Shown here one piece after another: positions 1 to 64,000 of a stretch of DNA of 64,000 nucleotides. Location of the stretch: the IMG/VR virus record IMGVR_UViG_3300038465_000091, positions 159,507 through 223,506 of that record. One strand, 5' to 3'. Made by a program: the position numbers and the translations under genes. Numbering within the stretch: position 1 is the stretch's first letter; each line of letters begins with the position of its first letter. The notes below the pieces were generated by a model. It saw only the letters and a list, made by a program, of their open reading frames with translations, did not search any database and had not been told where the DNA came from.

Positions 1-1
1 G

Positions 2-1036
2 TTCACAACCGCAAAACAGGCGGCTGATTACGCGATCCATCTTTACACCGATCCAAAGGTTGCTTACGCGAACTATGGTCAGCCGAGCACAGTCAACCGC
101 GTCTCTCTCGCCATCCAGTTGATGGCCGCTAACGGCGTGCAGACCTTCGGCGTCATCCAAGTCCCAGTGGTCCCGGGCACCAATCAGGGAACCTCGCAAG
201 ACTTCATGAACGCAATCCAAACTCTCACCATAGCCCTGCCCGGTTACACTACAAAGGCAAACATCATTTGCCCTCTGAGCACCGATCCTACAGTGCACCA
301 GTTCTTGAGCCGTCAGTTGACGACTCAGGCGAACGTTCGTCAGAAGGGCGAGGCTATCGGCTTCGTCGGCTACGATCAGTTCCAGACACCCGCCACGATG
401 CGTGCAAACGCTCGTGGTTTGGCAAACAAGCGCATGATTGCAATCGGTGCCCCAGTCGCAGGTATCCTCATCACTGACCCGAACACGGGTGTGGCGGTGG
501 AATACGCGGTAAGCGGCGAATTCATGGCAGCCGCCATGATGGGCTTGAACGCAAACCCCTCGAACGACGTGGCTCAGTCTCTCACGTTCCAGAACTTGGT
601 GGGCTTCAGCCGCTTGCTTGTGACCTACGACGACCCGACAATGGACTCGATGGCTGCGGATGGTCTGACCGACCTGTTGAACAACAACGGCGCTCTGCTC
701 ATCCGCCACTACAAGACCACTGACCCATCGAACCCGCTCACCAGCGAGCCGACAGTTACCACGATTACGGATTACGTTTCGCAGATATTCCGTACAGACC
801 TCAACCAATTCATCGGTCGCAAGCTGCTCGACTCGCTTGTTACCGACATTCAGGTGGTCTGCAACGCCCGCCTGTCGTCCTTGGTGAACCAGCAGATCAT
901 CAGCGGTTATCAGAACTTGTCGGTTGTGCAAGACTCGACCGATCCGACACAGGCCGACGTTACCGTCACCTTCAAGCCGATGTTCTGCTTGTTGTATGTA
1001 CAGGTCACATTCATCGTCCAGACGCAATTGAGCTAA
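2..1036 (+). CDS. Contractile tail sheath protein, C-terminal part (5' truncated)
   Basis: Frame is open from the window start. Sheath C-terminal signature: IRHYKTTD...TITDYV...LNQFIGRK...LSSLVNQQIISGY...DPTQADVTVTFKPMF.L.YVQVTF. Tube gene lies 2.2 kb downstream. Confidence 0.85.
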   Translation, partial: FTTAKQAADYAIHLYTDPKVAYANYGQPSTVNRVSLAIQLMAANGVQTFGVIQVPVVPGTNQGTSQDFMNAIQTLTIALPGYTTKANIICPLSTDPTVHQFLSRQLTTQANVRQKGEAIGFVGYDQFQTPATMRANARGLANKRMIAIGAPVAGILITDPNTGVAVEYAVSGEFMAAAMMGLNANPSNDVAQSLTFQNLVGFSRLLVTYDDPTMDSMAADGLTDLLNNNGALLIRHYKTTDPSNPLTSEPTVTTITDYVSQIFRTDLNQFIGRKLLDSLVTDIQVVCNARLSSLVNQQIISGYQNLSVVQDSTDPTQADVTVTFKPMFCLLYVQVTFIVQTQLS

Positions 1037-1052
1037 ACCGAGGGGTTAAGGA

Positions 1053-1487
1053 ATGCTGATAACACCACAGGTAACGCAGGCGAACGGGATCATTAAGTTG
1101 AAGCTTGTTGCCACGTTCGTCGGTGACCTGACTGATGCGAGCGACAAGGCGAATATCGCGGCTTTTGGCGATCCGCAAGTCAACATGGCGGGGTCGTTTC
1201 AAGACCCGCTCAATCCTGCCTTCACGTTTTTGTTTCCCGCCACTGATGTAATAGTGGGAATCACGACGCAGATGAGCACGAAGACGACACGTTTCATGCT
1301 GGCTTTGCCGAATGGACAGAATCCAAACCAGCCCGCCCCGATTCAGGGTGAGTTGGATTGCATCACGACGAACCCGAGTGAGGCGTGCGAGGCGTATTAC
1401 ACGGTCATGTGCCAGCGCATCACACAATCAATGTTGATCCTCCGACAGAAAATGTTGGTGCCACAGCTTCAAAACCAGACGATTTAA
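1053..1487 (+). CDS. Hypothetical virion-module protein (144 aa)
   Basis: ORF with AAGGA RBS directly after the sheath gene; no recognised motif. Confidence 0.7.
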   Translation: MLITPQVTQANGIIKLKLVATFVGDLTDASDKANIAAFGDPQVNMAGSFQDPLNPAFTFLFPATDVIVGITTQMSTKTTRFMLALPNGQNPNQPAPIQGELDCITTNPSEACEAYYTVMCQRITQSMLILRQKMLVPQLQNQTI

Positions 1488-1495
1488 GAGGAACG

Positions 1496-2947
1496 ATGAG
1501 CAAGTTGATGGAGCAACGCAAAGCGGCACGAACAAAGAAGTCAACGGTTCTTTTGTCCATCGATACGGCTAAGGATGCAGTCAATATCGGTAAGTCGCTG
1601 TTGAACGCAACCCAAGCTGAGGGTCAAAATGATCCGCAACTGGAACAAGCTGTAAGGCACTTGGAAGGGCTGTTAGCTAGTCAGCCAGATCAAATGCAGT
1701 CAGAAGGGGCAGTGAACGTCGAAGATTATTTCGACGATACTATTTTGCCTGAAGTAGCACGTCAAGCCAAAAACGAGGTAGATATGATCGCACAAAAACG
1801 CAGGGAAGCACGTCCCGCACAAGGAACTCAGCAACAGCCAGCTTTGGCATCGGATGAGAAATCCGCAGCCACGGGCACCGATGCTTTCGTGACCGACCGC
1901 GACGAATCGGGTAACCCCAAGACCCCCGAAAAGGCCGAAGTTCCCCGTCTCGCAGCCAAGAAGAAAGAAGCACAGCCCGAAGCTGTGCCCCCAGTCCCTC
2001 CCGTCGCAGCCCCAGCCGTTGGTGGGGGTGGTGGTTCGCTCGACGCCCTCTTCGCCAAGCTGCCGTCTGACTTCCTCGCCGATCTGGTGAAGAAGCTGAC
2101 CAGCCTCGAAGGTTTTGAACAGGACAAGGACGTACAGGCAGCCGTTGAGAATTTGGCTGGAAAACTCCAGCAACGTCCTGTTGAAGCGGCTCCCGTTCCC
2201 GGTGCTCCTGCCGCTGCTCCGACCGCCTCCGTAAAGAAGGGCGGCGACTTTGGCGGTAAGCAAGCTCCTCCGTTCGGTAAGAAAGACGATGACAAAAAGG
2301 ACGACAAGAAAGCATCCGTTGCCCGTCTTGGTTTGAATTTTGTCGCAGCCGAAAAGGTTGCCGTAGCCCCTCCGGGTCGCGAAGATCAGGTGAAGGCACT
2401 CAAGAAAGAAGACGTAGATAACCCCTACGCCGTGGCATGGGCCAGCTACAACAAAGGCGACAAGCAGGGCGCTCTTCGGGCCGCTCATGCGGTGATCGCG
2501 AAGTTCGCTGCCGCTGGTTTCTTCACGTGGGATCAGGCAACTGGCGACGTAACTGAGTCTGGCGGACGCACTCCAGAAGTTCAAGAAGCACACAGCAAGA
2601 TTGATGAAGCTCCCGCCCATCTGGAACGTCCTGATACGACGCTCCCGATCAAATTAGCAGGCGAGATGACGGCTCAAAAAGCTGTAAAGGAGGCGGAAAG
2701 GCTAGGCAACGAGCTTAAAAAGACCTACCTTGACGCCAAATCAATCTGTACGGTGAACGATAGCCGTCCAGTACGTGAGTTTGTAGAGAGTATCTTCCGT
2801 GCGGGCGACATGGCTGATGAGGCGGTTAAGACCCTCAACAAGCAAGTCATGCAGGAAGAATCCGAAGAAGCGGCTGCAAAAGTCCGTGAGAAGAGCAATA
2901 AGAAGTCCGCTCTCAACGATTTAACGTTGGCAGCTTCGGCTGAGTAA
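1496..2947 (+). CDS. Putative internal head protein with K-x-A motifs
   Basis: GAGGA RBS then ATG at 1496. Charged/Ala-Pro-rich; contains EKSAA, KKKEAQ, KKAS, EKVAV, DKQG, KKSA and the motifs DAFVTDRDESGNPK and APPGREDQVKALKK..VDNPYAVAW. Confidence 0.65.
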   Translation: MSKLMEQRKAARTKKSTVLLSIDTAKDAVNIGKSLLNATQAEGQNDPQLEQAVRHLEGLLASQPDQMQSEGAVNVEDYFDDTILPEVARQAKNEVDMIAQKRREARPAQGTQQQPALASDEKSAATGTDAFVTDRDESGNPKTPEKAEVPRLAAKKKEAQPEAVPPVPPVAAPAVGGGGGSLDALFAKLPSDFLADLVKKLTSLEGFEQDKDVQAAVENLAGKLQQRPVEAAPVPGAPAAAPTASVKKGGDFGGKQAPPFGKKDDDKKDDKKASVARLGLNFVAAEKVAVAPPGREDQVKALKKEDVDNPYAVAWASYNKGDKQGALRAAHAVIAKFAAAGFFTWDQATGDVTESGGRTPEVQEAHSKIDEAPAHLERPDTTLPIKLAGEMTAQKAVKEAERLGNELKKTYLDAKSICTVNDSRPVREFVESIFRAGDMADEAVKTLNKQVMQEESEEAAAKVREKSNKKSALNDLTLAASAE

Positions 2948-2950
2948 AGA

Positions 2951-3171
2951 TTGCGAGCATCCAGAAATCCCCCAAACCGGGCAACCGCAGAGGGGTCAGT
3001 ACGGGATGAGCGGCAAATTGAATAGCCGCTTGTAAGCACCGAGGTGAATGCTCGGCTCGCAAAGATTCGGGGAACGAAAAACGCCGGGTCATCGTGTGGT
3101 GAATTTCACTGCCTTAGGTCCGTTAAGGTTACGAGCGATGAATTGGAACGAAGGTAGTAACGTTCCCCGAG
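2951..3171 (+). ncRNA. Putative structured ncRNA with two multibranch domains
   Basis: Nested complementary stems: 2951-2958/3055-3062, 2958-2962/3004-3008, CGG-GCAA-CCG (GNRA loop), 3009-3014/3025-3030, 3066-3076/3161-3171, 3089-3094/3136-3141. Confidence 0.55.
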
Positions 3172-3239
3172 TAGTAATTTCAGTTTTCTGGATTTCGCAA
3201 CTGTAGTGTAGAAACCCCTTTTATAGGTGGGAGGCAAAC

Positions 3240-3905
3240 ATGTCCGAAGGTGGATACGTATATCGACAGGGTACATCACCCAACACTGAGACTGTAATCT
3301 CGTCTCGGTTCAAAATCTTTACAGATGCCGTTGATGTCGGCAAGTTCGTAAAGCTGGGCGTAACCTCGTCCTTCACTTACTCAGAATCGAAGACTGTCGA
3401 TGCGGTTCGCGGCCTCGGCTACGGCGATCAGGTTGCGGAACTCGTTCCCGGCGTGACTCAGCCGCTCAGCATTTCGATCACCCGTACTTGTCTGTATCTG
3501 GCGAACCTCATGCAGGTTGTCGGCTACAAGGCAGGCGTGAGCGGTGCAGTCCGCTCTCTCAAGCACCACCGCTGGCCGTTCGACATCAAGCAGGAGATTG
3601 TATTCTCCCAGCTTGCTACCGAAGACCCGAACGTTGGTCAGGCAACTCTGGCTGACATCCCGAATGAAGGTGGTCTGAACAACCTTGGCAACCCCGGGCT
3701 GCTCGCAATCGCGACAGTGTACGAGGGCTGCTGGATGGAGTCTTACAACACGGCGTTCACGGTTGACACCGCCGCCGTCACCGAAGATTGCACCATCACT
3801 GTCACCGACATTTTCGATGTCGCTGGCTCTGTCTACGGCGAGTTCCTTGACGCAGGTCTCAACACTGGGGATGCCACTGGACGTTCACTCCTCTACAGCA
3901 CCTAA
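3240..3905 (+). CDS. Tail tube protein
   Basis: GGGAGG RBS; near the sheath gene; tube-like pattern LGVTSSFTYSESK..AVRGLG..ELVPG..ISITRT.LY..YEGCWMESY. Confidence 0.75.
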   Translation: MSEGGYVYRQGTSPNTETVISSRFKIFTDAVDVGKFVKLGVTSSFTYSESKTVDAVRGLGYGDQVAELVPGVTQPLSISITRTCLYLANLMQVVGYKAGVSGAVRSLKHHRWPFDIKQEIVFSQLATEDPNVGQATLADIPNEGGLNNLGNPGLLAIATVYEGCWMESYNTAFTVDTAAVTEDCTITVTDIFDVAGSVYGEFLDAGLNTGDATGRSLLYST

Positions 3906-3917
3906 CGAAACTAGGCT

Positions 3918-3950
3918 GAGGCGGGTACTGGTTATCCGCCTCTTCCTCTT
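3918..3950 (+). terminator. Probable intrinsic terminator after the tail tube gene
   Basis: GAGGCGGGTA-ctggt-TATCCGCCTC followed by TTCCTCTT. Confidence 0.5.
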
Positions 3951-3961
3951 GAGGACCGTGA

Positions 3962-5653
3962 ATGACGCCTAGAAACCCACTCCTACAAAAAAGAGCACTC
4001 GACGAAACCATGGTCATGTGGAACGACCCTGATTACGCCGAAAATCAACACCACTCCGATCCCAGCTACACCACTCAAAACGGCAAGGATTACGCGGGAC
4101 GCGGCACCACTGAGAATGAAGAGGGTGCGCTTAAAGATGGCATCCCCGCAGGTCTCCTGTCGGTTGAACTCGGCAAAGAAGCCGCAGGCAGTACGGACCC
4201 CGTTGACTTGTTAAGGCGAGCGGCGGATACCCTGCAAGGATATTGCGCCGAGGTCAATGGCGACATGAACGATAGCTTGGCGACGGAGATAGAGGAGTAT
4301 CTCGCCCAACAGTCTCAACCCAAGCAAGCCGATACGGGCAACCCTCACGTCACTACGATGCCAAGTGCGCCAGCCCCAGTCGATCCCGATAACGCAACGT
4401 TCTTTAAGGAAAGTGAACCGAGTTCGCCGTTCACTGACGCTGAAGAAAAAATTAACGCCGCAGCCGCAGGTAGTGGTTTCCACTATGTGGGTCGCGTTAC
4501 AGACGGGACTACACTGTGGTACAGGGGGAAAGACGAACGTTTGTCGTTTGACCCTAAGACTGGAAACGTCACGCACCTGAGGGACGGGAAAGTTGTATCG
4601 GAATGCCCCATTAACCAACTCGGACGTATTAAGTCTGCCGCCGATAGCTTTCATGCGGCCCTGAAGAAGGGACTTAAGCAGGGCGCAATCCGCCCATCTC
4701 CCCACACTGTGTTTGAAAACAAAGTTGACAATGCCACGGGGAAACAGCCCATCGCACCCACGGAACCTTCCGATGATGAGGTGATGAAAGCTCAAAAAAC
4801 CCTCGAAAACGCTGGGGTTGGCGATCAAATTGGTGTCAACGCTTCGAAGACCGTCGAGGTTAAGGAGCTTGGAACCAAGATGAGCGGCTTCACTGGCGGC
4901 GGGCCGTTTAGCTGCATGGATTGCGTGCATCGTACTCCGCACTCTAAGAACGCCAAGGGCGAAGAAGTTGATTCGTGCAAGCATCCCGATGTGATGGCCG
5001 ATCCCGAGCTTGCAGATCGCAAACTCCCTGACGGAACTATCGAAGTTGACGCTGATGATTGCTGCCGTTTTGTAAGGCCGACGAAGAAAGAATCCGAGAA
5101 GGAAGCGGCGGTCACCAAGACCTACGGCACTGGCACACCTCCGGGCGGAACGCCCAATGATCCGAGTATCGACGATGAAGACGCGGACGAAGGGAAGACC
5201 TCTAGCCAAAAGCGAGCGGATGTTGATATTCACGAAACGCCGAAGTTCCTCCCGCCTCGCGATGACATTCGTCGGCACCTCGACAAGGATGTGCAGGATG
5301 AAATCACCGATGAGGTGATGGAAGGCGTGAAAGACGCATCGGAAGAGGGCGAATACTACTTGGATAAAGTTCGTGACATGAAGAACGAGGCCAAGGAAGC
5401 GTTCATGCAGGATGGTTCCATGCAACAAGAGGCTCAGGATGCGGGTATGAGCATGGAAGACCTGTGGAAAGAAATCGGTGGGGAGTTCACCGAGAACTAC
5501 TATATTTCGGCCTACTCCAAGCAGGGGTCGATTGCGGTTGAAGAGGGGTTTAAGTGCCCTAACTGCAAGAGCCTGAAGGGGAAACCAGTCGAAGATGGTT
5601 TGGACGACACGGTAAGCTTGCGAGAGTGTTTAACTTGCGGGAGCTTTTACTAA
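3962..5653 (+). CDS. Mosaic putative internal head protein (K-x-A delimited modules, Zn ribbons)
   Basis: 563 aa with QKRA, GKEAA, PKQAD, FKES, IKSAA, EKEAA, QKRAD, VKDAS, SKQGS separating unrelated segments; CxxC motifs (CMDC; CPNC...CLTC). Confidence 0.6.
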   Translation: MTPRNPLLQKRALDETMVMWNDPDYAENQHHSDPSYTTQNGKDYAGRGTTENEEGALKDGIPAGLLSVELGKEAAGSTDPVDLLRRAADTLQGYCAEVNGDMNDSLATEIEEYLAQQSQPKQADTGNPHVTTMPSAPAPVDPDNATFFKESEPSSPFTDAEEKINAAAAGSGFHYVGRVTDGTTLWYRGKDERLSFDPKTGNVTHLRDGKVVSECPINQLGRIKSAADSFHAALKKGLKQGAIRPSPHTVFENKVDNATGKQPIAPTEPSDDEVMKAQKTLENAGVGDQIGVNASKTVEVKELGTKMSGFTGGGPFSCMDCVHRTPHSKNAKGEEVDSCKHPDVMADPELADRKLPDGTIEVDADDCCRFVRPTKKESEKEAAVTKTYGTGTPPGGTPNDPSIDDEDADEGKTSSQKRADVDIHETPKFLPPRDDIRRHLDKDVQDEITDEVMEGVKDASEEGEYYLDKVRDMKNEAKEAFMQDGSMQQEAQDAGMSMEDLWKEIGGEFTENYYISAYSKQGSIAVEEGFKCPNCKSLKGKPVEDGLDDTVSLRECLTCGSFY

Positions 5654-5681
5654 CTACAGCCCTCTTTAGATAGGGAACCCT

Positions 5682-6584
5682 ATGCCTTTTACGAAGATAG
5701 CTAACGCTGCGTTACAAGAACCAGTCATCGCACCCGAGGACTGGATCAAGCTGCATGGAAAGCACGTGTTCGGGCAGAAGTCCGCCTCGGGCTCCGCAGC
5801 CGCCGCTACCTTCAGGAAGTCCGCTGACACCTCGAAATACCTCTTGTCCCACTGCACCATTATGGCAAGTGTGATGGTCGAGGCCGACCCTTACGATTAC
5901 CTAATCAAGCCAGAATGCAGTCACCTCGTCAACAACAACGATGACGCATGGACGAACGAAGTTCTGAAGCTCAGCCACAGCAGCTTTGTTGGTGCTTTCA
6001 ACTTCGTGGAACATTTCCAGAATTCCAAGTATGCGAAGGGTCACATTCTCGACGCCATTCTTCGCAAGATCAAGTTGAACGGCGATGGCTCTGTGTGGGT
6101 CTATTTCTGCGATATCCTTGTCGCCACGGACCTCGGACACGAGAAGCTGATTGACGACATCCGCAGCGAAAAGGTCAAGTACCTGAGTATGGGCTGCGTG
6201 ACCGACCTCGTAATTTGCAGCTATTGCGGTGCTCGCGTCACCGATCAAAATACCTACTGCAACCATCTGTCGTATCAAAAGGGCATGTTCCTGACCGACG
6301 ACGATGGCATTGCACGTCGTGTCGCCGAGCTTTGTGGGCACAAGACAATGGAAAACGGCGGCGTGAAGTTTGTGGAAGCTTCGTGGGTTGCTACACCAGC
6401 ATTCCCCGGGGCTGCAAAACGTAACACGGTCTCCGAAGAGTGGGAAGGACCCCGCACCAAGTACACCAAATCGTCCACCGCTGGGAAGATGGCAAAAATT
6501 GCCAGTGTGAATGATGAATTCGAAACCCTTAATCTAGGTGATGCGTTAATGAACGCGAATTTGCACGGAAGGTTGACTCGGTAA
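5682..6584 (+). CDS. Prohead (capsid maturation) protease with Zn-binding insert
   Basis: VNNNDDAW...FNFVEH...KGHILDA...YLSMGC...CSYC...CNH...FVEASWVATPAFPGA fits the HK97/herpes-type Ser-His protease pattern; sits directly upstream of scaffold, decoration and capsid genes. Confidence 0.75.
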   Translation: MPFTKIANAALQEPVIAPEDWIKLHGKHVFGQKSASGSAAAATFRKSADTSKYLLSHCTIMASVMVEADPYDYLIKPECSHLVNNNDDAWTNEVLKLSHSSFVGAFNFVEHFQNSKYAKGHILDAILRKIKLNGDGSVWVYFCDILVATDLGHEKLIDDIRSEKVKYLSMGCVTDLVICSYCGARVTDQNTYCNHLSYQKGMFLTDDDGIARRVAELCGHKTMENGGVKFVEASWVATPAFPGAAKRNTVSEEWEGPRTKYTKSSTAGKMAKIASVNDEFETLNLGDALMNANLHGRLTR

Positions 6585-9043
6585 TGGCCGATCAGAAGAC
6601 AACGCACTACAATGGCTACACTCTGAGTTACGCCAGTCAGCATGAGTCAGTGATTATTAAGTTGGACGGCAAGAAAGTTAAAACAGCACCAAACCTAGAA
6701 AAGGCGAAGGCGTGGGTGAATCAAGCGCCGGGAAGCTTTAGTAAGGGCGAGAAAAAGGCTGGTACGCTAATGGCAAAAGAAATAGTTCATTGCACAAAGT
6801 GCGGCAACATGATCGAGTCGCTCAAGCCTGAAAAATGTGAGCATTGTGGTGGCAAAGCAAAAGTTAAGAAGGGCTCTATGAAATCAAAACTAGCAGCAGC
6901 AAAAGCGGCACTTGACCGCAAGCAGGCCGATTTGGACGCTATTGACGACCAGATCATGGGTCTGGACTCTGGTATCCCAATGGATGCCCCATCTACCCCC
7001 GAATTTGACCTCCTCACTGCGAAGCGCGAAGAGCTTGAAGAAGAGATTCGCACGATGCGCGAAGGCGTTCAGTTTATCTCCGAGTGGGAAAAATTGAAGG
7101 GCGGACAGTGGTCGGAAGGTATCAAATCCCAGTTGGACGGCCTCGACTCAGAAATCGCCAATATAGCTGGCAGCGAGGGTGCCGTTGAGTCGGGTATGGA
7201 TATGGGAGCCCCGATGGGCGATCCCCTAGCCGCCCCGCCAGTTCCCGAAGCCCCAGTAGCACCAATGGGAGACGTGGCCCCTGAAGCCGCCCCAGCACCA
7301 GAAGTGGCACCCGATGCCGCCGCACCAGAAACACCCGCACCTGCCTTGGAACCTCCGATGGCGAGCGCAAAATCCGCAGTAAATAAGAAAAATAACTATC
7401 AAACCTCTCAAAAGAGGGGCAATATTGCCTCTCCCCAGATGAAAAAGGAAGGCTCCAACATGGCAAATCCTACAGCTACCAAGCCCTCGAACTTGAAAGA
7501 GAAGCTTGCTGAACTGAAAACGAAGCGCGAGACGATCAAGAGGGAAGCACAGGTTCGCACCGCTGCGGCGTATACAATCGCCAACACGATGCTGCCGGGT
7601 GCCCCCGTCGAAAAGCGTCAGGCATTCGCCTCTTCGCTACTCCAAGGTAACGACACCAAAGCCCTCGTTGCTGCCCTCCGTCAAACCGCGATCAACGCCC
7701 ACTACTCCAAGGTCGCCGAACAATTCAAGGAAGTCCACAAAGTCGAACTCAATGATCTCCTCGAAGACCCGTCCGTTCTGAAGTCCGAGCGTTCGGCTGT
7801 CGAAAAGGAAATCAAGGGTGACGCGAAGTCGGCTACCTCGAAGAAGGCCGATGACCGCAAGGACGCAGGTCCGCAGACCGAGACGTACAACGACGGTCGT
7901 GGTTGCGGCGGCGGGACTCACTCTGAGCCGAAGGAAATGGAAGCCTCGAAAGCTGGCGACCGTCCCGACGCTGGCGAGAAGCCCGGTCAGACCGTGAACC
8001 TCAGCGACGGCAAATCTGCCGCCGCAAAGAAGTCAACATGCAAGGACGGCGAGAAATGCGCGGGTTGCGAGAACTGCAAGTCCGCCGCCAAGAAAGCCGC
8101 CGAGAAGAAATGCGACAAGTGCAAGGGTGAATGTAAGTGCGCTTCCAAGGTCGTTGCCAAGGCAAAGAAGGCCGACGAGCCGCCGATGGACGCCCCCGCA
8201 CCAGATGCAGGCGCACCGCCGATGGAAGACGAAATGGGCGATGCAGGTGCTCCGTTGGATGAAGTTCCTCCGATGGACGGTATGGAAGGTGAAGCTCCAG
8301 TCGATGACGCTGGCGCGATCCTTACCGACGAGAAGAAGATGGTCGTTCAGGAGGAAATCGACACCGTTAAGGATGCCGTTCAAGCTCTTGAGCAGGAACT
8401 TCTTGAAGAGAACGAAGAAGAGATTCCGCTTGCTCTTGAAGAAGGCGAACCCTCCGAAGAAGAGCTTGACCTTTCGTCCGTGTTCGATCAGGGCGAGATG
8501 GAAGACAAAGCCGCTTCGCTTGCCAACGAAGGTGAAGATCACACCGCTGGCGACGACGGCGATGGTAACTTCTTCGCCCCAACATCTGCCGCAGGCATGG
8601 AATCAGTGCTTGACGACAGCGGTATGCAGGTAGCCAGTATCGAGAGCTATTTCGATATGCAGGGCTCCGATGCCGACCCACTGTACAGCTTGATCGCATC
8701 TGAAACCAAGGAAGCAGCATCCGTCGCTGGTTTTGACGTGCTTGAGTCCTTCACTGGTGAAGTGGCGAACAAGATGAAGCAGGACACCACTGGCGAAGCC
8801 CGCGACAACGAAGGCGACCACGACGAAGACCTCTTCGTCGAAGCAATGAAGGACATCAAGCCTGAGGAACAGGGTGCAAAGCGTACCCCGCAGGATGCAC
8901 GTCCCGAGTTGCAGGCTCCGAAGTCCGCAGCCGCAAAGACCGCAGCCAAGGCTCCCACAGGCAGCATCAAGCGTGTCCGCCCTGTCGTAGCCTCACCGAA
9001 AGCCGTTGACATCGCTACCGCGTTGTTCGGCTCCGAAGAGTAA
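6584..9043 (+). CDS. Capsid scaffolding / prohead core protein
   Basis: Coupled to the protease gene (TAATG); very acidic, coiled-coil and low complexity; canonical position between protease and capsid. Confidence 0.65.
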   Translation: MADQKTTHYNGYTLSYASQHESVIIKLDGKKVKTAPNLEKAKAWVNQAPGSFSKGEKKAGTLMAKEIVHCTKCGNMIESLKPEKCEHCGGKAKVKKGSMKSKLAAAKAALDRKQADLDAIDDQIMGLDSGIPMDAPSTPEFDLLTAKREELEEEIRTMREGVQFISEWEKLKGGQWSEGIKSQLDGLDSEIANIAGSEGAVESGMDMGAPMGDPLAAPPVPEAPVAPMGDVAPEAAPAPEVAPDAAAPETPAPALEPPMASAKSAVNKKNNYQTSQKRGNIASPQMKKEGSNMANPTATKPSNLKEKLAELKTKRETIKREAQVRTAAAYTIANTMLPGAPVEKRQAFASSLLQGNDTKALVAALRQTAINAHYSKVAEQFKEVHKVELNDLLEDPSVLKSERSAVEKEIKGDAKSATSKKADDRKDAGPQTETYNDGRGCGGGTHSEPKEMEASKAGDRPDAGEKPGQTVNLSDGKSAAAKKSTCKDGEKCAGCENCKSAAKKAAEKKCDKCKGECKCASKVVAKAKKADEPPMDAPAPDAGAPPMEDEMGDAGAPLDEVPPMDGMEGEAPVDDAGAILTDEKKMVVQEEIDTVKDAVQALEQELLEENEEEIPLALEEGEPSEEELDLSSVFDQGEMEDKAASLANEGEDHTAGDDGDGNFFAPTSAAGMESVLDDSGMQVASIESYFDMQGSDADPLYSLIASETKEAASVAGFDVLESFTGEVANKMKQDTTGEARDNEGDHDEDLFVEAMKDIKPEEQGAKRTPQDARPELQAPKSAAAKTAAKAPTGSIKRVRPVVASPKAVDIATALFGSEE

Positions 9044-9069
9044 TCACGAGCTAAACCGTAACACCCAAC

Positions 9070-9101
9070 AGGGGTCGCCAAAAGCGGCCCCTTCATTTTT
9101 T
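9070..9101 (+). terminator. Intrinsic terminator after the scaffold gene
   Basis: AGGGGTCGC-caaaa-GCGGCCCCT followed by TCATTTTTT. Confidence 0.6.
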
Positions 9102-9254
9102 GGGGGCGTAGATGGTACCCAGATAGCCGAGCAAAACCCATTTCATTTTCTTCTCGTCGTATTCGTCGGATCGGAGTTCCATCTTCGGACAAATCAAACC
9201 TATCGTGTGTGCAACCTTCATCTGCCCGCAATTGGCGCACCGTGGTTCAGTCAT
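9093..9254 (-). CDS. Small Cys/His protein (53 aa), leaderless, absent from the ORF track
   Basis: MTEPRCANCGQMKVAHTIGLICPKMELRSDEYDEKKMKWVLLGYLGTIYAPKK*. ATG lies exactly 6 nt after TATAAT (9266-9261), as at other promoters here. Confidence 0.6.
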   Translation of the reverse strand: MTEPRCANCGQMKVAHTIGLICPKMELRSDEYDEKKMKWVLLGYLGTIYAPKK

Positions 9255-9289
9255 CTTCCCATTATATCACTACTACCCGAATCTTTTAT

Positions 9290-9814
9290 ATGACGCCTCC
9301 AGCCAAAATTCTAGCAGTGCAACTCTCTACTCCTGAGCTTAACGTACAGCCTACGGGCGGGGTGGAGCAAATTGGATACAGATGCATTTTGGCCGTTGGT
9401 TCCATTTTAGCTAAGGTCCAAACCACGGTCCTGTTTGGCAGTGATCTGTTTGGCATCGGACGGATGAGCAATTTCTCTGAGGAAACCATATTCCCACGTT
9501 TTGTGAATTCATTCAAGGACAAACCTTGGAAATGGGCGCAGTTGAATGCGATTCCCAACCCCCCTATTCCGTATCCCCAATATCTAGCCGCCCCGCAGCC
9601 TCCAGTAGCGACTGGAATCTGCACGGTGCTGAACGCGGGTTGGGATGCCATGTACGGATACTGGGTTGAATTCAAGGGGAATTACTTCCTGCATTTCCCG
9701 CTGTTCAAGGACTGGGCGAACATCGTCATTCGCGACGGCCCAGACTATAAGGGGTTCCAACGCTCTGCGTATTCGGGCTCGGGGTCGGGTTCATCAGGCA
9801 ATCGCAATTGCTAA
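9290..9814 (+). CDS. Hypothetical protein
   Basis: ORF starting MTPPAKILAVQ; fills the gap; no recognised motif. Confidence 0.6.
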   Translation: MTPPAKILAVQLSTPELNVQPTGGVEQIGYRCILAVGSILAKVQTTVLFGSDLFGIGRMSNFSEETIFPRFVNSFKDKPWKWAQLNAIPNPPIPYPQYLAAPQPPVATGICTVLNAGWDAMYGYWVEFKGNYFLHFPLFKDWANIVIRDGPDYKGFQRSAYSGSGSGSSGNRNC

Positions 9815-10242
9815 ATCGGCGGTTCCATGTTGACCACTGCGTTGAGTAGGTCCTGAGATATTACGGTGTCTTTCTTTCGTTTCTTTTTAGGTACGAATGG
9901 CGTGTAGGGGACCCACAGACTACCAATTTTGACCTGCCATTGCCCATCCACTTGACGACGCTCTTGTCGAGGTTCCGCCCATTTTCGCTTGATCCAATTG
10001 CAGTTGGCGCACAGAAGTTGGTACTTTTTTGTAAACTCGGGGTCTGAAAGCATTTTGTGGTATTTCCATCCCCCCATCCTTCGGGGCAGCGGGTCACCAT
10101 CGCTTTGAATTATCTGTAGACAACGAATATCGGTACAACCCCGGCTTTTGTTCTCATTGATCCATTGACAATCGGGGGACTGACACTGCCCGCCTAAGCG
10201 TCGTATCGCCTCTTCTCTATTCCCCGCACAACGGTATTCCAT
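9811..10242 (-). CDS. HNH-type endonuclease, possibly degenerate
   Basis: LGGQCQSPDC...DIRCLQI...YQLLCANCNWIK. The usual 'IDH' His appears replaced (LQIIQ). Start at 10242, 6 nt after TATCAT. Confidence 0.65.
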   Translation of the reverse strand: MEYRCAGNREEAIRRLGGQCQSPDCQWINENKSRGCTDIRCLQIIQSDGDPLPRRMGGWKYHKMLSDPEFTKKYQLLCANCNWIKRKWAEPRQERRQVDGQWQVKIGSLWVPYTPFVPKKKRKKDTVISQDLLNAVVNMEPPI

Positions 10243-10396
10243 AAAGCCATGATACCACAAAAATCGCTAATGAACGAGTTTTCTTGATACCAAACCCTTA
10301 TTACGAACGCACTTTTCTATAGTCCTTCGCCCCCAAAAGGCCGGATTGGAATTGGGCAATCTGTTTCAAATTTGCTTCACAATTCTGGAGAACTAA

Positions 10397-10966
10397 ATGA
10401 GCGTAAAGCTTCATTATCTGGGTCAGAACGATTCCGTTAACTGCACCCCAGCTTTGTTCCTCACTGGCGATCCGGGAACTGACCAACAGACGTTAGCTGC
10501 TGGCGGGTATGTGGGCGGTGTGATTGTTGCCATCACTGGCGCGAGCACAAACGCAGCGTATCCAGTCCAGTCGGCGAACCAACCTGCTTTCGGCCTCATC
10601 GGTAATATCGTTCCGTGCGACACGGACGCTACGACCTATGGCTCGACGAATGGCGGCGTTCCCTTCGCGACACTACTCAATAACGGCGGCGAATTCGCTG
10701 GCGCTATTGGTCCTTCCGGTTCCAAGAAAGCCCCCGTTGTCCGTGCCATGTGGCAGGGAATGGTGGGTAACTCGGACGGGAAGTGCTACGACACGGCGGC
10801 AACATTCGTCCTCGGTGCATACCTGTACTGCGGCGGCTCAGCCCACACGAACGTCGGACAGTACACCGATGCGGCACACAGCAATGCGTCCGCGATCAAA
10901 GTCGGCATCTGCACCCACGTTCCCACCACGACCGAAGCTTGGCTCGGCGTAGCGTCGTTACTGTAA
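10397..10966 (+). CDS. Head decoration / capsid cement protein
   Basis: GGAG RBS; 189-aa Gly/Ala-rich beta protein immediately upstream of the major capsid gene; GSKKAPV...Y..GAYLY...VGIC..P pattern. Confidence 0.65.
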   Translation: MSVKLHYLGQNDSVNCTPALFLTGDPGTDQQTLAAGGYVGGVIVAITGASTNAAYPVQSANQPAFGLIGNIVPCDTDATTYGSTNGGVPFATLLNNGGEFAGAIGPSGSKKAPVVRAMWQGMVGNSDGKCYDTAATFVLGAYLYCGGSAHTNVGQYTDAAHSNASAIKVGICTHVPTTTEAWLGVASLL

Positions 10967-10982
10967 AGGAGAATGAACTAAC

Positions 10983-11942
10983 ATGGCAAATCTTTCTCGT
11001 ACACAACAGCAGACGGCTATGCTTGGACAGTTGCTCAAGACCGCAGGTGGTCGTCAAAAATTAGCGGCGTCGTTGGGACCGTCCCTCCGTCGTCGTCGTG
11101 ACTATATGAGCATTGCTCGTAAGGCTCTTATGGTCGAAACTCTTCCCGATGGCGCACTCCCCATCTACGACAAGGAATTCGATGTTAGCGCGATGACTGT
11201 GGGCTCGACCCCCGGCTCGTCTTTCGTTGAAGCCTTTGTGGTCGGTGAAGAAGGCGGCGACATTGTGCGTGTGACCAAGCCAAAGCGTGTCACGGTTCCG
11301 ACGTTTGAAATCGTGTCCAACCCCATGATCCCGATCACCCAGATCAAGGAACGTCGTTTCGATCTCGTTGCTCGCTCACTCAACCTCGCAAAGGCTGAAG
11401 TAGGCGCGGCAGAAGATGGTTACGTGTTCAATCTGTTTGACGGTGTTGCGGCGGGCGCAGTCGGCCATGCACCAAACGATCCGGTTTACAACCCCGACAT
11501 TCCAATCAACGCCCCCATCGACATCAACTCGCTGGCGGATGGATTTGGTCAGGTTGCACGCCACGATCTGTCGGTTGCTTTCATCTTCTTCAATCCTCGC
11601 GATTACACGGATTTGTTGAAGTGGACGCAGCAAAACATCGACCGTGAAACACAGCGCAAGCTGTTGAAGACGGGCGTCATGGGCTATCTCTGGGGCGCAA
11701 CGCTCCTCCAGTCTCGTAAGGTCGGCTACGGCTGCATCTATATTCTGGCGGACGCTGAGTTCCTCGGCGTAATCCCAGAACGTATTCCGTTGACCGTGAT
11801 GAGTGCCGACCGTCCTGATTTGAGGCAAATCGGATTCTCGATATTTGAGAATTTGGGCTTCCTCGTCTTCAATCCTTCAGGCGTTCAGCGGTTGACCGTT
11901 AACGGTCGCTTCAACGCGGCTGCCAACTTCGGCGAGAACTAA
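10983..11942 (+). CDS. Major capsid protein (HK97 fold)
   Basis: AAGGAG RBS; RRDYMSIARKALMVETLPDGALPIYDKE...RVTVPTFEIVSNP.I...KERRFD...AAEDG...GYLWGA...GFSIFENLG; followed by a strong terminator. Confidence 0.88.
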   Translation: MANLSRTQQQTAMLGQLLKTAGGRQKLAASLGPSLRRRRDYMSIARKALMVETLPDGALPIYDKEFDVSAMTVGSTPGSSFVEAFVVGEEGGDIVRVTKPKRVTVPTFEIVSNPMIPITQIKERRFDLVARSLNLAKAEVGAAEDGYVFNLFDGVAAGAVGHAPNDPVYNPDIPINAPIDINSLADGFGQVARHDLSVAFIFFNPRDYTDLLKWTQQNIDRETQRKLLKTGVMGYLWGATLLQSRKVGYGCIYILADAEFLGVIPERIPLTVMSADRPDLRQIGFSIFENLGFLVFNPSGVQRLTVNGRFNAAANFGEN

Positions 11943-11967
11943 CCTTCTCGTTGTTTTGGTACAACTT

Positions 11968-12001
11968 AGGGGCACGGGAAACCGTGCCCCTTTTTCTTTT
12001 T
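11968..12001 (+). terminator. Intrinsic terminator after the capsid gene
   Basis: AGGGGCACGG-GAAA-CCGTGCCCCT plus T-tract. Confidence 0.9.
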
Positions 12002-12049
12002 CCCCAATATCCTTCTCTCTTTTGGGTATTAAACAGCTAGGGGTAAAGA

Positions 12050-12520
12050 ATGCAAAAAATTTATGTAGCCAAGTCCCCGATCAATTTTGTTCAATTTAGC
12101 TTCCGAGTTAACGCGGGGGATATTCTCGTTCACGATACCGTCAATCAAAAGCTGACCGTGTTTCGCAATGGACAGATCGTCAAGACCCTGAAGCAATCTT
12201 CGCTAGGCATGAGTGCTCTCCTCAAGGACCATGCCGAGGAGGTGGTCACTAAGCCGACGCCCCAACCGATTGATCCCGCAGAGTGCCAGCGAATGCTGAA
12301 GCTCTCGTTGCCAAAACTCAAGCCTGACCTACCAAAAACTCCATCAACACCGCAAAAACCGACACAGGAAGAGATTAAACAGAAGCGGAAGAAAGCCCAA
12401 CCGACTGAAGTCTCTACCGATGACCCCGTGTTCCGCGAGCGGATGGGTCTCAAAGACGGTGAGGACCTCGAAGACCCGAAGGTGCGTAAGCGTCTCGGCC
12501 TCAAAGATAAGACGTTCTAA
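12050..12520 (+). CDS. Hypothetical protein
   Basis: 156-aa ORF with a C-terminal tandem motif DPVFRERMGLKD / DPKVRKRLGLKD. Confidence 0.7.
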   Translation: MQKIYVAKSPINFVQFSFRVNAGDILVHDTVNQKLTVFRNGQIVKTLKQSSLGMSALLKDHAEEVVTKPTPQPIDPAECQRMLKLSLPKLKPDLPKTPSTPQKPTQEEIKQKRKKAQPTEVSTDDPVFRERMGLKDGEDLEDPKVRKRLGLKDKTF

Positions 12521-12694
12521 ATGCCAAACCGTAATAAGCCTACCAGCCTACAGACTGAGCCCGCATACCCAGACCATGAAACAGTGTGCTTCTGTATGGG
12601 TGCCCCCGATTTAACCTGTCATTCCGCATCAAGTCGTTGCCTCATTGAGGAGCCGCACCTGATCGTGGGATGTGGAGAATTTGACCATGAATGA
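12521..12694 (+). CDS. Small Cys/His-rich hypothetical protein (57 aa)
   Basis: ATG directly after the previous stop; MPNRNKPT...CFC...CH...C...H...CGEFDHE*. Confidence 0.35.
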   Translation: MPNRNKPTSLQTEPAYPDHETVCFCMGAPDLTCHSASSRCLIEEPHLIVGCGEFDHE

Positions 12695-12732
12695 AGTTAT
12701 TCATCTACCTAACCATTAGGTGGGGGCGTCTT

Positions 12733-13629
12733 GTGATTGTCTACCGCATAACCAACAAAATAAACGGCAAGGTTTATATCGGCAAGACCGTTAAGCCGCT
12801 TACCAGACGTTGGCAACACCACAAAAGAGATGCTCGTGGTGAGAGTCAAGTGTACTTTCATCGCGCTATCCGCAAACACGGTCCGGAATCTTTTATAGTT
12901 GAGCCTGTCTATGTAGCCAAAACTGAGAAAGAGTTGGCTGCGATGGAGACGTTCTTCATTGTCCTGCATCAGTCTTACAAACCAGAAAATGGCTACAACG
13001 GAACTCTTGGTGGGGATGGTATCGGACTTCTCACGGACGAAACCCGTCAACGGATGCGTGATGCTAAAACTCCAGAAATTAGGCGTCGTATGAGTGAGCG
13101 GATGATGGGTGTTCCTCTCTCCATAGAGCATTGTAGGCGCATCGGGGATTCGAAACGTGGTGAAAAAAACCCGCATTGGGGCAAACCACGTAGTGAAGAA
13201 ACCCGTCGCAGGATTGGGAAGGCTCAATTAGGAAAGAAACTATCCCCCGAGCACCGCGAAAAAATAGGTAAAGCGCACCAAGGAAAGGCACTGTCAGAAG
13301 AACATCGTCTTGCCTTGAGTGAGGCCCATAAAGGGTTGGTGTTCTCCGATGAACACCGCAAAAATCTTAGTCAAGCTCTCTCGGGGGAGCGAAACGTTGG
13401 GTACGGCACGAAGTGGGTATCCAAAGATTCCGAAACAATCAGGATTCCTTCCCATCTTCTCGATTCTTATGTAGAACAGGGCTGGACGGCGGGAAGGGCG
13501 TCTTTGTTGGGCAAGAAACCACCTAAAGAACGGATTGAGAAGGTGTTGGCGTACTGGACTCCCGAACGTCGAGCACAGCGGTCGGAGGACTATACTATGC
13601 GACGGGAGAATCAAACACAATGTTCGTAA
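12733..13629 (+). CDS. GIY-YIG homing endonuclease with NUMOD3 repeats
   Basis: IVYRITNKINGKVYIGKT...GYNGTLGG plus repeated S.EHR.KI/LS.A.KG units. Confidence 0.9.
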   Translation: MIVYRITNKINGKVYIGKTVKPLTRRWQHHKRDARGESQVYFHRAIRKHGPESFIVEPVYVAKTEKELAAMETFFIVLHQSYKPENGYNGTLGGDGIGLLTDETRQRMRDAKTPEIRRRMSERMMGVPLSIEHCRRIGDSKRGEKNPHWGKPRSEETRRRIGKAQLGKKLSPEHREKIGKAHQGKALSEEHRLALSEAHKGLVFSDEHRKNLSQALSGERNVGYGTKWVSKDSETIRIPSHLLDSYVEQGWTAGRASLLGKKPPKERIEKVLAYWTPERRAQRSEDYTMRRENQTQCS

Positions 13630-14639
13630 CGATTCCCCTGTCAAAACTGCAACAAAAGTTCGGGGTAAAAACAGCCATCAGTCTTCCCGACTTGGTGCGT
13701 CAAACCAACAGTTTTTCTAAACGCTATAGGCCCGGGTGTACCCCGACTCTCCTTGATTCAAACCCCAAAGCCTTGTTTCTTCACTACAACGTGAAGTGCA
13801 ACAAAGAAGATTCCGACCCGGCGGGACACGATGTGCGTGTTCAATTTGACACGACAAAGGTGCAGGAATCTAGCCAAGCGAAAGACCTCGACGTGCAAAT
13901 TAGCTGCTCCTGCCCTGCGTTTTTGTATTGGGGTGCCCAGTGGAACCTCCACCAGCGAGATGGGCTGCTAGGGACGCCCAGACCGCAGCTACAGGCACCT
14001 ACAGAGCGGCTTGACCTGCGGGGCAACTTCGTTATCTGCAAACACGTCCATTCGGTGTTCGAGCGCATCCTGCCGAGCGTGCAGCACAACATCGTGAAGA
14101 TATTGCGTGAGCGGACGATGCAAGAGAAGAAGGACGAACTGGACAAGACGCCCGAGCGCCTCCAAGAGAAACAGGAGGAGATGAAGAAAAAGAAGGAACT
14201 GGAGAAGATCAGGAAGGTTAAGGACAAGGAGGTTCAGGACAAGCTGTACGAAGCCCTCCGCGAGCAAGAGGAAGCCCGCCTGATGCATGAAGAGGACTTG
14301 GAGGATCAGGTAGAGCCCGTGGTCGAGCGCGACAAGCCAGCGACCGCGCCTGCCGAGGAAAAGCCGAAGCCTGCTCCAGTGCCCGCACCAGCACCAAAGC
14401 CTGCCCCGAATGGAGAAGAAGAGGCGATTCAGAACCTTTATCAGAACGAGCAGGAGAGTATTGAAGAGAAGCACCGTAAGGGCGAGCCTCATTTGCATCA
14501 AGGGCTGCCATACGAAGAAACAGAGGCAAAACCCGTGAAGGAAAAGAAGTCACCTGAGTACATGGAAAAACTTCGAAAGGTCTGGAAGTACGTTAAGGAC
14601 CGCGCAAAAGAACTGGCTCTAAGCGAAGAGGGAAAGTAA
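13620..14639 (+). CDS. SWIM-type Zn-finger protein
   Basis: VQISCSCPAFLYWG...ICKHV (CxC...CxH) followed by a charged coiled-coil tail. Confidence 0.7.
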   Translation: MFVTIPLSKLQQKFGVKTAISLPDLVRQTNSFSKRYRPGCTPTLLDSNPKALFLHYNVKCNKEDSDPAGHDVRVQFDTTKVQESSQAKDLDVQISCSCPAFLYWGAQWNLHQRDGLLGTPRPQLQAPTERLDLRGNFVICKHVHSVFERILPSVQHNIVKILRERTMQEKKDELDKTPERLQEKQEEMKKKKELEKIRKVKDKEVQDKLYEALREQEEARLMHEEDLEDQVEPVVERDKPATAPAEEKPKPAPVPAPAPKPAPNGEEEAIQNLYQNEQESIEEKHRKGEPHLHQGLPYEETEAKPVKEKKSPEYMEKLRKVWKYVKDRAKELALSEEGK

Positions 14640-14779
14640 TGTCTACGCCTTGGACTCGCGGCGATGTGCTCGATCTGCACATCTTCATCCTGCTGTTGAT
14701 CTGGTTCACACTGGACCGAAGCAACATCTATTTCACAGATGTGATCGCATTTGCAAAGAGGCTGTTCAAGAGGAAGTAA
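14639..14779 (+). CDS. Small membrane protein (46 aa)
   Basis: TAATG-coupled on both sides; MSTPWTRGDVLDLHIFILLLIWFTLDRSNIYFTDVIAFAKRLFKRK. Confidence 0.55.
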   Translation: MSTPWTRGDVLDLHIFILLLIWFTLDRSNIYFTDVIAFAKRLFKRK

Positions 14780-15579
14780 TGCAAATCGTAACGGCATTCA
14801 CGAATGGGGCGTACCCGAACAGAGTTCAGCTTGTGGTATCGCCGCCGTTTGTCGGCCCGTTTACACAGCCCGGACCTCTTGGTGCGTTCAACCCCGTTCG
14901 TGATCTGAGCATTTACGCGGATGGGGCGCTTCAGACCATCTCATCCTTCAGTTTCGATACGAATAACAGTCGGTACCTGATCTACTTGATTCAAGCTATC
15001 GATCCTCAGAGTTTTGTTCAGGTCGTCCACCACGTGCCTAATCCCCCCTTCATGGACTTGGTAGCTGGCAGTATCCCCGACTCCTTTGTGCTACTAGAAG
15101 ACGGCTCCATACTTCTTCTTGAGGATGGCGGGGTGGTTGAACTGGAATCGTCGGTCAGCGAATTGCCCAACGTGCCCGGATTTGCGCTGGTTGCTACCTT
15201 CATTCCAGCGGGAGACATCGTATCACCTGAAATGGCATTGACCCCCGTCCCGTCAACTGCCATCTTCGCTGGCGGTACAATAACGCCAAACGTCATTGAC
15301 CTGTTGTGGCTGACGGCGGGTGTGGCACAAGTCATTATAACGGGCACTAATGGGCTCGATACGGGGTTCTTGGGACCTTCGGGCGTCTATTTTTTAGACC
15401 TCACGGGCTCTGGCTCTGGGTGGGGTGTAAGTTGGGGGAATTTTTGGGGAGGGGGAACGCAAGGACCGGGTACCATCATTCTGACGATGACGGGGTACGA
15501 TGCCGTGGGAAACCCGATTTTGGTGGGCTCGCCGCCAATCCTTTTGACGGTTACCGCAACTATAACCATAACCACGTAG
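14779..15579 (+). CDS. Putative virion structural protein
   Basis: Beta-rich; LLEDGSILLLEDG and WGVSWGNFWG motifs. Confidence 0.55.
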   Translation: MQIVTAFTNGAYPNRVQLVVSPPFVGPFTQPGPLGAFNPVRDLSIYADGALQTISSFSFDTNNSRYLIYLIQAIDPQSFVQVVHHVPNPPFMDLVAGSIPDSFVLLEDGSILLLEDGGVVELESSVSELPNVPGFALVATFIPAGDIVSPEMALTPVPSTAIFAGGTITPNVIDLLWLTAGVAQVIITGTNGLDTGFLGPSGVYFLDLTGSGSGWGVSWGNFWGGGTQGPGTIILTMTGYDAVGNPILVGSPPILLTVTATITITT

Positions 15580-15673
15580 AGGGACTACAAATCCGTTATA
15601 TAGGTGCCGATTAGAGCGGTTGGGAGAAAACAGATGGCTAACGAATTTTACACCTACCTGTGGGAGCATCATA

Positions 15674-18600
15674 ATGCCTAATGGAAAAATCAGTCAGCTT
15701 GCCTCAGGCATCCCCGCCCAAGGTGGAGACCTGCTCCTCATAACACGCATTGGCTCGCCCAATCAAAGCCTTTCCGTGTCGGCGGCGAGTGTCGCGGCTC
15801 TGGGCGGTGGATCGTTCACCAATCTTGCGACTGGCACCAACACCGCAGCCACATTTACGATAGGCAACGGAGCATCACTCACGTTTTCGGGTATCACATC
15901 CCCAGTCATTACGCAATTAGCTACGGCGTCAGCTTACGCCATCCTCGGTGCATCAGCAGTCACGAACTCGGACGGTGCAAGCACCATAATCAGCGGCGGG
16001 AACATCGGCTCCTTCCCGACCAACACAATCACGCCGGGAAGCCCGCCATGGACTCTTTCGGGTGCAGCAGTGATTACGGCAGTTGCTCAAAACCAGACAG
16101 ACTTGGCTACAGCAATCGCAACTTACCAAGCGATGGGGCCGGGAACCGCCCTTGGTGTGGCTCTCGACGGCCTAACCCTCACCCCCGGCGTTTACAGCGG
16201 CGGCACTTTCACCATCAGCGGCGGAACACTAACTCTCAACGGCGCGGGCGTTTACGTTTTCCTCGCCTCAACTACGATTGGCTTGACGAGTGCTTCAACA
16301 ATCATTCTGGCAGGTGGTGCAACAGCCGCGAACGTTGTTTTCGTTTGTGGCAGTTCATTCACCGCAGCCGCCAACGCTGGCACCGTGTTCAACGGCAACA
16401 TTCTCGCACATACCTCCATTACAGTTGATGGCGGTATTTACAACGGTCGGTTACTTGCCAATATCGGAGCAGTCACCATTTCTACCGCTACCACCATCGC
16501 TACACCAGTGGGCTCTTCTCTTGGCATAATCAATGCGAATGAAATTTTCGGCGTGGTTGTTAGCGGGATAGCCCCAACCGCAGGACAAGTTCTCACAGCA
16601 ACAAGTGCCACAACAGCGAATTGGCAAACTCCCAGCGGGGGCGGCGGTTCGGGAACAGTGACCTCAGGCACCGTGGGACAAATCGCTATTTATGCAGCCA
16701 GCGGCACTACGGTTAGCGGCTTTTCCAATGGCGTGTTTTACCCCGAGACGTATGGCGCGGTTGGCAACGGTATCCACGATGACACTACAGCCATCCAAGC
16801 AGCAATCACAGCCGCTTCAGCGAGCGGTGGAACAGTTCAGTTTGGTGTCAAGACCTACCTTATCACTGCTACGCTTGTAATCACCTCCTCTAATGTCGGC
16901 ATGGCGGGATTGACCGCAGGTACTCCCGTTGGGGGAGGCGCTAGTGGAACCATAATCACTTGCAACAGCGCAACTGTCGATATGGTAAATGTCGGCAACG
17001 GCGGCACACAGGTTCACAGCAATCTTCTAAAAGACTTCTGCCTTGCACGATCCGTCACTCCCACCACTGGAAACGGACTCATACTGAACAGCGTGATCGA
17101 TGCCAAGCTGGAAAACCTCTGGGTCTTCGACAGCATCTTCTGCTTCTATCACCAGAATGCCCAGCTTTGCACGTACACTAATTGCTTAGCTGAATGGACG
17201 GCCCTCAGCAACGGCATCACGGGATACGGCTTTAAGATGGTGGGAACAAACACTACGGGGTTCTTCTCTACGCGAATGACGGACTGTATTGCCATCAACA
17301 AAGCGTCCTCAGGAACTTTCCATGGAATGCACGTAAGCACTTCGGGGGCTGGAGTATCCGATCTTTTCACCGAGGGTTTCGAGACGGCCTCATGCACGTA
17401 TGGAGTGTACATCGACGGAGCTTCATCTAACTTCAACGAAGATATTCATTTCTTAAGAACCATCCACGACGCTTCAACTGTGAGTGCTTTTTATATCACA
17501 GGTTTGAACGGGCACGACGCTTACGTAGAAATAAACGGCGGGTACACAGCTAATCTTGGGTCGGCACCCGCTATCGACATCGAGAACAGTTCTGGAGTTG
17601 TAGTTAACAATGTCAATTTCATCGGGCTCAACGCCGGTACTGGTCCGTGCGTCCTAATAAATGGTTCTAGCTCAAAAGGTAATATCGTTCAGTCGAACGT
17701 GATGTACTGTAGCTCTACGTCGCAGACCGTGATTAGCCTTACGGGGAGTGCCGCGAATAACAACGTCAGCAGCAACATCATAGTTGGAGCCGTGCACAGC
17801 TTCGCCGTTGGTATCGGTCTGGCTTCGTCGTCATACAACACGGTTGACGGAAACACGTTGTCAGGTACGGGCACAGTAGGAATTTCATTGGACACTGGCA
17901 GTGGGCACAACGGTGGAGTCAACGTAGTCGATCCCACATCTATCACAACCCCTCTATTGGATCATGGCACGGGGAATTTCGTTACGATCACTGGAGGCGG
18001 CGGTTCGGGAACGGTCACTCACACGGGTTCGTTGACTTCAAATGCCATCATTCTTGGCAATGGCTCTGCGGATATTAAACCGGGGGTAGTTCTTCCCGGC
18101 AGCGTGACGGTCTATTATGACGGTACGGGAAATTTCAGCGTGCCGGGAGGTGGAGGGGGAAGTCCGGGCTCCCTATTTGCTAAAACGTGGTTTACAACGG
18201 GGCTGGCGGGGCAGAGAGCAATAAATACTGTCTATCAGAACACCACGGGGCAACCCATCATAGTGTTTGGGTGGATGGTGGGAAATAACAACGATCTTCA
18301 AGCCGTGACCGATGCATCTCCCACCCCGTCTACAGTAGTGTTAGACCAGTATGCCCAGTCGGGATTTGGCACCAATTTCTTTTTCATGGTGTCTAACAAC
18401 GATTACTACGAACTCATCTGCGTTGGTGGTACTTCTGTAGCTTGGGTAGAGTTGGAGATTATCACAGGGAGCGTTACATTTTCAGGAGAATTGTCGGGCA
18501 GTCGTTCGCTAAGTACGGTTTACCAAAACACCAGCGGCGGAGCAATGCTGGTGCTGGTCGATCTTTCAAGCGTCGGTGGTGGTACAACCATCCAAGGTAT

Positions 18601-19102
18601 AAGTGACGCTGGCGCTTCCCCCACAAACGTTGTTTGGCAGTCCGATGGGGTCTCCACGGGAAGCCAGACGATCTGGATGATGATTCCGAACAATCATTAC
18701 TACGAAGTGACTTGCTCGGGGGCGTCTGTTGGACATTGGAATGAGTATTCTCTGCCATTCAATGCTTCCAAGTCCATTGATTATTCGATTGCTCCAGTGC
18801 TGAGAAGTCTTCAAGCCATCGCGGGTTCCGCCCCATCAACCACAGGCGTTCAGATAGCGAGTGTGGGCAAAGATATGTTTGTATCGGTGTCATCCCTGCC
18901 TTCAACGACGGGAAATTTGATTATAAACTCCAGTTATTGTTCCCCTCCGGGAACTACTCCGTATGATACCACCACTATGTCGAACACCAATTCGCAACGT
19001 AGTGCGGGGGCACTGTTTGTATCACTTGGGGAATTCTATACCGCTCGACAAAACAGTGGTTCGCCCACGTTGGCTCACTGGTGGGAATATACACTCGGGT
19101 AA
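15674..19102 (+). CDS. Fibre/spike protein: DUF3494 ice-binding-like domain, pectate-lyase-like beta-helix and C-terminal NTVYQNT repeats
   Basis: YAILGASAVTN...LTPGVY...GGATAANVVFVCGSS...GNILAHTSIT...GRLLA (about 15914-16508); YGAVGNGIHDDTTAIQAAI beta-helix start; three C-terminal repeats. Confidence 0.8.
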   Translation: MPNGKISQLASGIPAQGGDLLLITRIGSPNQSLSVSAASVAALGGGSFTNLATGTNTAATFTIGNGASLTFSGITSPVITQLATASAYAILGASAVTNSDGASTIISGGNIGSFPTNTITPGSPPWTLSGAAVITAVAQNQTDLATAIATYQAMGPGTALGVALDGLTLTPGVYSGGTFTISGGTLTLNGAGVYVFLASTTIGLTSASTIILAGGATAANVVFVCGSSFTAAANAGTVFNGNILAHTSITVDGGIYNGRLLANIGAVTISTATTIATPVGSSLGIINANEIFGVVVSGIAPTAGQVLTATSATTANWQTPSGGGGSGTVTSGTVGQIAIYAASGTTVSGFSNGVFYPETYGAVGNGIHDDTTAIQAAITAASASGGTVQFGVKTYLITATLVITSSNVGMAGLTAGTPVGGGASGTIITCNSATVDMVNVGNGGTQVHSNLLKDFCLARSVTPTTGNGLILNSVIDAKLENLWVFDSIFCFYHQNAQLCTYTNCLAEWTALSNGITGYGFKMVGTNTTGFFSTRMTDCIAINKASSGTFHGMHVSTSGAGVSDLFTEGFETASCTYGVYIDGASSNFNEDIHFLRTIHDASTVSAFYITGLNGHDAYVEINGGYTANLGSAPAIDIENSSGVVVNNVNFIGLNAGTGPCVLINGSSSKGNIVQSNVMYCSSTSQTVISLTGSAANNNVSSNIIVGAVHSFAVGIGLASSSYNTVDGNTLSGTGTVGISLDTGSGHNGGVNVVDPTSITTPLLDHGTGNFVTITGGGGSGTVTHTGSLTSNAIILGNGSADIKPGVVLPGSVTVYYDGTGNFSVPGGGGGSPGSLFAKTWFTTGLAGQRAINTVYQNTTGQPIIVFGWMVGNNNDLQAVTDASPTPSTVVLDQYAQSGFGTNFFFMVSNNDYYELICVGGTSVAWVELEIITGSVTFSGELSGSRSLSTVYQNTSGGAMLVLVDLSSVGGGTTIQGISDAGASPTNVVWQSDGVSTGSQTIWMMIPNNHYYEVTCSGASVGHWNEYSLPFNASKSIDYSIAPVLRSLQAIAGSAPSTTGVQIASVGKDMFVSVSSLPSTTGNLIINSSYCSPPGTTPYDTTTMSNTNSQRSAGALFVSLGEFYTARQNSGSPTLAHWWEYTLG

Positions 19103-19126
19103 GACCGTTAAGTAGGAGAAAAACAA

Positions 19127-19789
19127 ATGTCCGTTTCGTTTGGTCCTAAAATCCCGCAACTTTTCGTCAGCGCAGCCCTCGGTGATAACTACTACACTGC
19201 GGGTGAGGCAATGCTTCGTAGTTTTCAAGCATTGATTCAGCCGAATGTCATCGGCGTCGGGCTGAACACACCGCCCGGCTCACCTGCCAACGGGGACTCC
19301 TACGTTGTTGGGACTGCTCCCACGGGTTTGTGGACAGGCCAAGCCAACAGTATCGCCTATTGGACTACGGATGATCCCACCAACATACCGGGCTACTGGA
19401 TGTTCTTTGTCCCTAAATCGGGATGGATTGTAGGGAGCGCAGGTCAAATCTATATCTTTGGCACATCGTGGGGGCTCATCTCCTCAGGAGTAGCGATCAA
19501 TAATCAGACAGTCAACTACGTCGCCGCCTTGTCCGACAACAACAACATGACGGACATGAACATGGCTACACCCGGCACGTTCACGGTTCCACCGAACTCC
19601 AGCGTGGCTTTTCCGATTGGCGCGGTTCTGACCGTGGTTCAAGCGGGGATAGGTCAAATCACGTTTGTACAGGGCGCTGGTGTGACCATTAACACCCCCG
19701 CATCGCTGGCAACCCGTACTCAGTTTTCAACAATTGCTGTGACTCAAACCGCCGCAAATGTTTGGCTGGCTAGTGGAGACCTCGCCTAA
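19127..19789 (+). CDS. DUF2793-like tail-associated protein
   Basis: NTPPGSPANGDSYVVGTAPTGLWTGQANSIAYW...W.F..PKSGW; C-terminal VPPNSSVAFPIG...W...GDLA fibre domain. Confidence 0.75.
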   Translation: MSVSFGPKIPQLFVSAALGDNYYTAGEAMLRSFQALIQPNVIGVGLNTPPGSPANGDSYVVGTAPTGLWTGQANSIAYWTTDDPTNIPGYWMFFVPKSGWIVGSAGQIYIFGTSWGLISSGVAINNQTVNYVAALSDNNNMTDMNMATPGTFTVPPNSSVAFPIGAVLTVVQAGIGQITFVQGAGVTINTPASLATRTQFSTIAVTQTAANVWLASGDLA

Positions 19790-20713
19790 ATGAATACGAC
19801 GTTCAAACTATTTCCACACCGCCACAAATGGTTCTCCAAGTATAATTACATTCCGAGTCCGGGAGGTCGTGTTCTTAACACGGTTTATCAGAACACAAAT
19901 GTGAAATCCCTCATCGTTATAGGAGCCGTTAGCGGAATCATGACTATCTTAAGTGATAGCTCTCCGACTCCAACCACTACAATTCTTCAAGGACATGGGT
20001 TTCTGAATCAATGGTTTCCCTTCACTGTCATCGTTCCTCCGGGTGACTACTATGAGATCGTGGGAACGCCTCCTAATTTGCAACTAGAAGCCGAGCTAAC
20101 GGTCAACGGCAGCCCTGTCGTGTTTTCAGGTGATCTCGGTCCAGCAGGCGCAAACACTCGCGCAATGAACACCGTTTATCAAAACACGGCAAGCAAGGCA
20201 AAACTGATCGTGGCGAACATCGGCTCTTCCACTAGCGGTACCATTGGCTTGATCTGTGACGCTTCACCGACTCCAACGACAATAATCGGCGATTCCGTCA
20301 TGTCCAACGGCAGCACATATCAGTTTCCGATGGTCATGATGGTGCCTCAAGGATACTATTACCAAGTAACGGGGTCAGCGACAGTTTCGAACTGGAATGA
20401 GTATACGCTTCCTTTTGGAGCAACGCAGTCGATTGATCTTGTCGGGAGCCGATCCTACGACACGCCCTACTCCGCAGGCGTGAAGGATATGTGGATCACC
20501 GCTTCAGGTAATGTGACGGGTGCGGGTCAAGTCTCTTCTTCTGGCGCTGGTCAACCGGATCCAGTCGGGCAAACCGCATGGTCAACTTGGCTGGGACTGG
20601 ATGCCATGTCTTGGGCACTCGTCCAGCCAAATGACGTGTATGTTCAGACAGCAGTTCAGACAGCAGGAGTGGACGGGACGTTAACACACTGGTTCGAGTA
20701 CGTTTTGGGTTAA
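19790..20713 (+). CDS. Fibre-tip-like protein, paralog of the C-terminus of 15674..19102
   Basis: R..NTVYQNT repeats, WNEYTLPF, and C-terminal TLTHWFEYVLG versus TLAHWWEYTLG. Confidence 0.7.
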   Translation: MNTTFKLFPHRHKWFSKYNYIPSPGGRVLNTVYQNTNVKSLIVIGAVSGIMTILSDSSPTPTTTILQGHGFLNQWFPFTVIVPPGDYYEIVGTPPNLQLEAELTVNGSPVVFSGDLGPAGANTRAMNTVYQNTASKAKLIVANIGSSTSGTIGLICDASPTPTTIIGDSVMSNGSTYQFPMVMMVPQGYYYQVTGSATVSNWNEYTLPFGATQSIDLVGSRSYDTPYSAGVKDMWITASGNVTGAGQVSSSGAGQPDPVGQTAWSTWLGLDAMSWALVQPNDVYVQTAVQTAGVDGTLTHWFEYVLG

Positions 20714-20800
20714 GAGAGCTTTATTTATCAGTAGTTTACTGGATTATTTGACTTTAGTATTCAAAGATAGGGGACGATTTCCCTCCATGGAGAATCAAAA

Positions 20801-21037
20801 ATGTCGAAAAAGATAGCAGCACAAGATGCCACAGCAATGAACAGCCTGTATGCTGGCGAACTCGGTCGCCTCGGCCTCAAGGTCGCACAGAAGGACGCAA
20901 AGGACTCAGCCGCAGGGCAGTCTCACGACCCTCAGGCTTTCGCCGACCACCAAAATTATATGGATATCCTCGAATCGGTTCTGAAGGAAGACGAAAAGAC
21001 GGACGGCGAAGCCGCTAACGACCCGATCACCGACTAA
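20801..21037 (+). CDS. Small putative head protein (78 aa)
   Basis: GGAG RBS, upstream late-type motif, SKKIAA and LKVAQ sites. Confidence 0.65.
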   Translation: MSKKIAAQDATAMNSLYAGELGRLGLKVAQKDAKDSAAGQSHDPQAFADHQNYMDILESVLKEDEKTDGEAANDPITD

Positions 21038-21046
21038 GGAGGAAAG

Positions 21047-24000
21047 ATGAAGCTGGACGCCACACAAGCGGCGGCTGCCAAGCTTTCCCACCTAATCGAG
21101 CCCGGGCGAACCGTCTATTCCACAGACGGCCACGCCTATAGGGTCTTGTCAAAGATCGCCGCTGGCGGCTCCTTGAGCTTCCGACTTGCGAACCTTCAGG
21201 GACAGCCGGTTCCAATCCCCGCAGACTTCTCCCCGATTGACGGGGCTCGGATGCGTTTCGCGTCCTTCCTGAAGTTCGCATTCAACAAAGACCTCACTGC
21301 GATTGTCAACTCACTGATTGAACAGGCGGGGCTCCCCACTGACCCAGCGATGAACTGGGCTGGGTGGTTTCAAAAGGTCTATGGCGAAATCCTAGCATCT
21401 GTTACCCCCAACTTTGATCTCCAAGACGAGATCATGTACAACACCGTCATTAAGCTCCTGATGATGCGTAAGGACAAGGACGGAAAAACACTTCTGGAAA
21501 ACGCTGCCGACAAAATTTCAGGTTTGTCCAGCGGCATTAACAAGATAAAGCGTCAACTTCGTGATCCGAACTTGACTCCAGACGAAAAGAAGACGCTAGA
21601 GAATCGACTCCACTGGCAGGAAAAAGTTAAGGCTGATCCTGTGGAGAAACAAGTCAGCAGCCTCCTGAAGAAAACTTTCGAGTATTACGCACGACATCAT
21701 GCTCGTGTGGATGCGAAAAATTACGCCTATTCGGTGCATACCCCCAGCCATCGCCTCGAAACGGAAAATATCGAAGACGTTGCTATCGAACAACCCACAC
21801 CATCTGGAGAGGGAACGTATAATATCCTTGATACCGAGGAACACGGCGTGGCTCCGGGCGTCGGACTGGGCGAGTCCGAACGCGACATCATGCAGTTCAT
21901 CGATCAATTCCAAGAGTGGGTGAGGGGCAAGGAGACCCCGAAATCCGCTCCTAACTATGCCGAATTGCTCAGGATTTACTGGGATCAGGCACAGCGAATT
22001 GACGATGTTAAGATCAGCGATCTGACTCAAGAGTGGATTCGCCGCACAGGTTTGAGCTTTGACTCCCTGAAGCAGTATCGGGATAAGCTCGGCATCCTGA
22101 TTCGAGATTTCGTCTACGAGAACAAAGTCCAACTGGGCAACTCCTACAAGTTCGTGGACTTGCTAAAGCACATGTTCCCGCCGCCAAAGCAAAAAGCACG
22201 TCCCGCCAAGGCTTCGTCCGACCACCATCACGACCGAACCGAATGCAGAAAGTGCGGCAATGTCCAGACTTGCCGTTGCCCTGCGACCAAGGTCACGTCC
22301 TATGTGGCTTCCTGCGACAACTGCAAGACGGCGGATGGTTTGGAAGCACGAGTGCTTGATCCGAACTGTCCTGAATACAAAAAATACGCCGATGATTTGA
22401 TCCGTCGCTTCGGTCAGACATCGCAGGTCTCCGAGATGCTGGGACAATTCGAAGATGAGCATTTCCCCACTTGTGTACACTGCCAGCAATACAATCAGGA
22501 TTGGCGGGCAGGTAAGGTATCAGCGGCAAAACCCAAGTGCCCCCATTGTGGCTCTGACGATTACGGCTTGATGCCCACGGACTTCGAGACCGCCAAGTGC
22601 AATGGTTGCGGCAAGAACTGGAATCATGGCATCGTCAAGGGTATCAATGATCCGAAGGAAGCTGCTCGCACGGCGGATGATGAAGGAGGGGGTAAAACGT
22701 GCGAAAATTGTGGGAGTTATTACGGTGGGTATACATGTCTTAATTGTGGGCGAAAAAAGAAGCTGGAAGAAGAGGTAGATCGTACCAGCAAGGAACTCAA
22801 GAAGTTCCCCAAGGGACCAACAGGCATGACGCCCGACGATGTGAAGGCTACTCCCGAATGGCAGGCGGCTAAACGTAATTACGGTCAAGCCTTCGCCAAG
22901 CTGCGAGAGTTCAATTCCAAAAAGTGTGCTGCCGATGATCCGACTCGTGACACCCTTGACGAGACGCTGAAGTATGACAACCCAGACAAGGACACCAAGG
23001 GGTTCCACGACCCCGCCGACCTCGGTCAATGCGCCTGTGAGTGGGATGAATGTCCGCTGGGTCACCAAGCGGGTGGGTGCCAGAATCCCGCAGCCCACAT
23101 GCTTGAAATCTATGGATACAAAACCCGCTACTGCCAGCCATGCACCGACGCAACTATCGAGTACATCCGATTGGAACAAGGCACTGGCGATCCCGATGAC
23201 ACGGTTAAGATTCTGTCCTCCGCACATACTGCTGGTGCCCCGTACTGCGACGGTTGTGATCGTCTGAAGGCAAACTGCATCTGCGAAGGCTGCGAGTGCC
23301 CAGAAAATAAAAACGCAGGCAAGTGGGGCGATAAAATCAAGAAGATGGAAGCTCGACGTGGCGAGTTCATCGAGAAAACTCTTAAGAATGCCGTAGGGCC
23401 AACGGAAGAGGATGATCTTGAGATGGCTAGGCGTGGTCCGATTCAATACGAGGAACTACCCGAAATGGAAACCCGAATTCGCCCACGAGAAGAACAGTCG
23501 AAATTTCCGACTCCTCGACCTACTACACGGCGTAAGGAGGGGATGCTCGGTCATGATTTTGTGGATGCCGATCAGCAAGCGATTCGCCCCGACATTACGC
23601 CGGGTGACACTGGGCGCTTACCTCATGGACGCACGCAGGGATCAGTTAAAGAATCTGCGGAACTTGCTGGTCGCGGCGGGGATAAAGATGACGTGCGCGG
23701 TGCGGGCGATCTGTGGCGTGAAGAGTTTTACCAAAGCGGCAATGCGCCCCCAAAGATTGCGACATCAGGTAAATGGAAAGTTCTTCTGCGGGATTCCAAG
23801 GGGAATCAGCGTGAGCAGGAGGTTTCAGGCGTAAATTACGGCTCTGCCGAACGTGCTGTGAGAAAATATATGAAGAATGGTGAAAGGGTTGTGTCGATGA
23901 CTATCGCAAGCAAGACGGCTGCCCCCGCTCCTGCGGCACCCGCACAGGCACAAGCACCAGCGCCCGCCCCAGCACCAGCAGCCACTCCCGCCCCTCCAGC

Positions 24001-26950
24001 GCAAGCGCCAAGCGCGAACACGGTAGTTGCCCCACCGCCCGGAACGCCGATTGCTCTTCCCTCGGGACAAGGAGAAGATACACCGGAAAAAAGAACAGTT
24101 CCGCCAGAAATCCCGAACAGGAAGTACCACATGACAAGTAAAAATTCCGCACTTAAAACCGAACAGAATACGCCAGAGATGGAAGCTCAGGTAGCTCAAC
24201 TGGCACAAACGAACCCGCTCACGGAGATTCACGAGAACTGCAACCCGTACTTCGAGCACGGGCAATGGTGGGTTGTCTGCGGGCCGTGCGGAGCCACTTG
24301 GTCGGTCGTTGATGTGGGTCAGTTCATCGGAGATGAGGGCGACATCGACCTTGAAGAGATTGATAACGGTGACGGTTCTTGTGCGGAGAATTTCCACGAG
24401 TCTGCCGATCACAGCAGCCCACGTCAGGGCTTCATCTATCAGGCGGAAATGTGGTGCCCGACTTGTGCGAAGGAGATCGCCGCCGACATTCAGAAGAACT
24501 ACCCTAAGCAGGTCCCCGCCGATCCAACGGATGAGTATTCTTATGATTCCGACAGCTACCCGAAGGGACCGTTCTTCGAGGAAGAATCAGACGCTCCTGA
24601 GCACTGCGCGGGCTGCCACATTTTCCTTGAGAACCCTCTGACCACGCATGGTCAGGAGTACATGCAGTCGATGGTTGACGAAGCTCTGGCGAAGGGACGC
24701 GGCGAAGAGCCGCACATCAAGGAATGGATGGACTTTTACGGCTATCATCCTGACACTGAGGGAGCCGAAGACGAACATGAGGCGTCCGCCGCTTCCGACA
24801 GAATCAATGCGATGCCGCAGCGTGGCAAGCCAAAGACTCCCGAAGAGTTGGGGCTGGTTGAGAAATCCGATACGGAACTCCGTCTTGAGGGGATTCCTCC
24901 GCGTCCTAAGAAAACCGCCGATGGCGCTTCGTTGCTTGAACCAGAAGTTAGCTTCGAAGATAAACCAGACCCCTTGCTCGACAACAGTAATAATTTGCAA
25001 AACTACAGCTATGCACCGCAGAAAGACACAACAGATAGTAGGGACACGGCCACGCTGGACGACAACATCGAAATTTTGAAACGTTACGGCTATGCCCTTT
25101 TCAGTGGTGGAAAATCGGGTGGGAAACAATTCTGGAAAAGTCCCATTGGAACTGTAGTTATCATGTCCACCAGCGGTGAGTGGATGTTTGGTGCGGACGG
25201 TACCAGAGGAACGACCAGCACGGATTTAGACAGTAAGCTTTTGAAATACCACCACAAAATGGTCCCAAAAGCGGGGGCGTCCAAAACCGCCGAAATTGAT
25301 ATGGGTCAGCTTGAGAGCGTGCAGGATCGAAAAGATCGCCTGAGCAAGCCCGACAAGAGTCCGATGTACGGCGTGACACTTCTTCGCGAACTTTCAGCCC
25401 CCGGCATTCCAAAGGGTGAAGTGATCGTGTTCGGTTATTACTACCCAGATGGGCAATGGGGCAAGCAGCAGCTTCAATGGTGGACAACGATGGCGAAGAC
25501 CGAGTATGATAGCACCGTCACTCAGGTCAAACGTCGCAGTCGCGGTACGAATCAGGAAAAGTCAACGGCCCTGTACGAGTCGTTGAAAGGACGTGGTACG
25601 GCGGTTGAGCCGGGTACGTCGTCTGACGCTATCATCGAGCAATTCAAGACGCAGAAGGAATCATCCATGGAAAACAAACAGGCTGCAATCGCACAACCCA
25701 CGTCTGGCGAGGACGAAGGCTATTACGTCAAGGTCACCTACACTAAGGGCGGTATTGATCTGAGCCCGACTGAGAATCTTCTAAGGGAAGTCGCCGAGGA
25801 GCAAATGCAGGATGAAAGCGGCAACTCGACTTATGAGTTCGCCCACAACATTGAGCTTGACGACATCTGGGAAATGATGGAGGATTTCTTCACCAATGGC
25901 TGGGAGAAAGTAAATCCCGAGGATATTGGTGCGCTAACTGACGGAGAAATCTTCTCCGATCCCAACGGCAACGTCTACTGGCATGAGCGGTATCAGATCG
26001 AAAGCATGACCGATGAACTGAAGGCAGGCAACACGGTGTTCATGCAGTACGGCGGCAATCTGTTCGATGAGGAAGATGAAGAAACGCCTGCTCCCGATCC
26101 GAACCAGATGAACCTCCCACTCCAGTCTTCCAAGAAGGAAGCCACGGGCGAGATGAGTCAGTCCGAGGCTGATGACCGTGAGGCATGGCCGATGCACCAC
26201 GCTATCGCTGACGCTCTGGGCGGCACGGTCAAGGCTTTTGACCAGTATCAAGGTCCGTACGTTCTTGTGGGCTCTGAGGCTCGCGGACAGGGCACCTATG
26301 CTCCCGCAATCCCGATGAAGGGTACCGTGCGCCTCTGGGTACAGGCGGACGAGGGTAGTGACGGGGCATTCCTGACCGTCTACAACGAAGACAACGATAA
26401 AGTTAGCGAGCCGTTCCATTGGGAAGACATGGAAGGCGCGGTCAATGCCGCCATGAGCGTAATGGGCGATGAGCCCGAGACAATCGAAGCCTCCACCAAG
26501 CAGGCGGAACTTGACATCCCCAAACCGGACAGTTGGGGGTGTACTTGTTCAGATAAAGGAGCACGCGGACAACACAAGTCCAATTGTCCTAAGGCTCCGA
26601 AGCAACGTGGCGAGTACCACGGCGCGAGTAAGCAAGCAGCGCCCGGCGACGGTGGACTACAACGCGACGTGCAGAACCAGTACGAGAACCACCCCCTGAT
26701 CGAAATGCTGTGGGGTTCCCTGAAACGTGACCCAGCGAACAAAGATCGCGTCCAGACGGCATGGGGCACCAAGACGAAGCAGGGTTTGGTGCTCAGTGTA
26801 GCTCGCGCCATGAAGGAAAGCCCCGTCTCGGGTAAAGAAAGCAGTCAGAAATGCAAATGCGGCAAACCGACAGCTAAAGGCGATCACCGCTGCGAGGACT
26901 GCCGCTCAAAACAGCATTCCGAGGCAGAAAAAGCGACTGGCGTAGAATAA
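21047..26950 (+). CDS. Giant mosaic polyprotein 1 (1967 aa), putative virion cargo
   Basis: AAGGAGG RBS; about 390-aa helical N-terminal domain followed by more than 20 short unrelated modules (many CxxC) separated by KTA/KEA/KQA/KES/HES/HEA. Confidence 0.75.
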   Translation: MKLDATQAAAAKLSHLIEPGRTVYSTDGHAYRVLSKIAAGGSLSFRLANLQGQPVPIPADFSPIDGARMRFASFLKFAFNKDLTAIVNSLIEQAGLPTDPAMNWAGWFQKVYGEILASVTPNFDLQDEIMYNTVIKLLMMRKDKDGKTLLENAADKISGLSSGINKIKRQLRDPNLTPDEKKTLENRLHWQEKVKADPVEKQVSSLLKKTFEYYARHHARVDAKNYAYSVHTPSHRLETENIEDVAIEQPTPSGEGTYNILDTEEHGVAPGVGLGESERDIMQFIDQFQEWVRGKETPKSAPNYAELLRIYWDQAQRIDDVKISDLTQEWIRRTGLSFDSLKQYRDKLGILIRDFVYENKVQLGNSYKFVDLLKHMFPPPKQKARPAKASSDHHHDRTECRKCGNVQTCRCPATKVTSYVASCDNCKTADGLEARVLDPNCPEYKKYADDLIRRFGQTSQVSEMLGQFEDEHFPTCVHCQQYNQDWRAGKVSAAKPKCPHCGSDDYGLMPTDFETAKCNGCGKNWNHGIVKGINDPKEAARTADDEGGGKTCENCGSYYGGYTCLNCGRKKKLEEEVDRTSKELKKFPKGPTGMTPDDVKATPEWQAAKRNYGQAFAKLREFNSKKCAADDPTRDTLDETLKYDNPDKDTKGFHDPADLGQCACEWDECPLGHQAGGCQNPAAHMLEIYGYKTRYCQPCTDATIEYIRLEQGTGDPDDTVKILSSAHTAGAPYCDGCDRLKANCICEGCECPENKNAGKWGDKIKKMEARRGEFIEKTLKNAVGPTEEDDLEMARRGPIQYEELPEMETRIRPREEQSKFPTPRPTTRRKEGMLGHDFVDADQQAIRPDITPGDTGRLPHGRTQGSVKESAELAGRGGDKDDVRGAGDLWREEFYQSGNAPPKIATSGKWKVLLRDSKGNQREQEVSGVNYGSAERAVRKYMKNGERVVSMTIASKTAAPAPAAPAQAQAPAPAPAPAATPAPPAQAPSANTVVAPPPGTPIALPSGQGEDTPEKRTVPPEIPNRKYHMTSKNSALKTEQNTPEMEAQVAQLAQTNPLTEIHENCNPYFEHGQWWVVCGPCGATWSVVDVGQFIGDEGDIDLEEIDNGDGSCAENFHESADHSSPRQGFIYQAEMWCPTCAKEIAADIQKNYPKQVPADPTDEYSYDSDSYPKGPFFEEESDAPEHCAGCHIFLENPLTTHGQEYMQSMVDEALAKGRGEEPHIKEWMDFYGYHPDTEGAEDEHEASAASDRINAMPQRGKPKTPEELGLVEKSDTELRLEGIPPRPKKTADGASLLEPEVSFEDKPDPLLDNSNNLQNYSYAPQKDTTDSRDTATLDDNIEILKRYGYALFSGGKSGGKQFWKSPIGTVVIMSTSGEWMFGADGTRGTTSTDLDSKLLKYHHKMVPKAGASKTAEIDMGQLESVQDRKDRLSKPDKSPMYGVTLLRELSAPGIPKGEVIVFGYYYPDGQWGKQQLQWWTTMAKTEYDSTVTQVKRRSRGTNQEKSTALYESLKGRGTAVEPGTSSDAIIEQFKTQKESSMENKQAAIAQPTSGEDEGYYVKVTYTKGGIDLSPTENLLREVAEEQMQDESGNSTYEFAHNIELDDIWEMMEDFFTNGWEKVNPEDIGALTDGEIFSDPNGNVYWHERYQIESMTDELKAGNTVFMQYGGNLFDEEDEETPAPDPNQMNLPLQSSKKEATGEMSQSEADDREAWPMHHAIADALGGTVKAFDQYQGPYVLVGSEARGQGTYAPAIPMKGTVRLWVQADEGSDGAFLTVYNEDNDKVSEPFHWEDMEGAVNAAMSVMGDEPETIEASTKQAELDIPKPDSWGCTCSDKGARGQHKSNCPKAPKQRGEYHGASKQAAPGDGGLQRDVQNQYENHPLIEMLWGSLKRDPANKDRVQTAWGTKTKQGLVLSVARAMKESPVSGKESSQKCKCGKPTAKGDHRCEDCRSKQHSEAEKATGVE

Positions 26951-26992
26951 CCAGTAAAATCCAACTTTTTGACTCATTAACAGGAGTACACC

Positions 26993-28147
26993 ATGGCAAA
27001 CAAAGTGAAGAAGGCAAATCGTGAGACCGTCCGTAAGGCTATCGTAGCCCGTCGCGAAGCTCGCAAGCAGGAAAAAGCCGCGAATTATGCAAAAATGCGC
27101 GAATGCGCGAAGTCTCCAGCGAAGTTCGCCAAGGCCCTTGACGAGCTTGTAGCGAAGACCGCACGTCAAGCCTACAGCATGGACGCCCTCCGCGAAAATC
27201 TCGGATTGGTGAAATTTGCCAAGGAAGTTCCCGCCAAGGTCCGCATCGCCGCCGCTAAGAATTACGGCAAGAAGTTTGTCCGTATCGCCGAAGAGCAGCC
27301 AGACATTCTGGCTGACGCCCTCCAGCAAGCCTACAAGGGCTTGGATGAGCAGGCAGCGGCCATGGAAATCGCCGCCGAAGCTCTGGGTATCGATCTGGGT
27401 GCCTCGCCTGCTGAGAAGGCATTCACCGACGAAGGCAAGCACGAACTTGAGCTTGGCGAAGACAAGGGCGAAGAGAAAGCGACAGAAGAAGGTCCTGATT
27501 TCGGAGCCGAAGAAGAGACCGAAGCGGAAGAAGGGGCCGATAAATTTGTATCGGATTCTGAAGCGGAGGCCGAACCTTTGCCCGAGGAAGATAAAGAAGC
27601 CAGTGGTTCCGACGCTTTTAGCACCGACCGCGACGAAGGTGGGTCGCCGAAAGCACCACAAAAGACTCAGAGCCCACAGGCTCAGGGCGAAGCGGCAAAG
27701 CAGTCGGCAGCGCAAGGCGCTGGCAAATTCGTAAAGGAAATCCCGCAGGCTCAGGGAAAGACAGCGGTCACCGAAGCAAAGCATTGTCCCGAGTGTAAAT
27801 ACCCGGGGAGAACGGTTGAACCTGAGACTGGCAAATGCCGTCATTGCAAAAAGAAAGTGATGGAGCCGTTCGACAAGAAGGCCGCAATGGGCAAGAAAGA
27901 TTTCATCGCCTTGGCGGATGCAATCAAGAACATGAGCGTTGGACCTGATGAGAAGCGAAATATCGCTGAAGGTCTGTGCGAGACGTTTCGCGCATCCAAC
28001 CCACGTTTCATGAAAGATCGTTTCATGGACTACGTTATGGGCCTCGGCGGTTCGAGTGGCGGTAAGGTGAAGCCGCAAGGAACGCCACGCCCGCGCAAGG
28101 GCGTCATTGATCCGTATGCTAGTGCTGGTGGGCATCCTTTGGAGTAA
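26993..28147 (+). CDS. Putative internal head protein
   Basis: AGGAG RBS; shares DAFSTDRDEGGSPK with ORF 1496; after KKAA carries the module MGKKDFIALADAIK...NPRFMKDRF. Confidence 0.65.
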   Translation: MANKVKKANRETVRKAIVARREARKQEKAANYAKMRECAKSPAKFAKALDELVAKTARQAYSMDALRENLGLVKFAKEVPAKVRIAAAKNYGKKFVRIAEEQPDILADALQQAYKGLDEQAAAMEIAAEALGIDLGASPAEKAFTDEGKHELELGEDKGEEKATEEGPDFGAEEETEAEEGADKFVSDSEAEAEPLPEEDKEASGSDAFSTDRDEGGSPKAPQKTQSPQAQGEAAKQSAAQGAGKFVKEIPQAQGKTAVTEAKHCPECKYPGRTVEPETGKCRHCKKKVMEPFDKKAAMGKKDFIALADAIKNMSVGPDEKRNIAEGLCETFRASNPRFMKDRFMDYVMGLGGSSGGKVKPQGTPRPRKGVIDPYASAGGHPLE

Positions 28148-28156
28148 TCATGTTTT

Positions 28157-28549
28157 ATGACCTCCAAGAAAAACGCTAAGTCGTCTCCCGCGCCATCTGA
28201 ACCGCTTCCCACCCCGACTAGTCCCGCACCTGTGGCGGTCGAAGAAAAGCTCGGGCTTCCGCACAGAATCATCAAGTTCATTGCCGCCGCATTCTCCGAA
28301 AAGGGGGAGCCTAGCAGCGCCCGCATTCTTAGTGGTTGGTTGAGTGTGTCCAGTATGGCGTTGATTTGGTTTATGGTGCGGCACATTTTCTACACCGATA
28401 ACCCAGAAAAGCTCATAACGTGGGTTGGCGGGATGCCAGCGATTATCTATGCTCTGGCGGCGTTTGCCATTAGCCCGTTTGGTCTGGCGAAGATCAGCAG
28501 TATTTGGAACAAAGATAAAGATAGGGACAAAGACGAGAGCAAAGGATGA
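28157..28549 (+). CDS. Two-TM membrane protein, holin candidate
   Basis: SSAR followed by two hydrophobic helices and a highly charged C-terminus (KDKDRDKDESKG). Confidence 0.5.
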   Translation: MTSKKNAKSSPAPSEPLPTPTSPAPVAVEEKLGLPHRIIKFIAAAFSEKGEPSSARILSGWLSVSSMALIWFMVRHIFYTDNPEKLITWVGGMPAIIYALAAFAISPFGLAKISSIWNKDKDRDKDESKG

Positions 28550-28642
28550 AGAAGTATTTCAAAAGCGTGATCGTCTGGTGCTGGGCGTGGTAGTAGTGGA
28601 CAGCAACCTGTTCGTCATCATGCGTTGGGTTAACCCGTAGTC

Positions 28643-29299
28643 TTAACGGCTTACCCACACCACTTCGGTATTGGTTTGAACCATTCCCTTATGCGTCACC
28701 AGCAGGCGGAAGGGTAACCACCTTGCTCCTCTGTTCTCGCACACAATTGCCTGTCCCTGACGCTCGCGGCACCAGCCGCCCAGATGTCTAAAATCCATGT
28801 GCTGGAATCCGTTGTACCACTTTCCAACCTTTTGATACGGAGGATCGACAAACCAAGTCGCTTTGCGGTTGGGAATGTCCGCATAGCTTTGCTGAAACAC
28901 CTGCCAGTGTCGCACCTTGTAGAGATTAGCGGCGATCCAAAGCTTCTGTTGATTCCAGCACACACGCTGGGTTGCTGTAAGCTTGGGTCGGGTTGAGGCT
29001 GGGTTGAGATGGTAGCCGATAAGGTATCGTTCCTCAGTCGATAAAGACTTGAACTCGGTGAGGGTCTGTTTGGGTTGAATGTCCGGAAGGCTGAGGATGT
29101 CCTTCTTCGACGCAGAGATCAAGTATTTCCATGTCGCTACGATCTTGGGATTGCAGTCGAAGAGCATCACGTTGCGTTCCCAATGATCGCCGTGTAAAGA
29201 GTAGCCCGCCGCCCCCGCAAATGGCTCGATGAGGGTGTCGAATTCTGGCGGTGCGTACAGTGGAGCCAACCTCTTTTTACTCCCGTAGTAAGAGAACAT
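28643..29299 (-). CDS. DNA adenine methyltransferase (Dam/D12-like)
   Basis: FSYYGSKKRLA, IEPFAGAAG (motif I) and FVDPPY (motif IV). Confidence 0.88.
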   Translation of the reverse strand: MFSYYGSKKRLAPLYAPPEFDTLIEPFAGAAGYSLHGDHWERNVMLFDCNPKIVATWKYLISASKKDILSLPDIQPKQTLTEFKSLSTEERYLIGYHLNPASTRPKLTATQRVCWNQQKLWIAANLYKVRHWQVFQQSYADIPNRKATWFVDPPYQKVGKWYNGFQHMDFRHLGGWCRERQGQAIVCENRGARWLPFRLLVTHKGMVQTNTEVVWVSR

Positions 29300-29303
29300 A
29301 GGA

Positions 29304-29861
29304 CTAATCGGGCTGTACTAGCCGCATCCCTTCTTCAACCATGTACCAGAACAACAGCTTGGAGTTGATGGTAAGGCGTCCCGCACCGCCAGCGCCGTAG
29401 CTTTGATAGCTGGTGCAAATCTCGGGAAGTTGGAACGGTGGGACGGGGAATGTCACACGGTATTCGTGTCCCCAGCGGTCCTCCCAGCAGCGAACGGAGG
29501 CGCTGTTTACGGGAGGTACGGGTAAGCCTGTCTTGTCAAAATATTCAGCGGCGAAATTGACTCCCGCTTTGTCGCCTAATTCAATAATCAGCGAGCCTTC
29601 CGCCAAGATGAAATCCAAAAACTCTTTGTTTGCGCCCTTCTTAAACAGGGCGACAAGTTTTTTGCCGACTACCGCACTGGTGACTTTAGGTGGTGGGGTG
29701 TATGTTGCGGCTTGTTCAGGTGTGGCGACAGACAAGAAGTTGCCCCGTATGGCTTTCTTGCCAATCTCGAACTCCACTACAACGTTGCCGTCCCGAAGCT
29801 TTTTAACAGGTCCCACTCCAAAGGCGGGGCTGTAGACCAAGGTATCGACCTGAAATGTCAT
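29304..29861 (-). CDS. Hypothetical protein (SH3/Tudor-like N-terminus), paralog of 30880..31584
   Basis: VYSPAFGVGPVKKL..G.VVVEF; RWGHEYRVTF...LFWYMVEEGM; leaderless TATAAT-N6-ATG. Confidence 0.7.
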   Translation of the reverse strand: MTFQVDTLVYSPAFGVGPVKKLRDGNVVVEFEIGKKAIRGNFLSVATPEQAATYTPPPKVTSAVVGKKLVALFKKGANKEFLDFILAEGSLIIELGDKAGVNFAAEYFDKTGLPVPPVNSASVRCWEDRWGHEYRVTFPVPPFQLPEICTSYQSYGAGGAGRLTINSKLLFWYMVEEGMRLVQPD

Positions 29862-29900
29862 ACCCCCATTATACCAGCCCGGGGACCAAAATGGCTAGTT

Positions 29901-30860
29901 TTACAGAAATTTGTTGTATCCACCCGTCAGGGTGTGGTCGCAGCGGTATTTCGCAATGACGTTGTATTCGGGCGTCAATTCGACCCCCAAAACCTCATCC
30001 CACCCCGCCATTAAGCAACCGATTATTTCGGACCCTGAGCCAGAGAAGGGGACGATGATCCTGCGGGTGCCCACGGACGCAGGCGGCAGTAGCAGCTTGG
30101 CGATGTAGGTGGTGAGTGAGACGGGCTTGAGCGTGGGGTGGTCATTGCGTGTGCCCTCGGGCATTCCCGCGTTACGCTCTGCGGGGTTGCTCTTGGCCGC
30201 ATAGAAGAATCTCGCTTGATCCCCGACCATGACCGCCGCCTCTTCATCCAGCAGCACATTTGTTGGGTAGCGGCCCGTGCGGGCGGGTGTCACCATATCG
30301 TTACGGATGAAGGTGCCGAGGCGAGATTGCCCCGCTTTCGTTTCGGGTAGCTCTTCGTCGCCGACCCGCGAGCCCTCAATGTTCAGTGCCCCCGAGCCGT
30401 GTTCGAGGATAGTGTCTACGTACTTTCCCTCGAAGGATTTCTTGAAGCAGACGATGGGTTCCCAGCCGGGTTTGAGCATACTCGGCCTGTAGCCTGTCCA
30501 CGTGGCGGCATTGGCCGCGTCCCCCCTCTTGCCGATCATCTTCCCGAGATCAGGGGCCTTGGGGAACCCTGTGCCGTACAGCCATGTCATCGTGTCCCAG
30601 ACCTCGAAGCCAGCGTCTTCCATGCCGACTGCCAGCCTGTGCCATGTGCGCGTGCCGCCGAATACCAAGGCGAGTGCTCCGGGCTTGAGGACGGGCAACA
30701 GAGACGCCCCCCATGCCTCGAATTGAGCATTGGTGTCCCATTTCTTGCCCATAAAGCCTAGATCGTAGGGGAAGTCGGAAAAGAGAGCGTGGAACTGAGG
30801 TCCCGAGTAGGACTTAGCCCACTCGACCACATCAGAAGTTACGAGTTTGTAGGTTGCCAT
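29901..30860 (-). CDS. DNA N4-C/N6-A methyltransferase (beta class)
   Basis: SDFPY.LGFMGKKWD (motif IV variant), WLYGTGFPK, HPTLKP, VPFSGSGSE (motif I). Confidence 0.88.
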   Translation of the reverse strand: MATYKLVTSDVVEWAKSYSGPQFHALFSDFPYDLGFMGKKWDTNAQFEAWGASLLPVLKPGALALVFGGTRTWHRLAVGMEDAGFEVWDTMTWLYGTGFPKAPDLGKMIGKRGDAANAATWTGYRPSMLKPGWEPIVCFKKSFEGKYVDTILEHGSGALNIEGSRVGDEELPETKAGQSRLGTFIRNDMVTPARTGRYPTNVLLDEEAAVMVGDQARFFYAAKSNPAERNAGMPEGTRNDHPTLKPVSLTTYIAKLLLPPASVGTRRIIVPFSGSGSEIIGCLMAGWDEVLGVELTPEYNVIAKYRCDHTLTGGYNKFL

Positions 30861-30879
30861 CCCTACTTAATACGGCATT

Positions 30880-31584
30880 TCAGGCGTTTTCGACGGGGAT
30901 ATCGGCGAGAGGAATGCCAGCGGCTCCCGTGTCGAAGAACTTCTTCTGGGCGTCGTCGGGCATGAATTCGCGGATGCGAGTAGCGTCCTGCTTGCCATTA
31001 AACGAGAATCCGTGCTCCATGAGATACCAGAACAATCCCCCTGTCCCGCCTTCGCCCGCTCCACCACGAATAAATCCGGGTTTGTTTTCTTTCCCCTTGA
31101 GAGTAGAGGGTATCGTATCCGTGGGCTCAAACTTGATCTCAGCCTGTAACCCCCACTTGCCCATAGCGGGCACTAAGTGGATGTGCGGATCGCCCGTGTA
31201 GTTGACGCCTGTCAGACTGTGCAGGTCGTTAACGACGTTGTTTTCTATCCGTTCGGGCATTTGAAGATTAAAGGTTACCCCTCGGGTTAAGTGTCCGAGA
31301 AACCATGCCGTGACGCCAGCGGCGTCGTAGGTAACATTGCTTCGCTCAAGATATGATGGGATGGATGGGGCTCTGGGGGCGGGGATGGGTCTGAGATCAG
31401 TGGTTTTAACAGAGAAGGAATCCCACTCGGGATCAGCGCCTTCTCGAAGAACCTGTGAGAGGCTTCCAGTCTGGCCGACGATGGTCACGACGCTCCCTTT
31501 GTAGATTGCTTTTTCGGGATCAGCTACAGTTTCGGCAACTTTGAGTAGATCGCCATAAACATCGCCCGTACCGCTTATACTCAT
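30880..31584 (-). CDS. Hypothetical protein, paralog of 29304..29861
   Basis: KWGLQAEIKF...LFWYLMEHGFSF; GAGGTG RBS and TATAAT at 31606-31601. Confidence 0.7.
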   Translation of the reverse strand: MSISGTGDVYGDLLKVAETVADPEKAIYKGSVVTIVGQTGSLSQVLREGADPEWDSFSVKTTDLRPIPAPRAPSIPSYLERSNVTYDAAGVTAWFLGHLTRGVTFNLQMPERIENNVVNDLHSLTGVNYTGDPHIHLVPAMGKWGLQAEIKFEPTDTIPSTLKGKENKPGFIRGGAGEGGTGGLFWYLMEHGFSFNGKQDATRIREFMPDDAQKKFFDTGAAGIPLADIPVENA

Positions 31585-31647
31585 TTCTCACCTCATCCCT
31601 ATTATACCAATTCAAAAGTTCTTTTGGGTAGGAACTCGCAAATATTT

Positions 31648-31696
31648 ATAAACCATTGAAAACAAACGAAATAAACCATTGAAAACAAACGAAATA
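31648..31696 (+). repeat. 23-bp tandem duplication ATAAACCATTGAAAACAAACGAA
   Basis: Exact copies at 31648-31670 and 31671-31693. Confidence 0.95.
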
Positions 31697-31746
31697 TAGT
31701 CAAAAATTCCTATCGATTCTGACCCATTTTTGGGTATAATAGACCC
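31678..31746 (+). promoter_or_regulatory. Early promoter cassette, copy 1 (leaderless)
   Basis: ATTGAAAACAAA.AAATATAGT...ATTCCTATCG...TTTTGGG-TATAAT-N6-ATG. Confidence 0.8.
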
Positions 31747-32412
31747 ATGAGCAAGCATGGTTGGGAACGTGGGGAGATTAAGCTGCCGAGCACGGAAGCC
31801 GTTGCCTTTCGTCACGATCTGGTCAACACCCACAATCAGATTCAAGCCCGCCTGTTCGAACGCGCCCAAATCATCTACACCCAACTCAAAGCCGCTGGTA
31901 AGGGCAAGCGGAACTTCGATTTCTACGAGGAATTCACTAAGATCATGCAGGGCGGCGTTTGGCACATCAGCGCCATCGACACGGACGGTTACGACGAACT
32001 GAGCAGCGCCCTGTTCCCCTACGACGCGAAGATCGGTCGCGAACAGCGCAAGCCAAGCGTCCCGAAGAAGAAAGATTTCAAGCAGGCGAAGCTGAGCGCG
32101 AAAGGTCTGCCTGTCGGCGGCGAAGCTGGAATTGAATTCAAGGGCAGTACCGTCCTCTGGGTGGTAGCCGAGAATAACCACAGCGTTGAACGCGCACATG
32201 ACCATGCGATGGGTAAGGCGTTTTTCCGTCGTTTGGCACAGGTAAAGTGGACGAACCGTAGCGGCGGCGAGATTGTCGGCAACGACGAATACAACCGCGA
32301 CAACGAGTCGTCGGGCAGCGGCGGAAACTACGTGACCATGCGGTTCGGTGCGGCTGAGACACAATTCAAAAAATCGTTTGGGCGTAAATTTTGGTCGGAG
32401 CGAATAAACTAA
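31747..32412 (+). CDS. Hypothetical early protein
   Basis: 221-aa ORF; W.V.ENNHSVE.AH...W...SGG...GNDEYN motif. Confidence 0.8.
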   Translation: MSKHGWERGEIKLPSTEAVAFRHDLVNTHNQIQARLFERAQIIYTQLKAAGKGKRNFDFYEEFTKIMQGGVWHISAIDTDGYDELSSALFPYDAKIGREQRKPSVPKKKDFKQAKLSAKGLPVGGEAGIEFKGSTVLWVVAENNHSVERAHDHAMGKAFFRRLAQVKWTNRSGGEIVGNDEYNRDNESSGSGGNYVTMRFGAAETQFKKSFGRKFWSERIN

Positions 32413-32579
32413 TGAGATATCAAGTGCATGTCGTGTACCCTGATCGTACCATGGTGCTGCCGCAAGAATTTGTCAGCTTTGCTGCCGCCGCAACCTCCGC
32501 AGGTCCATTGGCGAAGAACCTACAGGGCAAGGCCGCGATCCGAATCGAGCCGATGCTTGACGCCAAGGCGGGACGCTAA
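32412..32579 (+). CDS. Small hypothetical protein
   Basis: TAATG-coupled; starts MRYQVHVVYPD. Confidence 0.6.
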   Translation: MRYQVHVVYPDRTMVLPQEFVSFAAAATSAGPLAKNLQGKAAIRIEPMLDAKAGR

Positions 32580-32836
32580 TGGAACAAGTCATCATCGAAC
32601 ATCGGTTAGGCAAGTGGACCATAACGGTGCACGAAAGCTACAACTCCGTGCCTGCGAAGACGATCACGTTCGCCAACTCCGACCGTGGCTTCCCGAGCAA
32701 GGGGCACGCCATCGGTTACATCAAACGTGTCGCCAACCACACGCCTGACCGCTCCAGCGAGTTCCATATCTACCCCTACACCAACCACGAGAACAAGATT
32801 CGTTGGGACGTGATGATCTGCGACTCTGGCAACTAA
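32579..32836 (+). CDS. Hypothetical protein (85 aa)
   Basis: TAATG-coupled ORF. Confidence 0.7.
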   Translation: MEQVIIEHRLGKWTITVHESYNSVPAKTITFANSDRGFPSKGHAIGYIKRVANHTPDRSSEFHIYPYTNHENKIRWDVMICDSGN

Positions 32837-32914
32837 TTGAAAACAAACCAAATATAGTCCAAAATATTTCAAAATTCCTATCGGTTCCCGTCCAGTTTTG
32901 GGTATAATAGGGAC
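32836..32914 (+). promoter_or_regulatory. Early promoter cassette, copy 2 (leaderless)
   Basis: ATTGAAAACAAACCAAATATAGT...ATTCCTATCG...TTTTGGG-TATAAT(32903-32908)-AGGGAC-ATG. Confidence 0.8.
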
Positions 32915-33172
32915 ATGAACGCTTACAAAACAACGTCCTTACGCGGAGCATCGAGCGTCTCGCAAGACGGTGCTGGTAAACGTCTCACTTCTCAGGATGG
33001 CACCCGTTGGGCGATCAGCCGCAACCAAAAACGTGCCCTTGCCAACCACAAATTCGACGTTGTTGAATGCTGGACATTGAAACAGCGCGTAAATGGCAAG
33101 GTCGAAACTGTCGCTATTCAGCGATGCGAATCGGATGCCCGAGTTTTCTGCGGGTTGTCGGAAGGCAAATAA
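32915..33172 (+). CDS. Hypothetical early protein
   Basis: ATG 6 nt after TATAAT. Confidence 0.7.
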   Translation: MNAYKTTSLRGASSVSQDGAGKRLTSQDGTRWAISRNQKRALANHKFDVVECWTLKQRVNGKVETVAIQRCESDARVFCGLSEGK

Positions 33173-33282
33173 TGGTGCAATGTCCAAGTTGCGGAGCGTG
33201 GGCTGGTCGTTACGAAGGCTTCGCGATTCTCCGTAGATGGTTCAAATGTTTATCCTGTTTCAATATTTGGAGCGTGGGATAA
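33172..33282 (+). CDS. Tiny Zn-ribbon protein (36 aa)
   Basis: MVQCPSCG...FKCLSCFNIW; TAATG-coupled on both sides. Confidence 0.6.
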   Translation: MVQCPSCGAWAGRYEGFAILRRWFKCLSCFNIWSVG

Positions 33283-33839
33283 TGGAAAAGCTTCGGACGG
33301 TCAAAAACGATGTTACGACCACGCTGTGGTGCGGCCCAGCCGCGATCAGCGCCGTGACGGGGGAGTCCGTCAGTAAGATCATGAATATCATGCGGCAGCT
33401 ATCGGGTCGCCAGACCATCAAGAGCGTACCTTACTGGCTCCTACAGCGCACTCTGGCAACTCTGGGGTGGGAAGCTGTCACCCTCCACAAATTCGACCGC
33501 AGGAAGGTCGAGCCGAAGGTTGAACGGCTCAGCGCCAGCATCACAGTCACGTCAGGGATCGGTTCGGAGTGGGTTGAGGCGAAGCAGCGCCCCACGCTGG
33601 CACGCTACTGCCGCGAGCATCGTCAGGACTTCCAAGAGCACGCTTGCATCGTTGGCATTACGGGGCACTACGTCGCCGTCTACGGGCGGCGGTTCTGCGA
33701 CAGCCACACCAGCGAGCCCGTGTTCCTCCGCAAGTCTCCGCACCGCCGCACGCGGGTGGAGCAGGTGTTTCAAATCCGAAAGATCGGCGGGCCGAATTGG
33801 GTACCATGGAGCGGGTTGGTACCGAAGAGGAGTTTATGA
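33282..33839 (+). CDS. Papain/C39-like cysteine-peptidase-fold protein
   Basis: WCGPAAISAVTG...ITGHYVAV...FCD (Cys-His-Asp). Confidence 0.55.
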   Translation: MEKLRTVKNDVTTTLWCGPAAISAVTGESVSKIMNIMRQLSGRQTIKSVPYWLLQRTLATLGWEAVTLHKFDRRKVEPKVERLSASITVTSGIGSEWVEAKQRPTLARYCREHRQDFQEHACIVGITGHYVAVYGRRFCDSHTSEPVFLRKSPHRRTRVEQVFQIRKIGGPNWVPWSGLVPKRSL

Positions 33840-34057
33840 CAACATTCGACATCATTTGGGCACCGGAGGGGCGCTGCATCGCTACCGTTCAAGCCAACAC
33901 CATCGCCCGAGCGAAGCGCATGGCTCCGAAACCATATCGCCAGTATCTCGGCGAGCTTTACGTGCTCGAAGTTCAGTACACGCATTGCAACGGGAAAGAA
34001 ACGAAGTGCTCAGTCTTGCCGGATTGTATTCGGCACGACGGTGGATGCACTAAGTAA
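33836..34057 (+). CDS. Hypothetical protein
   Basis: GAGGAG RBS; starts MTTFDIIWAPEG. Confidence 0.65.
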   Translation: MTTFDIIWAPEGRCIATVQANTIARAKRMAPKPYRQYLGELYVLEVQYTHCNGKETKCSVLPDCIRHDGGCTK

Positions 34058-34077
34058 CTTAAAACGGGGTGTGCAAC

Positions 34078-34233
34078 ATGATGACCATCGCAGAGAAGAT
34101 TCTACTGGCGGCCAAAATCGCCGAAGCCGTCCAGAGCAAGTACAGCCTCACCACGGGGTCGCAGTTCACCGAGGAGAGCGTTGACACCATGGAACTCACC
34201 TTGACCATCGTTCAAGCGATGGACGGCATCTAA
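34078..34233 (+). CDS. Small hypothetical protein (51 aa)
   Basis: MMTIAEKILLAAKIAEAVQSKY...; not in the ORF track. Confidence 0.55.
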   Translation: MMTIAEKILLAAKIAEAVQSKYSLTTGSQFTEESVDTMELTLTIVQAMDGI

Positions 34234-34238
34234 CGCCC

Positions 34239-34321
34239 GCGAGGAGGACTCGCACCAACGGGACGCGGTAAGCCGTCCTTCCACCCGTAGCGGGGGAGCG
34301 AAAGCTGAGAACCCGCTACGG
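34239..34321 (+). ncRNA. Structured RNA element with a kink-turn
   Basis: Three hairpins. The last has a 10-bp stem (34285-34294/34312-34321), three G-A pairs, a UGA bulge and a GC/GC stem capped by GAAA. Confidence 0.55.
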
Positions 34322-34327
34322 TATATT

Positions 34328-34396
34328 ATTGAAAACAAAGCAAATATAGTGCCCAAATCCTAGCGATTTGAACATCTTTTGGGGTATAATAGGGAC
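34328..34396 (+). promoter_or_regulatory. Early promoter cassette, copy 3 (leaderless)
   Basis: ATTGAAAACAAAGCAAATATAGT...ATCCTAGCG...TTTTGGGG-TATAAT(34385-34390)-AGGGAC-ATG. Confidence 0.8.
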
Positions 34397-34975
34397 ATGA
34401 GCGAACGAGAGTACATAAAGTACCCAAACGAAGTCGTGATGGACACCCCTATTGGTCAAGCGAAGCTGGCGATCACCGACGCCAACCACATCCACATTTC
34501 AGCCGACATTGTGACGATCAGGGGCAAGGAAGTTCGCTGCTCCCTGCATGTCAACGACTATGGGTGCGGCGTCGGATTCGAACCGAGCCGTGAACAGTCC
34601 TGCCCTTCGTCCTCCTACAATTCTCTGTACGCGACCAAGGTGGGTTCGATGGGCAATTCCGCGACCTCCGCGCAGCGTGCGGCGATCATCACCGCGTGGG
34701 TGCCCGCCGTCAATGCTTTCATGGCCGCTCACCCCGAACTTCGCACCGATGCCTCGGAAGCCGACAAAAATAACTCCGCGTTGTGCATCGAGCACGATAT
34801 TGAGAAGCTCGAAAAGCAGATCGCCGAGAAGCGCGAGGAACTCCGCAAAGTGCATATCTCTGGGCGGCAGGCGAGCGGGGTCGTACAGTTTCCGTGCTGC
34901 AAGGCTTACGGTGTGGTCAACAAGAATCACGTCTGCCCCGAGCGGATGACCTTCGACAACGAGGTCATCAGCTAA
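34397..34975 (+). CDS. Hypothetical early protein
   Basis: Starts MSEREYIKY; C-terminal coiled coil and Cys cluster. Confidence 0.7.
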   Translation: MSEREYIKYPNEVVMDTPIGQAKLAITDANHIHISADIVTIRGKEVRCSLHVNDYGCGVGFEPSREQSCPSSSYNSLYATKVGSMGNSATSAQRAAIITAWVPAVNAFMAAHPELRTDASEADKNNSALCIEHDIEKLEKQIAEKREELRKVHISGRQASGVVQFPCCKAYGVVNKNHVCPERMTFDNEVIS

Positions 34976-35069
34976 TGAGCCGACGCACAGACAGAATGTG
35001 GAAAGCCGCCGCCCGCGTGACGGCGCTCCCGATCAAAGAGGAGCCCAAGATGGCAAAGGAGGCAACAAA

Positions 35070-35771
35070 ATGAAGAGAGTTCTAATCGTACTTCTGATGG
35101 GTCTGGTGCTGGTAGCGGTAGCGATGGCTGCCCAGACTCCAACTGTCGAAATCACCAAGCATGACATCAAAACAGCAAAGCCGATGTCCGAGTACATGCA
35201 GCAGGTTGGATTGCTGTATCTTGAGACGGCGGAAAATCTGGAAAAACTTGACGAGTCTGGGCAACCGCCCGACTACTGGCGTAAGGAAATGGATGGTTTA
35301 GAGAATCGCATTCAGATAACTCTGAACAAACCGCCTCGTCCCGCTGGTGACGCTCTATACTATGAGTTGCTTCGTTCGGCACGTTATGCTCGTGAGGCGT
35401 TGATTCAGGCAGACAAAAGTCAAAGCAAACTCTGGGTTCAGGCTTGGGCTGCGTGCGATGCATATGGTACGACTTCTGCCACAGAAGGTACTTTTATTAA
35501 AGCACAAGCTGACGATTGTGACGCGAAAATTAAGGCAGCGACGGCTCAAAATGAAGTCACAGCCGAGACACAGCAACAACCAGCCGCTGACCCGGCCAAG
35601 ATGCAAGCCCTCGCCGACAAGTTCAACGCCAAGGTCAAGAACACTTGGCTTATGGTCAGTGACGGCACAAACATTGGTGGCTCTAAAGACGCTTTACGGC
35701 AAGCAGGATTCACTGCCGTCGTCTTTAGCGGCGGCAAAATTGTAGATTTGGTTACGGGCACCGAAAACTAA
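35070..35771 (+). CDS. Secreted/periplasmic protein
   Basis: AAGGAGG RBS; Sec signal MKRVLIVLLMGLVLVAVAMA|AQ. Confidence 0.75.
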   Translation: MKRVLIVLLMGLVLVAVAMAAQTPTVEITKHDIKTAKPMSEYMQQVGLLYLETAENLEKLDESGQPPDYWRKEMDGLENRIQITLNKPPRPAGDALYYELLRSARYAREALIQADKSQSKLWVQAWAACDAYGTTSATEGTFIKAQADDCDAKIKAATAQNEVTAETQQQPAADPAKMQALADKFNAKVKNTWLMVSDGTNIGGSKDALRQAGFTAVVFSGGKIVDLVTGTEN

Positions 35772-35935
35772 TGAACCGCGAGAACCAGTCCGACGACATC
35801 CTGTTCGACCTGAAATTAAAGGGCGTGGTTGTCGATCCTCCGTTCCTCGGGGTAGACGTGGGATTCACTGAACTGGTGGAATTCGAGGACGGGGAAACCC
35901 GCGAAGTCAGCGTTCATCTTTTGGAGGCCCTGTAA
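35771..35935 (+). CDS. Small hypothetical protein (54 aa)
   Basis: MNRENQSDDILFDLKLKGVVVD...; overlaps the previous stop. Confidence 0.5.
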   Translation: MNRENQSDDILFDLKLKGVVVDPPFLGVDVGFTELVEFEDGETREVSVHLLEAL

Positions 35936-36601
35936 ATGCCTCTCACCACCTACTCCTGCTCGAAGTGCATGACTCCGTTCAAAGAGAATCCCGAGGTCGT
36001 CATGGATGGCGGCAACGGTCTGTGGTGCCCTCGCTGCTCGTACCAAGCCTCGGTTCGCAGCCTCAGGAACGAACTGCCGAAGGAATTCTTCATTGAGCAC
36101 ATGGCGGTGAACCCGCCGCGATGGGCTAGTGTCGGTAAGGAAAAGCCGTCTCCCGCCGCCGTCCTACTGGACGTGTGGGTGGTTCGCAAGCACAGCCGCA
36201 TCACCGATGATGTGGGCTACAGACAGTGGCCCGGACCCCAGAAGGATGTTCACTGCTGGTGGGAGTTGGAGAATGGCAAAGCTGTGGGCTGGAACGAATC
36301 ACCCTCGAAGGGCTGGAGCTTCCCCGTCATCACCCTGCACAATCTCAAGATTTGGAACATCCGTGGCGACTGCTCGGATTTCGACGGTCGGTTCTACGTG
36401 TGTGCGGAGACCAAGAAGCGGGCGGTCGAGTTGCTGGCGCAAGCAGGTCGCCGCTTCACCAGCCTGAATGAGTTCACGAAGTACGCCTCGCCCGCTTGGG
36501 GCATTGCGATGCGGAACCAGAAGCGCGAAGAGGGCGTATGGTTCACGCCTGAGGGTCAGGACGACGTGATGGGCGGCTACCGCCCAAAGAGGTTGATTTA
36601 A
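35936..36601 (+). CDS. Mosaic hypothetical protein with an N-terminal Zn ribbon
   Basis: GGAGG RBS; CSKC...CPRC; WWELENGKAVGWNESP module. Confidence 0.7.
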   Translation: MPLTTYSCSKCMTPFKENPEVVMDGGNGLWCPRCSYQASVRSLRNELPKEFFIEHMAVNPPRWASVGKEKPSPAAVLLDVWVVRKHSRITDDVGYRQWPGPQKDVHCWWELENGKAVGWNESPSKGWSFPVITLHNLKIWNIRGDCSDFDGRFYVCAETKKRAVELLAQAGRRFTSLNEFTKYASPAWGIAMRNQKREEGVWFTPEGQDDVMGGYRPKRLI

Positions 36602-36810
36602 TGGCGGGCAACTCAGGCAAGATGACGAACGAGGCTCTCGCCGCACGCGGCCCACGCATGGTGCTGGCACGGGTAGGCGCGAACGGTCAAGCCTATCGCG
36701 GCTTGGTGATCTACCGCGAAGGGCAGTGCCCGATCAGGGTGCCTTACTCGATACTTGCAAAGTCGTACTCGCTGAGCTATCTTAAGAGAGTAGGAAAGGG
36801 AAATTTATGA
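36601..36810 (+). CDS. Hypothetical protein
   Basis: Coupled ORF. Confidence 0.55.
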   Translation: MAGNSGKMTNEALAARGPRMVLARVGANGQAYRGLVIYREGQCPIRVPYSILAKSYSLSYLKRVGKGNL

Positions 36811-37088
36811 TTAGTATGAAGCGACTGAACCTCAGAGATCGAGAGTGCCCGAAGTGCGGCGGCAAGATCGGCATGATCCGCCGTGGGGGTATGCCAAAAG
36901 ACGTTCTCTGTGAACTACCACTGTACGGCTGCGTGGGCAACACGCACGTGCAGGTGAGTGGCACCTACGGCTACAGCCCCAACGATTTTCCAAAGAAGGT
37001 GAAGCCGCCTACCGCCAAGGAAATCAACAAGTTCATCGGTAGCATTCGCCGCGAAGAAGTGGCCGAAGCCGAAGAAAAGAAAATTTAG
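36807..37088 (+). CDS. Hypothetical protein with CPKC motif
   Basis: ATGA-coupled ORF. Confidence 0.6.
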   Translation: MISMKRLNLRDRECPKCGGKIGMIRRGGMPKDVLCELPLYGCVGNTHVQVSGTYGYSPNDFPKKVKPPTAKEINKFIGSIRREEVAEAEEKKI

Positions 37089-37092
37089 TCCA

Positions 37093-37213
37093 TTCCTATC
37101 CTTTTCGGCTCCGAATCGGGTATAATGGGGTGTGACATCGTTTGCTGGTAGCGAGGAATAACCAGCACCGGGGCGGACGGTGTTCCAAGCCCGTCCGCCC
37201 TACTTCCTTCTTT
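37093..37213 (+). promoter_or_regulatory. Promoter plus structured leader with a terminator-like hairpin
   Basis: TTCCTATC...GGG-TATAAT(37121-37126); hairpins 37143-37149/37161-37167 and 37171-37180/37191-37200, then a pyrimidine tract. Confidence 0.6.
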
Positions 37214-37225
37214 CAGGAGCCCATC

Positions 37226-37378
37226 ATGTGCTATATCGGTGAGCACGTCCGTACCGTCGTAGTTGACCCTCTTCAAGCCCCCGCCCCACTTCCCGGCCAA
37301 GAGCCCGAGATCGAGCCGTCATACGAGCCCGTGTTTGACGACCAGCCTGTGCTGGTGCCTGTTTACGTTAAACGGTAA
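37226..37378 (+). CDS. Small Pro/Glu-rich peptide (50 aa)
   Basis: AGGAG RBS; MCYIGEHVRTVVVDPLQAPAPLPGQEPEIEP... Confidence 0.65.
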   Translation: MCYIGEHVRTVVVDPLQAPAPLPGQEPEIEPSYEPVFDDQPVLVPVYVKR

Positions 37379-38139
37379 TGTTAGCCCCCGACTACATCTC
37401 GCCGTTCACGGCTTACCGCACGTGGCATTGGGAAATCCCAACAGGCATAACATCGCTGAATAGTGTCTCGTGGACACCACGGGAAGCTCACGTCGCCGTG
37501 TGCAGAAACAACAGACCGCATATCGCCCCTGACCTCGGTTGCACGTGCGGCATCTATGCGGCGAAGCACTGGAAACACCTGATTGACATTGGCTACGGCG
37601 GCTACGGCATTCACGGGGAAGTCGCCCTGTGGGGGATAATTGAAGAGTGCCGTCTGGGATACCGTGCTCAGTACGCCTACCCAAAATTCTTCTGCGTCCC
37701 GCCAATGATGCTCACCATGGACATGAAGATTGCTGAAGCAGGTATGGAAGCTCTCATTGCCTATAACGTCGATATCTTCGTGCTGGCAAGCAGCAAGCCC
37801 CAGCCAAATGTTGAAAAAGTTCCGCTGTGGGTGAAAGATTTCGGCTACTCCGCTCAGGGGATTGACTTCGTTGGAAAATACATTCAGCGGCTTTACTTAT
37901 TCAAAGGTGACCGTGCGGACGAAAACCCAGAAGTTGGCGACCGCCTGTGCATCAAGGGCGTGGGCATCGCCGTCGTCAAATCAGTCGCCCAGAATGAAGT
38001 CACCATCACGCTGTTCAACCAGACAATCCACCGTATCCCACGTGAGAGAATCACTTGGAATTTCCAGAATAACCGTTGGGAGTCGGACACCACAGGATCG
38101 AGCGTGGCGCTCTCCCGTGCGGCTGCTCGCGGGTTCTAA
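37378..38139 (+). CDS. Conserved-looking hypothetical protein with CTCGIYA motif
   Basis: PDYISP..AYRTW...C...H.AP...CTCGIYA...GEVALWG...GYRAQYAYP. Confidence 0.75.
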   Translation: MLAPDYISPFTAYRTWHWEIPTGITSLNSVSWTPREAHVAVCRNNRPHIAPDLGCTCGIYAAKHWKHLIDIGYGGYGIHGEVALWGIIEECRLGYRAQYAYPKFFCVPPMMLTMDMKIAEAGMEALIAYNVDIFVLASSKPQPNVEKVPLWVKDFGYSAQGIDFVGKYIQRLYLFKGDRADENPEVGDRLCIKGVGIAVVKSVAQNEVTITLFNQTIHRIPRERITWNFQNNRWESDTTGSSVALSRAAARGF

Positions 38140-38145
38140 GCCCCT

Positions 38146-38886
38146 TTATCTGTTAGCGCGAGAAACGAAATATTGATCGAAATCGGGATGATCGATACGA
38201 ATTCTAAACTCACCTAGTATAGGAGAGTCGCAACGATATATGTTCCCGAGCTTCTGAACCTTCCGCTTTGAAAATCCCGTCCCGCTCGGGTTGGCCTTGT
38301 CAATCAGACTGTGGATGAACGCACCCAACGCCTTCTCCTCAGGGTCCTTGGATTCCAGCAGTTGCTTACTTGACCTACTCATTGCACGGCGGATGTCGGG
38401 GCGGTGGAGTTTGTGAATCTCGGCTACCCGCTGGAATGAACGAGTCTTGATGTACAGGTCGATGATCGTGCTCAGGGGCACGCTCTTGATACTGTGCTCA
38501 AGCTTTGCCTGCACTAACACATCCTTCATCTTCCCCTCGGTAAACTCCTCCCCATACAGGATGAACGCACACAGCACCTTGACCGCCATGCGGATACGGA
38601 ACGAGCACACCGTCTGCGTACTGCGGTGGATGATCGCCAGTGTGTTCTGGGTCTTGCTCAACAGGTAGTAGCTCAGCAGGAGTTCCTGATCCTCTTTCTT
38701 CAAGAGGCGCAAAATCTTCAAGAACATTGGGAAATTCTCCTGAATGTAGGTGAGGATTTTTTGGTCTTCTTTTTTCTTGGGATCGGACTCTGCACTGAGA
38801 AGGGTCTGCCCTTCGAGGGCTTCTTCATCGGTTAGGAGCATTGCTCGCGAGGCGCAAATCGAATCCATATAAGGAGTATTTTCCAT
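38146..38886 (-). CDS. Sigma-70 region-4-like double-HTH protein (putative transcription factor)
   Basis: LRLLKKEDQELLLSYY...KTQNTLA..H..TQTVCSFRI..AVKVL and IIDLY..TRSFQRVAE.....RPDIRRAM. Confidence 0.55.
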   Translation of the reverse strand: MENTPYMDSICASRAMLLTDEEALEGQTLLSAESDPKKKEDQKILTYIQENFPMFLKILRLLKKEDQELLLSYYLLSKTQNTLAIIHRSTQTVCSFRIRMAVKVLCAFILYGEEFTEGKMKDVLVQAKLEHSIKSVPLSTIIDLYIKTRSFQRVAEIHKLHRPDIRRAMSRSSKQLLESKDPEEKALGAFIHSLIDKANPSGTGFSKRKVQKLGNIYRCDSPILGEFRIRIDHPDFDQYFVSRANR

Positions 38887-38929
38887 GTGTTATAATACTA
38901 AACCCCGTGACATTTTTAGGGATTTTTCC

Positions 38930-38959
38930 AAAATAAAAACGGGCTCCGAAGAGCCCGTT
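38930..38959 (-). terminator. Intrinsic terminator of the minus-strand fibre operon
   Basis: Minus strand AACGGGCTC-TTCG-GAGCCCGTT-TTTATTTT. Confidence 0.85.
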
Positions 38960-39008
38960 ATGCCTGCGGTCGGACCAAAGAAGGAGCCGATTCCGTTACC
39001 GCGCAGGG

Positions 39009-40409
39009 TTAATCATGCCAAGCGGCGACGTGAACGTGACCTGTGTGAGGAATGGAATCATTGTTTGAAACCCAAACGTTCAAGCCTACGCCAGCAATCG
39101 TCTGAAAAGCGACGTAACTGACCCCGACGCTCGGGAACTGCGTGACGGTGGGTGTGCCGGGTGCCACTTCATCTCCAAGTACGGTGACTTGTACCGTGTA
39201 GTTGTTGTCCGCGAATGCCGAGGAAAACGTCATTGCGATGGGGCCTGTGACCCCACCCTGAGTAAAAGATGTGGCGGTGGAACGTACAGTCTTAAATTTA
39301 CTGCCGCCCGTCGCGGCGTCCACGTAGGCTGTAGTTGCGATCTGGGTGTTATTCGTGAGCGGGGCCGCCGTGGGAGCAGTCGGAGTACCACTGAGTGCGG
39401 GAGACGACAACAGAGCGTAACCCGACAAGGCTGCGACAGTGATGAAGCCCTGTGAAGTAGCAAATGTCTCCGCGTTAGATTGAGCCGTAGCCGCTGCGCC
39501 AAATGCGTCGTAGAACGCCGAGTAATCCCCCGTCAGAGGTATTACCGCCCCCACACGACCGTTGAAGGAGCTTACACCCCCGCCCCCGCCTGCGGGAGTC
39601 AACCAGCTTGCTTTTAGTGGCACGATGATGGTTGTTGCAGCCGTAATGGTTACCGCACCAGTCAAAGCGATGGCCTGACCATTCAAGGTGCCCCCGCCTA
39701 ACGTGACACTTGTGTGGGCTAGAATCGTGCCGACCATGTTGCTAGTTGCAACTGATGTGAAAGAGCTACCGACTAGCCAGATGACAGTCGTGTTAGAGGA
39801 TGTTGCGAAACCTGAGAAACTTACGGATTGACCAGAAGCCAAATTTACCGTGCTTACGGCTTTGAAGATGTATGTGCCGGGGGCTGTGAGTACGATACCC
39901 GTTGGCATCGTCATCGAGCTTGTGGATGAGTAATTACCGGGAGCATACGTATTGCCGCCGCCGATACCACCTATGCTCAGATTGGTGCCGAGCGGTGTGA
40001 AAGTAAGCCCGCTGTAGTACGTGTATGCTGCCTGAGCCGCCGTTTGAGCCGCCGATGCATCGGCGCTGTCCACTATTGCTGGGGGTGGATTGAAGCCCGT
40101 GATTGTGGCGGTGGGAAAGGAGCCGATGGTTCCGCTAGTGACGACGGACGATGACCCTGTGTTCGTGATTCCGCTACCGGCGAGGATGGCGTAATTTGCC
40201 GCCGACCCTAACTGGGAATTTGCGATTATCGTCGTGAGGACCTGTCCGGGAATGGGGGCAACACCATCGAATGCCACGCCGCCGTTTATCACGGCGTCAA
40301 GTGCTCCCCAGTTGAAGTTATACTCGCGGTGTTCCTGATCGTCGTACCGCGATAAGATCAAGCCGAGGACTGGCGTGATTGTGTTGCCAAGTTGGGAATT
40401 ATAGCTCAT
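39009..40409 (-). CDS. Fibre protein with a DUF3494 ice-binding-like domain
   Basis: LGSAANYAILAGSGITNTG...VIWLVGSS...GTILAHTSVT...LNGQAIA; VSSFNGRVGAV and SPALSGTPTAPTA...TQIATTAYV fibre motifs; ATGA overlap with the upstream gene. Confidence 0.8.
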   Translation of the reverse strand: MSYNSQLGNTITPVLGLILSRYDDQEHREYNFNWGALDAVINGGVAFDGVAPIPGQVLTTIIANSQLGSAANYAILAGSGITNTGSSSVVTSGTIGSFPTATITGFNPPPAIVDSADASAAQTAAQAAYTYYSGLTFTPLGTNLSIGGIGGGNTYAPGNYSSTSSMTMPTGIVLTAPGTYIFKAVSTVNLASGQSVSFSGFATSSNTTVIWLVGSSFTSVATSNMVGTILAHTSVTLGGGTLNGQAIALTGAVTITAATTIIVPLKASWLTPAGGGGGVSSFNGRVGAVIPLTGDYSAFYDAFGAAATAQSNAETFATSQGFITVAALSGYALLSSPALSGTPTAPTAAPLTNNTQIATTAYVDAATGGSKFKTVRSTATSFTQGGVTGPIAMTFSSAFADNNYTVQVTVLGDEVAPGTPTVTQFPSVGVSYVAFQTIAGVGLNVWVSNNDSIPHTGHVHVAAWHD

Positions 40410-41131
40410 AGATGCGTTTCCGTGTGCTTCCCTCTCGTGCAGCCACAACCTTTTGTGTGCCCGTTTCGCAGACTTGTACCTTCAGCGTTGAAGGTATTAC
40501 CACATCGACAACGACAGTGCCATGCCGCCTTTCCAGATTTTGTGTTGCTAACCCTGTCCATTACTGCGACACCGTTGATAATTACACCGAACATGTCTTT
40601 AGCGGGCTTAGGTTTAAGTTCTGGATGACTTCTAGATTGCTGGGCGATACACATATTGGCGATTGCTTCTGGGCCACGTTTGCGTCCAAGCCTAGCGTCT
40701 CTCAATTTTTTCCTACATTCTTCAGTATTAAGCGCAAATTTAATCTTAATAATGGTTTCAGGTGATACTTTACGCCCATGCTGTGCGACACTCATTTTAC
40801 GCCGACTCTCTTCAGTGTGAGGTCCAGTGAAACCTTCCCCACCTCGACAAATGTTGTAACCGTACTCGGGGTCTTGGGATTTGAGGAAGGCGATGAAGTC
40901 TCGTTCGTAAGCGTCAAGTTCTGGACGGGTCTGGATGTCCGACAGAAGAGCGTGGATGGTGAAGGCTTCAATGGGGCACTCTCTTAAAGCCTCGTACAGT
41001 CTAGACCGTTTCGATACTCCCTTTCTGGCGTGTCCAAATTTCTGCTGAAGATATTTCCTCAAGTTGTCACCCTTGTGCTGCCCCACGTAATATTTTCCTG
41101 TAGCATGGTTGACGATAAGGTAGATGTACAT
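40406..41131 (-). CDS. GIY-YIG homing endonuclease
   Basis: MYIYLIVN..TGKYYVGQ...GYNICRGG, NUMOD3 repeat, C-terminal W.CRCRCG...L..G.TKGCGC. Confidence 0.88.
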   Translation of the reverse strand: MYIYLIVNHATGKYYVGQHKGDNLRKYLQQKFGHARKGVSKRSRLYEALRECPIEAFTIHALLSDIQTRPELDAYERDFIAFLKSQDPEYGYNICRGGEGFTGPHTEESRRKMSVAQHGRKVSPETIIKIKFALNTEECRKKLRDARLGRKRGPEAIANMCIAQQSRSHPELKPKPAKDMFGVIINGVAVMDRVSNTKSGKAAWHCRCRCGNTFNAEGTSLRNGHTKGCGCTRGKHTETHL

Positions 41132-41181
41132 GAAACCCCTTAATGAGTTGATGTTCACTAAGGGGTTCAATAGTTGTTTTT

Positions 41182-43695
41182 TTAAGAATGGCTGATCGCT
41201 ACCGCAGCGATGAGGGTCTCATAGCCGAGTGGGTTCGCGAATGATGGTGTCCAAGAGCCGGGTGCTCCCTGAACGCCCCACTCCACAAGGTAGTGAGCTT
41301 CAGAGCCGACCAGCTTACCATTGCTGGCTCTGCTGTAGCCGCCGTTGGTGATGCTGCCGCTTCCGCCGGGAGCCGTGATGACGGTCGTAGCCGTGACGGT
41401 GACCGCTCCGTTACCACCACCCACGGCAAGTGCACGCCCATTGAGGGTGCCGCCGCCGAGAGTGATCGAGGTGTAAGCCAAGATGTCGCCGACCATGTTG
41501 CTGTTGGCAACTGAAGTGAAGGAGCTTCCAACCACCCAGACCACGTTCTGGGCCTGTGCGCCGTTAGCGAGGATGATGGACTGACCGCTCTCAAGCGTTA
41601 CAGTCGATGCCGCGACGAACACAAAGACCGCGTTCGAGTTGCCTTGAGCGTCGAGAGTGATGGAGGTCGGAATGTCCAACGCCCCACCTTTATAGACGCC
41701 AGCGTGGTACACACCTGCCCCACCACCACCGTTGTTGGTGCTGAGGTTGGCAAGACCCGACTGGGTTGCGGTCAGACCGCTGTAGTAGCCAAACGCCGCG
41801 TTACCCGCGAGTCGCGCTGCCGCCGCATCTGCGTTGTCCACGATTGCCGCTGGGGGATTGAAACCAGTGATGGTCATGGTCGGGGCCGAACCGATGTCGC
41901 CGCCCGTTATTGAAGTCGAGGACGAAGCGTTCGTGATCCCGCTGTATGCCAACAGAGCATAGTTAGCAGCCGAACCCAATTCAGCGTTGACAGAGGAACT
42001 GTAGGCTATCAGCGTAGAGTCCGTGCCGAGGCCGAGACCGTTGGCGTTCTTCTGGAGACCTACTACGATGACAAGATCGCCAGTTGGCGGCGAGCCGCTG
42101 CCGGACGTGACTATCGCGGCGGTAACAGCGGGATTAGCCGCCGTGATTGCCGTCTGCGAGAAACTGGCTGGAGAACCACCATCTTCGATTGCCACGCCCG
42201 TCATGCCCGTCCAATCAATCACTTGGAAGTTGATGCCGCCGTCGAATACTGGCTTGCCAGCCGCGAGGTCGAGCGGAGCCGTAATACCGTTCTGATATAC
42301 GGAGTTGAGGTTGACTGGGTAAGAGCCGCCGATTGCCGAGGCGCAGACCCAAACGTAGAGACTTGGGTAATAGCCGTCGATGTTCCAATCCGCTGCTGGC
42401 CATGGGAGGTTAGCAGCGGGAGGAATCGAATACCCGCTGTAGTCCGCGTCCGCGAGGTTGATGCTTGCCACGAGTACCCAGTTGTTTCCTGCGGAAACCG
42501 TTCCCCCACCCGGCGAAGTGACAGCCGTGGCGGTACTGATGCTGATTGCACCAGACGTTACCACGATGCCCGCGAGTGCGCGACCGTTGAGGACGCCGCC
42601 GCCGAGAGTGATGCTGGTGTTGGCGAGAATCGTACCGACCATTGTGCTTGTTGCAACGCTGGTAAAGGAGCTACCGACGATCCAGACTACGTTAGCCGCC
42701 TGCGCCCCGTTGATGAGGGTCACAGCCTGCCCGCTTGCTAGATTTACTGTTGACGCTGATTTGAAGATGAACAGAGCGCCCGAGTTGCCTTGAGCGTCAA
42801 GAACGATGCCCGTGCTCATTGCCATGCTGGAGGTAGCGGAGTAGTTGCCTGCTCGGTAGACGTTACCGCCTGCGATACCCGACGTACTCAGATCGACCAC
42901 GCCGCCGAGTGACGTAAAGGTCAATCCTGAGAAGTAGTTGTACGCCGCGAGAGCGTCAGTTTGAGCCTGCGCTGCGTCTGCGTTGTCAACCACTGCGGGA
43001 GGAACGAGAACCCACGCGCCCGGTGTGATGGTCGTGGTCGGGAATGAGCCGACGTTACCACCCGTGATGACGGACGAGCCCGAGTTCGTGATTCCAGCAG
43101 CCGCCAACAGTACGTAGTTCGCTGCCGACAGTAAGTGCTGGTTGACGACGGGAATCGGGGTGGTGGAGTTGTGGTCCGAGATTGTCGGAGCAGGCGGCAT
43201 GAAGTCGTTCAAGCCCTGAAGGTAACCGAAATTGGGGGACAAGCCGTGAAGCTGATCGAACGGGTCGAGACTCTTGAGGCCGAATGCGATGGCTACAAGT
43301 GTATCGCCAGCCAATGGGCTGACATAGACGTTATCGCCTTGGTCGTTTGCCCACATGTTCGAGACTTTTGAAGCGTACTGCAAAGGTGTGCCCCATCCAA
43401 CAACCAGTTGGACCTGACCAGCGGCAACTACCGCCATGCCATTGCGGTTGTTGAGGACGAGGGTCGTTGCGGAAGATTGGAGGCACAGGAACGTGCCATT
43501 GTTGCTCGCATTGGCGAAACCGCTGACGGTAAAAGCCTGACCTGCGTAGGCTCCGTTCGGCTGTGTTGCCGTGACTGCCCCACCAGTGATGGTTCCAGTG
43601 TAGGTTGTGCTGGCACTTGGCGACCCGGGAAACGGGTAAACTGCATTGCCGACCTGCGTCAATACGAAAACTGGACCGATTGTTGGTACGCCCAT
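41182..43695 (-). CDS. Virion appendage protein with two DUF3494 ice-binding-like domains
   Basis: Two copies of SAANY.LLA..GITN...LDAQGNS.A.F.F...NGAQA.NVVW.VGSS...G.ILA.TSITLGGG.LNGRALA (about 43137-42510 and 41983-41370). Confidence 0.85.
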   Translation of the reverse strand: MGVPTIGPVFVLTQVGNAVYPFPGSPSASTTYTGTITGGAVTATQPNGAYAGQAFTVSGFANASNNGTFLCLQSSATTLVLNNRNGMAVVAAGQVQLVVGWGTPLQYASKVSNMWANDQGDNVYVSPLAGDTLVAIAFGLKSLDPFDQLHGLSPNFGYLQGLNDFMPPAPTISDHNSTTPIPVVNQHLLSAANYVLLAAAGITNSGSSVITGGNVGSFPTTTITPGAWVLVPPAVVDNADAAQAQTDALAAYNYFSGLTFTSLGGVVDLSTSGIAGGNVYRAGNYSATSSMAMSTGIVLDAQGNSGALFIFKSASTVNLASGQAVTLINGAQAANVVWIVGSSFTSVATSTMVGTILANTSITLGGGVLNGRALAGIVVTSGAISISTATAVTSPGGGTVSAGNNWVLVASINLADADYSGYSIPPAANLPWPAADWNIDGYYPSLYVWVCASAIGGSYPVNLNSVYQNGITAPLDLAAGKPVFDGGINFQVIDWTGMTGVAIEDGGSPASFSQTAITAANPAVTAAIVTSGSGSPPTGDLVIVVGLQKNANGLGLGTDSTLIAYSSSVNAELGSAANYALLAYSGITNASSSTSITGGDIGSAPTMTITGFNPPAAIVDNADAAAARLAGNAAFGYYSGLTATQSGLANLSTNNGGGGAGVYHAGVYKGGALDIPTSITLDAQGNSNAVFVFVAASTVTLESGQSIILANGAQAQNVVWVVGSSFTSVANSNMVGDILAYTSITLGGGTLNGRALAVGGGNGAVTVTATTVITAPGGSGSITNGGYSRASNGKLVGSEAHYLVEWGVQGAPGSWTPSFANPLGYETLIAAVAISHS

Positions 43696-43814
43696 GGTAG
43701 TTGTCCTTGGAGGAAATATCCTCTACATAAGATGGATTCCGTAGCGAAAATATTTATTCGCGATTATTCCATCAATCATTTAATGACTTCAACAATCCCT
43801 AGTAGGGGACATCG

Positions 43815-44333
43815 ATGGCGTTGCTGAGGGGCTATTTATACGTGATCGCTGATAAAGGTCGGCAGTTTGCAAAAATAGGCATGTCACGGGATGTAATTTC
43901 CAGATTCAAGGGATTGCAGACCGCCTGTCCGCTTGATTTGGAGGTGGTGAGTGCCCATCCATGTACGTATGTCCGCTTTCGGGAATTCAAGGCTCATGAA
44001 CAGTTAAAGGATTTGCGCCTTAGAAATGAGTGGTTTAGTTGGGATGAGGTTAGGATAAATACGGCCATTGAGAAGGCTTTGGCGATTCCCGATGAGGTCA
44101 TAAAACCCAGTTTAGAAAAATTGTGGATGTCGAAACCAAACCCAGAACCAGAGGTTAAAGTTAGAGTCCATAGCTACCCTGTAAAACGGGTGGACACTGG
44201 GGAAGTATTTCCCACCGCTCAAGCGGCTGCCGAGGCGGTATTAGGTTCTAAGAGGCTCGCCAAGAAAATCAAGCAAGCGATCAGGGATGGGGCGAAATGC
44301 GGACCCACGTTCTGGGCAAGGGGAGATACATGA
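43815..44333 (+). CDS. GIY-YIG family protein (T5orf172/MUG113-like) with NUMOD1-like tail
   Basis: GYLYVI...AKIGMS...RFKGLQTACP..L...H..L..LRLRNEWF; DTGEVFPT...AAE. Confidence 0.8.
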   Translation: MALLRGYLYVIADKGRQFAKIGMSRDVISRFKGLQTACPLDLEVVSAHPCTYVRFREFKAHEQLKDLRLRNEWFSWDEVRINTAIEKALAIPDEVIKPSLEKLWMSKPNPEPEVKVRVHSYPVKRVDTGEVFPTAQAAAEAVLGSKRLAKKIKQAIRDGAKCGPTFWARGDT

Positions 44334-45040
44334 GCGTAGCACTTATCTTCATCTGCACGGGAGCCAACTATCACAAATACATCGAACCCGCAGTTGCCAG
44401 CGCGAAGAAGTATTTCCTGCCGCAGCAAACAGACATCCTGTTGTTTACGGATAGCGAGCGGCAGTACGACGTGGCGAAACAAGTCCAGTCGCCTCATCTC
44501 GGCTGGCCCAATGTCACGTGGCGCAGGTTTCATACGTTCTTGGGCGAGGAAGTTTGGCTGTCCGAGCATGACTTCCTTTGGTACATGGACGTTGACTCGG
44601 AGATCGTGGCCCCTGTGGGGGAGGAAATCTTTTCCGATGGCATCACCGCCACGGTACACACGTCGTTCATCCTGAGTAAAGGGACGTACTGCACTCCCGA
44701 GGAGAATCCGCGATCCGCCGCCTGCTTGAGCAAGAAAGACATCCGCAAGATGTACACGGGAATGTCCTACGGTGGAACATCTAAAGCTTTCCTCGCGTTG
44801 TGCCGCGAGTGCGCTACGATTGTGGACATCGACACCAAGAATAATTTTGTTCCCATTTGGCACGACGAAAGCGTGCTCAATAAATATCTGTACGACCACC
44901 AACCAGCCAAGGAGCTTGGAGAAGATTACAATGCTTGGAACAGGAAACCCAGCACCAAGGTGTTTCGCGTCCCCAAACCCGGTGCTCCGAATCGTCCTGC
45001 CGTCAACGGAGTTCAGCCGTCCGATCCGAGGAATGCATGA
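44330..45040 (+). CDS. GT6 family glycosyltransferase (ABO-like alpha-1,3-Gal/GalNAc transferase)
   Basis: ICTG.Y..Y......AKKYF...FTD...WP..T..RF...YMDVD...YGG...WHDESVLNKY. Confidence 0.85.
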   Translation: MSVALIFICTGANYHKYIEPAVASAKKYFLPQQTDILLFTDSERQYDVAKQVQSPHLGWPNVTWRRFHTFLGEEVWLSEHDFLWYMDVDSEIVAPVGEEIFSDGITATVHTSFILSKGTYCTPEENPRSAACLSKKDIRKMYTGMSYGGTSKAFLALCRECATIVDIDTKNNFVPIWHDESVLNKYLYDHQPAKELGEDYNAWNRKPSTKVFRVPKPGAPNRPAVNGVQPSDPRNA

Positions 45041-45744
45041 GGGTATTAGTAGCTATTCTCGCCTGCCACAGGTACGTCGCAATAAATGGTCGGGGTTGGG
45101 ATTGGACGAATAGGGATAAGCACCGCCTCATTCCCGTAGACGCGCAGATAGCCGCGTGTCGGGAGACTTGGGTCAAAGGTTTGGCGACGTACCCCAATGT
45201 CGATGTTAGATTCTTTTATGGACGCGGGGCGAACCGTCAGCCGCTAGCCGATGAGGTATTTTTGGATGTCGCGGACGATTACAAAAATCTACCATACAAA
45301 ACGAAAGGTATCTGTGGGTGGGCAAACGGGCATTACGATTTCACATTCAAAACGGACGACGACACCTTTGTTTGGACGAACAACCTCATGAATAGTGGGT
45401 TTGAAGGTTGCGATTACGTGGGCTCCGTCAACGACACCAGACCCCAAAGCCTCTATGCAACGGGGCTGGGGTATTGGTTGAGTGCAAGAGCAGTGAGATT
45501 GGTTGCTGGCGCAATCCCTAATACTGATTTAGAAGACCATTGGGTGGGGTCGGTGCTTCGTAAGTCGGGGATTGTTCCAAAACACGATAAGCGATACGTC
45601 AGTATAGGCAGCAAATTTGTGGGGGTAGATGCGATGCCTCGAAATTCCGAATTCATTGCCGTTCATCCGTGTAGTCCAGATATGATTCATACTTATGATT
45701 TCGAGGAATGTCCTCGGGGTCGTCCTTGGAGCCAAAATGATTAA
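45037..45744 (+). CDS. GT31-like galactosyltransferase
   Basis: RETW...LDVADDYKNLPYKT...FKTDDDTFV...DYVG...GLGYWLS...EDHWVG. Confidence 0.85.
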   Translation: MRVLVAILACHRYVAINGRGWDWTNRDKHRLIPVDAQIAACRETWVKGLATYPNVDVRFFYGRGANRQPLADEVFLDVADDYKNLPYKTKGICGWANGHYDFTFKTDDDTFVWTNNLMNSGFEGCDYVGSVNDTRPQSLYATGLGYWLSARAVRLVAGAIPNTDLEDHWVGSVLRKSGIVPKHDKRYVSIGSKFVGVDAMPRNSEFIAVHPCSPDMIHTYDFEECPRGRPWSQND

Positions 45745-46531
45745 CGTCACGCTAGATGGTGGGTTGGGTAATCAGCTTTTTCAATATGCCCTCGGTCGCA
45801 GATTCGCGGCCAATGGGCATGATGTTACGTTTGACAGAACACGTGTGGTCGATTATGATGGTGCCGCCCACCATAAAACTCGCGCTCAGTATGGTCTAGA
45901 CGGGTTTAATACTACAGTAAAGTTCGGTAGCCCCATAGGTCCGATCTTCAGCGACTACAATTTCCCGGGGGCTTTACCATTTCGACCTGAAGTCTTGAAT
46001 TTGCCCGCTCCCCACACCTTGAGGGGGCATTGGCAGAGTGAGCAATATTTTGCGAATGTGGGTGAGCTTCGTAAGGAATTGACACTCAAGGTCCAACCCA
46101 GTAGTGCCGTTCAAAGTGTCGCGGAACGAATTAAAGCTGGTAACAGCGTGTTCCTGCACGTTCGTCATGGTGATTATCTGATAAAGGAAAACGTGACGTA
46201 CCATGGTCTGATGACCCCCGAATACTACACTCGTGCATTGGGGTTCATCTCAGCCCGTGTAACTGATATCAAGCCCTTCATATTCTCGGACGACCCGGAG
46301 TGGTGCCGACAGAATTTGGCAGGGGAAGTTATAGCTGGGAATAATCAGTTTGAAGACCTGTGGTTGATGAGTTTGTGTCAACACGCCGTCATCGCCAACA
46401 GCACATTTAGCTGGTGGGGTGCGTGGCTAGGTGATACACAAGAGCGCATAGTGGTAGGACCCGCCCAATGGTTTTTGACACCCCATTTAGACGCACGTGA
46501 CATCATCCCGACACGTTGGGTAAAACTATGA
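45737..46531 (+). CDS. GT11 alpha-1,2-fucosyltransferase
   Basis: GGLGNQLFQYA, GHWQSEQYF, HVRHGDY, FSDD, DLWLMSLC.H.VIANSTFSWWGAWL. Confidence 0.92.
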   Translation: MINVTLDGGLGNQLFQYALGRRFAANGHDVTFDRTRVVDYDGAAHHKTRAQYGLDGFNTTVKFGSPIGPIFSDYNFPGALPFRPEVLNLPAPHTLRGHWQSEQYFANVGELRKELTLKVQPSSAVQSVAERIKAGNSVFLHVRHGDYLIKENVTYHGLMTPEYYTRALGFISARVTDIKPFIFSDDPEWCRQNLAGEVIAGNNQFEDLWLMSLCQHAVIANSTFSWWGAWLGDTQERIVVGPAQWFLTPHLDARDIIPTRWVKL

Positions 46532-47439
46532 TGACCGATCTTGTTATAGGGATTGCATCCGGCTATACATGGCATGAGCTTTATCCTTTCGTGGTCAGCC
46601 TACGGCGCTGCGGCTATGAAGGTCGTGCGGTACTCATTATTGGCGACGGACCACATGACGCGGGGCATCCCATTATCTATGAACGTGGTGAGGTGAAAGC
46701 CGACTTGTCCTCCAAGCTGGAGGATCACGGAATCGAGACCATCAACCTCGGAAACTTCCCCGAACATCCGATTCTTGCGAGGTTCCCCACGATTGCCGAC
46801 GCAATAGACAAGTCGAGCGGCTTGCGCTATGCGCTAAGTATGGACACGAAGGACATTGTGTTCCAATACGATCCCACGAAATGGTTGGAACGACATCTCG
46901 GCGACAAACAGATCGCGGTGCAGTCCGAGGAGACGACCTATGCTAAGAGTGAGGGAAACAAAAGAAACTGCATCCTCGCCTTCGGCGAGGAGACGTTCGA
47001 ACGAATGCGAGATGAGGATGTGCTGAATGCGGGGGTCATCTGCGGCACGCCGTCGTGGGTAAGCCGCCTGCACCGCGACATCTACAATCTCACGTTGACC
47101 GACATGCGGATGAAACGTGGCGAGAAAATAGGCTACGAACAGATGATCGCCGACCAGACGGCGCTGAACATTCTGCTTCGGCAGCCGCCCTATTCCGATG
47201 TAACCAAGATAGTTCACAACCACGAGGGTTTTGTTTACGAAGGTTGTCTCTACGGCAGTATTGCCCCCCACACATTGATGACCTCCGAACAAGTCGTCGA
47301 GCTTGCCAGTAGGACGAACTTGAGATGGGACGACGACATGACGATGACCACGAACGATGGCAGCCCGTATGCCGTTGTTCACCAGTATTTCGCCGTGTCT
47401 GAATGGATTCACGGCTTGCGGGGCAAGTTCGAGGGGTGA
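46528..47439 (+). CDS. GT-A fold glycosyltransferase-like protein
   Basis: PFVVSLR..GY.G...MDTKDIVFQYDP...LNAGVICG...DQTALN...VVHQY. Confidence 0.7.
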   Translation: MMTDLVIGIASGYTWHELYPFVVSLRRCGYEGRAVLIIGDGPHDAGHPIIYERGEVKADLSSKLEDHGIETINLGNFPEHPILARFPTIADAIDKSSGLRYALSMDTKDIVFQYDPTKWLERHLGDKQIAVQSEETTYAKSEGNKRNCILAFGEETFERMRDEDVLNAGVICGTPSWVSRLHRDIYNLTLTDMRMKRGEKIGYEQMIADQTALNILLRQPPYSDVTKIVHNHEGFVYEGCLYGSIAPHTLMTSEQVVELASRTNLRWDDDMTMTTNDGSPYAVVHQYFAVSEWIHGLRGKFEG

Positions 47440-47477
47440 GCAAACAAAGAACTTAAGGAACGGTACAGGGTAGAATA

Positions 47478-48737
47478 ATGGATTTGAATAACCCAGAAAT
47501 CAAACGCTGGACAGACAGTGGTACTGCATGTTGGGGCGTAACCGACGAATACAAGGGCGAACTGATCCTTGATTATGCGCGGCGTTTCAACCTGATGACT
47601 TTCGTCGAAACTGGAACATGGCACGGCGGCACCGTGGAGTATGTCAAGCAGCATTTCGACCAGATTCACTCCATAGAACTGTCCCCGGAGCTTGTCGAGA
47701 ATTGCAGAAAAAGATTTTCTGGTTCGCCCAACATCCACTTATATCAGGGTGACAGTGGTGAAAAGATCAAGGAGCTTTTTGGTGGTCTGAAAACTCCGAC
47801 GCTATTCTGGTTGGACGCACACCCGTCAGGCGGTGACACTGTTGGAACCTACAGTCCCTTGGAGAAGGAGCTTACGGCTATTTTTGAGAGCGGCGTCAAA
47901 GGCGTTATCCTGATTGACGACCTACAGGATTGCTGGGAACACAATTGGGCAGAAGTGGCGATGCGGACAGTCGCCAAATACAGCGGTTGGCGGCATGAAA
48001 TAACCCACGGCATCATGAGGATCGTATCCGTAGACGCCAGTGTCATCATCCCCCTGTACAACCTGCAAGACTTCGTGGGGCAAACCATCGAGTCCGCGCT
48101 CAATCAGACTCACCGATTTTTTGAAGTTATCGTCGTCAACGATGGGTCCACAGACGGGAGTCTCAATGTAGCGAAACGCTATGGAGATCGTATCATATTG
48201 ATAGATCAGCAGAACGCTGGATTGAATGCATCGCGTAACGCCGGAGCCAGAGTGTCAACGGGGACTTTCCTACTGCCGTTGGACGCCGACGACTGGATCG
48301 AGCCAACGTACCTTGAAAAGACTATCCCTTTAATGACTGAGGGCATTGGTGTAGTGTCTACCGATATGGACATATTTGGCGAGGTCAGTCGGGCGGACAT
48401 ATCTGGCGAGGTCAATCGGTTGCAGCCTATTGGTAGACCTACTCTCGAAATTCAAAAATGGGCGAACACGATGCCGTGCTGCTCCCTAATACGGCGCACA
48501 GCGTTTAACCAAGCTGGCGGCTATAGCGCCCGCCCAGACATTCAGGCTTACGGAGATTGGAATCTTTGGATTGACATTCTCAAACGCGGTTGGAAAGTCG
48601 CCTCACTAGCGGAACCCTTGTTTCACTATCGTGTGCGCCCGATATCAATGAGTTTAGAAGTATCATCAAAGCACGCTGAACTGGCGAAGGCTATTCGCCG
48701 TAATCACCCCGACCTGTTTAGGCTGGAGGAAAGATGA
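47478..48737 (+). CDS. SAM-methyltransferase-like and GT2 glycosyltransferase fusion
   Basis: FVETGTWHG...SIELS...GDS...FWLDAH...ILIDD, then SVIIPLYN...VVNDGSTD...LDADD. Confidence 0.85.
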   Translation: MDLNNPEIKRWTDSGTACWGVTDEYKGELILDYARRFNLMTFVETGTWHGGTVEYVKQHFDQIHSIELSPELVENCRKRFSGSPNIHLYQGDSGEKIKELFGGLKTPTLFWLDAHPSGGDTVGTYSPLEKELTAIFESGVKGVILIDDLQDCWEHNWAEVAMRTVAKYSGWRHEITHGIMRIVSVDASVIIPLYNLQDFVGQTIESALNQTHRFFEVIVVNDGSTDGSLNVAKRYGDRIILIDQQNAGLNASRNAGARVSTGTFLLPLDADDWIEPTYLEKTIPLMTEGIGVVSTDMDIFGEVSRADISGEVNRLQPIGRPTLEIQKWANTMPCCSLIRRTAFNQAGGYSARPDIQAYGDWNLWIDILKRGWKVASLAEPLFHYRVRPISMSLEVSSKHAELAKAIRRNHPDLFRLEER

Positions 48738-49732
48738 CCAAAATTCTCGTTACTGGCGGTGCTGGCTTTATCGCCAGCCATTTTATTGACCATGTTCTAC
48801 GTACCACGGACTGGCACATTACGGTGCTTGACAAGTTCACCTACGCCTCGAATGGTCTGACTCGGCTAAAAGAGATCGGTGCGTATGATAATCCACGGGT
48901 TAAAATCCACGTCCACGATTGTGCACGACCTTTCGGCTCCTGTTTGGAAAACGAGATCGGTCATATCGACTATCTATTGCACATGGCGGCAGGCACCCAC
49001 GTGGACAATTCCATAGCATGTCCGAGAGATTTCGTCGAAGCGAACATTTTCGGCACCTTCGAGATGCTGGAATACGCTCGCCGCATACCGGGGCTCAAGA
49101 AATTCGTCTACTTCTCCTCGGATGAAGTCTACGGCCCGGCAGCCGTTGGTCAGAAGTTTGAAGAGTGGGACAGATACAACTCTTGCAACCCGTATTCCGC
49201 TACCAAGGCTGGCGGCGAGGAGCTTTCTCTCGCATGGGCTAACACTTACGGGGTGCCCGTAGTCATCACCCACACTATGAATGTGATTGGTGAAAGACAG
49301 CACCCCGAAAAATTCGTGCCGAGGGTTGTTCGTAGCGTGCTTGCGGGCACTGAGATTCAGATACACACAGACCCCAAGACAGGTAAGCCCGGGAGCCGCC
49401 ACTACCTGCATTGCCGAGATGTTTCGGACGCCGTGATGTTCCTGTTGCCTCGCGCTGAAATTCGCCAGAAGTACAACATAGCAGGCGAAGTGGAGATTTC
49501 CAATCTTGAAGTCGCACAAGCGGTAGCCGAAGTTTTGGGTAAAGAACTCAAGTTCAAGCAAGTTAACCCAATCGACGTGAGACCGGGGTTTGATGTGCGC
49601 TATGGGCTTAGTGGCAAGAAGATGGCCGAGATGGGTTGGACGCCCGCTCACAGTTTTCGGGAGAACATCAAGTACCTCGTGGAGTGGATGGTCGCTCCCG
49701 AGAATTCTCACTGGCTGAAAGTCGGGGATTAA
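48734..49732 (+). CDS. rfbB: dTDP-glucose 4,6-dehydratase-like SDR enzyme
   Basis: VTGGAGFIASHF, LDKFTYA, HMAAGTHVDNSI, SSDEVYG, PYSATKA, QHPEKFVP. Confidence 0.8.
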   Translation: MTKILVTGGAGFIASHFIDHVLRTTDWHITVLDKFTYASNGLTRLKEIGAYDNPRVKIHVHDCARPFGSCLENEIGHIDYLLHMAAGTHVDNSIACPRDFVEANIFGTFEMLEYARRIPGLKKFVYFSSDEVYGPAAVGQKFEEWDRYNSCNPYSATKAGGEELSLAWANTYGVPVVITHTMNVIGERQHPEKFVPRVVRSVLAGTEIQIHTDPKTGKPGSRHYLHCRDVSDAVMFLLPRAEIRQKYNIAGEVEISNLEVAQAVAEVLGKELKFKQVNPIDVRPGFDVRYGLSGKKMAEMGWTPAHSFRENIKYLVEWMVAPENSHWLKVGD

Positions 49733-49733
49733 C

Positions 49734-50339
49734 ATGAACGAACTCTGCACACTCGGAGCGAAATACAGGACGGATAAACATAACGCCAAAAACTTCCCTG
49801 AAGAAGGCGATCTGACATCCGTCTACCACGGTCTTCTGAAGGACCGTAGGGATGATGTTCGGAAGGTTCTGGAGATCGGGATTGGGCACACCGTGGCGGG
49901 GCGAGAAGGTTGGATGGGAACTATAGACGATTACCACGCCGGGGCTAGCCTGTTCATGTGGGAAGAATATTTCTCCAATGCGGAGATTTTTGCGTTGGAT
50001 ATTGTCACTGAGGCGCTCATCAATCAAGGTCGCATCCGCTCTTTTTGGTGCGACCAGAGCAGTGAAGATTCCCTGCGAAGTATTATGCCCACGCTCGGAA
50101 CTGATTTCGATCTCATTATAGACGACGGTTCTCACCAAGTTGAGCATCAGATTTTGACAGCTAACACCTTCATGCCCCTACTGGGTCCGAGGGGAATCTA
50201 CGTCATCGAAGACATCCACCTGAAAGATAGGGAGATGATAAAGAACGGAATCAAGAATCCGTCCGAGTTTAGGGAAGTTATAGACACGGAAGGTCTCATC
50301 GGCGACCTAATGCTGATCTTTAAGAAGGAGAGTGTATGA
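49734..50339 (+). CDS. Sugar O-methyltransferase-like (class I SAM, MycE/TylE-like)
   Basis: TDK...VLEIGIG...ASL.MWEEYF.NAEIFALDI...CDQS...FDLIIDDGSH...YVIEDI. Confidence 0.8.
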   Translation: MNELCTLGAKYRTDKHNAKNFPEEGDLTSVYHGLLKDRRDDVRKVLEIGIGHTVAGREGWMGTIDDYHAGASLFMWEEYFSNAEIFALDIVTEALINQGRIRSFWCDQSSEDSLRSIMPTLGTDFDLIIDDGSHQVEHQILTANTFMPLLGPRGIYVIEDIHLKDREMIKNGIKNPSEFREVIDTEGLIGDLMLIFKKESV

Positions 50340-51316
50340 GCAACATAATGGTAACAGGCGCAGGCGGTTTCATCGGGCATCATCTGGTCAAGCGGCTGAA
50401 GGCAGAGGGACACTTCGTTCGCGGTATCGACATCAAGTACCCCGAGTTTGAAAAGACGGCGGCGGACGAGTTCTGGCTTAAGGATTTGCGTTGGGACTAT
50501 AACGCCATCCACGCTTTCAACGGTGAGCCATTCTGTGTTCGCGAGTTCGACGAGGTTTATCAGCTTGCGGCTGACATGGGCGGCATCGGGTACATCACGA
50601 AGTATCTCGCCGACATCGCTCGTAACAACATTCTGATTAACGTCAACATGTTGGAGGCGGCTCGGAGATTTGGCGTCAAGCACTACCTCTACACGTCCTC
50701 GGCCTGCGTGTACAATCAAGACAAGCAGCGAGATGCCAACGTAGTGCCCCTGAGGGAAGAGGATGCTTACCCCGCGCTACCCGAACGCGGCTACGGCTGG
50801 GAGAAATTGTTCGCTGAGCAAATGTGCGAATACTACCAGCACGATTACAACCTCGACATTCGCATGGTGAGATTCCATAACGTCTATGGTCCTCTCGGGA
50901 CATACGACGGCGGTAAAGAGAAGTCCCCCGCAGCCATCTGCCGCAAGGTTGCACTGGCACGGGATGGCGGGGAGATCGAAGTTTGGGGCGATGGGTTGGC
51001 GACCCGTAGCTACATGTACATTGATGACTGTGTGGAGGGACTGAGACGCCTTATGAACTCGGGTTATCAGAAGCCATTAAACCTCGGCACTGATGAGCTT
51101 GTCACGGTAGATGGTCTGGTGGACATTATCAGTGGTGTTGCTGGAAAGACCTTGACCAAGCGCCATGACCTCACCAAGCCGCAGGGTGTGCGCGGACGAA
51201 ACAGCGACAATAATCTGCTTCGCCAGATTCTCGGATGGGAACCGAAGACACTCCTCGCGGATGGATTACGGCCAACATACGAATGGATTAAGGATCAAGT
51301 ATGTCCGAAACTCTAA
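50336..51316 (+). CDS. GDP-mannose 3,5-epimerase-like SDR enzyme
   Basis: GAGGFIG, LAADMGGIGYI, SSACVY, YGWEKL, RFHNVYGP.GT..GGKEKSPAA.CRK, PQGVRGRNSDN are hallmark GME motifs. Confidence 0.85.
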   Translation: MSNIMVTGAGGFIGHHLVKRLKAEGHFVRGIDIKYPEFEKTAADEFWLKDLRWDYNAIHAFNGEPFCVREFDEVYQLAADMGGIGYITKYLADIARNNILINVNMLEAARRFGVKHYLYTSSACVYNQDKQRDANVVPLREEDAYPALPERGYGWEKLFAEQMCEYYQHDYNLDIRMVRFHNVYGPLGTYDGGKEKSPAAICRKVALARDGGEIEVWGDGLATRSYMYIDDCVEGLRRLMNSGYQKPLNLGTDELVTVDGLVDIISGVAGKTLTKRHDLTKPQGVRGRNSDNNLLRQILGWEPKTLLADGLRPTYEWIKDQVCPKL

Positions 51317-53028
51317 TAGCGATAATTACTTGCAAGAAGTACGCCTATCGAGTCCAGATGCAGTTGGACACGTGGGTTCCGCAAGCAATTGCCGCAGGAT
51401 TTGACGTTGAGGTTTTTGACGGCGAGAGGCTAGGTGTCCCCGACGACTACTTGTCCCTGCCGCTTAAGACTAAAGCCCTGTGCAAGTGGGCTGCTGACCG
51501 TGGGTACAAGCGTCTACTAAAGCTTGATGACGACGCCTACATTCGAGTTGCAAATTTTCATACTGTTTTTGATGACTATGCGGGAATTTTCATCTTGAAA
51601 AATGACTGTGGGCTGCGGAACAAGGACATTAAAGATTTCCCAAATGGTACGTGTCCCTTCCCATACGCCAGTGGCGGCGGATACTGGTTGTCCGAACGTT
51701 CCATGAAAATTTTGATAGACGCGCCTTTTTATAGTGATTGGGCCGAAGACAGATGGGTGGGTCAGACGTTGGGGCGGGCAGGAATTTTCGTGACCGTACT
51801 TCCAAACTACTACATGTTCATTCCTTGGGCAAACGCGGCTCACCCACTGGATTATAAAAATACGAAGGAATACACTCATATCCCCATACAGCAAGTGATT
51901 GCCTCGGAAGATTTGATTCTACTCACACAAATCACCAAAGCCGAGGAGTTCAAAGCCCTCCATGCGTGGCAACCTAAAGAACAAGTTGCGGCTGGCTCTC
52001 CCCCAACCCTAAATTCTACGGCATTGATCGTCATAGCCACGGGAGTTGTGTATCAGCACTATGCAAAAGAGCTTATCGCTTCAGCGAAACAGTTCTTTGT
52101 TCCCCATGATGTGTTTCTGTTTACGGATAGTCAAGAGCCTTTTGATGGTGTGAGTGTTCAACTTCACCACGCCCATCTCGGTTATCCTGGATCGACCCTG
52201 ATGAGATACCACGCTATCGTATCGCAGCGTGAAGCTCTCTCCAATTACGACTACATATTCTACGTGGACGCTGACATGAAGTTTCTTTCTACGGTCTCGG
52301 CGGGTGAGGTGTTTTCTGCTGGTATCACCGCGACCGAACACCCCGGATTTATCGGTGGTGGGGGATCGCCTGAGACTAGACCAAAATCTGCGGCTTACGT
52401 TCGAGAACTCAAAGTGTATTATTGTGGCGGATTTAACGGCGGTACTGCTAAGGCATTTTTAGCTATGGCTGAGGAGCTAAAGCGGGGAGTGGATACCGAC
52501 AAAGCCAACGGCATAACAGCGGTCTGGCATGACGAATCTCATCTCAATCGTTTTTTGTTTTATAATCCCCCATCGCGGGTTCTCTCCGTGGAATTTTGTT
52601 GGCCCTCTGTGGAATGGCGATTAACTTCGTACCTTAAAGAATGGCGAAAAGTACGAGGTGAAACGTATGGGCAGGAGCTTGTTCCTAAGTTGATGGCTAT
52701 CGACAAATCGTCAAGGACGGAATACTCAAGTATAAGTCCTCAACCCCCACCCCCGACCCCGCCACCTAATGTGATCGCGGCACGGTGTAACCGTCACAAT
52801 GTGTCGGCTTGCAGTGTATGTATAGCGCACGGTTGGCAATTTCGACAGCCTATCACCCCTGCGCCCACACCGATATCGCCACAAGCCACAACCCCGCCCG
52901 CTCCCCCTCCTCAACCGAATCCGCAAGTGCAGGCGGCAGCGGCGAAGGCTCTTACGGCAACTTTGAAACCAAGTCAAGGGGCTTTGTATCGTAACAGGAA
53001 TGCGGACAATCAGAGGAAGTTGAGATAA
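51301..53028 (+). CDS. GT31-like and GT6 bifunctional glycosyltransferase with Pro-rich tail
   Basis: N-terminus DDYLSLPLKT...KLDDD...GGGYWLS...EDRWVG; C-terminus IATG..Y...FTD...YVDAD...YYCGGFNGG...WHDESHLNRF. Confidence 0.85.
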   Translation: MSETLIAIITCKKYAYRVQMQLDTWVPQAIAAGFDVEVFDGERLGVPDDYLSLPLKTKALCKWAADRGYKRLLKLDDDAYIRVANFHTVFDDYAGIFILKNDCGLRNKDIKDFPNGTCPFPYASGGGYWLSERSMKILIDAPFYSDWAEDRWVGQTLGRAGIFVTVLPNYYMFIPWANAAHPLDYKNTKEYTHIPIQQVIASEDLILLTQITKAEEFKALHAWQPKEQVAAGSPPTLNSTALIVIATGVVYQHYAKELIASAKQFFVPHDVFLFTDSQEPFDGVSVQLHHAHLGYPGSTLMRYHAIVSQREALSNYDYIFYVDADMKFLSTVSAGEVFSAGITATEHPGFIGGGGSPETRPKSAAYVRELKVYYCGGFNGGTAKAFLAMAEELKRGVDTDKANGITAVWHDESHLNRFLFYNPPSRVLSVEFCWPSVEWRLTSYLKEWRKVRGETYGQELVPKLMAIDKSSRTEYSSISPQPPPPTPPPNVIAARCNRHNVSACSVCIAHGWQFRQPITPAPTPISPQATTPPAPPPQPNPQVQAAAAKALTATLKPSQGALYRNRNADNQRKLR

Positions 53029-53029
53029 A

Positions 53030-53150
53030 GGGCTGCGACTTAATGCCCGCCAGCCGCAGCCCATGCAAGGTTCCAAAACTGTCATGACAGTTCCAGAGAG
53101 CGGCCATGCCCGCAAACCCAGCAAGAGCCGGGTTATATGGACGGCGGGAA
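53030..53150 (-). ncRNA. Putative structured RNA between convergent genes
   Basis: Minus-strand stems close with G-U pairs (53134-53127/53122-53115; 53062-53052/53040-53030); palindrome at 53077-53092. Confidence 0.4.
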
Positions 53151-53154
53151 TTAC

Positions 53155-53457
53155 TTAAGATTTTGGTAGCTGGGAATTTTCTAGCTTGGCGATGCGATCC
53201 TCAAGCTCGTGGAACTTCATGCGTCCAAGGTTGAGAGACGACGACATGCCCCGTTGTGCGGACAGCAAGTCGGCTATGTGCTCGGTCACTGGACGGGATG
53301 CTACAATCGCTTCCCATGCACGGTCACGGTTAGCCCATGCCGCGTCAATGGAGTCGCCATCGCCGGGGTTCGCGTTGAACAGGACACGCAGGCAGCGTTC
53401 ACCAGCCTCGTCTAACAGCGCCATCGCTTGCTCGTAAGTTAACTTCGCCTCACTCAT
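53155..53457 (-). CDS. Hypothetical protein (100 aa)
   Basis: ORF downstream of and co-oriented with 53493..54398. Confidence 0.6.
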   Translation of the reverse strand: MSEAKLTYEQAMALLDEAGERCLRVLFNANPGDGDSIDAAWANRDRAWEAIVASRPVTEHIADLLSAQRGMSSSLNLGRMKFHELEDRIAKLENSQLPKS

Positions 53458-53492
53458 GGTTCTTTAATTTAATTACAATAAAGTTTCCCGAC

Positions 53493-54398
53493 TCAGCCAT
53501 TTTGACCGAATAAATAAACTTGAAGATTCGTAGTGCCGTCTCCACCTTTGACGCACACACGAACGTAGTTGAAGTATAGGCAGGATGGCGACCACATGAC
53601 CGATGTGGGAGAACCAGTGTACGACGCCCCACCCCCAAACAGTCCCGTGACCGTATCGTATGAAATCGCAGCCTCATTGTCCGTACCAGTCACAGCCGCC
53701 ACATTGAGATTGCCAGTAATGTTTGTCCCCCAACTTGGGGTGCCCGTCGTGTTGGCCGCTGGCGGCACGATCAGGTTGTTCTGCCATGCGTACAGCATGA
53801 ATGCCTGATTGACGCTGATCGGGCCTGTGGCGACGGCAAGGTTGCCGAATGTCTGACCTGAGTTAAATGGAGGATTCTGAAGGACATAGGGTCCGCTGTT
53901 GACGCTGACGTACACATTATAGGCTGTGGCGTATCCACCCGCGTCAGGACCGGGGGCCGCGACCGAAATAGTTTTACCTGCGGCGACAGCAAGCGTTGTC
54001 GCTGCGCTGGCTCCCGTTTCGCCCTGAAGATTGACGTAGGTCAGCTTCACCCCGTAAGTAGCTGCTGGATAGGTGAAAGCCTGATCGCCCCCGCCAGCGT
54101 TGGGAGACTGCCCGTGTCCCGCGCTCGTGGGGGTAAATGCGGTGAGAACTGGGGCCGAAGGAGCGGCAATCTGAGTGGCGGCGGTGAGGTTATCGGTTAA
54201 GACATTGGGGTCGTTTGAAACTTCAATCCAAATAGACGCTCCCGATGGAAGAGTTGCTGGTACGCCAGTCGAAGCGTTGCGAGCGGCAACCTGTATCGAT
54301 GAAGCCACAAAGTTCGAGACGTTCCGCCACGGGCTGTTGATTTGGGTCGTACCCGAGGGACAGATAATATTGAGGAGCGTATTGTTGATAGTCTGCAT
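53493..54398 (-). CDS. Putative virion structural protein with an Ig/FN3-like insert
   Basis: AAGGAG RBS; AAPSAPVL...YGVKLTYVN..GET..S...YNVYV inserted between IEVSND and YVRV. Confidence 0.7.
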   Translation of the reverse strand: MQTINNTLLNIICPSGTTQINSPWRNVSNFVASSIQVAARNASTGVPATLPSGASIWIEVSNDPNVLTDNLTAATQIAAPSAPVLTAFTPTSAGHGQSPNAGGGDQAFTYPAATYGVKLTYVNLQGETGASAATTLAVAAGKTISVAAPGPDAGGYATAYNVYVSVNSGPYVLQNPPFNSGQTFGNLAVATGPISVNQAFMLYAWQNNLIVPPAANTTGTPSWGTNITGNLNVAAVTGTDNEAAISYDTVTGLFGGGASYTGSPTSVMWSPSCLYFNYVRVCVKGGDGTTNLQVYLFGQNG

Positions 54399-54513
54399 GA
54401 GAACTCCTTGCTAATTAAAGCACCCGAAAGTCGATAACTCTGGTTAATACCCATCAGAAAGCCGTTTGTTTCCCGAAAATCAACTATCGGATGCTACTTC
54501 AGAGGGTAACAAC

Positions 54514-54831
54514 ATGGGCAAGCTTCGTGCGGCGACAACTTTCGGATTAGGGGCTCAAAAATCCGCTGATTCCAGCGTTTTCACGGTTAATCACTTCATT
54601 TCCAGCACCCCCGTACCCCCCGCCCTCAAGCAAAAGATCGCCAGCATGGGACTTGAACGGATAGCTGGCAATATATATGAATCACCGAGCACTCGGGATT
54701 TTTGGAAAGTAAAAGGAAACAGTATCATAAAGCTAGTTGGCGATGAGGTAGACAATGGAGAGTCAATCGCCGCCGCCCCTAAAAACGACCCTATGGGTTT
54801 TATGGGTGCTTTTGACGATATCGAGTTCTAA
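54514..54831 (+). CDS. Conserved-looking hypothetical protein
   Basis: QKSAD, QKIAS.GL.RIA.N.Y.SPST.DFWKV; upstream late-type motif. Confidence 0.7.
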   Translation: MGKLRAATTFGLGAQKSADSSVFTVNHFISSTPVPPALKQKIASMGLERIAGNIYESPSTRDFWKVKGNSIIKLVGDEVDNGESIAAAPKNDPMGFMGAFDDIEF

Positions 54832-54832
54832 C

Positions 54833-55453
54833 ATGCTGATTTACAAGCTCACAAATCGAATCAACGGTGGGGTCTACATCGGCAAATATGTCGGAGATGA
54901 GGCAGACGCTCGTTTTCAACAGCACGTTCGCGAAGCGAGACGGGGTGGGGATCGTTACCTATGCCGCACTATTCGCAAGTACGGCTCGGATGCCTTCAAG
55001 GTCGAAGTGATTTATCGTGCCAAGACCGCTGATGAACTCTCCAAGATGGAGACCTTTTTCATCGTTCTCCATCAAAGTCATAAAGTTGAGAACGGCTACA
55101 ACATGACGCTGGGCGGTGAGGGAACTGTGGGCCGGATTATTTCGGAAAGAACAAGACAGCTTTGGAGTGAGCAGCGTAAAGGAAGACCTGTCACAGCGCA
55201 ACAGTTGAAAAACCTAGCTCTTGGGCATCATCGACCGAAAAAAATAGTTGCGGTTAAACCCGCCGAAGAAGTGGAAGCCGCAATGAAAGCAGCGATGCGG
55301 GCTGCATGGACTCCCGAACGTAGGGCAGCACAAGCACAGCGGATAGCAAATCGGAATCGTCTTCGTGTTGGAAAACGTGGAGCATTATCTACGGAATGGA
55401 AGATGGCGATTTCAAATGCAAAGAAGGGGAAAGCAGCTTCGGCTGCGGCATAA
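54833..55453 (+). CDS. GIY-YIG homing endonuclease
   Basis: LIYKLTNRINGGVYIGK...METFFIVLHQS.KVENGYNMTLGG. Confidence 0.88.
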   Translation: MLIYKLTNRINGGVYIGKYVGDEADARFQQHVREARRGGDRYLCRTIRKYGSDAFKVEVIYRAKTADELSKMETFFIVLHQSHKVENGYNMTLGGEGTVGRIISERTRQLWSEQRKGRPVTAQQLKNLALGHHRPKKIVAVKPAEEVEAAMKAAMRAAWTPERRAAQAQRIANRNRLRVGKRGALSTEWKMAISNAKKGKAASAAA

Positions 55454-55457
55454 ACCT

Positions 55458-57545
55458 ATGGCAGACGAGAAGAAACCGTACAGCAGCATCGTTGACGCAT
55501 TCTTGGACGACCGCGAGCCCGAATGGAAGGACCTCGGCTTGAAGGACGCACAGGACTCAGGCGAGGAACAGTTGGATCGCTCTCACCAGTACGTCGATAA
55601 AGAGTTTGTGGACGAGATCGCGGAATCCGCCTCTCACCACACCCCTCTGTGGCCCGCTCGCACGGGCTCTGCCGAGAAGAATGCTCAGCGAGAACGTCTG
55701 GAGCGTGCCCGTGGCACCCACTTGGACCGCATGACAGCCAAGGATCAGCACTTTAGCGGCGTCGGTGGTTCGGATCAGAACTGGCGTGTACAGGCTACTC
55801 AGCACCCCGAAGATTACAGCACGAAGCTGGGCGACGACGATTCGCTGTTCGCGGAAGTTACGGAAACGTTGGAATCAGCAGCCTCATCGGGCAAGGTTGA
55901 GAAGAAGAACGTGTCGGACGCACAGGTTCAGAACTACGTCCACGCCCTGCTCAATCAGGGCATGGCACCTTCGAAGATCGCCGCGAAGCTCAAGAAGCTG
56001 GCTGAGATTGAGTTATTCAATCACCAGATGGCGACTCAGTACCTACAAGAAAATGCGGGACTCGTTGGGATGGCGTTCCTAGAGCCCAATACCTACATGG
56101 ACAAAAACTCCCCGACTTATGAACGAGAGAAGCACGGCAGCGCAGGTGAGAACAAGGAATTTGATACAAGTACAGTCGAAGGTCTCAAGGCAGCGGAGAG
56201 CTATAAGTCGAGGCTAGAAAATAAATACGATAGCGTTATCACTAAGTCTATCGGTCTCGACCGCGTTCGAATTACTGGAGGTCCATCCAAACAAGCAAGT
56301 TCGAGCAACGATTGCGTTCGTCAGCACGAGCAGTGGAAGAATGCGGGCATCACACCACGGGCGGCATCTGTAAAGCAGATCAGCGCGTGTACCGGATGTC
56401 AGTATTTCTCGAAGAACGGTAGCTCCAAGACCTGTGGTCTCTACCACTTACCAGTGGTGGGCAACACGGCTGAGCTTTCACCCATCGTGAACAAGCTGAC
56501 CGCAGGCGTGCCGAACAAGCAGAAGCGGGCGGCTTTGGTCCAGATCGCCAATGGCAATGGCACCAAGGTTGGTTCCATGCCCATCGCTCCGAAGACAAGC
56601 GCATCTGTCTCTCGTCACCCGAGTCTTGGCAGCGTAGAAGCGCAGGCGAAGCGCGTGGGCCGCACAGTAACGGCGGACTTCGATTCTTCGCACGTTGCAG
56701 CGTTGCATGAGAAGGGTCATTCGCTAAAGGCTATCTTCCGTGCGGCTGATAAACAGTTCGGTGCGTTTGCAGCAGGCAAGGCGCTACGTGAGTTCGTTGG
56801 CAGCCTGAGACCAAACGTCAATGGGCAGATCGTTCTCGCGAAAGTTGATGCGGAATTCCTCGCCAAGGCTGGGATGCATAATCAGAATTTTGTGGCGGGT
56901 GCAAAGTGTGCATCCTGTGCGACACATTCGGCGGCGGTGCAGAAGCACAAGTCAGCGGCGAATGTCGATTACATCTCTCGGGTTCCGCACACGGGATTCC
57001 AAGAGAGTAACCCCGATCAGGTACGTCACGCACACCGTGCGAGCAAACCCGAGCTTGATGCCAGCGTCATCGAGCGGTATCATAAGAAGGGGCACCCGCT
57101 GGAAAAGATTTACAAGCAGGCAGCGTCCAAGTTCGGCACCGCCCAAGCAAGCAAAGCCGTGAAGGAATTCATCGCCAGTCTGAAGCGTAAGCCAATCAAG
57201 GTTGCGCTGAGTCAGATCGACTGCTCGTTCCTTAAGAACAAACTGGCCGATCACAATCCGATTATTGGGGCACATAAGTGCGGCTCTTGTACGTATCGCA
57301 AAGGAATGCACTGCGGTCTGACGGGTGGTACGCTCTTGAGCTTCCCCGGTATGGACAAAACGTCGTCCAATCACAAGATTGGGGAAGGTGCGCCAGAGGA
57401 TGGGCGTACCATTCTTGCGGAGTTTGACTTGATGTCGAATTCAGGGCGTCCGGGCGACACGAAGATGGCCGACATCGAAATGAACACGGACAGACCCGAT
57501 GATACTCATCTGGGGAGTCATTTTGAAATGGGAGACATAGAGTAA
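55458..57545 (+). CDS. Putative head protein with a duplicated Zn-binding domain and K-x-A sites
   Basis: Internal repeat HEKGHSLKAIF..A.KQFG...A..EFV.SL...GAKCASC versus HKKGHPLEKIY..A.SKFG...A..EFI.SL...GAHKCGSC. Confidence 0.7.
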   Translation: MADEKKPYSSIVDAFLDDREPEWKDLGLKDAQDSGEEQLDRSHQYVDKEFVDEIAESASHHTPLWPARTGSAEKNAQRERLERARGTHLDRMTAKDQHFSGVGGSDQNWRVQATQHPEDYSTKLGDDDSLFAEVTETLESAASSGKVEKKNVSDAQVQNYVHALLNQGMAPSKIAAKLKKLAEIELFNHQMATQYLQENAGLVGMAFLEPNTYMDKNSPTYEREKHGSAGENKEFDTSTVEGLKAAESYKSRLENKYDSVITKSIGLDRVRITGGPSKQASSSNDCVRQHEQWKNAGITPRAASVKQISACTGCQYFSKNGSSKTCGLYHLPVVGNTAELSPIVNKLTAGVPNKQKRAALVQIANGNGTKVGSMPIAPKTSASVSRHPSLGSVEAQAKRVGRTVTADFDSSHVAALHEKGHSLKAIFRAADKQFGAFAAGKALREFVGSLRPNVNGQIVLAKVDAEFLAKAGMHNQNFVAGAKCASCATHSAAVQKHKSAANVDYISRVPHTGFQESNPDQVRHAHRASKPELDASVIERYHKKGHPLEKIYKQAASKFGTAQASKAVKEFIASLKRKPIKVALSQIDCSFLKNKLADHNPIIGAHKCGSCTYRKGMHCGLTGGTLLSFPGMDKTSSNHKIGEGAPEDGRTILAEFDLMSNSGRPGDTKMADIEMNTDRPDDTHLGSHFEMGDIE

Positions 57546-58070
57546 ATGGCAACTCGATACAATTACGAAGTCGGCACGGACGGCAGTACCAAGGAAGATC
57601 GCATTCCGGGCAAGCGTGAGACTAGCTCCAAACTGAGTGAGATTCGGGCAAAGATCGAAGACCCGAATGTCAGTCAGGCTGAACTCAGCAAGCTCATCGC
57701 TCTTGAAATGGCGGCGATTCTGGATGGCATGAACGAGCATCTGGACAGCCCGAACTCATCTATCAAGGGCATGGAATCTAACTTCGCCATCAAGAGTCTC
57801 AGCGAACAACTGAAGGGTGTTCGCGAACTCGGTCGTCAGATCATTGAGATGGACAACCAAGCGAAGCGCGATTTCATCAACTTCGACGGCGAGAAATTCC
57901 AGTTCGTCGCAGGTCAGTGGATGCAGATGGGCGTTGCAGCCCTCCGTGCTATGGGCTGGGATGAGCACACGGTCACCCAGTACGTTAAGCAGTTCCGTAG
58001 CCAGATCGAATTGAACGAACTCCGCATTCGTCGTGAAGCGGAAAACGTCGGCACAAACAAACAGAAGTAA
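57546..58070 (+). CDS. Helical hypothetical protein
   Basis: 174-aa ORF coupled to the previous gene. Confidence 0.7.
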   Translation: MATRYNYEVGTDGSTKEDRIPGKRETSSKLSEIRAKIEDPNVSQAELSKLIALEMAAILDGMNEHLDSPNSSIKGMESNFAIKSLSEQLKGVRELGRQIIEMDNQAKRDFINFDGEKFQFVAGQWMQMGVAALRAMGWDEHTVTQYVKQFRSQIELNELRIRREAENVGTNKQK

Positions 58071-58085
58071 CGAAGGGGAACGAGC

Positions 58086-61000
58086 ATGGCTAATAGCGTT
58101 AGTGGCAACTCAATTGCAAGCAAGAGCTTTCAGAGTCTAGCTATCTCAGAAGCATTGCTGAGCAAGACTGTCGAAGCGATTAAAGCGGGCGAAAAGGAAG
58201 CGCGGTCCACCGGGGTCCCTCAATCCTTCGAGGCCATGTATCGCGGGTTCAGGCAGAATATTGCCATCGGTAAAATTGTAGTTGTTCCTCCCGCCGTCGC
58301 TGACAAAAAGGGGCAGGATTTCCCCACGGCGCTTCTTTACGGCTGCCTTGTTCGCACTTTCGGTGGAGAAGAGATGGGCGATCTCATTTCTCACAAGATT
58401 GGTGATAGCGAATGGGACGAATATTCACAAGCTTCGTACAGTTCCATTAAAGAAGAACTGTTCGGCACGGAGGATGGTAAGTTTGCTTGCCTTGTGCTAT
58501 TTATTCCCAATTGGGTCAACAAGCGTGAGTACGTCGGCTTCCAGTTTCCGAAAGACGACAACCAGCTTACGAACCTGACACGCCATTTGGTCTTCAGTTC
58601 GTACTTCGACCCCCGCCTGTCTTCGGCATTCGATGCTATGATGACTGACGTGGAGACCTCGAAGTTCGATGTCACAGACATCACGCCGAAGCTGAATTTC
58701 CCAGCCTTGGCTGAGAATCCGCTGAAGGAATACCCGTTGCTCACCAAGGAAGGTTCACAGAAAAAGCCCCGCCTCGGACTGACCATCAAAACCGCCGATG
58801 AAGTCACCAAGGCTGTCTTGGAACCGCAGGAGATGGATGTGTTCGAATCTCTGGACACGGCTCTTCGCAACAGCCTCCTGCCAAGCGATTCCAAGGGCGT
58901 TGAGGATGCTTCCGAGGGTAAGGCTCCGACAAAGGGTGAAATGGTTCCGCGTCTCTCATCTAAAGAGGCCGAGTACCAGCCAAAAACAGGTCAACCCTGC
59001 ACTTGCCGCCCGGGTGTCCAACGTGACAACTGCCCGCAATGTGAAGGCACGGGACAGCGTATTGACTTCGCCGCTATCCGAAAGCAGAATGGTCCCAAGA
59101 GTGGTTCCACCAAGGTTGCTCACGGCTACATCGCTTTCTACGGCAACAAGCGCGTAGAAGTTCAGGCTGACACTCTCTGGGGCGCAAAGCAAAAAGCCAT
59201 CGAGATGTTGAAAGTTCCGAAGTCTAAGCAAGGGTTGCTCGCCATAGAACTTGCCGAAAAAGACGGAGAACAGGTCACCACAACAATCACGTCGTCCGCC
59301 ACTGCGGTATTCGAGACCCCGATTACAAACGTTGGTCCGGGCACCGAAGCTCACGACGAAGCCAACCAACGCACCGAAGGCTACAAGGATGAGAAGGACA
59401 CGCCAAAGGCTGTCATCAATAGCGCACCGATTGGTATCGCTCTCGACGAGACTGGCGTACCACGCCGTGCCGAGGAAGAGCGTAAGGAAAAGTCCGCCGC
59501 TCGGAATTTTTACAAACCGCCTACCGACCCTCAGGCCGAGAACGTCAAGGTTGTGGAGAACCACAAATACACCCAGTTTAACGAAAAACCAGACGGAACC
59601 TCGTACTGGAAGAGCCCCATCGGAACTACCGCTGTCCTGTACCCGAACGGAAGCTGGATGCACACGGGCGGCAAGGGAGATGGACCCAACGCTCTTAGCG
59701 AGCTTCTCATCAGCTATCACCACGAGAGGGTTCCGAAGGTCGGGAAGACTGCCGCTTATGGCGACCGTCGCGACTATCCGAAGATCGACCTATTCGTTAA
59801 CGGTGAGTACGTCGCAAGCACGACATGGGCGAGCAACATCAAGGAAGCGATCCAAAAGTACGAGGAAAAGAACCCCGGCCCGTGGGCTGGTGAAGTCAAG
59901 GCTCAATACGACAAGCGGGCTTCCGATAAGCAGGCGAAGCGCGTCGAGGGTCTCACTTCGACGGGGGATGTCGAACGTCTCGCGGCACAAACTCAGGAAG
60001 ATGATCTGAGCGCATCTGCAAGTGCGGCATGGGATGCAGCCCGCAAGGGCGGTAAAGAGGCTAAAGAGGGTCTCGAAAAACACGCCGACAAGATGAAGGA
60101 GTACGCTTCCAGCTTGAGCCAAGACAATCAGGCTCATCACGCGGTAGCCGATCACAAGAAGGAGATTGCCGCAGGTAAGTACGGGCCGACTCCACTGTCA
60201 ATCTCATCCTCGGAAAAGGATAAGGCGACCGATCCCCAAGCTGTCCGCGACCACATCAAGAAGAACGTCAGTCAGGCTCGTCAGGGTCAGGACGCTTTGA
60301 AGGATCACCATGCGTCCTTCGACGCCGAAAAATGGGGCGGGCTGGGCAAGAAGCAAGCCTCCGCTCTGTGGGTAGGCTCTGCTAAGAAAATCGCCGCTGA
60401 ATTCGACGAATTCACTCATGGCTATATCGAGACCGCTTTGTGGTCTTCGAATGATGAGTCCGATCCTAGCGGCGGACAGCCGTTGGATGCAAACTACGAC
60501 ATTCGCGACCTATCTCCGTCTTGCTTGCAGGCGATGACCGAAGATTGCGCTAAGTTCCAAGCGGAGAACGCCGAGCTTTTGGCTGCGGCATCCGAACAGG
60601 ATGGTCAGGACGGATTCCGTCAGGGTCATGATTTCTGGCTCACCCGCTGCGGTCATGGTGCGGGCTACTGGGATGGTGATTACCCGACAACGGGTGATGG
60701 CTTGACCGAGGCGTCCGAGGCATGGGGCAACGTGGACATCTACGTTGGCGACGACGACATGATCTATCAGTACGGTTCCGAAACAGGCGTAAGTGAGAAG
60801 TTCCCATCACACCAAGGACCCATGGCTAGTTCCAAGAAGGCTTCCAAGAAGACCGCTTCGCAAAACGATGCGTCCTACATTGCCAGCTTGATCGGTGGTG
60901 GATTTGGCGGCGAAGATTACGACGCTCGCTCGCAGCACTCCAAGACGGCTGCACAGAAGCGTGAAGACGAGATGGCTCGCAAGTATTCCTCTCAGCGCAA

Positions 61001-63773
61001 GAAGTTCGCCGACGTTCCTCAAGACATCGACGATATTTGGTCCGAGACGATGGAAGACATGGGGCCAGCCCCCGAGATTAGACTCCCGGGCGAAAGTATG
61101 GACAATGAAAAGTCCACCACGGGGGAACACGAGATCGAAGCTCCTGAGATGAGCGCAGACTCAAGAAGTGACGTTCCCGAGCAGGTCAAGGGCGATCAGG
61201 AAGAGCCGACCGTAAAGGTTGAAGAGGCTCTTGAGAACGATACCACCAAGTCCGAAGAAGACGAGCCGAGCACGGGCGACGATGGGGCATCGGCGGACTC
61301 GAAAGAACCGAAGTCCGAAGGTGGGAAGTCCGAATGGTCGAAGAATCGCAGCAAGGGTAAGTCAGAAAAGAAAGACGAACCAAAGGAAGAGAAAGAGTCC
61401 AAGGAAGCTTCGAAGATGGCAGCCGCCAACTCCAGACCCCGCCAGCGTGTCCATTGCGACCGCTGCGAGATGCTGAGTATTAACGGCACCGCAACCCACG
61501 AAAGGGGTTGCCCCAACCAGAATTCTCGTTGGGATTCCACTCGACAGGACTGGGTAAAGCAACGTAGGTGCGCTGAATGCGGAATGGACGTTGACGCGGA
61601 CGATCCGTGTTGTTCTGCGGAGCCTTCATTCGATGAAGACGAGGGACGTTTCGCTGGACTCGACACCATCCTTGCCGATGGTAACGAGACGGCACTGGAC
61701 CAAATGGAAGAAGCTCAAGCAACGGCACCCGCAGTATTCTACGAGTGCGGTGCCTGTGGCGGCGTTCACCCATCTTTAGAGACTTCTGAGAAGCTCGGAC
61801 TCGGCTGGAATGGCGACTGTCGCGATGAGAATGGTCATTTCGAAGAGAGTGACGTTCCTTTCGGAGACAACACCCAGCTCATCTCTTTGGATGAACAGAT
61901 GGCTCCAGATTTCGACGACACGATTCTGGCGTCGGGAGAATCCAAGACGGCGGACGGTGAACAGTTCTGTACCGAATGTGGACGCCCGATATCCCTCGAT
62001 ATGGACAGTGAGGGTGTCTCGCACCACTTAACCGATCTCGGTGAGATCGATTTCAATGCGGACGCTGACCATGTGGCTTTGGCAGAACAATTTGATGGTG
62101 GGCTTGAACAGTTCATGGAGCCCGGACACGAAGAGTCTGAGAATCCGTTAGCTGAACTTGACCAACTCATGGAGCCCCAGCACAAGCGTCGTCGCTCGTC
62201 TGAGGAAAAGACGGCAGATTATGCCGAAGATGATTTCGCATCTTACTTCGGAGAAGCGGGGAAAATTCAAGCAAATTACGCGGAAGGTGATGAGTTTCGG
62301 CTGTCTGAAGATGCCCTTGAAAATTACGGGGAAGAATATCGAGATGGGGTTTTTACAGTTGATGCAGTGTACGACCATTATGTTCCTTCATCATCGATGG
62401 GAAATGATCGGACAGGATCGCCCGGTTTCGATGAAAGTGCAGGCACCGCTCTTTACGGGTCAGAGTTGAATTTCGACGTGTATGAGTGGGAAATGGAGCC
62501 CGCAAACGCTGGGCACGAAGCATCCATTAAGCAGGCAGATACCGCTGACAATCCAGCAAACGAAGCGGACGGCGAAGGTGCCATCGAGGTCAAGACGGCT
62601 GGTCGCTCCTCTACACCGAAGTACGTGATTCGTATTCCGGGCTCTACCGACGCTGCGTGGAACGTGACTGGTTACGGGCAACAGCGCGGTGCAGGTCAGC
62701 CAAATCAAGCGAACCTCGCACGGTACATGGAAGCTCTTCTGAAGAGCATGGAACCCGGTGGGCATAACGAGCATCTGGTGGGGCATTTCGATCCAACCGA
62801 AGCTGCGATTTACCCCAACAACGGCACCTACAAGGACCCATTGGCTACATGGTCAAAGGAAGATGAGATTTATCCCAGCGATGCCGACAACGACAAAGCT
62901 CTCAAAGAAATTGAGAGTTCTGATGTAAGCGGCGACTTCTCGGAAGCTAATTCTGAGGTTGAAAGCCCAGACACAGTTGACACGGACATCAAGCAGCCGA
63001 CTGAATCGGTAGGCGAAGCTGGTAAGCACGCGGCTGACATCTCGGGGGATATCTCTGAGGCTAAGTCGGAAGTTGATTACAACAAGGCGGACGTTGCGGA
63101 CGAGGCACAGGCGACGGATACAGTTAACCCAGACCATTTCGCCGCTGAGCAAGAGTATTGGGATAAAGAAGCGGCGGATGGGTACGAAGTCCCTTCACAA
63201 TACCGTAAGGATTCCGCTGAGGACGATGCGGAACCCGCTGATGAGGAACCAGACGAGCAGCCCGCTGAGGTTGAGGACTCCGATGAGGGACCTGCCGATG
63301 AGGACAAGCCAGCAGCTAAGCCCGCCGAAACTGAAGACGAGCCTGCTGTGAAGAAGCAGACTGATGAGTCAAAGGGCAAGAACAAGCCCGCCGAGACTCC
63401 GGCTGCGGACGCGAAAGCGCCTGCGGCAGCACCAGCCGCACCCGCAGCGGCTCCAGCAGCACCAGCAGCAGTGGCTCCAGCGGCAGTAGCCGCTCCAGCA
63501 GGTGCGGGTGGAAATGGAACCTCGGAAACTTCGGGCAACGAAACATCGACCGAAACTGGCGGCTCAAGTCCGGGCGGTGCATCAACCGGCGGCGTAGGTA
63601 GCGGCATGGGTGGTGCAGTGGTCGCGGAACTCGGCACCGATGCACTTAACGCACATCAAGCTGATGATAAAACAGCGTGTGCAGGTTACGGCGATGAGGA
63701 AGATGAAGAACGCCGCATCGACTCGGGACTCGGAGACCTTGGCGATTTAGTTGTGGAGAAGGAAATCGACTAA
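58086..63773 (+). CDS. Giant mosaic polyprotein 2 (1895 aa), putative virion cargo
   Basis: About 230-aa globular N-terminal domain followed by many modules split by KTA/KEA/KVA/KSA/KQA/KIA/KFA/KMA/KHA; acidic tail. Confidence 0.75.
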   Translation: MANSVSGNSIASKSFQSLAISEALLSKTVEAIKAGEKEARSTGVPQSFEAMYRGFRQNIAIGKIVVVPPAVADKKGQDFPTALLYGCLVRTFGGEEMGDLISHKIGDSEWDEYSQASYSSIKEELFGTEDGKFACLVLFIPNWVNKREYVGFQFPKDDNQLTNLTRHLVFSSYFDPRLSSAFDAMMTDVETSKFDVTDITPKLNFPALAENPLKEYPLLTKEGSQKKPRLGLTIKTADEVTKAVLEPQEMDVFESLDTALRNSLLPSDSKGVEDASEGKAPTKGEMVPRLSSKEAEYQPKTGQPCTCRPGVQRDNCPQCEGTGQRIDFAAIRKQNGPKSGSTKVAHGYIAFYGNKRVEVQADTLWGAKQKAIEMLKVPKSKQGLLAIELAEKDGEQVTTTITSSATAVFETPITNVGPGTEAHDEANQRTEGYKDEKDTPKAVINSAPIGIALDETGVPRRAEEERKEKSAARNFYKPPTDPQAENVKVVENHKYTQFNEKPDGTSYWKSPIGTTAVLYPNGSWMHTGGKGDGPNALSELLISYHHERVPKVGKTAAYGDRRDYPKIDLFVNGEYVASTTWASNIKEAIQKYEEKNPGPWAGEVKAQYDKRASDKQAKRVEGLTSTGDVERLAAQTQEDDLSASASAAWDAARKGGKEAKEGLEKHADKMKEYASSLSQDNQAHHAVADHKKEIAAGKYGPTPLSISSSEKDKATDPQAVRDHIKKNVSQARQGQDALKDHHASFDAEKWGGLGKKQASALWVGSAKKIAAEFDEFTHGYIETALWSSNDESDPSGGQPLDANYDIRDLSPSCLQAMTEDCAKFQAENAELLAAASEQDGQDGFRQGHDFWLTRCGHGAGYWDGDYPTTGDGLTEASEAWGNVDIYVGDDDMIYQYGSETGVSEKFPSHQGPMASSKKASKKTASQNDASYIASLIGGGFGGEDYDARSQHSKTAAQKREDEMARKYSSQRKKFADVPQDIDDIWSETMEDMGPAPEIRLPGESMDNEKSTTGEHEIEAPEMSADSRSDVPEQVKGDQEEPTVKVEEALENDTTKSEEDEPSTGDDGASADSKEPKSEGGKSEWSKNRSKGKSEKKDEPKEEKESKEASKMAAANSRPRQRVHCDRCEMLSINGTATHERGCPNQNSRWDSTRQDWVKQRRCAECGMDVDADDPCCSAEPSFDEDEGRFAGLDTILADGNETALDQMEEAQATAPAVFYECGACGGVHPSLETSEKLGLGWNGDCRDENGHFEESDVPFGDNTQLISLDEQMAPDFDDTILASGESKTADGEQFCTECGRPISLDMDSEGVSHHLTDLGEIDFNADADHVALAEQFDGGLEQFMEPGHEESENPLAELDQLMEPQHKRRRSSEEKTADYAEDDFASYFGEAGKIQANYAEGDEFRLSEDALENYGEEYRDGVFTVDAVYDHYVPSSSMGNDRTGSPGFDESAGTALYGSELNFDVYEWEMEPANAGHEASIKQADTADNPANEADGEGAIEVKTAGRSSTPKYVIRIPGSTDAAWNVTGYGQQRGAGQPNQANLARYMEALLKSMEPGGHNEHLVGHFDPTEAAIYPNNGTYKDPLATWSKEDEIYPSDADNDKALKEIESSDVSGDFSEANSEVESPDTVDTDIKQPTESVGEAGKHAADISGDISEAKSEVDYNKADVADEAQATDTVNPDHFAAEQEYWDKEAADGYEVPSQYRKDSAEDDAEPADEEPDEQPAEVEDSDEGPADEDKPAAKPAETEDEPAVKKQTDESKGKNKPAETPAADAKAPAAAPAAPAAAPAAPAAVAPAAVAAPAGAGGNGTSETSGNETSTETGGSSPGGASTGGVGSGMGGAVVAELGTDALNAHQADDKTACAGYGDEEDEERRIDSGLGDLGDLVVEKEID

Positions 63774-64000
63774 TGGGCGAGTTTTACACCTATGTATACG
63801 TGCGACAGGATGGAACGCCGTACTATGTTGGTAAGGGCGTTCGTCGTCGAGCATTCATCGGTTATGGTCGGAGAGCACATAGACCTAAAGACGATGCTCG
63901 CATTTTTATGCAGCATTGGCCCGATGAGGCAACCGCTTTCGAGATGGAAAAATACTACATCCGTTTGTTTGGCCGTAAAGACAATGGGACTGGAATTCTC
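63773..64000 (+). CDS. GIY-YIG homing endonuclease (3' truncated)
   Basis: MGEFYTYVYVRQDGTPYYVGKG..RRAF...AFEMEKYYIRLFGRKDNGTGIL. Confidence 0.85.
   Translation, partial: MGEFYTYVYVRQDGTPYYVGKGVRRRAFIGYGRRAHRPKDDARIFMQHWPDEATAFEMEKYYIRLFGRKDNGTGIL

What the first reader, a model, noticed from the sequence alone, without database searches (positions are those of the whole stretch)
27780..28060. Cargo modules are also grafted onto mid-sized head proteins
Seen: ORF 26993 ends with a Zn ribbon and KKAA|MGKKDFIALADAIK...NPRFMKDRFMDYV, which keeps its own Met. ORF 55458 has an AT-richer insert, KHG-SAGENKEFDTSTVEGLKAAESYKSRLENKY...RVRITG-GPSKQA (about 56130-56298), interrupting its conserved-looking frame. 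The scaffold has two small N-terminal modules ending KKAG and KKGS. Inference: any protease-processed head protein can serve as a landing pad.
Basis: partly seen in the sequence, partly recalled or inferred. Interest (0 to 1): 0.6.

Follow-up and report, generated by a model that had tools for sequence, protein, structure and literature searches.

The report
Swappable cargo cassettes in jumbo-phage proteins
In this soil jumbo phage, small protein modules, one of them elsewhere an independent phage gene, have been spliced in frame into larger proteins at short Lys-x-Ala junctions that look like cutting sites for the head-maturation protease, so the phage probably packs them as pre-made cargo.

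Summary

**Shown by comparison with relatives**
- ORF 26993-28147 (384 aa) has a conserved helical N-domain, an acidic linker and conserved short motifs, followed by two add-ons.
- The first add-on is a 39-aa CxxC...CxxC zinc-ribbon cassette. Only 1 of 34 aligned orthologues has it, but it sits 92% identical inside an unrelated protein of a related phage.
- The second add-on is a three-helix module. In most other phages it is a free-standing 60-75-aa gene that starts at the same Met.
- ORF 55458-57545 carries a 53-aa insert at 56139-56297 with 45.9% GC against 55.5% for the gene. Its 91%-identical orthologues lack the insert. Orthologues whose host parts are only 35-57% identical carry it at 86-88% identity.
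- That site is a hotspot holding 0 to about 390 aa of shuffled cassettes.
- Almost every junction reads [K/R/H]-x-[A/G].

**Inferred, not shown**
- The junction motif is enriched in the scaffold-position protein and in both giant ORFs, and it is conserved near both ends of the prohead protease in 39 orthologues.
- Cleavage by that protease, head location and delivery as cargo all rest on this indirect evidence; no proteomics exists for this lineage.
- "Any head protein" goes further than the data allow.

This is a new variant of known cargo and polyvalent-protein systems.

The parts
26993..28147 (+). P0001, a 384-aa carrier-plus-cassettes protein and the target of the finding
   Evidence: Translation. 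48 homologues, aligned as A1.
26993..27415 (+). Conserved N-terminal helical domain (residues 1-141), the only part shared by all family members
   Evidence: A1. AlphaFold2 model with pLDDT 79.7, made of long helical hairpins. Homologous to residues 489-630 of Tunturi_5 gp345.
27593..27601 (+). K201-E-A203. K201 is invariant within an otherwise variable acidic linker. Putative cleavage site just before the SGSDAF..TDRD motif.
   Evidence: K201 invariant and E202 at least 90% conserved in A1.
27602..27658 (+). SGSDAFSTDRDEGGSPKAP linear motif ('TDR motif') of unknown role, present in variable copy number in orthologues
   Evidence: D212, R213 and P219 are invariant. Within this genome the motif occurs only here and in the ORF at 1508-2947.
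27728..27757 (+). FVKEIPQAQG linear motif, repeated 0-3 times in orthologues
27755..27766 (+). G-K-T-A junction upstream of the zinc-ribbon cassette
   Evidence: The equivalent junction in P0049 reads DKKA|.
27767..27883 (+). 39-aa zinc-ribbon cassette VTEAKHCPEC...CRHC...EPFDKKA (Cys265, 268, 282, 285)
   Evidence: Present in P0001 and in P0009 only among the 35 aligned family members. The same cassette, 92% identical, is inserted in P0049, an orthologue of the unrelated ORF at 1508-2947. GC is 51.3%.
27875..27886 (+). K-K-A-A junction in front of the module's Met
   Evidence: Every orthologue that carries the module has K-x-(x)-A or G directly before the M(S/T)(K/R)(K/R)D start. The codons differ between orthologues and give no consistent Shine-Dalgarno sequence.
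27887..28045 (+). Three-helix module MGKKDFIALADAIK...NPRF..RFMDYVMG, elsewhere a free-standing small phage gene
   Evidence: 76 IMG/VR loci encode it, most as 60-75-aa ORFs that start at this Met. 14,336 cluster representatives match at E <= 1e-3. AlphaFold2 model with pLDDT 83.6. No Pfam family; no Foldseek match in the PDB with E <= 0.001.
28046..28144 (+). Gly/Pro/Lys-rich C-terminal tail (GGSSGGKVKPQGTPRPRK...)
   Evidence: pLDDT is low.
55458..57545 (+). P0002, a 695-aa conserved protein of this phage group with an insertion hotspot
   Evidence: 106 homologues, aligned as A2. Its Tunturi_5 orthologue is gp348.
56130..56138 (+). K-H-G junction at the upstream edge of the insert. This is the empty-site motif in the closest orthologues.
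56139..56297 (+). 53-aa insert ('module A'), SAGENKEFDTSTVEGLKAAESYKSRLENKYDSVITKSIGLDRVRITGGPSKQA, ending in the K-Q-A junction
   Evidence: Absent from the 643-aa orthologues (P0053 is 91% identical over the host parts). 86-88% identical to the inserts of P0082 and P0084, whose host parts are only 35-57% identical. GC is 45.9% against 55.5% for the gene.
1508..2947 (+). Third landing-pad protein (P0050; the likely start is Met42 of the longest frame). It has a conserved KSA|ATGTDAFVTDRD site at about 1859-1930.
   Evidence: Orthologues P0049 and P0357 carry different Cys-rich cassettes at exactly this site, each with the KKA flank duplicated.
5682..6584 (+). Prohead (head-maturation) protease, the proposed enzyme that cuts at K-x-A
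   Evidence: phrog_18299, E 4e-15. K-x-A is conserved near the N-terminus in 39 of 39 orthologues and about 30 aa before the C-terminus in 37 of 39. The catalytic core holds only 0.0068 such motifs per residue.
6584..9043 (+). 819-aa protein in the scaffold position. Two N-terminal mini-modules, 6584-6763 ending KKAG and 6764-6877 ending KKGS; the second is a zinc ribbon.
   Evidence: The first ~290 aa are absent from Tunturi_5 gp332. The junction motif occurs 13 times against 3.3 expected.
21047..26950 (+). Giant 1967-aa ORF directly upstream of P0001 (context). The junction motif is enriched in it.
   Evidence: 9 motifs against 2.3 expected. Its N-terminus is homologous to Tunturi_5 gp345 residues 22-150.
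58086..63773 (+). Giant 1895-aa ORF downstream of P0002 (context). The junction motif is enriched in it.
   Evidence: 13 motifs against 3.3 expected. In Tunturi_5 the gene in the corresponding position (two genes after the P0002 orthologue) is annotated as DarB-like; homology was not tested.

Best explanation
**Context.** The window belongs to a jumbo myophage of at least 223 kb, related to Tunturiibacter phage Tunturi_5 and more distantly to Bacillus phage G.

**Architecture of P0001 (26993-28147).**
- The constant part is a carrier: a helical N-domain, an acidic linker, and conserved linear motifs (K-E-A, SGSDAF.TDRD, FV..IPQAQG).
- Behind the carrier, lineage-specific cassettes have been joined in frame.
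- In this phage the cassettes are a 39-aa zinc ribbon and a three-helix domain. The three-helix domain descends from a free-standing early-region phage gene of about 65 aa and still begins with that gene's Met.

**The same process in other proteins.**
- P0002 (55458-57545) has one site, ...YE[R/H]TA|S... or ...EKHG|S..., that accepts 0 to about 390 aa of shuffled cassettes.
- The ORF at 1508-2947 and the scaffold-position ORF show the same kind of additions.

**Junctions.** Nearly every cassette junction, and the empty sites themselves, read [K/R/H]-x-[A/G].

**Shown:**
- the in-frame modularity;
- the exchange of cassettes between distant or unrelated host proteins;
- the free-standing origin of the three-helix module;
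- the junction motif.

**Inferred mechanism:**
- K-x-A is the recognition site of the phage's assemblin-type prohead protease.
- The carriers are built into the prohead.
- The protease then cuts at every junction, so each cassette is freed as a small protein inside the capsid and enters the host together with the DNA.
- A pre-existing cleavage site is a safe landing pad, because an insert that brings a second copy of the site is excised after assembly and leaves the host protein's mature pieces unchanged.
For: **Phage identity and gene order**
- The major capsid protein is 71% identical to that of Tunturi_5 and 35% identical to that of phage G.
- Protease, scaffold-position ORF and capsid gene lie in the same order as in Tunturi_5.

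**Modularity of P0001**
- The zinc ribbon is present in only 2 of 35 aligned family members.
- The three-helix module is present in 24 of 35 and absent from the 11 most distant.
- The zinc ribbon is 92% identical in P0049, an orthologue of a different protein, where it is inserted cleanly between DKKA| and TGAGAFVTDRD.
- P0201 is a P0001-type carrier with other cassettes.

**Free-standing origin of the three-helix module**
- 76 IMG/VR loci encode it. Most are 60-75-aa ORFs that start at the module's Met and have a GGAG-type ribosome-binding site.
- They lie among small ORFs near primase, phosphoesterase and terminase genes.
- 14,336 cluster representatives match, and nearly all of the top 150 are 60-110 aa long with the module at residues 1-3.

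**Hotspot in P0002**
- The insert is absent from the 91%-identical orthologues.
- It is 86-88% identical in orthologues whose host parts are 35-57% identical.
- At least 10 recurrent cassette types occur there in different combinations.

**Junction motif**
- It ends within 3 residues of the cassette core in 8 of 8 contexts of type B, 11 of 11 of type C, 2 of 3 of type E, 2 of 3 of type F and 2 of 2 of type F2.
- It ends within 3 residues of the point where the host sequence resumes in 46 of 63 contexts.
- The background rate is 0.048 per position.
- It precedes the module start in all module-bearing P0001 orthologues.
- It is duplicated on both sides of the inserts in P0049 and P0357.

**Link to the protease**
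- K[STEQKA]A[ADESTVM] is about 4-fold over shuffle expectation in the scaffold-position ORF, both giant ORFs and ORF 3962-5653.
- K-x-A is conserved near both termini of the protease in 39 orthologues but rare in its core.
- Prohead proteases of giant phages are known to cut themselves and internal head proteins at a short motif, AXE in SPN3US (PMC10052503).

**Protein-level selection**
- The junction codons vary, and the middle residue varies among T, K, S, E, Q, H, M and L.
Against: - No virion proteome or N-terminal mapping exists for this phage group. The Tunturi_5 paper used predicted annotation only, and phage G has no detectable homologue of P0001 or P0002.
- Head location is inferred from gene neighbourhood and the shared motif alone.
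- The motif is short, with a background of about 5% per position in these Lys/Ala-rich sequences. It was partly defined on the same proteins in which enrichment was then measured.
- Some junctions deviate, for example YKA|S and KSS|S.
- K-x-A also occurs inside conserved helices, where cleavage is unlikely.
- The co-folding test of protease with P0001 residues 192-232 gave no verdict.
- None of the cassettes examined here (zinc ribbon, three-helix module, module A) has a known function, so "cargo" describes logic rather than a demonstrated activity.
Confidence: 0.55

Rival explanations
1. These are ordinary multidomain (polyvalent-type) proteins that act uncut. K-x-A is then just the typical composition of flexible Lys/Ala-rich linkers between domains, not a protease site.
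For: - Some packaged polyvalent proteins, such as the N4 virion RNA polymerase, are delivered unprocessed (PMC5512222).
- The motif has a high background rate of 0.048 per position.
- There is no cleavage evidence, and the co-folding test gave no verdict.
Against: - The motif sits 1-3 residues from cassette cores across unrelated cassette types.
- K201 is invariant in an otherwise variable linker.
- The site is duplicated when a cassette is inserted.
- The motif is conserved at both protease termini but rare in the protease core.
- It is enriched over composition-preserving shuffles, which argues against a pure composition effect.
Confidence: 0.25
2. The C-terminal module of P0001 is still expressed on its own from its retained Met. 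In that case the K-K-A-A codons (AAG AAG GCC GCA) are a relic of, or still function as, a ribosome-binding site, and the fusion is incidental.
For: - All module-bearing protein orthologues keep the Met.
- A weak GAAGG lies 5 nt upstream of ATG 27887.
- The module is a free-standing gene elsewhere.
Against: - Other fused orthologues have junction DNA with no Shine-Dalgarno resemblance, such as AAC AAG CTT TCC GCG and AGT AAG ACT GCA.
- One relative (L021) has CTG (Leu) in place of the Met.
- The internal cassettes in P0002 have the same junctions but no Met.
- The reading frame is kept open across the junction in more than 20 independent contigs.
Confidence: 0.1
3. The proteins are processed polyproteins but are not head cargo. 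They would be non-virion early or middle proteins, cut by another protease (host or phage).
For: - Virion association is untested.
- Stand-alone copies of the three-helix module lie in non-structural gene clusters.
- A block of about 25 kb of non-structural genes separates P0001 from P0002 in this phage.
Against: - P0001 follows the structural block that starts with protease, scaffold-position ORF and capsid gene.
- In Tunturi_5 its carrier domain is part of gp345, annotated as a virion structural protein, and a gene annotated DarB-like lies two genes after the P0002 orthologue.
- The motif is shared with the protein in scaffold position and with the prohead protease termini.
Confidence: 0.1

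Closest known systems
Polyvalent proteins of phages and conjugative elements (Iyer, Burroughs, Anand, de Souza, Aravind 2017; PMC5512222)
   Same: - Many unrelated small domains are strung together in one phage polypeptide and shuffled extensively between relatives.
- They are proposed to be packaged and delivered with the DNA, and to be released by proteolysis in the manner of viral polyproteins.
   Different: - None of the hallmark polyvalent domains (zincin-like metallopeptidase, ADP-ribosyltransferase, and others) was detected by Pfam in P0001, P0002 or the giant ORFs.
- Release would be by a trans-acting prohead protease at an explicit junction motif, not by embedded peptidases.
- Mid-sized conserved proteins serve as hosts, each with a single defined insertion site.
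T4 internal proteins and the capsid-targeting sequence cut by gp21 (own knowledge of the T4 literature)
   Same: - A targeting part carries an otherwise unrelated protein into the prohead.
- The prohead protease cuts it off at a short motif.
- The cargo is injected with the DNA.
- Foreign proteins can be swapped in behind the targeting part.
   Different: - The T4 targeting sequence is about 10 aa and the site is L/I-x-E. Here the carrier is at least 140 aa plus a linker and the putative site is K-x-A.
- Several cassettes lie in series, and there are internal insertion sites.
Propeptide processing of head and ejection proteins in phiKZ-like giant phages (SPN3US gp245, AXE motif; PMC10052503)
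   Same: - Giant-phage heads hold many internal proteins.
- The prohead protease cuts itself (removing a C-terminal propeptide) and cuts long N-terminal propeptides at several sites that share a 3-residue motif.
   Different: - The phage lineage and the motif differ (A-x-E against K-x-A).
- No combinatorial cassette hotspot has been described there.
- In SPN3US cleavage is measured; here it is only inferred.
MuF-domain polymorphic toxins of temperate phages (own knowledge)
   Same: A conserved head-associated N-terminal domain is fused to variable C-terminal effector modules that differ between related phages.
   Different: - No MuF domain is present here (Pfam).
- The modules are tiny and of unknown function.
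- Inserts also occur internally and are flanked by a junction motif.
Herpesvirus assemblin specificity, (V/L/I)-x-A|S (own knowledge; a lead, not a test)
   Same: - Phage prohead proteases are regarded in the literature as sharing the assemblin fold; the fold was not examined here.
- Ala at P1, often followed by Ser at P1', is what the junctions here show (ERTA|S, SKQA|S, KAA|SE in the protease tail).
   Different: - Here a basic residue lies two or three positions before the cut, not a hydrophobic one.
- Specificity is not measured.

Membership tests
Polyvalent proteins (Iyer et al. 2017) | Two to 15 distinct domains in one polypeptide encoded by a phage or conjugative element | tested here: met
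   P0001 has a helical domain, a zinc ribbon and a three-helix domain. Members of the P0002 family carry up to about 5 cassettes in one site.
Polyvalent proteins (Iyer et al. 2017) | Presence of the characteristic conflict or effector domains (zincin-like metallopeptidase, ADP-ribosyltransferase, nucleases, methylases, and others) | tested here: not met
   Pfam and PHROGs find none in P0001, P0002 or the two giant ORFs.
Polyvalent proteins (Iyer et al. 2017) | Packaged in the virion and delivered with the DNA | not testable with these tools
   No proteome exists for this lineage.
Prohead-protease substrates with targeting propeptides (T4 capsid-targeting sequence, phiKZ/SPN3US type) | A prohead protease is encoded in the same morphogenesis module | tested here: met
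   ORF 5682-6584 matches phrog_18299 with E 4e-15, lies next to the capsid gene and is syntenic with Tunturi_5.
Prohead-protease substrates with targeting propeptides (T4 capsid-targeting sequence, phiKZ/SPN3US type) | A short cleavage motif shared by the protease's own termini, the scaffold and the internal proteins | tested here: inconclusive
   K-x-A is shared, enriched and conserved at those places. Cleavage itself is not observed. The motif is not the known L/I-x-E or A-x-E.
Prohead-protease substrates with targeting propeptides (T4 capsid-targeting sequence, phiKZ/SPN3US type) | Demonstrated cleavage and presence of the mature fragment in heads | not testable with these tools
   This needs virion mass spectrometry or an in vitro protease assay.
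Zinc ribbon (CxxC...CxxC) | Two CxxC knuckles 10-20 residues apart | tested here: met
   C265-x2-C268 and C282-x2-C285. Only sub-threshold Pfam zinc-finger hits were found.
Unnamed family of free-standing ~65-aa phage proteins, M(S/T)KKDFI.LADAI...NP.F...W..YI.G | Significant sequence match over the whole three-helix domain to free-standing members | tested here: met
   tblastn E-values down to 1e-12 against free-standing ORFs. Profile search. The ESM Atlas nearest clusters are 54-72-aa viral proteins.
MuF polymorphic toxins | N-terminal MuF (SPP1 gp7-like) head domain | tested here: not met
   No Pfam hit in P0001 or P0002.
In-frame mobile DNA elements (inteins, Rickettsia-type palindromic elements) | Terminal inverted or direct repeats, target-site duplication at the DNA level, or intein splice-junction residues | tested here: not met
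   No meaningful terminal repeats flank either insert. The inserts are 39 and 53 aa long and start with V and S rather than the Cys of a typical intein; S228 alone does not exclude an intein, but at 53 aa the insert is far below intein size. No further intein motifs were sought.

The most novel reading that the evidence does not exclude
Jumbo phages of the Tunturi_5/G-like group run a natural plug-in cargo system.
- The recognition sites of an assemblin-type prohead protease with K-x-A|(S) specificity double as docking sites in internal head proteins.
- Free-standing early genes and mini-domains are captured there in frame, shuffled between phages, and so converted into pre-made proteins that are released inside the capsid and injected with the genome.
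- Each cassette travels together with one copy of the site, so the host protein matures unchanged.
Probability: 0.4. Interest if true: 0.75.

Novelty: new variant of a known kind. Interest (0 to 1): 0.62.

Why it matters
- If the junction motif is the protease site, these phages show how a virus can turn any small gene into injected cargo. The gene only has to be dropped into an existing cleavage site.
- That would explain the growth of the giant polyprotein-like ORFs in huge phages.
- It would give a candidate specificity (K-x-A) for an unstudied branch of prohead proteases.
- It would supply a catalogue of more than 10 cassette types, plus a family of over 14,000 clusters of small phage proteins, as candidates for very early host-takeover or anti-defence functions.
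- It would provide a natural template for loading foreign proteins into large capsids.
- Part of this is directly testable, because a cultured relative (Tunturi_5) exists. That phage lacks these cassettes but shares the protease, gp345 (carrier domain) and gp348 (the P0002 orthologue).

Tried and rejected
- **Family scans.** Pfam and PHROGs on whole P0001, P0002 and the giant ORFs gave nothing above threshold. Pfam on the isolated modules gave only sub-threshold zinc-finger hits. The three-helix module gave one weak hit to an internal stretch of phrog_2922, a family of unknown function.
- **Structure search.** Foldseek against the PDB found no match with E <= 0.001, either for the three-helix module or for the helical carrier domain. 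The carrier gave only generic coiled-coil rows.
- **Co-folding.** Protease with P0001 residues 192-232 returned no verdict, which is evidence neither for nor against binding.
- **Module A elsewhere.** The P0002 insert was not found in IMG/VR by pattern search plus tblastn. Whether it exists as a free-standing gene remains open.
- **Phage G.** It has no detectable homologue of P0001 or P0002, so its published virion proteome cannot be used. tblastn of P0001 against 50,697 phage records found nothing; a profile search was needed to find the Tunturi_5 domain.
- **Literature.** The Tunturi paper has no proteomics, and the passages of the phage G paper that matched protease and cleavage terms report no cleavage sites.
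- **Rejected: the junction as a ribosome-binding-site relic.** Junction codons vary and lack a Shine-Dalgarno sequence in other orthologues.
- **Rejected: a mobile DNA element.** Neither insert has flanking terminal repeats, and both are far below intein size.
- **Rejected: assembly artefact.** The same fusions recur in more than 20 independent contigs.
- **Rejected: the module moved to a nearby gene.** The module-less orthologue that was checked (P0038, locus L087) has no copy in the surrounding 12.9 kb.
- **Capsid protein N-terminus.** The K-T-A and K-L-A motifs there are conserved with Tunturi_5 but not clearly with phage G, so they are not used as evidence.
Full report
**What the window is.**
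- The 64-kb window is the last part of a 223.5-kb linear IMG/VR viral record, estimated 71% complete.
- Its major capsid protein (10983-11942) is 71% identical to that of Tunturiibacter phage Tunturi_5, a 309-kb jumbo myophage of Acidobacteriota. It is 49% identical to that of a 485-kb uncultured phage and 35% identical to that of Bacillus phage G.
- Gene order around it matches Tunturi_5: the ORF at 1508-2947, ORF 3962-5653, the prohead protease 5682-6584 (phrog_18299), an 819-aa ORF in scaffold position 6584-9043, and the capsid gene.
- P0001 (26993-28147) follows a 1967-aa giant ORF.
- P0002 (55458-57545) precedes a 174-aa ORF and a 1895-aa giant ORF.
- In Tunturi_5 the counterparts of P0001 and P0002 lie only about 1.3 kb apart (gp345 and gp348). 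Here a block of about 25 kb lies between them, holding glycosyltransferase, sugar-epimerase and tail-fibre-like genes.

**Checking the observation.**
- Refined coordinates are:
  - zinc-ribbon cassette, 27767-27883 (residues 259-297);
  - module with its own Met, 27887-28045 (residues 299-351);
  - P0002 insert, 56139-56297 (residues 228-280).
- The P0002 insert has 45.9% GC against 55.5% for the rest of the gene; only 2.6% of same-size windows are as low or lower.
- The two P0001 cassettes are also somewhat GC-poor, at 51.3% and 49.1% against 55.3% for the gene.

**P0001 compared with its relatives.**
- 48 homologues were found, all from metagenomes and none named.
- In the alignment of 35 family members, only the first ~140 residues are shared throughout. 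An AlphaFold2 model gives long helical hairpins with pLDDT 79.7, and it has no match with E <= 0.001 in the PDB.
- An acidic linker follows, then an invariant Lys within a K-E-A triplet.
- After that come short motifs in variable copy number: SGSDAF(V)TDRD..G.PK.P and FV..IPQ(A/S)QG.
- The zinc ribbon occurs only in P0001 and in P0009, which is 66% identical overall.
- The C-terminal module occurs in 24 of the 35 and is absent from the 11 most distant.
- The module-less relative that was checked has no copy in the 12.9 kb around its gene.
- In Tunturi_5 the helical domain is the C-terminal end of gp345 (residues 489-630; 29% identity, E 9e-11). The N-terminus of gp345 matches the N-terminus of the 1967-aa giant ORF (31% identity, E 4e-12).
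- So the giant ORF plus P0001 look like a greatly expanded and split version of one 668-aa protein.

**The zinc ribbon moves between unrelated proteins.**
- P0049 (669 aa) is an orthologue of the window's ORF at 1508-2947: 48% identical in the C-terminal part, 32% in the N-terminal part.
- It carries the same cassette at 92% identity, inserted cleanly between ...ASDKKA and TGAGAFVTDRD...
- The window's own protein reads ...ASDEKSA|ATGTDAFVTDRD... without it.
- In the 101 homologues of that protein, the (E)KK.A|xGxxAF.TDRD site is nearly universal.
- A second, different Cys-rich cassette sits at exactly the same place in P0357, flanked by SAKKA| and PSKKA|.

**The three-helix module is a captured gene.**
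- A scan of IMG/VR with the module profile found 76 loci.
- In the jumbo-phage relatives the module is fused behind a P0001-type carrier.
A stop codon lies a few codons upstream in frame, and a GGAG-type ribosome-binding site is present.
- These free-standing genes lie among small ORFs next to primase, phosphoesterase, RNA-ligase and terminase genes, which is a non-structural region.
- A profile search of 1.84 billion cluster representatives gave 14,336 hits at E <= 1e-3 and 616 at E <= 1e-10. Of the top 150, nearly all are 60-110 aa long with the module at residues 1-3. The few long hits are P0001-type carriers or tandem duplications.
- The family has no Pfam entry.
- The model is a three-helix bundle with pLDDT 83.6 and has no match with E <= 0.001 in the PDB.
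- The function is therefore unknown. Position and size fit a small early protein.

**P0002 has an insertion hotspot.**
- 106 homologues were found.
- The 643-aa orthologues lack the 53-aa insert; the nearest, P0053, is 91% identical over the host parts.
- P0082 and P0084 are only 35-57% identical in the host parts, yet they carry the insert at 86-88% identity.
- Extracting the segment between two conserved anchors in all homologues shows that the site accepts from 0 to about 390 extra residues.
- These residues form recurrent cassettes in different orders and combinations:
  - SFKVVMEENTSNAQRF...;
  - FNSQSELKQ...GDRVTI...;
  - TPVIFRKWKD...;
  - WLDDLKK...;
  - APYGP..NPPDDWE.CG.CGG...;
  - several zinc ribbons and others.
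- This is exchange of in-frame cassettes between phages, not slow divergence.
- No terminal repeats or target duplications were found at the DNA level.

**The junction motif.**
- The empty site reads ...YE[R/H]TA|S(G)SN.C... in most orthologues, and ...EKHG|S... in the clade of the window.
- Nearly every cassette is preceded by [K/R/H]-x-[A/G], for example KTA|, KKA|, KEA|, KQA|, RTA|.
- The motif ends within 3 residues of the conserved cassette core in all 8 distinct contexts of cassette B and all 11 of cassette C.
- The same holds for 2 of 3 contexts of E, 2 of 3 of F and 2 of 2 of F2. It also holds for 46 of 63 distinct contexts where the host sequence resumes.
- The background rate is 0.048 per position, which gives roughly a 0.18 chance of one motif ending in a 4-residue window (the last figure is my arithmetic).
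- The same motif precedes the module start in every module-bearing P0001 orthologue.
- It also flanks the zinc ribbon on both sides in all three contexts, precedes the TDR motifs (EKEA|SGSDAF), and ends the two N-terminal mini-modules of the scaffold-position ORF.
- The first ~290 residues of that ORF are missing from the Tunturi_5 orthologue.
- Junction codons differ between orthologues and the middle residue varies, so the constraint acts on the protein and not on a DNA recombination signal or a ribosome-binding site.

**Link to the prohead protease (inference).**
- A stricter form of the motif, K[STEQKA]A[ADESTVM], is about four-fold above composition-preserving shuffles in these proteins:
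  - the 1895-aa ORF, 13 against 3.3 expected;
  - the scaffold-position ORF, 13 against 3.3;
  - the 1967-aa ORF, 9 against 2.3;
  - ORF 3962-5653, 4 against 0.7.
- Most of the other ~200 ORFs of the genome show no such excess, although the 25 highest z-scores also include several ORFs with only 1-3 occurrences. One caveat applies: the motif was refined on some of these same proteins.
- An independent check used 39 distinct protease orthologues of 59-100% identity.
  - All have K-x-A, usually twice, within residues 21-75, in a loop of variable length.
  - 37 have K-x-A-(S/A/K) about 30 residues before the C-terminus.
  - The catalytic core holds only 0.0068 such motifs per residue.
- Prohead proteases of giant phages are known to trim their own ends and to cut internal head proteins at one short motif, AXE in SPN3US (PMC10052503).
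- From my own knowledge, herpesvirus assemblin, regarded as the structural relative of phage prohead proteases, cuts at x-A|S. The junctions here resemble that. This is a lead, not a test.

**Most likely mechanism.**
- Carriers with K-x-A sites are incorporated into the prohead.
- The protease cuts at each junction.
- Cassettes are set free inside the capsid and leave with the DNA.
- A cleavage site is a tolerant landing pad, because an insert that carries a second copy of the site is cut out after assembly.

My confidence differs by step:
- that the modules are grafted and exchanged, about 0.9;
- that K-x-A is the protease site, about 0.55;
- that the proteins are head cargo delivered to the host, about 0.45.

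**Rivals.**
- **Uncut multidomain proteins with Lys/Ala-rich linkers.** This cannot be excluded without proteomics. It fits poorly with the positional precision, the duplication of the site at inserts, and the conservation at the protease termini.
- **Independent translation of the module from its retained Met.** This is possible here, since a weak GAAGG lies 5 nt upstream. It is not general, because other orthologues lack any Shine-Dalgarno sequence, and one relative has Leu (CTG) instead of Met.
- **Processed but non-virion proteins.** This is not excluded.

**Comparison with what is known.**
- The logic matches polyvalent proteins (PMC5512222), T4 capsid-targeting fusions, phiKZ/SPN3US propeptide processing and MuF-fused toxins.
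- It differs in four ways:
  - a different putative motif;
  - a trans-acting head protease rather than embedded peptidases;
  - defined single-site hotspots in mid-sized conserved proteins;
  - documented capture of a free-standing gene family.
- The hallmark domains of polyvalent proteins and the MuF domain were looked for and not found. I therefore describe the system as working like those systems and do not file it as a member of either.

**Verdict.** This is a new variant of a known kind, of moderate-to-high interest.

Noticed in passing
window 21047-26950 and 26993-27415; Tunturi_5 gp345 (L006:5636-7639): Tunturi_5 gp345 (668 aa) joins the N-terminal domain of the 1967-aa giant ORF to the helical domain of P0001. 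In this phage, about 1,500 or more residues of extra Cys-rich modules, a stop codon and a 42-nt spacer lie between the two.
   Followed up: partly
window 54755-55453 and 12691-13629: GIY-YIG homing-endonuclease ORFs sit right next to cassette-bearing genes. One ends 5 nt before the P0002 start (no nucleotides shared with it). The other lies just downstream of the capsid gene and was confirmed by PHROGs. Such nucleases could promote the local recombination that moves the cassettes.
   Followed up: no
L021:3226-4219 (IMGVR_UViG_3300032770_000001, 455 kb): In this relative the P0001-type carrier ends with a stop (...GSL*). The three-helix module follows 10 nt later in another frame, with CTG (Leu) in place of the Met and a K-V-A motif before it. 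This could be a frameshifted fusion, a sequencing error or programmed frameshifting.
   Followed up: partly
window 27602-27658, 27728-27757 and about 1859-1930: Two conserved linear motifs, SGSDAF(V)TDRD..G.PK.P and FV..IPQ(A/S)QG, occur in variable copy number in two otherwise unrelated protein families, always just after a K-x-A site. Their role is unexplained; docking to the protease or capsid is one possibility.
   Followed up: partly
window 27887-28045; loci L019-L083: The three-helix module belongs to a very large family of ~65-aa phage proteins with no Pfam entry and no known function: 14,336 cluster representatives at 50% identity match at E <= 1e-3.
   Followed up: partly
window 1385-2947: The longest frame starts at GTG 1385, but a database protein identical over 479 aa indicates that the real start is Met42 at 1508.
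   Followed up: yes
window about 28600-54700: A block of about 25 kb separates P0001 from P0002. It holds glycosyltransferases, nucleotide-sugar epimerases and a tail-fibre-like gene, with many genes on the minus strand. The orthologues of P0001 and P0002 lie about 1.3 kb apart in Tunturi_5, so this block looks like a large accessory insertion.
   Followed up: no
protease orthologues L102, L107, L108, L113, L128, L130, L137, L155 (N-terminal loop): Some orthologues of the prohead protease carry a short insertion, RGC.(I/L)DGDHPFC, directly before the conserved N-terminal K-x-A site. This is another small Cys-containing addition next to the motif.
   Followed up: no

What the first reader, a model, noticed from the sequence alone, without database searches (positions are those of the whole stretch)
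31648..34396. Repeated ~70-bp promoter cassettes giving leaderless mRNAs, with IHF-like upstream boxes
Seen: three copies (31678, 32836, 34328; partial at 37093) of ATTGAAAACAAA-N2-AAATATAGT...TCCTA(T/G)CG...TTTTGGG-TATAAT-N6-ATG with no RBS and no TTGACA. The N6 spacing recurs at 29861, 30860 (TATTAA), 10242 and 9254. The upstream box TAAACCATTGAAA / CAACTAATTGAAA is one mismatch from the IHF consensus YAANNNNTTGATW and is tandemly duplicated at 31648. Inference: early genes are leaderless and the cassettes may act as recombination units that shuffle accessory genes. I recall TTGAAAACAAA motifs in Acidobacteriota DNA, which is an unverified host hint.
Basis: partly seen in the sequence, partly recalled or inferred. 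Interest (0 to 1): 0.6.

Follow-up and report, generated by a model that had tools for sequence, protein, structure and literature searches.

The report
Portable leaderless promoter modules, jumbo phage
The repeats are copies of one phage promoter module that starts transcripts right at the ATG of the first gene and marks the places where related giant soil phages, probably of Acidobacteriota, have gained or lost accessory genes; this is a new variant of a known kind of phage regulatory cassette.

Summary
The window is the last 64 kb of a 223.5-kb IMG/VR phage record, about 320 kb when complete. The three roughly 75-nt repeats belong to a family of about 20 sites in that record and more than 40 non-redundant sites in related peat and permafrost phage contigs.

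The module has five parts:
- a distal box, TGAAAACAAA, often followed by AAATATAGT
- a conserved box TCCTAKCG at -39 to -32, where a -35 element would be; it is not TTGACA
- a 17-nt spacer
- a -10 element, (T/G)GGTATAAT
- a 5-7-nt G-rich stretch

In half of all instances, an ATG that opens a real ORF follows directly (random expectation 1.4%).

Leaderless expression is well supported by sequence statistics and conservation, but no transcript start was mapped.

The cassettes head operons of unknown-function genes in a hyperplastic region that is 0 to 10 kb long in relatives. One cassette is a clean chimera of two cassettes that flank an extra gene in a relative. This matches the PeSL cassettes of T4-type phages.

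The IHF reading is weak.

The Acidobacteriota hint holds. The only database relative is Tunturiibacter phage Tunturi_5, and the distal box recurs 16-18 times in two Acidobacteriota MAGs.

The parts
31648..31693 (+). Exact tandem duplication (2 x 23 nt) carrying two copies of the distal box ATTGAAAACAAA. It lies between two divergent promoters.
   Evidence: (D3)
31601..31650 (-). Leftward promoter of the same family (TCCTACCC box, TGGTATAAT). It has a 16-nt leader with a GAGGTG Shine-Dalgarno sequence in front of gene 30880-31584.
   Evidence: 40 bits
31678..31746 (+). Cassette P1: distal box, AAATATAGT, A-tract, TCCTATCG, 17-nt spacer, GGGTATAAT, AGACCC. The ATG at 31747 opens a 221-aa ORFan.
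   Evidence: (58 bits)
32836..32914 (+). Cassette P2. It starts on the stop codon of gene 32579-32836 and has an exact 10-nt insertion between the distal box and TCCTATCG. The ATG at 32915 opens an 85-aa ORFan.
   Evidence: (53 bits)
34234..34323 (+). Three stem-loops after gene 34078-34233. The last is a 10-bp GC-rich stem followed by a U-rich run and is terminator-like. It is conserved in L013 and L031.
   Evidence: z -2.7 to -3.3
34328..34396 (+). Cassette P3. The ATG at 34397 opens a 192-aa ORF (family F3). It is a chimera of two cassettes of relative L031.
   Evidence: (48 bits)
37077..37126 (+). Core-only promoter P4 (TCCTATCC, GGGTATAAT) without a distal box. It is not fused to an ATG.
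   Evidence: 39 bits
37132..37215 (+). Conserved short transcript or leader made from P4: two hairpins, the second followed by a U-tract. It lies upstream of genes 37226-37378 and 37378-38139.
   Evidence: 3 pairs with compensatory changes
29868..29917 (-). Family promoter (ACTAGCC box, TGGTATAAT) followed by N6 and the ATG at 29861, which opens a 185-aa ORF.
   Evidence: 39 bits
10243..10262 (-). Extended -10 promoter (TGTGGTATCAT) followed by N6 and the ATG at 10242 (143-aa ORF). It has no TCCTA box.
28148..38145 (.). Hyperplastic region. Its accessory and ORFan gene content differs in every relative, and it is absent in Tunturi_5. It includes two DNA methyltransferase genes (28643-29299 and 29901-30860, both on the minus strand).
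26993..28147 (+). Conserved left flank gene (384 aa; homologue of the C-terminal part of Tunturi_5 virion protein gp345).
38146..38886 (-). Conserved right flank gene: exonuclease homologue, 92-94% aa identity in close relatives and 54.7% to Tunturi_5 gp346.

Best explanation
The repeats are copies of one strong, phage-specific promoter module read by the host's primary-sigma RNA polymerase. The near-perfect -10 element, (T/G)GGTATAAT, fixes the start site 7 nt downstream. In about half of the modules that base is the A of the first gene's ATG, so the mRNA has no leader and no Shine-Dalgarno sequence. Later genes in the same operons keep ordinary GGAG-type ribosome sites. The normal -35 hexamer is replaced by a conserved box, TCCTAKCG, at -39 to -32. 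Upstream of it lie an A-tract and, in the full cassettes, a distal box, TGAAAACAAA, held in helical phase with the core. The most likely reading is that the -10 element does most of the work and that one or two DNA-binding factors (host or phage, not identified) read the two boxes. Because the roughly 75-nt module is the only sequence shared by otherwise unrelated operons and ends exactly at the ATG, it also serves as portable homology. Recombination between two modules inserts, deletes or swaps whole genes, which then arrive already fitted with transcription and translation start signals. This is the mechanism described for PeSL cassettes of T4-type phages, here in leaderless form, in a roughly 320-kb phage lineage related to Tunturiibacter phage Tunturi_5 (host phylum Acidobacteriota). 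Shown here: the motif family, its geometry, its conservation, the ATG fusion, the variable gene content and the chimeric cassette. Inferred: promoter activity, the start site, early timing and the identity of the factors.
For: About 20 sites score above 28 bits in the record and none in the reversed control. All of them point at downstream genes and cluster in small-gene regions rather than in the long structural blocks. The same module occurs in at least 15 other IMG/VR contigs. Of 46 non-redundant promoters, 23 have an ATG opening an ORF of at least 40 codons at N5-7 (18 at N6), against 1.4% at random positions. In a 12-cassette alignment from six or more genomes, the boxes, the -10 element and the ATG are invariant, and homology stops at the ATG in front of different genes. 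Genes inside the operons have GGAG/GAGG 6-12 nt upstream. No phage RNA polymerase or sigma domain was found in the record or in six partial relatives. The distance from distal box to TCCTA is 8, 18 or 28 nt in 15 of 19 cases. The region between the conserved flanks measures 0 kb in Tunturi_5, about 1.9 kb in L008, about 6.5 kb in L013 and 10 kb here. The first gene after the first cassette differs in all four close genomes. P3 is 36/39 identical to L031 cassette a upstream of the box, against 14/43 to cassette b. Downstream of the box it matches cassette b and shares its gene, and L031 carries a glycosyltransferase gene between a and b. Host side: Acidobacteria are reported to have 9.7-19.4% leaderless genes (PMC3160421), and TATAAT-N6-ATG gives 33 hits against 11 at N11 in four Acidobacteriota genomes. 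PeSL mechanism: PMC2839356, PMC4122927.
Against: No transcript 5' end was mapped. The only RNA-library contig at a cassette (34211-34424, depth 2.6) runs across the terminator and P3, which means either read-through or DNA carry-over. The TCCTAKCG box is unlike the canonical TTGACA seen in candidate host DNA, so unaided recognition by host polymerase is not assured. About half of the gene-content differences between relatives do not lie at a cassette. Conserved promoters next to fast-evolving genes would give homology ending at the ATG even without any special recombination role. The record is 71% complete, so a phage sigma or activator could lie in the missing part. Two more distant relatives (Tunturi_5 and a 455-kb contig) do encode an ECF-type sigma.
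Confidence: 0.7

Rival explanations
1. These are middle-type promoters that need a phage factor. TCCTAKCG would be the site of a phage-encoded activator or sigma-appropriating protein, as the MotA box is in T4. The few canonical TTGACA-N17-TAnnnT sites would then be the true immediate-early promoters.
For: The box replaces the -35 hexamer and is invariant across the clade. The candidate host uses canonical TTGACA. A handful of canonical promoters exist in the phage: 18 hits against 7 in the control, some intergenic and some also fused to an ATG. The promoter class is confined to one sub-clade and is missing from Tunturi_5 and the 455-kb relative, as expected for a co-evolving factor and site pair.
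Against: No candidate factor was identified. The modules head operons of unknown-function genes in hyperplastic regions, which in T4-type phages are early (PMC2839356). The strong -10 element, the T-tract and the A-rich upstream DNA could suffice without a -35 element.
Confidence: 0.3
2. The promoters depend on IHF. The distal box would be an IHF or HU site (host IHF or the phage's own HU/IHF-fold protein) that bends upstream DNA onto the polymerase.
For: Three of four copies in the record are one mismatch from WATCAANNNNTTR, with a T-rich flank. The helical phasing of the box fits an architectural protein. The phage encodes a 105-aa HU/IHF-fold protein with the beta-arm proline. Its best NCBIfam models are IHF alpha (E 3e-8, far below the cut-off), and it lies in an operon driven by a full cassette.
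Against: By my estimate the consensus with one mismatch is expected about 150 times in this genome by chance. The YAA half-site is the stop codon of the upstream gene in P2, L013_a and L008_a, is absent in P3, and is absent from all host copies of the box, where only TTGAAAACAAA..AAATAWAGT is conserved. The IHF consensus comes from enterobacteria.
Confidence: 0.15
3. The cassettes are promoters only. Their coincidence with variable gene content would be passive: constrained regulatory DNA next to fast-turnover genes, with indels made by illegitimate recombination anywhere.
For: Several differences lie away from cassettes, for example window 34998-35935 (absent in L013 and L031) and 33836-34057 (absent in L013). 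Promoters of the same family in conserved contexts show no rearrangement (G000 65743 and 64767 against L020 and L038).
Against: The left-half/right-half chimera of P3 relative to the two L031 cassettes that flank an extra gene is the specific product expected from homologous exchange within the shared box. Junctions fall exactly at the ATG in four genomes.
Confidence: 0.25
4. The genes are not leaderless. They would be translated from longer read-through transcripts, with the G-rich AGGGAC acting as a weak ribosome-binding site.
For: P2 has no terminator upstream, so P1 transcripts should read through it. An RNA-library contig crosses P3.
Against: The G-run lies only 1-3 nt from the ATG, too close for Shine-Dalgarno pairing. 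The fixed 5-7-nt distance from a perfect -10 element in 23 of 46 promoters, always with ATG, is the signature of leaderless genes (PMC3160421, PMC12340547).
Confidence: 0.08

Closest known systems
PeSL (promoter-early stem-loop) cassettes of T4-type phages (Arbiol et al. 2010, PMC2839356; Comeau et al. 2014, PMC4122927)
   Same: Repeated regulatory motif of about 70-100 nt. It begins at the stop codon of the upstream gene, has an AT-rich upstream part and a strong promoter, and sometimes a terminator stem-loop. It is concentrated in hyperplastic regions in front of ORFans. Indels between relatives are flanked by cassettes, leaving a chimeric single cassette.
   Different: There is no canonical -35 hexamer; the conserved TCCTAKCG box takes its place. 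There is no Shine-Dalgarno sequence, because the module ends at the ATG. A phased distal box is present. A stem-loop is seen only at P3. The phage is not a T4-type phage and the host phylum differs. Mini-circles were not examined.
Leaderless genes with the -10 element next to the ORF (Actinobacteria, Deinococcus-Thermus; Zheng et al. 2011, PMC3160421; PMC12340547), and the leaderless middle/late transcripts of Thermus phage phiYS40 (Sevostyanova et al. 2007; I did not read this paper, it is cited in PMC12340547 and I recall its content)
   Same: TAnnnT/TATAAT lies 5-7 nt before an ATG, there is no Shine-Dalgarno sequence, and ATG is the start codon.
   Different: Here the arrangement is part of a long, repeated, mobile-looking module with two extra upstream boxes. 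It occurs in a phage of a phylum where phage transcription signals have not been described.
T4 middle promoters (MotA box plus sigma-70 -10 element; summarised in PMC6024815)
   Same: A host-type -10 element is combined with a phage-specific box in place of the -35 hexamer.
   Different: The box sequence and position differ (centred near -36, not -30). No MotA or AsiA homologue was sought or found. Dependence on a factor is untested.
Tunturiibacter phage Tunturi_5 (PP885688.1; PMC11924767)
   Same: It is the only relative among 50,697 phage records. 66 of 200 genes are shared at a median 42% aa identity with long synteny. It has a jumbo genome of about 309 kb with many tRNA genes and comes from cold acidic soils.
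   Different: It lacks the promoter class, the distal box, any TATAAT-N-ATG arrangement and the whole hyperplastic region. It encodes an ECF sigma that was not found here.

Membership tests
PeSL regulatory cassettes | Repeated motif containing a sigma-70-like promoter with both -35 and -10 consensus hexamers | tested here: not met
   The -10 element is consensus, but the -35 position holds TCCTAKCG rather than TTGACA.
PeSL regulatory cassettes | AT-rich stretch upstream of the -35 region, often starting at the upstream gene's stop codon | tested here: met
   P2, L013_a and L008_a begin on the stop codon.
PeSL regulatory cassettes | Stem-loop (terminator or attenuator) as part of the cassette | tested here: inconclusive
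   A strong conserved hairpin plus U-rich run lies upstream of P3, L013_b and L031_a. None is present at P2. P1 sits in a divergent promoter region.
PeSL regulatory cassettes | Preferential location in hyperplastic regions, directly upstream of ORFans | tested here: met
PeSL regulatory cassettes | Indels between related phages bounded by cassettes, leaving a chimeric cassette | tested here: met
   L031 a-gene-b against window P3: 36/39 versus 14/43 identity upstream of the box, with the reverse pattern downstream.
PeSL regulatory cassettes | Shine-Dalgarno sequence and start codon at the 3' edge | tested here: not met
   The ATG follows the -10 element by 5-7 nt with no Shine-Dalgarno sequence.
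PeSL regulatory cassettes | Excised mini-circles | not testable with these tools
   Only contigs could be laid, and no joints were seen.
Leaderless mRNA genes | -10 hexamer (TAnnnT) ending 5-8 nt before the start codon, far more often than by chance | tested here: met
   23 of 46 promoters against 1.4% at random; 6 hits against 0.46 in shuffles.
Leaderless mRNA genes | No Shine-Dalgarno sequence; AUG as start codon | tested here: met
   All 23 starts are ATG, and the intervening 5-7 nt leave no room for a spaced Shine-Dalgarno sequence.
Leaderless mRNA genes | Transcript 5' end at the A of AUG | not testable with these tools
   Metatranscriptome contigs were too sparse, and contigs cannot show ends.
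IHF binding site | Match to WATCAANNNNTTR with an A/T-rich flank | tested here: inconclusive
   There is one mismatch in 3 of 4 copies. The TTR half is explained by stop codons in several copies and is absent in host copies of the box.
IHF binding site | Binding and bending by IHF | not testable with these tools
   Needs a gel shift or footprint.
T4-type middle (MotA-dependent) promoters | Phage activator plus co-activator that remodel sigma region 4 | not tested
   No family search was made for MotA or AsiA. A syntenic ORFan at the sigma locus of Tunturi_5 gave an uninformative model.

The most novel reading that the evidence does not exclude
The distal box (TTGAAAACAAA-NN-AAATAWAGT) is a recognition site shared between the phage promoter modules and a dispersed, AT-rich, 200-400-nt intergenic repeat. 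That repeat is present in 16-18 copies in two Acidobacteriota genomes but is not found across the phylum. One lineage-specific DNA-binding protein, host or phage, would read both. Either the phage plugs its accessory operons into a host regulatory or nucleoid system, or the host repeats act as sensors or decoys for a phage factor. In either case the shared box could also be a point of exchange between phage and host DNA.
Probability: 0.2. Interest if true: 0.75.

Novelty: new variant of a known kind. Interest (0 to 1): 0.55.

Why it matters
Almost nothing is known about how phages of Acidobacteriota, a dominant soil phylum, are transcribed. Papers PMC11924767 describes the first isolates and does not mention promoters. 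This module gives a concrete, testable promoter consensus for a family of roughly 320-kb soil phages. It shows that leaderless expression is built into their accessory operons. It also extends the PeSL idea, that regulatory cassettes double as recombination handles for gene shuffling, beyond T4-type phages. In this form the swapped gene needs no ribosome-binding site of its own. The distal box shared with host repeats is a lead to a host or phage factor and supports host assignment. The module could also serve as a genetic part for Acidobacteriota, which lack tools.

Tried and rejected
- RNA evidence: 2 runs on record as RNA hold small parts of the stretch. Laid on 30900-36800, two of the three RNA runs gave two perfect contigs each and the third only a 33-nt partial match; none is informative on starts.
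- Tandem upstream promoter: TTGAAA as a -35 element with AAAAAT as a -10 element was flagged by the consensus scan. I rejected it because the would-be -10 element is not conserved (CCAAAT, CTGAAT, GCATAT) and the first T of TTG varies.
- TTGAAA-N10-TATAGT inside the box as a promoter: the spacer is too short.
- Canonical sigma-70 promoters in the region are not enriched: 10 against 7.4 +/- 2.6.
- Phage sigma or RNA polymerase: Pfam Sigma70_r2, Sigma70_r4 and Rpb2_6 gave nothing, and the T7-type RNA polymerase model gave nothing either, though its control was also silent.
- ORFan at the position of the Tunturi_5 sigma gene (G000 56807-57472): no Pfam or PHROG hit and no similarity to the sigma. 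The AlphaFold model from 3 sequences had pLDDT 48.6, so no fold search was made. A 455-kb relative has both this ORFan and a sigma, so the replacement idea is weak.
- Rfam: no family in the window or in the host repeats. No tRNA in the window or in the host loci.
- Host repeat as CRISPR array, rRNA or tRNA promoter, or inverted-repeat transposon: there is one box per locus, no RNA genes nearby, the flanking genes are unrelated housekeeping genes, and I saw no terminal inverted repeats by eye.
- Box as a phylum-wide regulatory site: rejected. Only 2 single near-matches turned up in 300 other genomes of the phylum, against 3 in the control.
- Pfam and PHROGs on the genes behind the cassettes: nothing beyond two marginal PHROG hits.
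- Megablast of the region against phage records: no match.
Full report
**What the window is.** The window is bases 159507-223506 of a 223.5-kb IMG/VR virus record that CheckV rates 71% complete. Partial relatives give the same implied size of about 320 kb. GC content is about 53%. Independent peat and permafrost metagenomes from several studies hold the stretch.

**The observation.** GGTATAAT-N6-ATG is 13-fold over shuffles in the window. The 12-mer of the distal box occurs exactly only at the cassettes.

**A promoter family, not three repeats.** I scanned the whole record, laid out. This showed about 24 sites sharing TCCTA(G/T)CG, a 17-nt gap and GGTATAAT, preceded by an A/T-rich stretch.
- A 50-nt weight matrix built from them finds about 20 sites at 28-58 bits. 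The reversed sequence never exceeds 7 bits.
- All sites point at downstream genes. They lie in the small-gene parts of the genome (0-66 kb, 123-134 kb, 189-197 kb) and not in the long structural blocks.
- Two sub-types are visible. One has TCCTAGC(G/C)AAAA...TGGTATTAT.
- A fourth full cassette with the distal box lies outside the window at G000 48396-48470 (-). A variant lies at 52191 (-).

**Geometry.** If the transcript starts 7 nt after the -10 hexamer, the parts sit as follows:
- TCCTAKCG at -39 to -32
- the A-tract at about -46 to -40
- AAATATAGT at -54 to -46
- TTGAAAACAAA at -67 to -57

The -35 position matches TTGACA at no more than 3 of 6 positions at any allowed spacing, on my own reading. 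Canonical sigma-70 pairs are not enriched in the region and are few in the genome: 18 against 7 in a reversed control.

**Conservation in relatives.** Exact-pattern scans of IMG/VR found the core in 34 stretches and the distal box in 6. Two of these (L010, L015) are the same phage.
- The weight matrix recovers 47 sites in these loci.
- I aligned 12 full cassettes from at least six genomes. TGAAAAC, AA, AAATATA, T.CTA, G.TT, the T-run, GGGTATAATAG and ATG are invariant.
- Similarity ends exactly at the ATG and about 10 nt upstream of the distal box.
- The coding sequences that follow are unrelated to one another.

**Leaderless layout.** Among 46 non-redundant promoters above 25 bits, 23 have an ATG that opens an ORF of at least 40 codons at 5-7 nt after the hexamer (18 at exactly 6). 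At random positions in the same DNA the figure is 1.4%.
- Other promoters of the family carry ordinary leaders with GGAG/GAGG, for example 31601 (-) and G000 52191 and 134227.
- Genes inside the operons have such sites 6-12 nt upstream. The host therefore uses both modes, and only the first gene of an operon is leaderless.
- Further extended -10 sites without the TCCTA box are also fused to ATGs: G000 3755, 49867, 59455, 65788, 141854 and 169755, the last being window 10242.
- Acidobacteria were scored at 9.7-19.4% leaderless genes in all three genomes examined by Zheng et al. (PMC3160421).
- In four Acidobacteriota genomes TATAAT-N6-ATG gives 33 hits, about 5 of them inside a repeat. The N11 spacing gives 11, and reversed controls give 1 and 0.
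- Direct proof is missing. Two RNA runs gave two perfect contigs each on the stretch. One (34211-34424) crosses the terminator and P3, which could be read-through or DNA carry-over.

**Who transcribes.** The consensus -10 element argues for a primary sigma. No Sigma70_r2, Sigma70_r4 or Rpb2 domain was found in the record, and the T7-type RNA polymerase model also gave nothing, though its control was silent too. No Sigma70_r2 domain was found in six partial relatives of the sub-clade either.
- The more distant Tunturi_5 and a 455-kb relative do encode an ECF-type sigma. They lack this promoter class.
- The TCCTAKCG box is thus specific to one sub-clade. This fits a factor and site pair that evolves together, but I could not name the factor.
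- The ORFan that sits where Tunturi_5 has its sigma gave nothing.

**The distal box.** Across 19 non-redundant promoters, the gap between TGAAAACAAA and TCCTA is 8 nt (3 cases), 18 (11), 19 (2), 20 (1), 28 (1) and 41 (1, the second tandem copy). The steps are one helical turn. P2 differs from P1 by an exact 10-nt insertion. This is the behaviour of a face-specific protein site.

The IHF reading rests on one mismatch to a degenerate consensus.
- In P2, L013_a and L008_a the 'TAA' half is the stop codon of the upstream gene, as in PeSLs.
- The half-site is missing in P3 and in every host copy of the box.
- The phage does encode a 105-aa HU/IHF-fold protein with the arm proline. It is weakly closest to IHF-alpha models and lies in an operon driven by a full cassette. 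This keeps the idea alive, but at low odds.

**Host.** Two lines of evidence agree.

First, an exact scan of one genome per species (185,579 species) for the 20 specified bases of the box gave 23 loci.
- 15 are in genomes of 22-38% GC. By my estimate about 12 are expected there by chance.
- 8 are in contigs of 62-66% GC, where I estimate fewer than 0.01 are expected.
- Seven of the eight are Acidobacteriota MAGs: an 'Acidobacteria bacterium' from Lake Pavin sediment, a Terriglobia MAG and a Ca. Solibacter MAG. The eighth carries an implausible Arcobacter label for 66% GC.
- The contigs are chromosomal, with flanking groESL (with a CIRCE operator), a hopanoid-type radical-SAM gene, an AddA-type helicase and others.

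Second, the exonuclease flank gene hits only Tunturiibacter phage Tunturi_5 among 50,697 phage records. In addition, 66 of my 200 gene calls have homologues there in long syntenic runs. Tunturi_5 is a 309-kb phage isolated on an Acidobacteriota strain from tundra soil (PMC11924767).

**The host repeat.** Allowing two mismatches, the box occurs 16 and 18 times in two of the MAGs, with none for the reversed control.
- It always lies inside an AT-rich 200-400-nt intergenic repeat whose neighbouring genes all differ.
- The repeat is not in Rfam.
- The box is not general to the phylum: 2 single near-matches in 300 other genomes, against 3 in the control.
- I do not know what this repeat is. Only the box, plus 2-3 flanking bases, is shared with the phage.

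**Recombination.** The stretch 28.1-38.1 kb lies between two conserved genes.
- In Tunturi_5 these genes are adjacent.
- In L008/L025 they are about 1.9 kb apart with one cassette.
- In L013 the gap is about 6.5 kb, and L031 holds a different gene set.
- The gene fused to the first cassette differs in all four close genomes.
- In L013 the F3 gene has a 76-aa N-terminal extension that starts at the cassette ATG.
- P2 plus its first gene is an insertion relative to L013.

The clearest case is L031. It has terminator, cassette a, a 361-aa PMT_2-type glycosyltransferase gene, cassette b and then F3. The window has terminator, P3 and F3. P3 equals a on the left of the box (36/39 identical, against 14/43 for b) and equals b on the right. 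This is the outcome drawn in Figure 3 of Arbiol et al. for PeSL-mediated deletion or insertion.

Other differences lie away from cassettes, so cassettes are one route among several. The window's own extra block carries two DNA methyltransferase genes. The cargo therefore looks like accessory and anti-defence functions.

**Verdict.** The finding is a real, well-defined regulatory module. It works like a PeSL cassette and like a leaderless promoter at once. It fails two defining PeSL features (a canonical -35 hexamer and a Shine-Dalgarno sequence), so I file it as a new variant rather than a member. Its most unusual features are the sub-clade-specific box over the -35 region and the phased distal box shared with a dispersed repeat of certain Acidobacteriota genomes.

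Noticed in passing
L068-L095 (G001, G003); also L043, L048, L055, L061, L063-L065: A dispersed, AT-rich, 200-400-nt intergenic repeat is present in 16-18 copies in two GC-rich Acidobacteriota MAGs. It contains the phage's distal box, a TAnnnT hexamer, the block TATAGCATACGyTGTCAAG and a GTTTTCA...TGAAAAC hairpin. It is not in Rfam, and neither its nature nor whether it is transcribed is known.
   Followed up: partly
window 37132-37215 (+); L008 3008-3090, L013 5885-5966, L031 8852-8934 (-): Promoter P4 drives a conserved transcript of about 85 nt with two hairpins (compensatory changes in both) and a U-tract terminator. In two relatives no gene follows it, so it may be a small RNA or an attenuating leader.
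   Followed up: partly
window 28643-29299 (-) and 29901-30860 (-): Two DNA methyltransferase genes (D12-class N6-adenine, and N6_N4 type) lie in the leftward accessory block, which is unique to this phage among the relatives compared. They are probably anti-restriction cargo.
   Followed up: partly
L031 11208-12293 (-): The gene held between two cassettes in a relative is a PMT_2 / family-39-type membrane glycosyltransferase. It may modify the cell surface.
   Followed up: no
G000:C1:44594-44911 (-) (L006 1483-1800): The phage encodes a 105-aa HU/IHF-fold protein, weakly closest to IHF-alpha models, in the operon behind the fourth full cassette.
   Followed up: partly
G000:C1:56807-57472 (-) (L115 807-1472): A 221-aa ORFan occupies the position next to the gp212 homologue where Tunturi_5 has an ECF sigma gene. 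It is conserved (66-90%) in two relatives. The structure model was too poor to read.
   Followed up: partly
G000:C1 about 123-134 kb (outside the window): k-mers typical of tRNA T-arms and D-arms are strongly enriched in intergenic DNA, pointing to a large tRNA gene cluster (Tunturi_5 has 43). Several family promoters lie in it. ARAGORN was not run there.
   Followed up: no
G000:C1:130681 (+), 64767 (-); L036 10910, L020 816, L038 4357: Some family promoters are followed by conserved non-ATG leaders shared between relatives, possibly further non-coding RNAs or structured 5' UTRs.
   Followed up: no
window 58086-63773 (+): A 1895-aa protein has an N-terminal part 39% identical to Tunturi_5 gp350, which is annotated as a DarB-like antirestriction protein.
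   Followed up: no
window 34211-34424: A contig from a metatranscriptome library (depth 2.6) spans the terminator hairpins and cassette P3. It reflects either read-through transcription or DNA carry-over.
   Followed up: no
L053 / L066 (G004): A MAG labelled Arcobacter has 66% GC and carries the box upstream of a canonical TTGACA-N17-CATAGT promoter. The taxonomic label looks wrong.
   Followed up: no

What the first reader, a model, noticed from the sequence alone, without database searches (positions are those of the whole stretch)
34239..34321. Textbook kink-turn in a small intergenic RNA
Seen: a 10-bp helix CCGUAGCGGG/CCCGCUACGG, then G-A, G-A and A-G pairs (34295-34297 with 34311-34309), a 3-nt bulge UGA and a GC/GC stem with a GAAA loop. 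This matches the standard k-turn consensus including the Kt-7-type 3b,3n A-G pair. It is preceded by hairpins GCGAG-gagga-CUCGC (GGA loop, CsrA-like) and GGACG...CGUCC. There is no U-tract, so it is not a plain terminator. Inference: a sRNA or protein sponge, or a riboswitch/ribozyme-like element.
Basis: partly seen in the sequence, partly recalled or inferred. Interest (0 to 1): 0.62.

Follow-up and report, generated by a model that had tools for sequence, protein, structure and literature searches.

The report
Kink-turn-like hairpin beside phage promoter
A stable RNA hairpin in a giant peat-soil phage matches the textbook kink-turn sequence exactly, but it sits at a gene-block boundary, is missing from close relatives, and has no known binding protein nearby, so it is most likely a boundary or stability hairpin and not a new regulatory RNA.

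Summary
Window 34285-34321 folds into a 10-bp stem, then G.A/G.A/A.G pairs, a UGA bulge and a 2-bp GC/GC stem with a GAAA loop. This is a sequence-perfect Kt-7-type k-turn (-1b:-1n C:G, 3b:3n A:G).

The window comes from a 223.5-kb IMG/VR jumbo-phage record from peat. The hairpin follows the stop of a 51-aa ORF. It abuts a promoter module that has at least 8 copies in the genome and drives leaderless mRNAs.

The element is single-copy, and only three distinct versions exist. The G.A bases, the C stem and the GAAA loop never change, and no compensatory change occurs. One version (L010) loses half the long stem, changes 3n and gains a base.

Close relatives lack the element. More distant relatives have canonical terminators at the same place. 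One relative carries an 88-nt block identical to the window, with flanks 62-85% identical, which points to lateral exchange.

The hairpin scores poorly as a plain terminator. I found no Rfam family, no L7Ae-family gene in the phage or in the acidobacterial genomes sampled, and no conserved GGA loop.

My best reading is a boundary or stability stem-loop in a composite stem-loop/promoter cassette. The k-turn plausibly forms, but its function is unproven. Interest is modest.

The parts
34078..34233 (+). Upstream 51-aa ORF (P0003). Its stop codon at 34231-34233 immediately precedes the structured element.
   Evidence: Translation. Homologues P0004/P0005 and in L010, L071, L074, L088, L089. No Pfam or PHROG hit.
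34239..34253 (+). Hairpin 1: GCGAG-GAGGA-CUCGC.
   Evidence: The loop is GAUGA in L010 and L017. In L088 a different hairpin occupies the place, with one A-U to G-C change under the alignment consensus but a different single-sequence MFE fold.
34260..34279 (+). Hairpin 2: GGGACG-CGGUAAGC-CGUCCU.
   Evidence: Identical in L017 and L088, deleted in L010.
34285..34321 (+). Hairpin 3: 10-bp NC stem, Kt-7-type k-turn consensus (3n-1n at 34295-34297; L1-L3 at 34306-34308; 1b-3b at 34309-34311), and a 2-bp C stem with a GAAA loop (34298-34305).
   Evidence: Descriptor scan. Covariance model R1 finds a single copy per genome. Pair counts.
34322..34330 (+). U/A-rich tail UAUAUUAUU (6 of 9 U). It overlaps the start of the promoter module.
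   Evidence: Terminator discriminant -17.
34328..34396 (+). Repeated phage promoter module: distal box ATTGAAAACAAAGCAAATATAGT, then AAATCCTAGCGATT, then TTTTGGGGTATAAT (-10 at 34385-34390). The ATG lies 7 nt after the -10, so the mRNA is leaderless by inference.
   Evidence: At least 8 copies in the genome.
34397..34975 (+). Downstream 192-aa ORF (P0002), function unknown.
   Evidence: Translation. 18 homologues. No Pfam hit.
34253..34340 (+). 88-nt block that is 100% identical to relative L088, with flanks only 62-85% identical. It covers hairpins 2 and 3, the tail and the distal promoter box.
   Evidence: Block-wise global alignment.

Best explanation
The element is a set of stable RNA stem-loops at the 3' end of one early transcription unit, butted against the promoter of the next. 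It lies in a jumbo phage from peat. It forms a composite stem-loop/promoter cassette of the kind described as PeSL in T4-type phages, and such cassettes are gained, lost and swapped by recombination.

I infer that it acts on the RNA. The 10-bp GC-rich hairpin 3 would act as a barrier: a leaky terminator or pause for RNA polymerase arriving from upstream, and/or a block to 3'-to-5' exonucleases that protects the upstream message. That would partly insulate the upstream unit from the leaderless downstream gene.

The top of hairpin 3 has a sequence-perfect Kt-7-type k-turn that should kink in Mg2+ without protein. I think the kink probably forms. That it has a specific role, such as a protein platform or a tertiary contact, is not shown.

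Shown: the sequence, the fold prediction, the position, the distribution among relatives, the recombination island, and the weak terminator score.

Inferred: transcription of the + strand through the element, the barrier function, and formation of the k-turn.
For: Position.
- The element lies directly after a stop codon and directly before a promoter module with at least 8 copies. All neighbouring genes are on the + strand.
- In more distant relatives (L072, L076, L095) the same place upstream of the homologous promoter holds a canonical terminator, GGGGCGGGG-UUGAUAG-CCCCGCC followed by UUUAUUU. It is preceded by another hairpin, so the architecture is the same.

Stability.
- Hairpin 3 folds at -24.3 kcal/mol with z = -4.1.

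Cassette behaviour.
- Present in the window, L017 and L088. Truncated in L010.
- Absent in L071, L089, L090/L091 and L094.
- Replaced by an 82-aa ORF in L074, L075 and L087.
- The flanking genes differ between carriers.
- 88 nt are 100% identical to L088, with flanks 62-85% identical.
- Composite terminator/promoter cassettes that mediate such shuffling are described in PMC2839356 and PMC4122927.

k-turn.
- The consensus match is exact. -1b:-1n = C:G and 3b:3n = A:G fit the ion-folding rules (PMC4382518, PMC8191799).
- Every substitution seen in the 17-nt top falls at 3n, L1, L2 or next to 3b.
Against: - Weak as a terminator. The discriminant is -17 here, -31 in L017 and -73 in L010, against +10 to +62 for canonical terminators in this genome and its relatives (I recalled the formula from memory).
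- Part of the U-rich tail belongs to the promoter module.
- The only metatranscriptome contig on a 2-kb stretch (34211-34424) runs through the hairpin and the promoter. If it is RNA, it shows read-through.
- The other promoter copies have no such hairpin, unlike true PeSL repeats.
- A k-turn match this exact is unlikely by chance. That hints at a more specific role than a plain barrier.
Confidence: 0.45

Rival explanations
1. The k-turn is the functional core. Hairpin 3 is a selected Kt-7-type kink that either recruits a k-turn-binding protein from the phage or host, or swings the GAAA loop onto a receptor. That would make a regulatory or scaffold RNA within the read-through transcript.
For: - The consensus match is exact, including the features that govern folding (PMC8191799).
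- The chance expectation is low.
- The G.A bases, C stem, GAAA loop and L3 are invariant, while 3n, L1, L2 and the 3b side vary.
- The 88 nt are perfectly conserved in L088.
- An RNA-library contig covers the element.
Against: - Only three distinct versions exist, with no compensatory change.
- L010 changes 3n to U and inserts a base next to 3b. That breaks the ion-folding rule and allows a plain 8-bp stem instead.
- No PF01248 gene in the phage or in 3 + 41 acidobacterial genomes.
- The element is absent from close relatives.
- It is single-copy in each genome.
- The perfect identity to L088 is better explained by recombination.
- The MFE fold offers a competing A34297-U34306 pair.
Confidence: 0.2
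2. The element is a neutral passenger. The roughly 90-nt block is a recombination relic carried between promoter cassettes, the hairpins have no selected role, and the k-turn match is coincidence.
For: - The distribution is sporadic and the element is dispensable.
- The identity island implies recent transfer, not long-term constraint.
- No covariation in hairpin 3.
- L010 tolerates a 35-nt deletion.
Against: - Three consecutive stable hairpins give z = -2.5 to -4.1.
- The position is analogous to the terminators of relatives.
- The chance of the k-turn pattern is small.
- Substitutions avoid the core bases.
Confidence: 0.2
3. The element works at the DNA level. The 10-bp perfect inverted repeat, 76-112 bp upstream of the start point, is a binding or recombination site for a phage DNA-binding protein that acts on the adjacent promoter.
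For: - The palindrome arms are perfect and lie next to the promoter.
- Sequence identity is preserved, not base pairing.
- The site lies at a recombination boundary.
Against: - L010 lacks half of the left arm.
- The other copies of the same promoter lack the repeat.
- The 17-bp spacer carries its own RNA-type features, a GNRA loop on a 2-bp stem, which a DNA site does not need.
Confidence: 0.1
4. The element is a riboswitch, a ribozyme or a CsrA-type sponge.
For: A GGA sits in the loop of hairpin 1 in the window, and the region is structured.
Against: - No Rfam match at gathering. Only chance-level hits appear at E = 0.02-0.1.
- The GGA loop is not conserved.
- There is a single GGA site.
- There is no regulated downstream leader, because the next gene is leaderless from its own promoter.
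Confidence: 0.03

Closest known systems
Kt-7 of Haloarcula marismortui 23S rRNA (the standard k-turn)
   Same: Same topology: NC helix, then 3n-2n-1n, then a C helix capped by a loop, then a 3-nt bulge, then G.A, A.G and 3b. Same key pairs: -1b:-1n C:G and 3b:3n A:G (PMC8191799). From memory, also 4b:4n C:G, and the core reads GGGGA / GAACC as in Kt-7.
   Different: The C helix is only 2 bp plus GAAA. The setting is a phage intergenic region, not rRNA. No partner protein or tertiary contact is known. Kinking has not been tested.
PeSL composite stem-loop/early-promoter cassettes of T4-type phages (PMC2839356, PMC4122927)
   Same: A stem-loop lies immediately beside a repeated early-type promoter at the borders of small ORFs of unknown function. 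ORF insertions, deletions and swaps occur at these borders among relatives. There is evidence of recombination.
   Different: Here only the promoter is repeated (at least 8 copies) and the stem-loop is single-copy. The promoter sequence is different and the mRNAs are leaderless. The phage lineage is unrelated and the likely host is different.
Intrinsic (rho-independent) terminators
   Same: A GC-rich stem at the end of a transcription unit, followed by a U-rich stretch. Relatives have canonical terminators at the same place.
   Different: The apical region is 17 nt with an inner mini-hairpin, not a 3-8 nt loop. The tail is interrupted (UAUAUUAUU). The discriminant is negative, while true terminators in the same genome score +10 to +62.
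k-turns in bacterial intergenic structured RNAs (drum, HOLDH, RAGATH-18, Actinomyces-1; PMC8191799)
   Same: A k-turn recognised by sequence in an intergenic RNA of unknown function. 3b:3n = A:G, as in three of the four.
   Different: No Rfam match to any of these families. There is no broad conserved family with covariation behind this one.
Box C/D k-turn and k-loop RNAs bound by L7Ae
   Same: Tandem G.A pairs, a 3-nt bulge and a short loop-capped C side. From memory, the crystallised box C/D construct also has a 2-bp C stem with GAAA.
   Different: 3b:3n is A:G, not U.U. There are no C/D box sequences and no guide region. No L7Ae-family gene was found in the phage or in the candidate host group.

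Membership tests
Standard k-turn (Kt-7 type) | A Watson-Crick C helix, a 3-nt bulge, then tandem G.A / A.G pairs opening the NC helix | tested here: met
   Met at sequence level: GC/GC, then UGA, then G34309.A34297 and A34310.G34296, then a 10-bp NC stem.
Standard k-turn (Kt-7 type) | -1b:-1n = C:G, and 3b:3n non-Watson-Crick with 3n = G (the rule for folding in metal ions) | tested here: met
   C34305:G34298 and A34311:G34295. Rules from PMC4382518 and PMC8191799. Kept in L017 and L088. Not kept in L010, where 3n = U and a U is inserted.
Standard k-turn (Kt-7 type) | Conservation of the G.A bases, with covariation of the flanking helices, across homologues | tested here: inconclusive
   The G.A bases are invariant in 3 distinct versions. 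There are 0 compensatory changes in 12 pairs. Diversity is too low to decide.
Standard k-turn (Kt-7 type) | A tightly kinked 3D geometry with A-minor contacts | not testable with these tools
   Needs FRET, gel mobility, probing or crystallography. The MFE fold offers a competing A34297-U34306 pair.
L7Ae/YbxF-bound RNA | An L7Ae-family (PF01248) protein available in the phage or host | tested here: not met
   0 matches in the 223.5-kb phage record. 0 of 3 and 0 of 41 acidobacterial genomes. The positive controls matched. The host assignment is only inferred, and the phage record is about 71% complete.
Intrinsic terminator | A GC-rich stem with a short loop, followed at once by a run of U | tested here: not met
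   The stem fits, but the apical region is 17 nt. The tail has 6 of 9 U. d = -17, against +10 to +62 for canonical terminators.
Intrinsic terminator | Location at the end of a transcription unit | tested here: met
   After a stop codon and before the next promoter. Relatives have canonical terminators at this place.
PeSL-type stem-loop/promoter cassette | A stem-loop adjoining a repeated early promoter, with ORF indels at the cassette borders among relatives | tested here: met
PeSL-type stem-loop/promoter cassette | The whole composite, stem-loop plus promoter, is repeated through the genome | tested here: not met
   The promoter has at least 8 copies, but hairpin 3 is single-copy.
CsrA/RsmA-binding sRNA | Several conserved GGA motifs in hairpin loops | tested here: not met
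   One GGA loop only. It reads GAUGA in L010 and L017. In L088 another hairpin takes its place (UUUGAG loop under the alignment consensus).
Any Rfam family (riboswitch, ribozyme, sRNA, leader) | A score at or above the family's gathering threshold | tested here: not met
   0 matches in the 64-kb window. The best sub-threshold hits are the S15 leader at 20.2 bits (threshold 39.5) and D12-methyl at 20.9 bits (threshold 57).

The most novel reading that the evidence does not exclude
This would be a free-standing Kt-7-type k-turn hairpin that folds without protein and moves laterally between jumbo phages of peat bacteria. The candidate host lineage lacks L7Ae-family proteins. The hairpin would serve as a specific RNA module, for example a docking site for an unknown phage protein or an exonuclease- or polymerase-blocking kink. 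That would be a new biological use of the k-turn and possibly a new class of k-turn binder.
Probability: 0.13. Interest if true: 0.6.

Novelty: new member of a known kind. Interest (0 to 1): 0.3.

Why it matters
If the kink forms and has a role, this would be one of very few k-turns known in a phage transcript. It would also sit in a setting with no L7Ae-type partner, and so point to a new binder or a protein-free role at transcription-unit borders.

If it does not, the locus is still a clear example of stem-loop/promoter cassettes shuffling ORFs in an uncultured jumbo-phage group from peat. It extends the PeSL idea beyond T4-type phages.

Either way, the practical value today is small. There are three sequence versions, no covariation, no partner and no expression map.

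Tried and rejected
- **Rfam.** A gathering-threshold scan of the whole window and a permissive scan of 34100-34500 gave only chance-level hits, the S15 leader and D12-methyl. I dismissed both.
- **tRNA/tmRNA scan.** None found.
- **CsrA-like reading.** Rejected, because the GGA loop is not conserved.
- **L7Ae/YbxF partner.** PF01248 is absent from the phage record and from 44 acidobacterial genomes.
- **A family of k-turn hairpins in the genome.** The descriptor scan shows counts at the level expected by chance, apart from the finding itself.
- **More copies or host counterparts.** Covariance model R1 finds only the orthologous copy in G000, G044 and G045. It finds none in G046 or in 121 genomes of the phylum of a Terriglobia MAG. 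The 455-kb record behind L072 is not held, so it was not searched.
- **More homologues.**
  - The pattern for the apical core gave 2 relatives plus 9 unrelated hits.
  - The pattern for hairpin 2 gave nothing new.
  - The pattern for the stem arms with a free interior gave 3 unrelated GC-rich hits, about the chance level.
  - The metagenome scan anchored on the distal promoter box gave one identical copy (L047), a few other promoter copies, and mostly unrelated sites.
  - All 12 look-ups of contigs encoding homologues of P0002 or P0003 were used. They gave one new carrier (L088) and many non-carriers.
- **Homology of the element to the 82-aa ORF cassette of L074.** None beyond the promoter.
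- **Pfam and PHROG on ten neighbouring ORFs.** Nothing useful.
- **blastn against deposited phages.** No match.
- **A boxB-like reading of the hairpin 1 pentaloop (GAGGA/GAUGA).** Considered and dropped, because L088 has a different hairpin there.
- **Reads.** One RNA-library contig covers 34211-34424. It is a low-depth assembled contig of unknown strand, and DNA carry-over is not excluded. I use it only as a weak hint of read-through.
- **Not used.** Structure prediction, complex prediction and the large representative protein search. No claim here rests on them.

Full report
**1. What is in the sequence**

- CCGUAGCGGG (34285-34294) pairs with CCCGCUACGG (34312-34321).
- Inside the stem, G34295, G34296 and A34297 face A34311, A34310 and G34309.
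- U34306, G34307 and A34308 form a 3-nt bulge.
- G34298-C34299 pairs with G34304-C34305 under a GAAA loop.

In k-turn nomenclature:
- -1b:-1n = C:G
- 1b.1n = G.A
- 2b.2n = A.G
- 3b:3n = A:G
- 4b:4n = C:G

That is the Kt-7 pattern. By the published rules (C:G at -1, 3n = G, 3b:3n not Watson-Crick) a sequence like this folds in Mg2+ alone, in the N3 form (PMC4382518, PMC8191799).

The hairpin alone folds at -24.3 kcal/mol, with z = -4.1. The whole 102-nt region has z = -2.5 on the + strand and -1.6 on the - strand. Hairpin 1 (34239-34253) and hairpin 2 (34260-34279) are also present.

The thermodynamic fold prefers an extra A34297-U34306 pair, which would compete with the kink.

**2. Is it more than chance?**

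I wrote a descriptor for hairpin-type k-turns. It requires an NC stem of at least 5 bp, GA on both sides, a 3-nt bulge, a C stem of at least 2 bp, and a loop of 3-10 nt.
- Over the whole 223.5-kb genome, both strands, it finds 11 hits against 9.4 expected in first-order Markov (dinucleotide-frequency) simulations.
- Only the finding has a stem of 7 bp or more.
- For a stem of 10 bp or more the expectation is 0.12 per genome.

So the genome holds no family of k-turn hairpins. This single case is moderately unlikely by chance, but it was picked post hoc.

**3. Setting**

The window is the last 64 kb of a 223,506-bp IMG/VR virus record, about 71% complete and about 54% GC. It is a jumbo phage. 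The same DNA occurs in peat and permafrost metagenomes from many studies.

The element starts right after the stop codon (34231-34233) of a 51-aa ORF. It ends at a promoter module made of these parts:
- ATTGAAAACAAAnnAAATATAGT
- AAATTCCTATCG
- TTTTGGGTATAATAGGGAC-ATG

This module has at least 8 clear copies on both strands of the genome. In several copies, including the three in this region, an ATG lies 6-7 nt after the -10, so those mRNAs are leaderless by inference. Two further copies lie 1.5 and 2.7 kb upstream on the same strand, with no canonical terminator between them. From this I infer that the + strand of the element is transcribed.

The neighbouring ORFs have no Pfam match and no informative PHROG match.

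**4. Relatives**

Only three distinct versions of hairpin 3 were found.
- **Window version.** Also in L009/L011, L047 and L088.
- **L017.** L2 changes G to A. The hairpin 1 loop reads GAUGA. Two changes lie in the linker and two in the tail.
- **L010/L012.** A 35-nt deletion removes hairpin 2 and the outer half of the 5' arm. 3n changes G to U. L1-L2 change UG to AA. One U is inserted after A2b.

Within the 17-nt top, every change falls at 3n, L1, L2 or beside 3b. The four G/A bases, the C stem, the GAAA loop and L3 never change. That pattern fits a k-turn.

Three points weaken it.
- No pair shows a compensatory change.
- The L010 changes also create two extra ordinary pairs (U-A and G.U), giving a plain 8-bp stem.
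- Under the published rules, the L010 version would no longer fold in ions alone.

The element is single-copy in each phage record. It was not found in 121 sampled genomes of the candidate host phylum.

**5. Distribution**

- **Without the element.** L071, L089, L090/L091 and L094 go straight from the stop codon to the promoter.
- **With a different insert.** L074, L075 and L087 carry an 82-aa ORF at this place.
- **With a canonical terminator.** The more distant L072, L076 and L095 carry GGGGCGGGG-UUGAUAG-CCCCGCC followed by UUUAUUU, preceded by another hairpin, at exactly this position.
- **Carriers differ in their flanks.** L017 has an extra gene before the element and a different gene after the promoter. 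L010 has an extra gene after the promoter.

The window and L088 are 100% identical over 34253-34340 (88 nt). The adjacent coding and promoter blocks are only 62-85% identical. That is a signature of recent lateral exchange, not of base-by-base constraint.

This behaviour matches the composite stem-loop/promoter cassettes (PeSLs) that shuffle ORFs in T4-type phages (PMC2839356, PMC4122927). The difference is that only the promoter is repeated here.

**6. Terminator or not**

The tail is UAUAUUAUU, and part of it belongs to the promoter module. I applied a d'Aubenton-Carafa-type discriminant. I recalled the formula from memory and used ViennaRNA energies.

| Hairpin | Discriminant d |
|---|---|
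| Finding (window) | -17 |
| L017 version | -31 |
| L010 version | -73 |
| Five canonical terminators of this genome and its relatives | +10 to +62 |

The only contig from an RNA library on a 2-kb stretch spans 34211-34424, which runs across the hairpin, the promoter and the start codon. It is a low-depth assembled contig of unknown strand, and DNA carry-over cannot be excluded. If it is RNA, it shows read-through.

So the hairpin is at best a leaky terminator. A role as an RNA-stability or insulating barrier fits equally well.

**7. Partner proteins and known families**

- No Rfam family reaches threshold.
- There are no tRNA-like genes.
- PF01248 (L7Ae, L30e, YbxF) is absent from the phage record. 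It is also absent from 3 + 41 acidobacterial genomes, while the positive controls matched.
- The host link is weak. It rests on habitat and on the 21-nt distal promoter box, which also occurs in Acidobacteriota MAGs.
- The GGA loop of hairpin 1 is not conserved, so the CsrA idea fails.

**8. Verdict**

| Reading | Confidence |
|---|---|
| Boundary or stability stem-loop in a mobile stem-loop/promoter cassette, with a Kt-7-like top of unproven function | 0.45 |
| Selected k-turn platform | 0.20 |
| Neutral passenger | 0.20 |
| DNA-level site | 0.10 |
| Riboswitch, ribozyme or CsrA sponge | 0.03 |

I class the element as a new member of known kinds, with an interest score of about 0.3.

Noticed in passing
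window 34328-34399; also 31678-31750 and 32836-32918; genome copies at G000:C1 near 455, 48417, 52203, 65755 and 130669: A long, strongly conserved phage promoter module has at least 8 copies: ATTGAAAACAAAnnAAATATAGT, then AAATTCCTATCG, then TTTTGGGTATAATAGGG. In several copies an ATG lies 6-7 nt after the -10, which implies leaderless early mRNAs.
   Followed up: partly
window 34329-34349; loci L030-L070 and L077-L083: The 21-nt distal box TTGAAAACAAAGCAAATATAG occurs exactly in 41 metagenome contigs and in Acidobacteriota MAGs (Terriglobia, Blastocatellia). In some it lies just upstream of a TTGAC-type -35 box. About 30 hits form one sediment-metagenome family in which GTTTTCA precedes the box as an inverted repeat. 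It may be a host-type UP element or factor site that the phage copies, and it hints at an acidobacterial host.
   Followed up: partly
window 34253-34340 and 34898-34937, compared with L088: Islands of 100% nucleotide identity (88 nt and 40 nt) sit in a background of 62-85% identity between two phages. This indicates fine-scale mosaic recombination in the early-gene region.
   Followed up: partly
L025:1438-1600 and L017:12470-12900 (same contig, IMGVR_UViG_3300050011_000164): In this relative the homologue of the 51-aa ORF appears frameshifted near its 3' end. An extra ORF is inserted between it and the structured element.
   Followed up: no
window 34239-34253: The hairpin 1 loop GAGGA (GAUGA in two relatives) carries a perfect Shine-Dalgarno-like AGGAGG with no start codon behind it. 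In L017 the ATG variant would open an 8-codon mini-ORF. The pentaloop also resembles GNR(N)A boxB-type loops. L088 conserves none of this.
   Followed up: partly
window 21047-26950: A very large ORF of 1,967 aa lies on the + strand upstream of the early-gene array. I did not examine it.
   Followed up: no
window 38938-38959 (- strand); G000:C1 near 171,450, 141,800 and 43,560: Canonical intrinsic terminators, with a GC stem, a short loop and 7-9 U, occur elsewhere in the same genome. The polymerase that transcribes this phage evidently uses ordinary terminators.
   Followed up: partly
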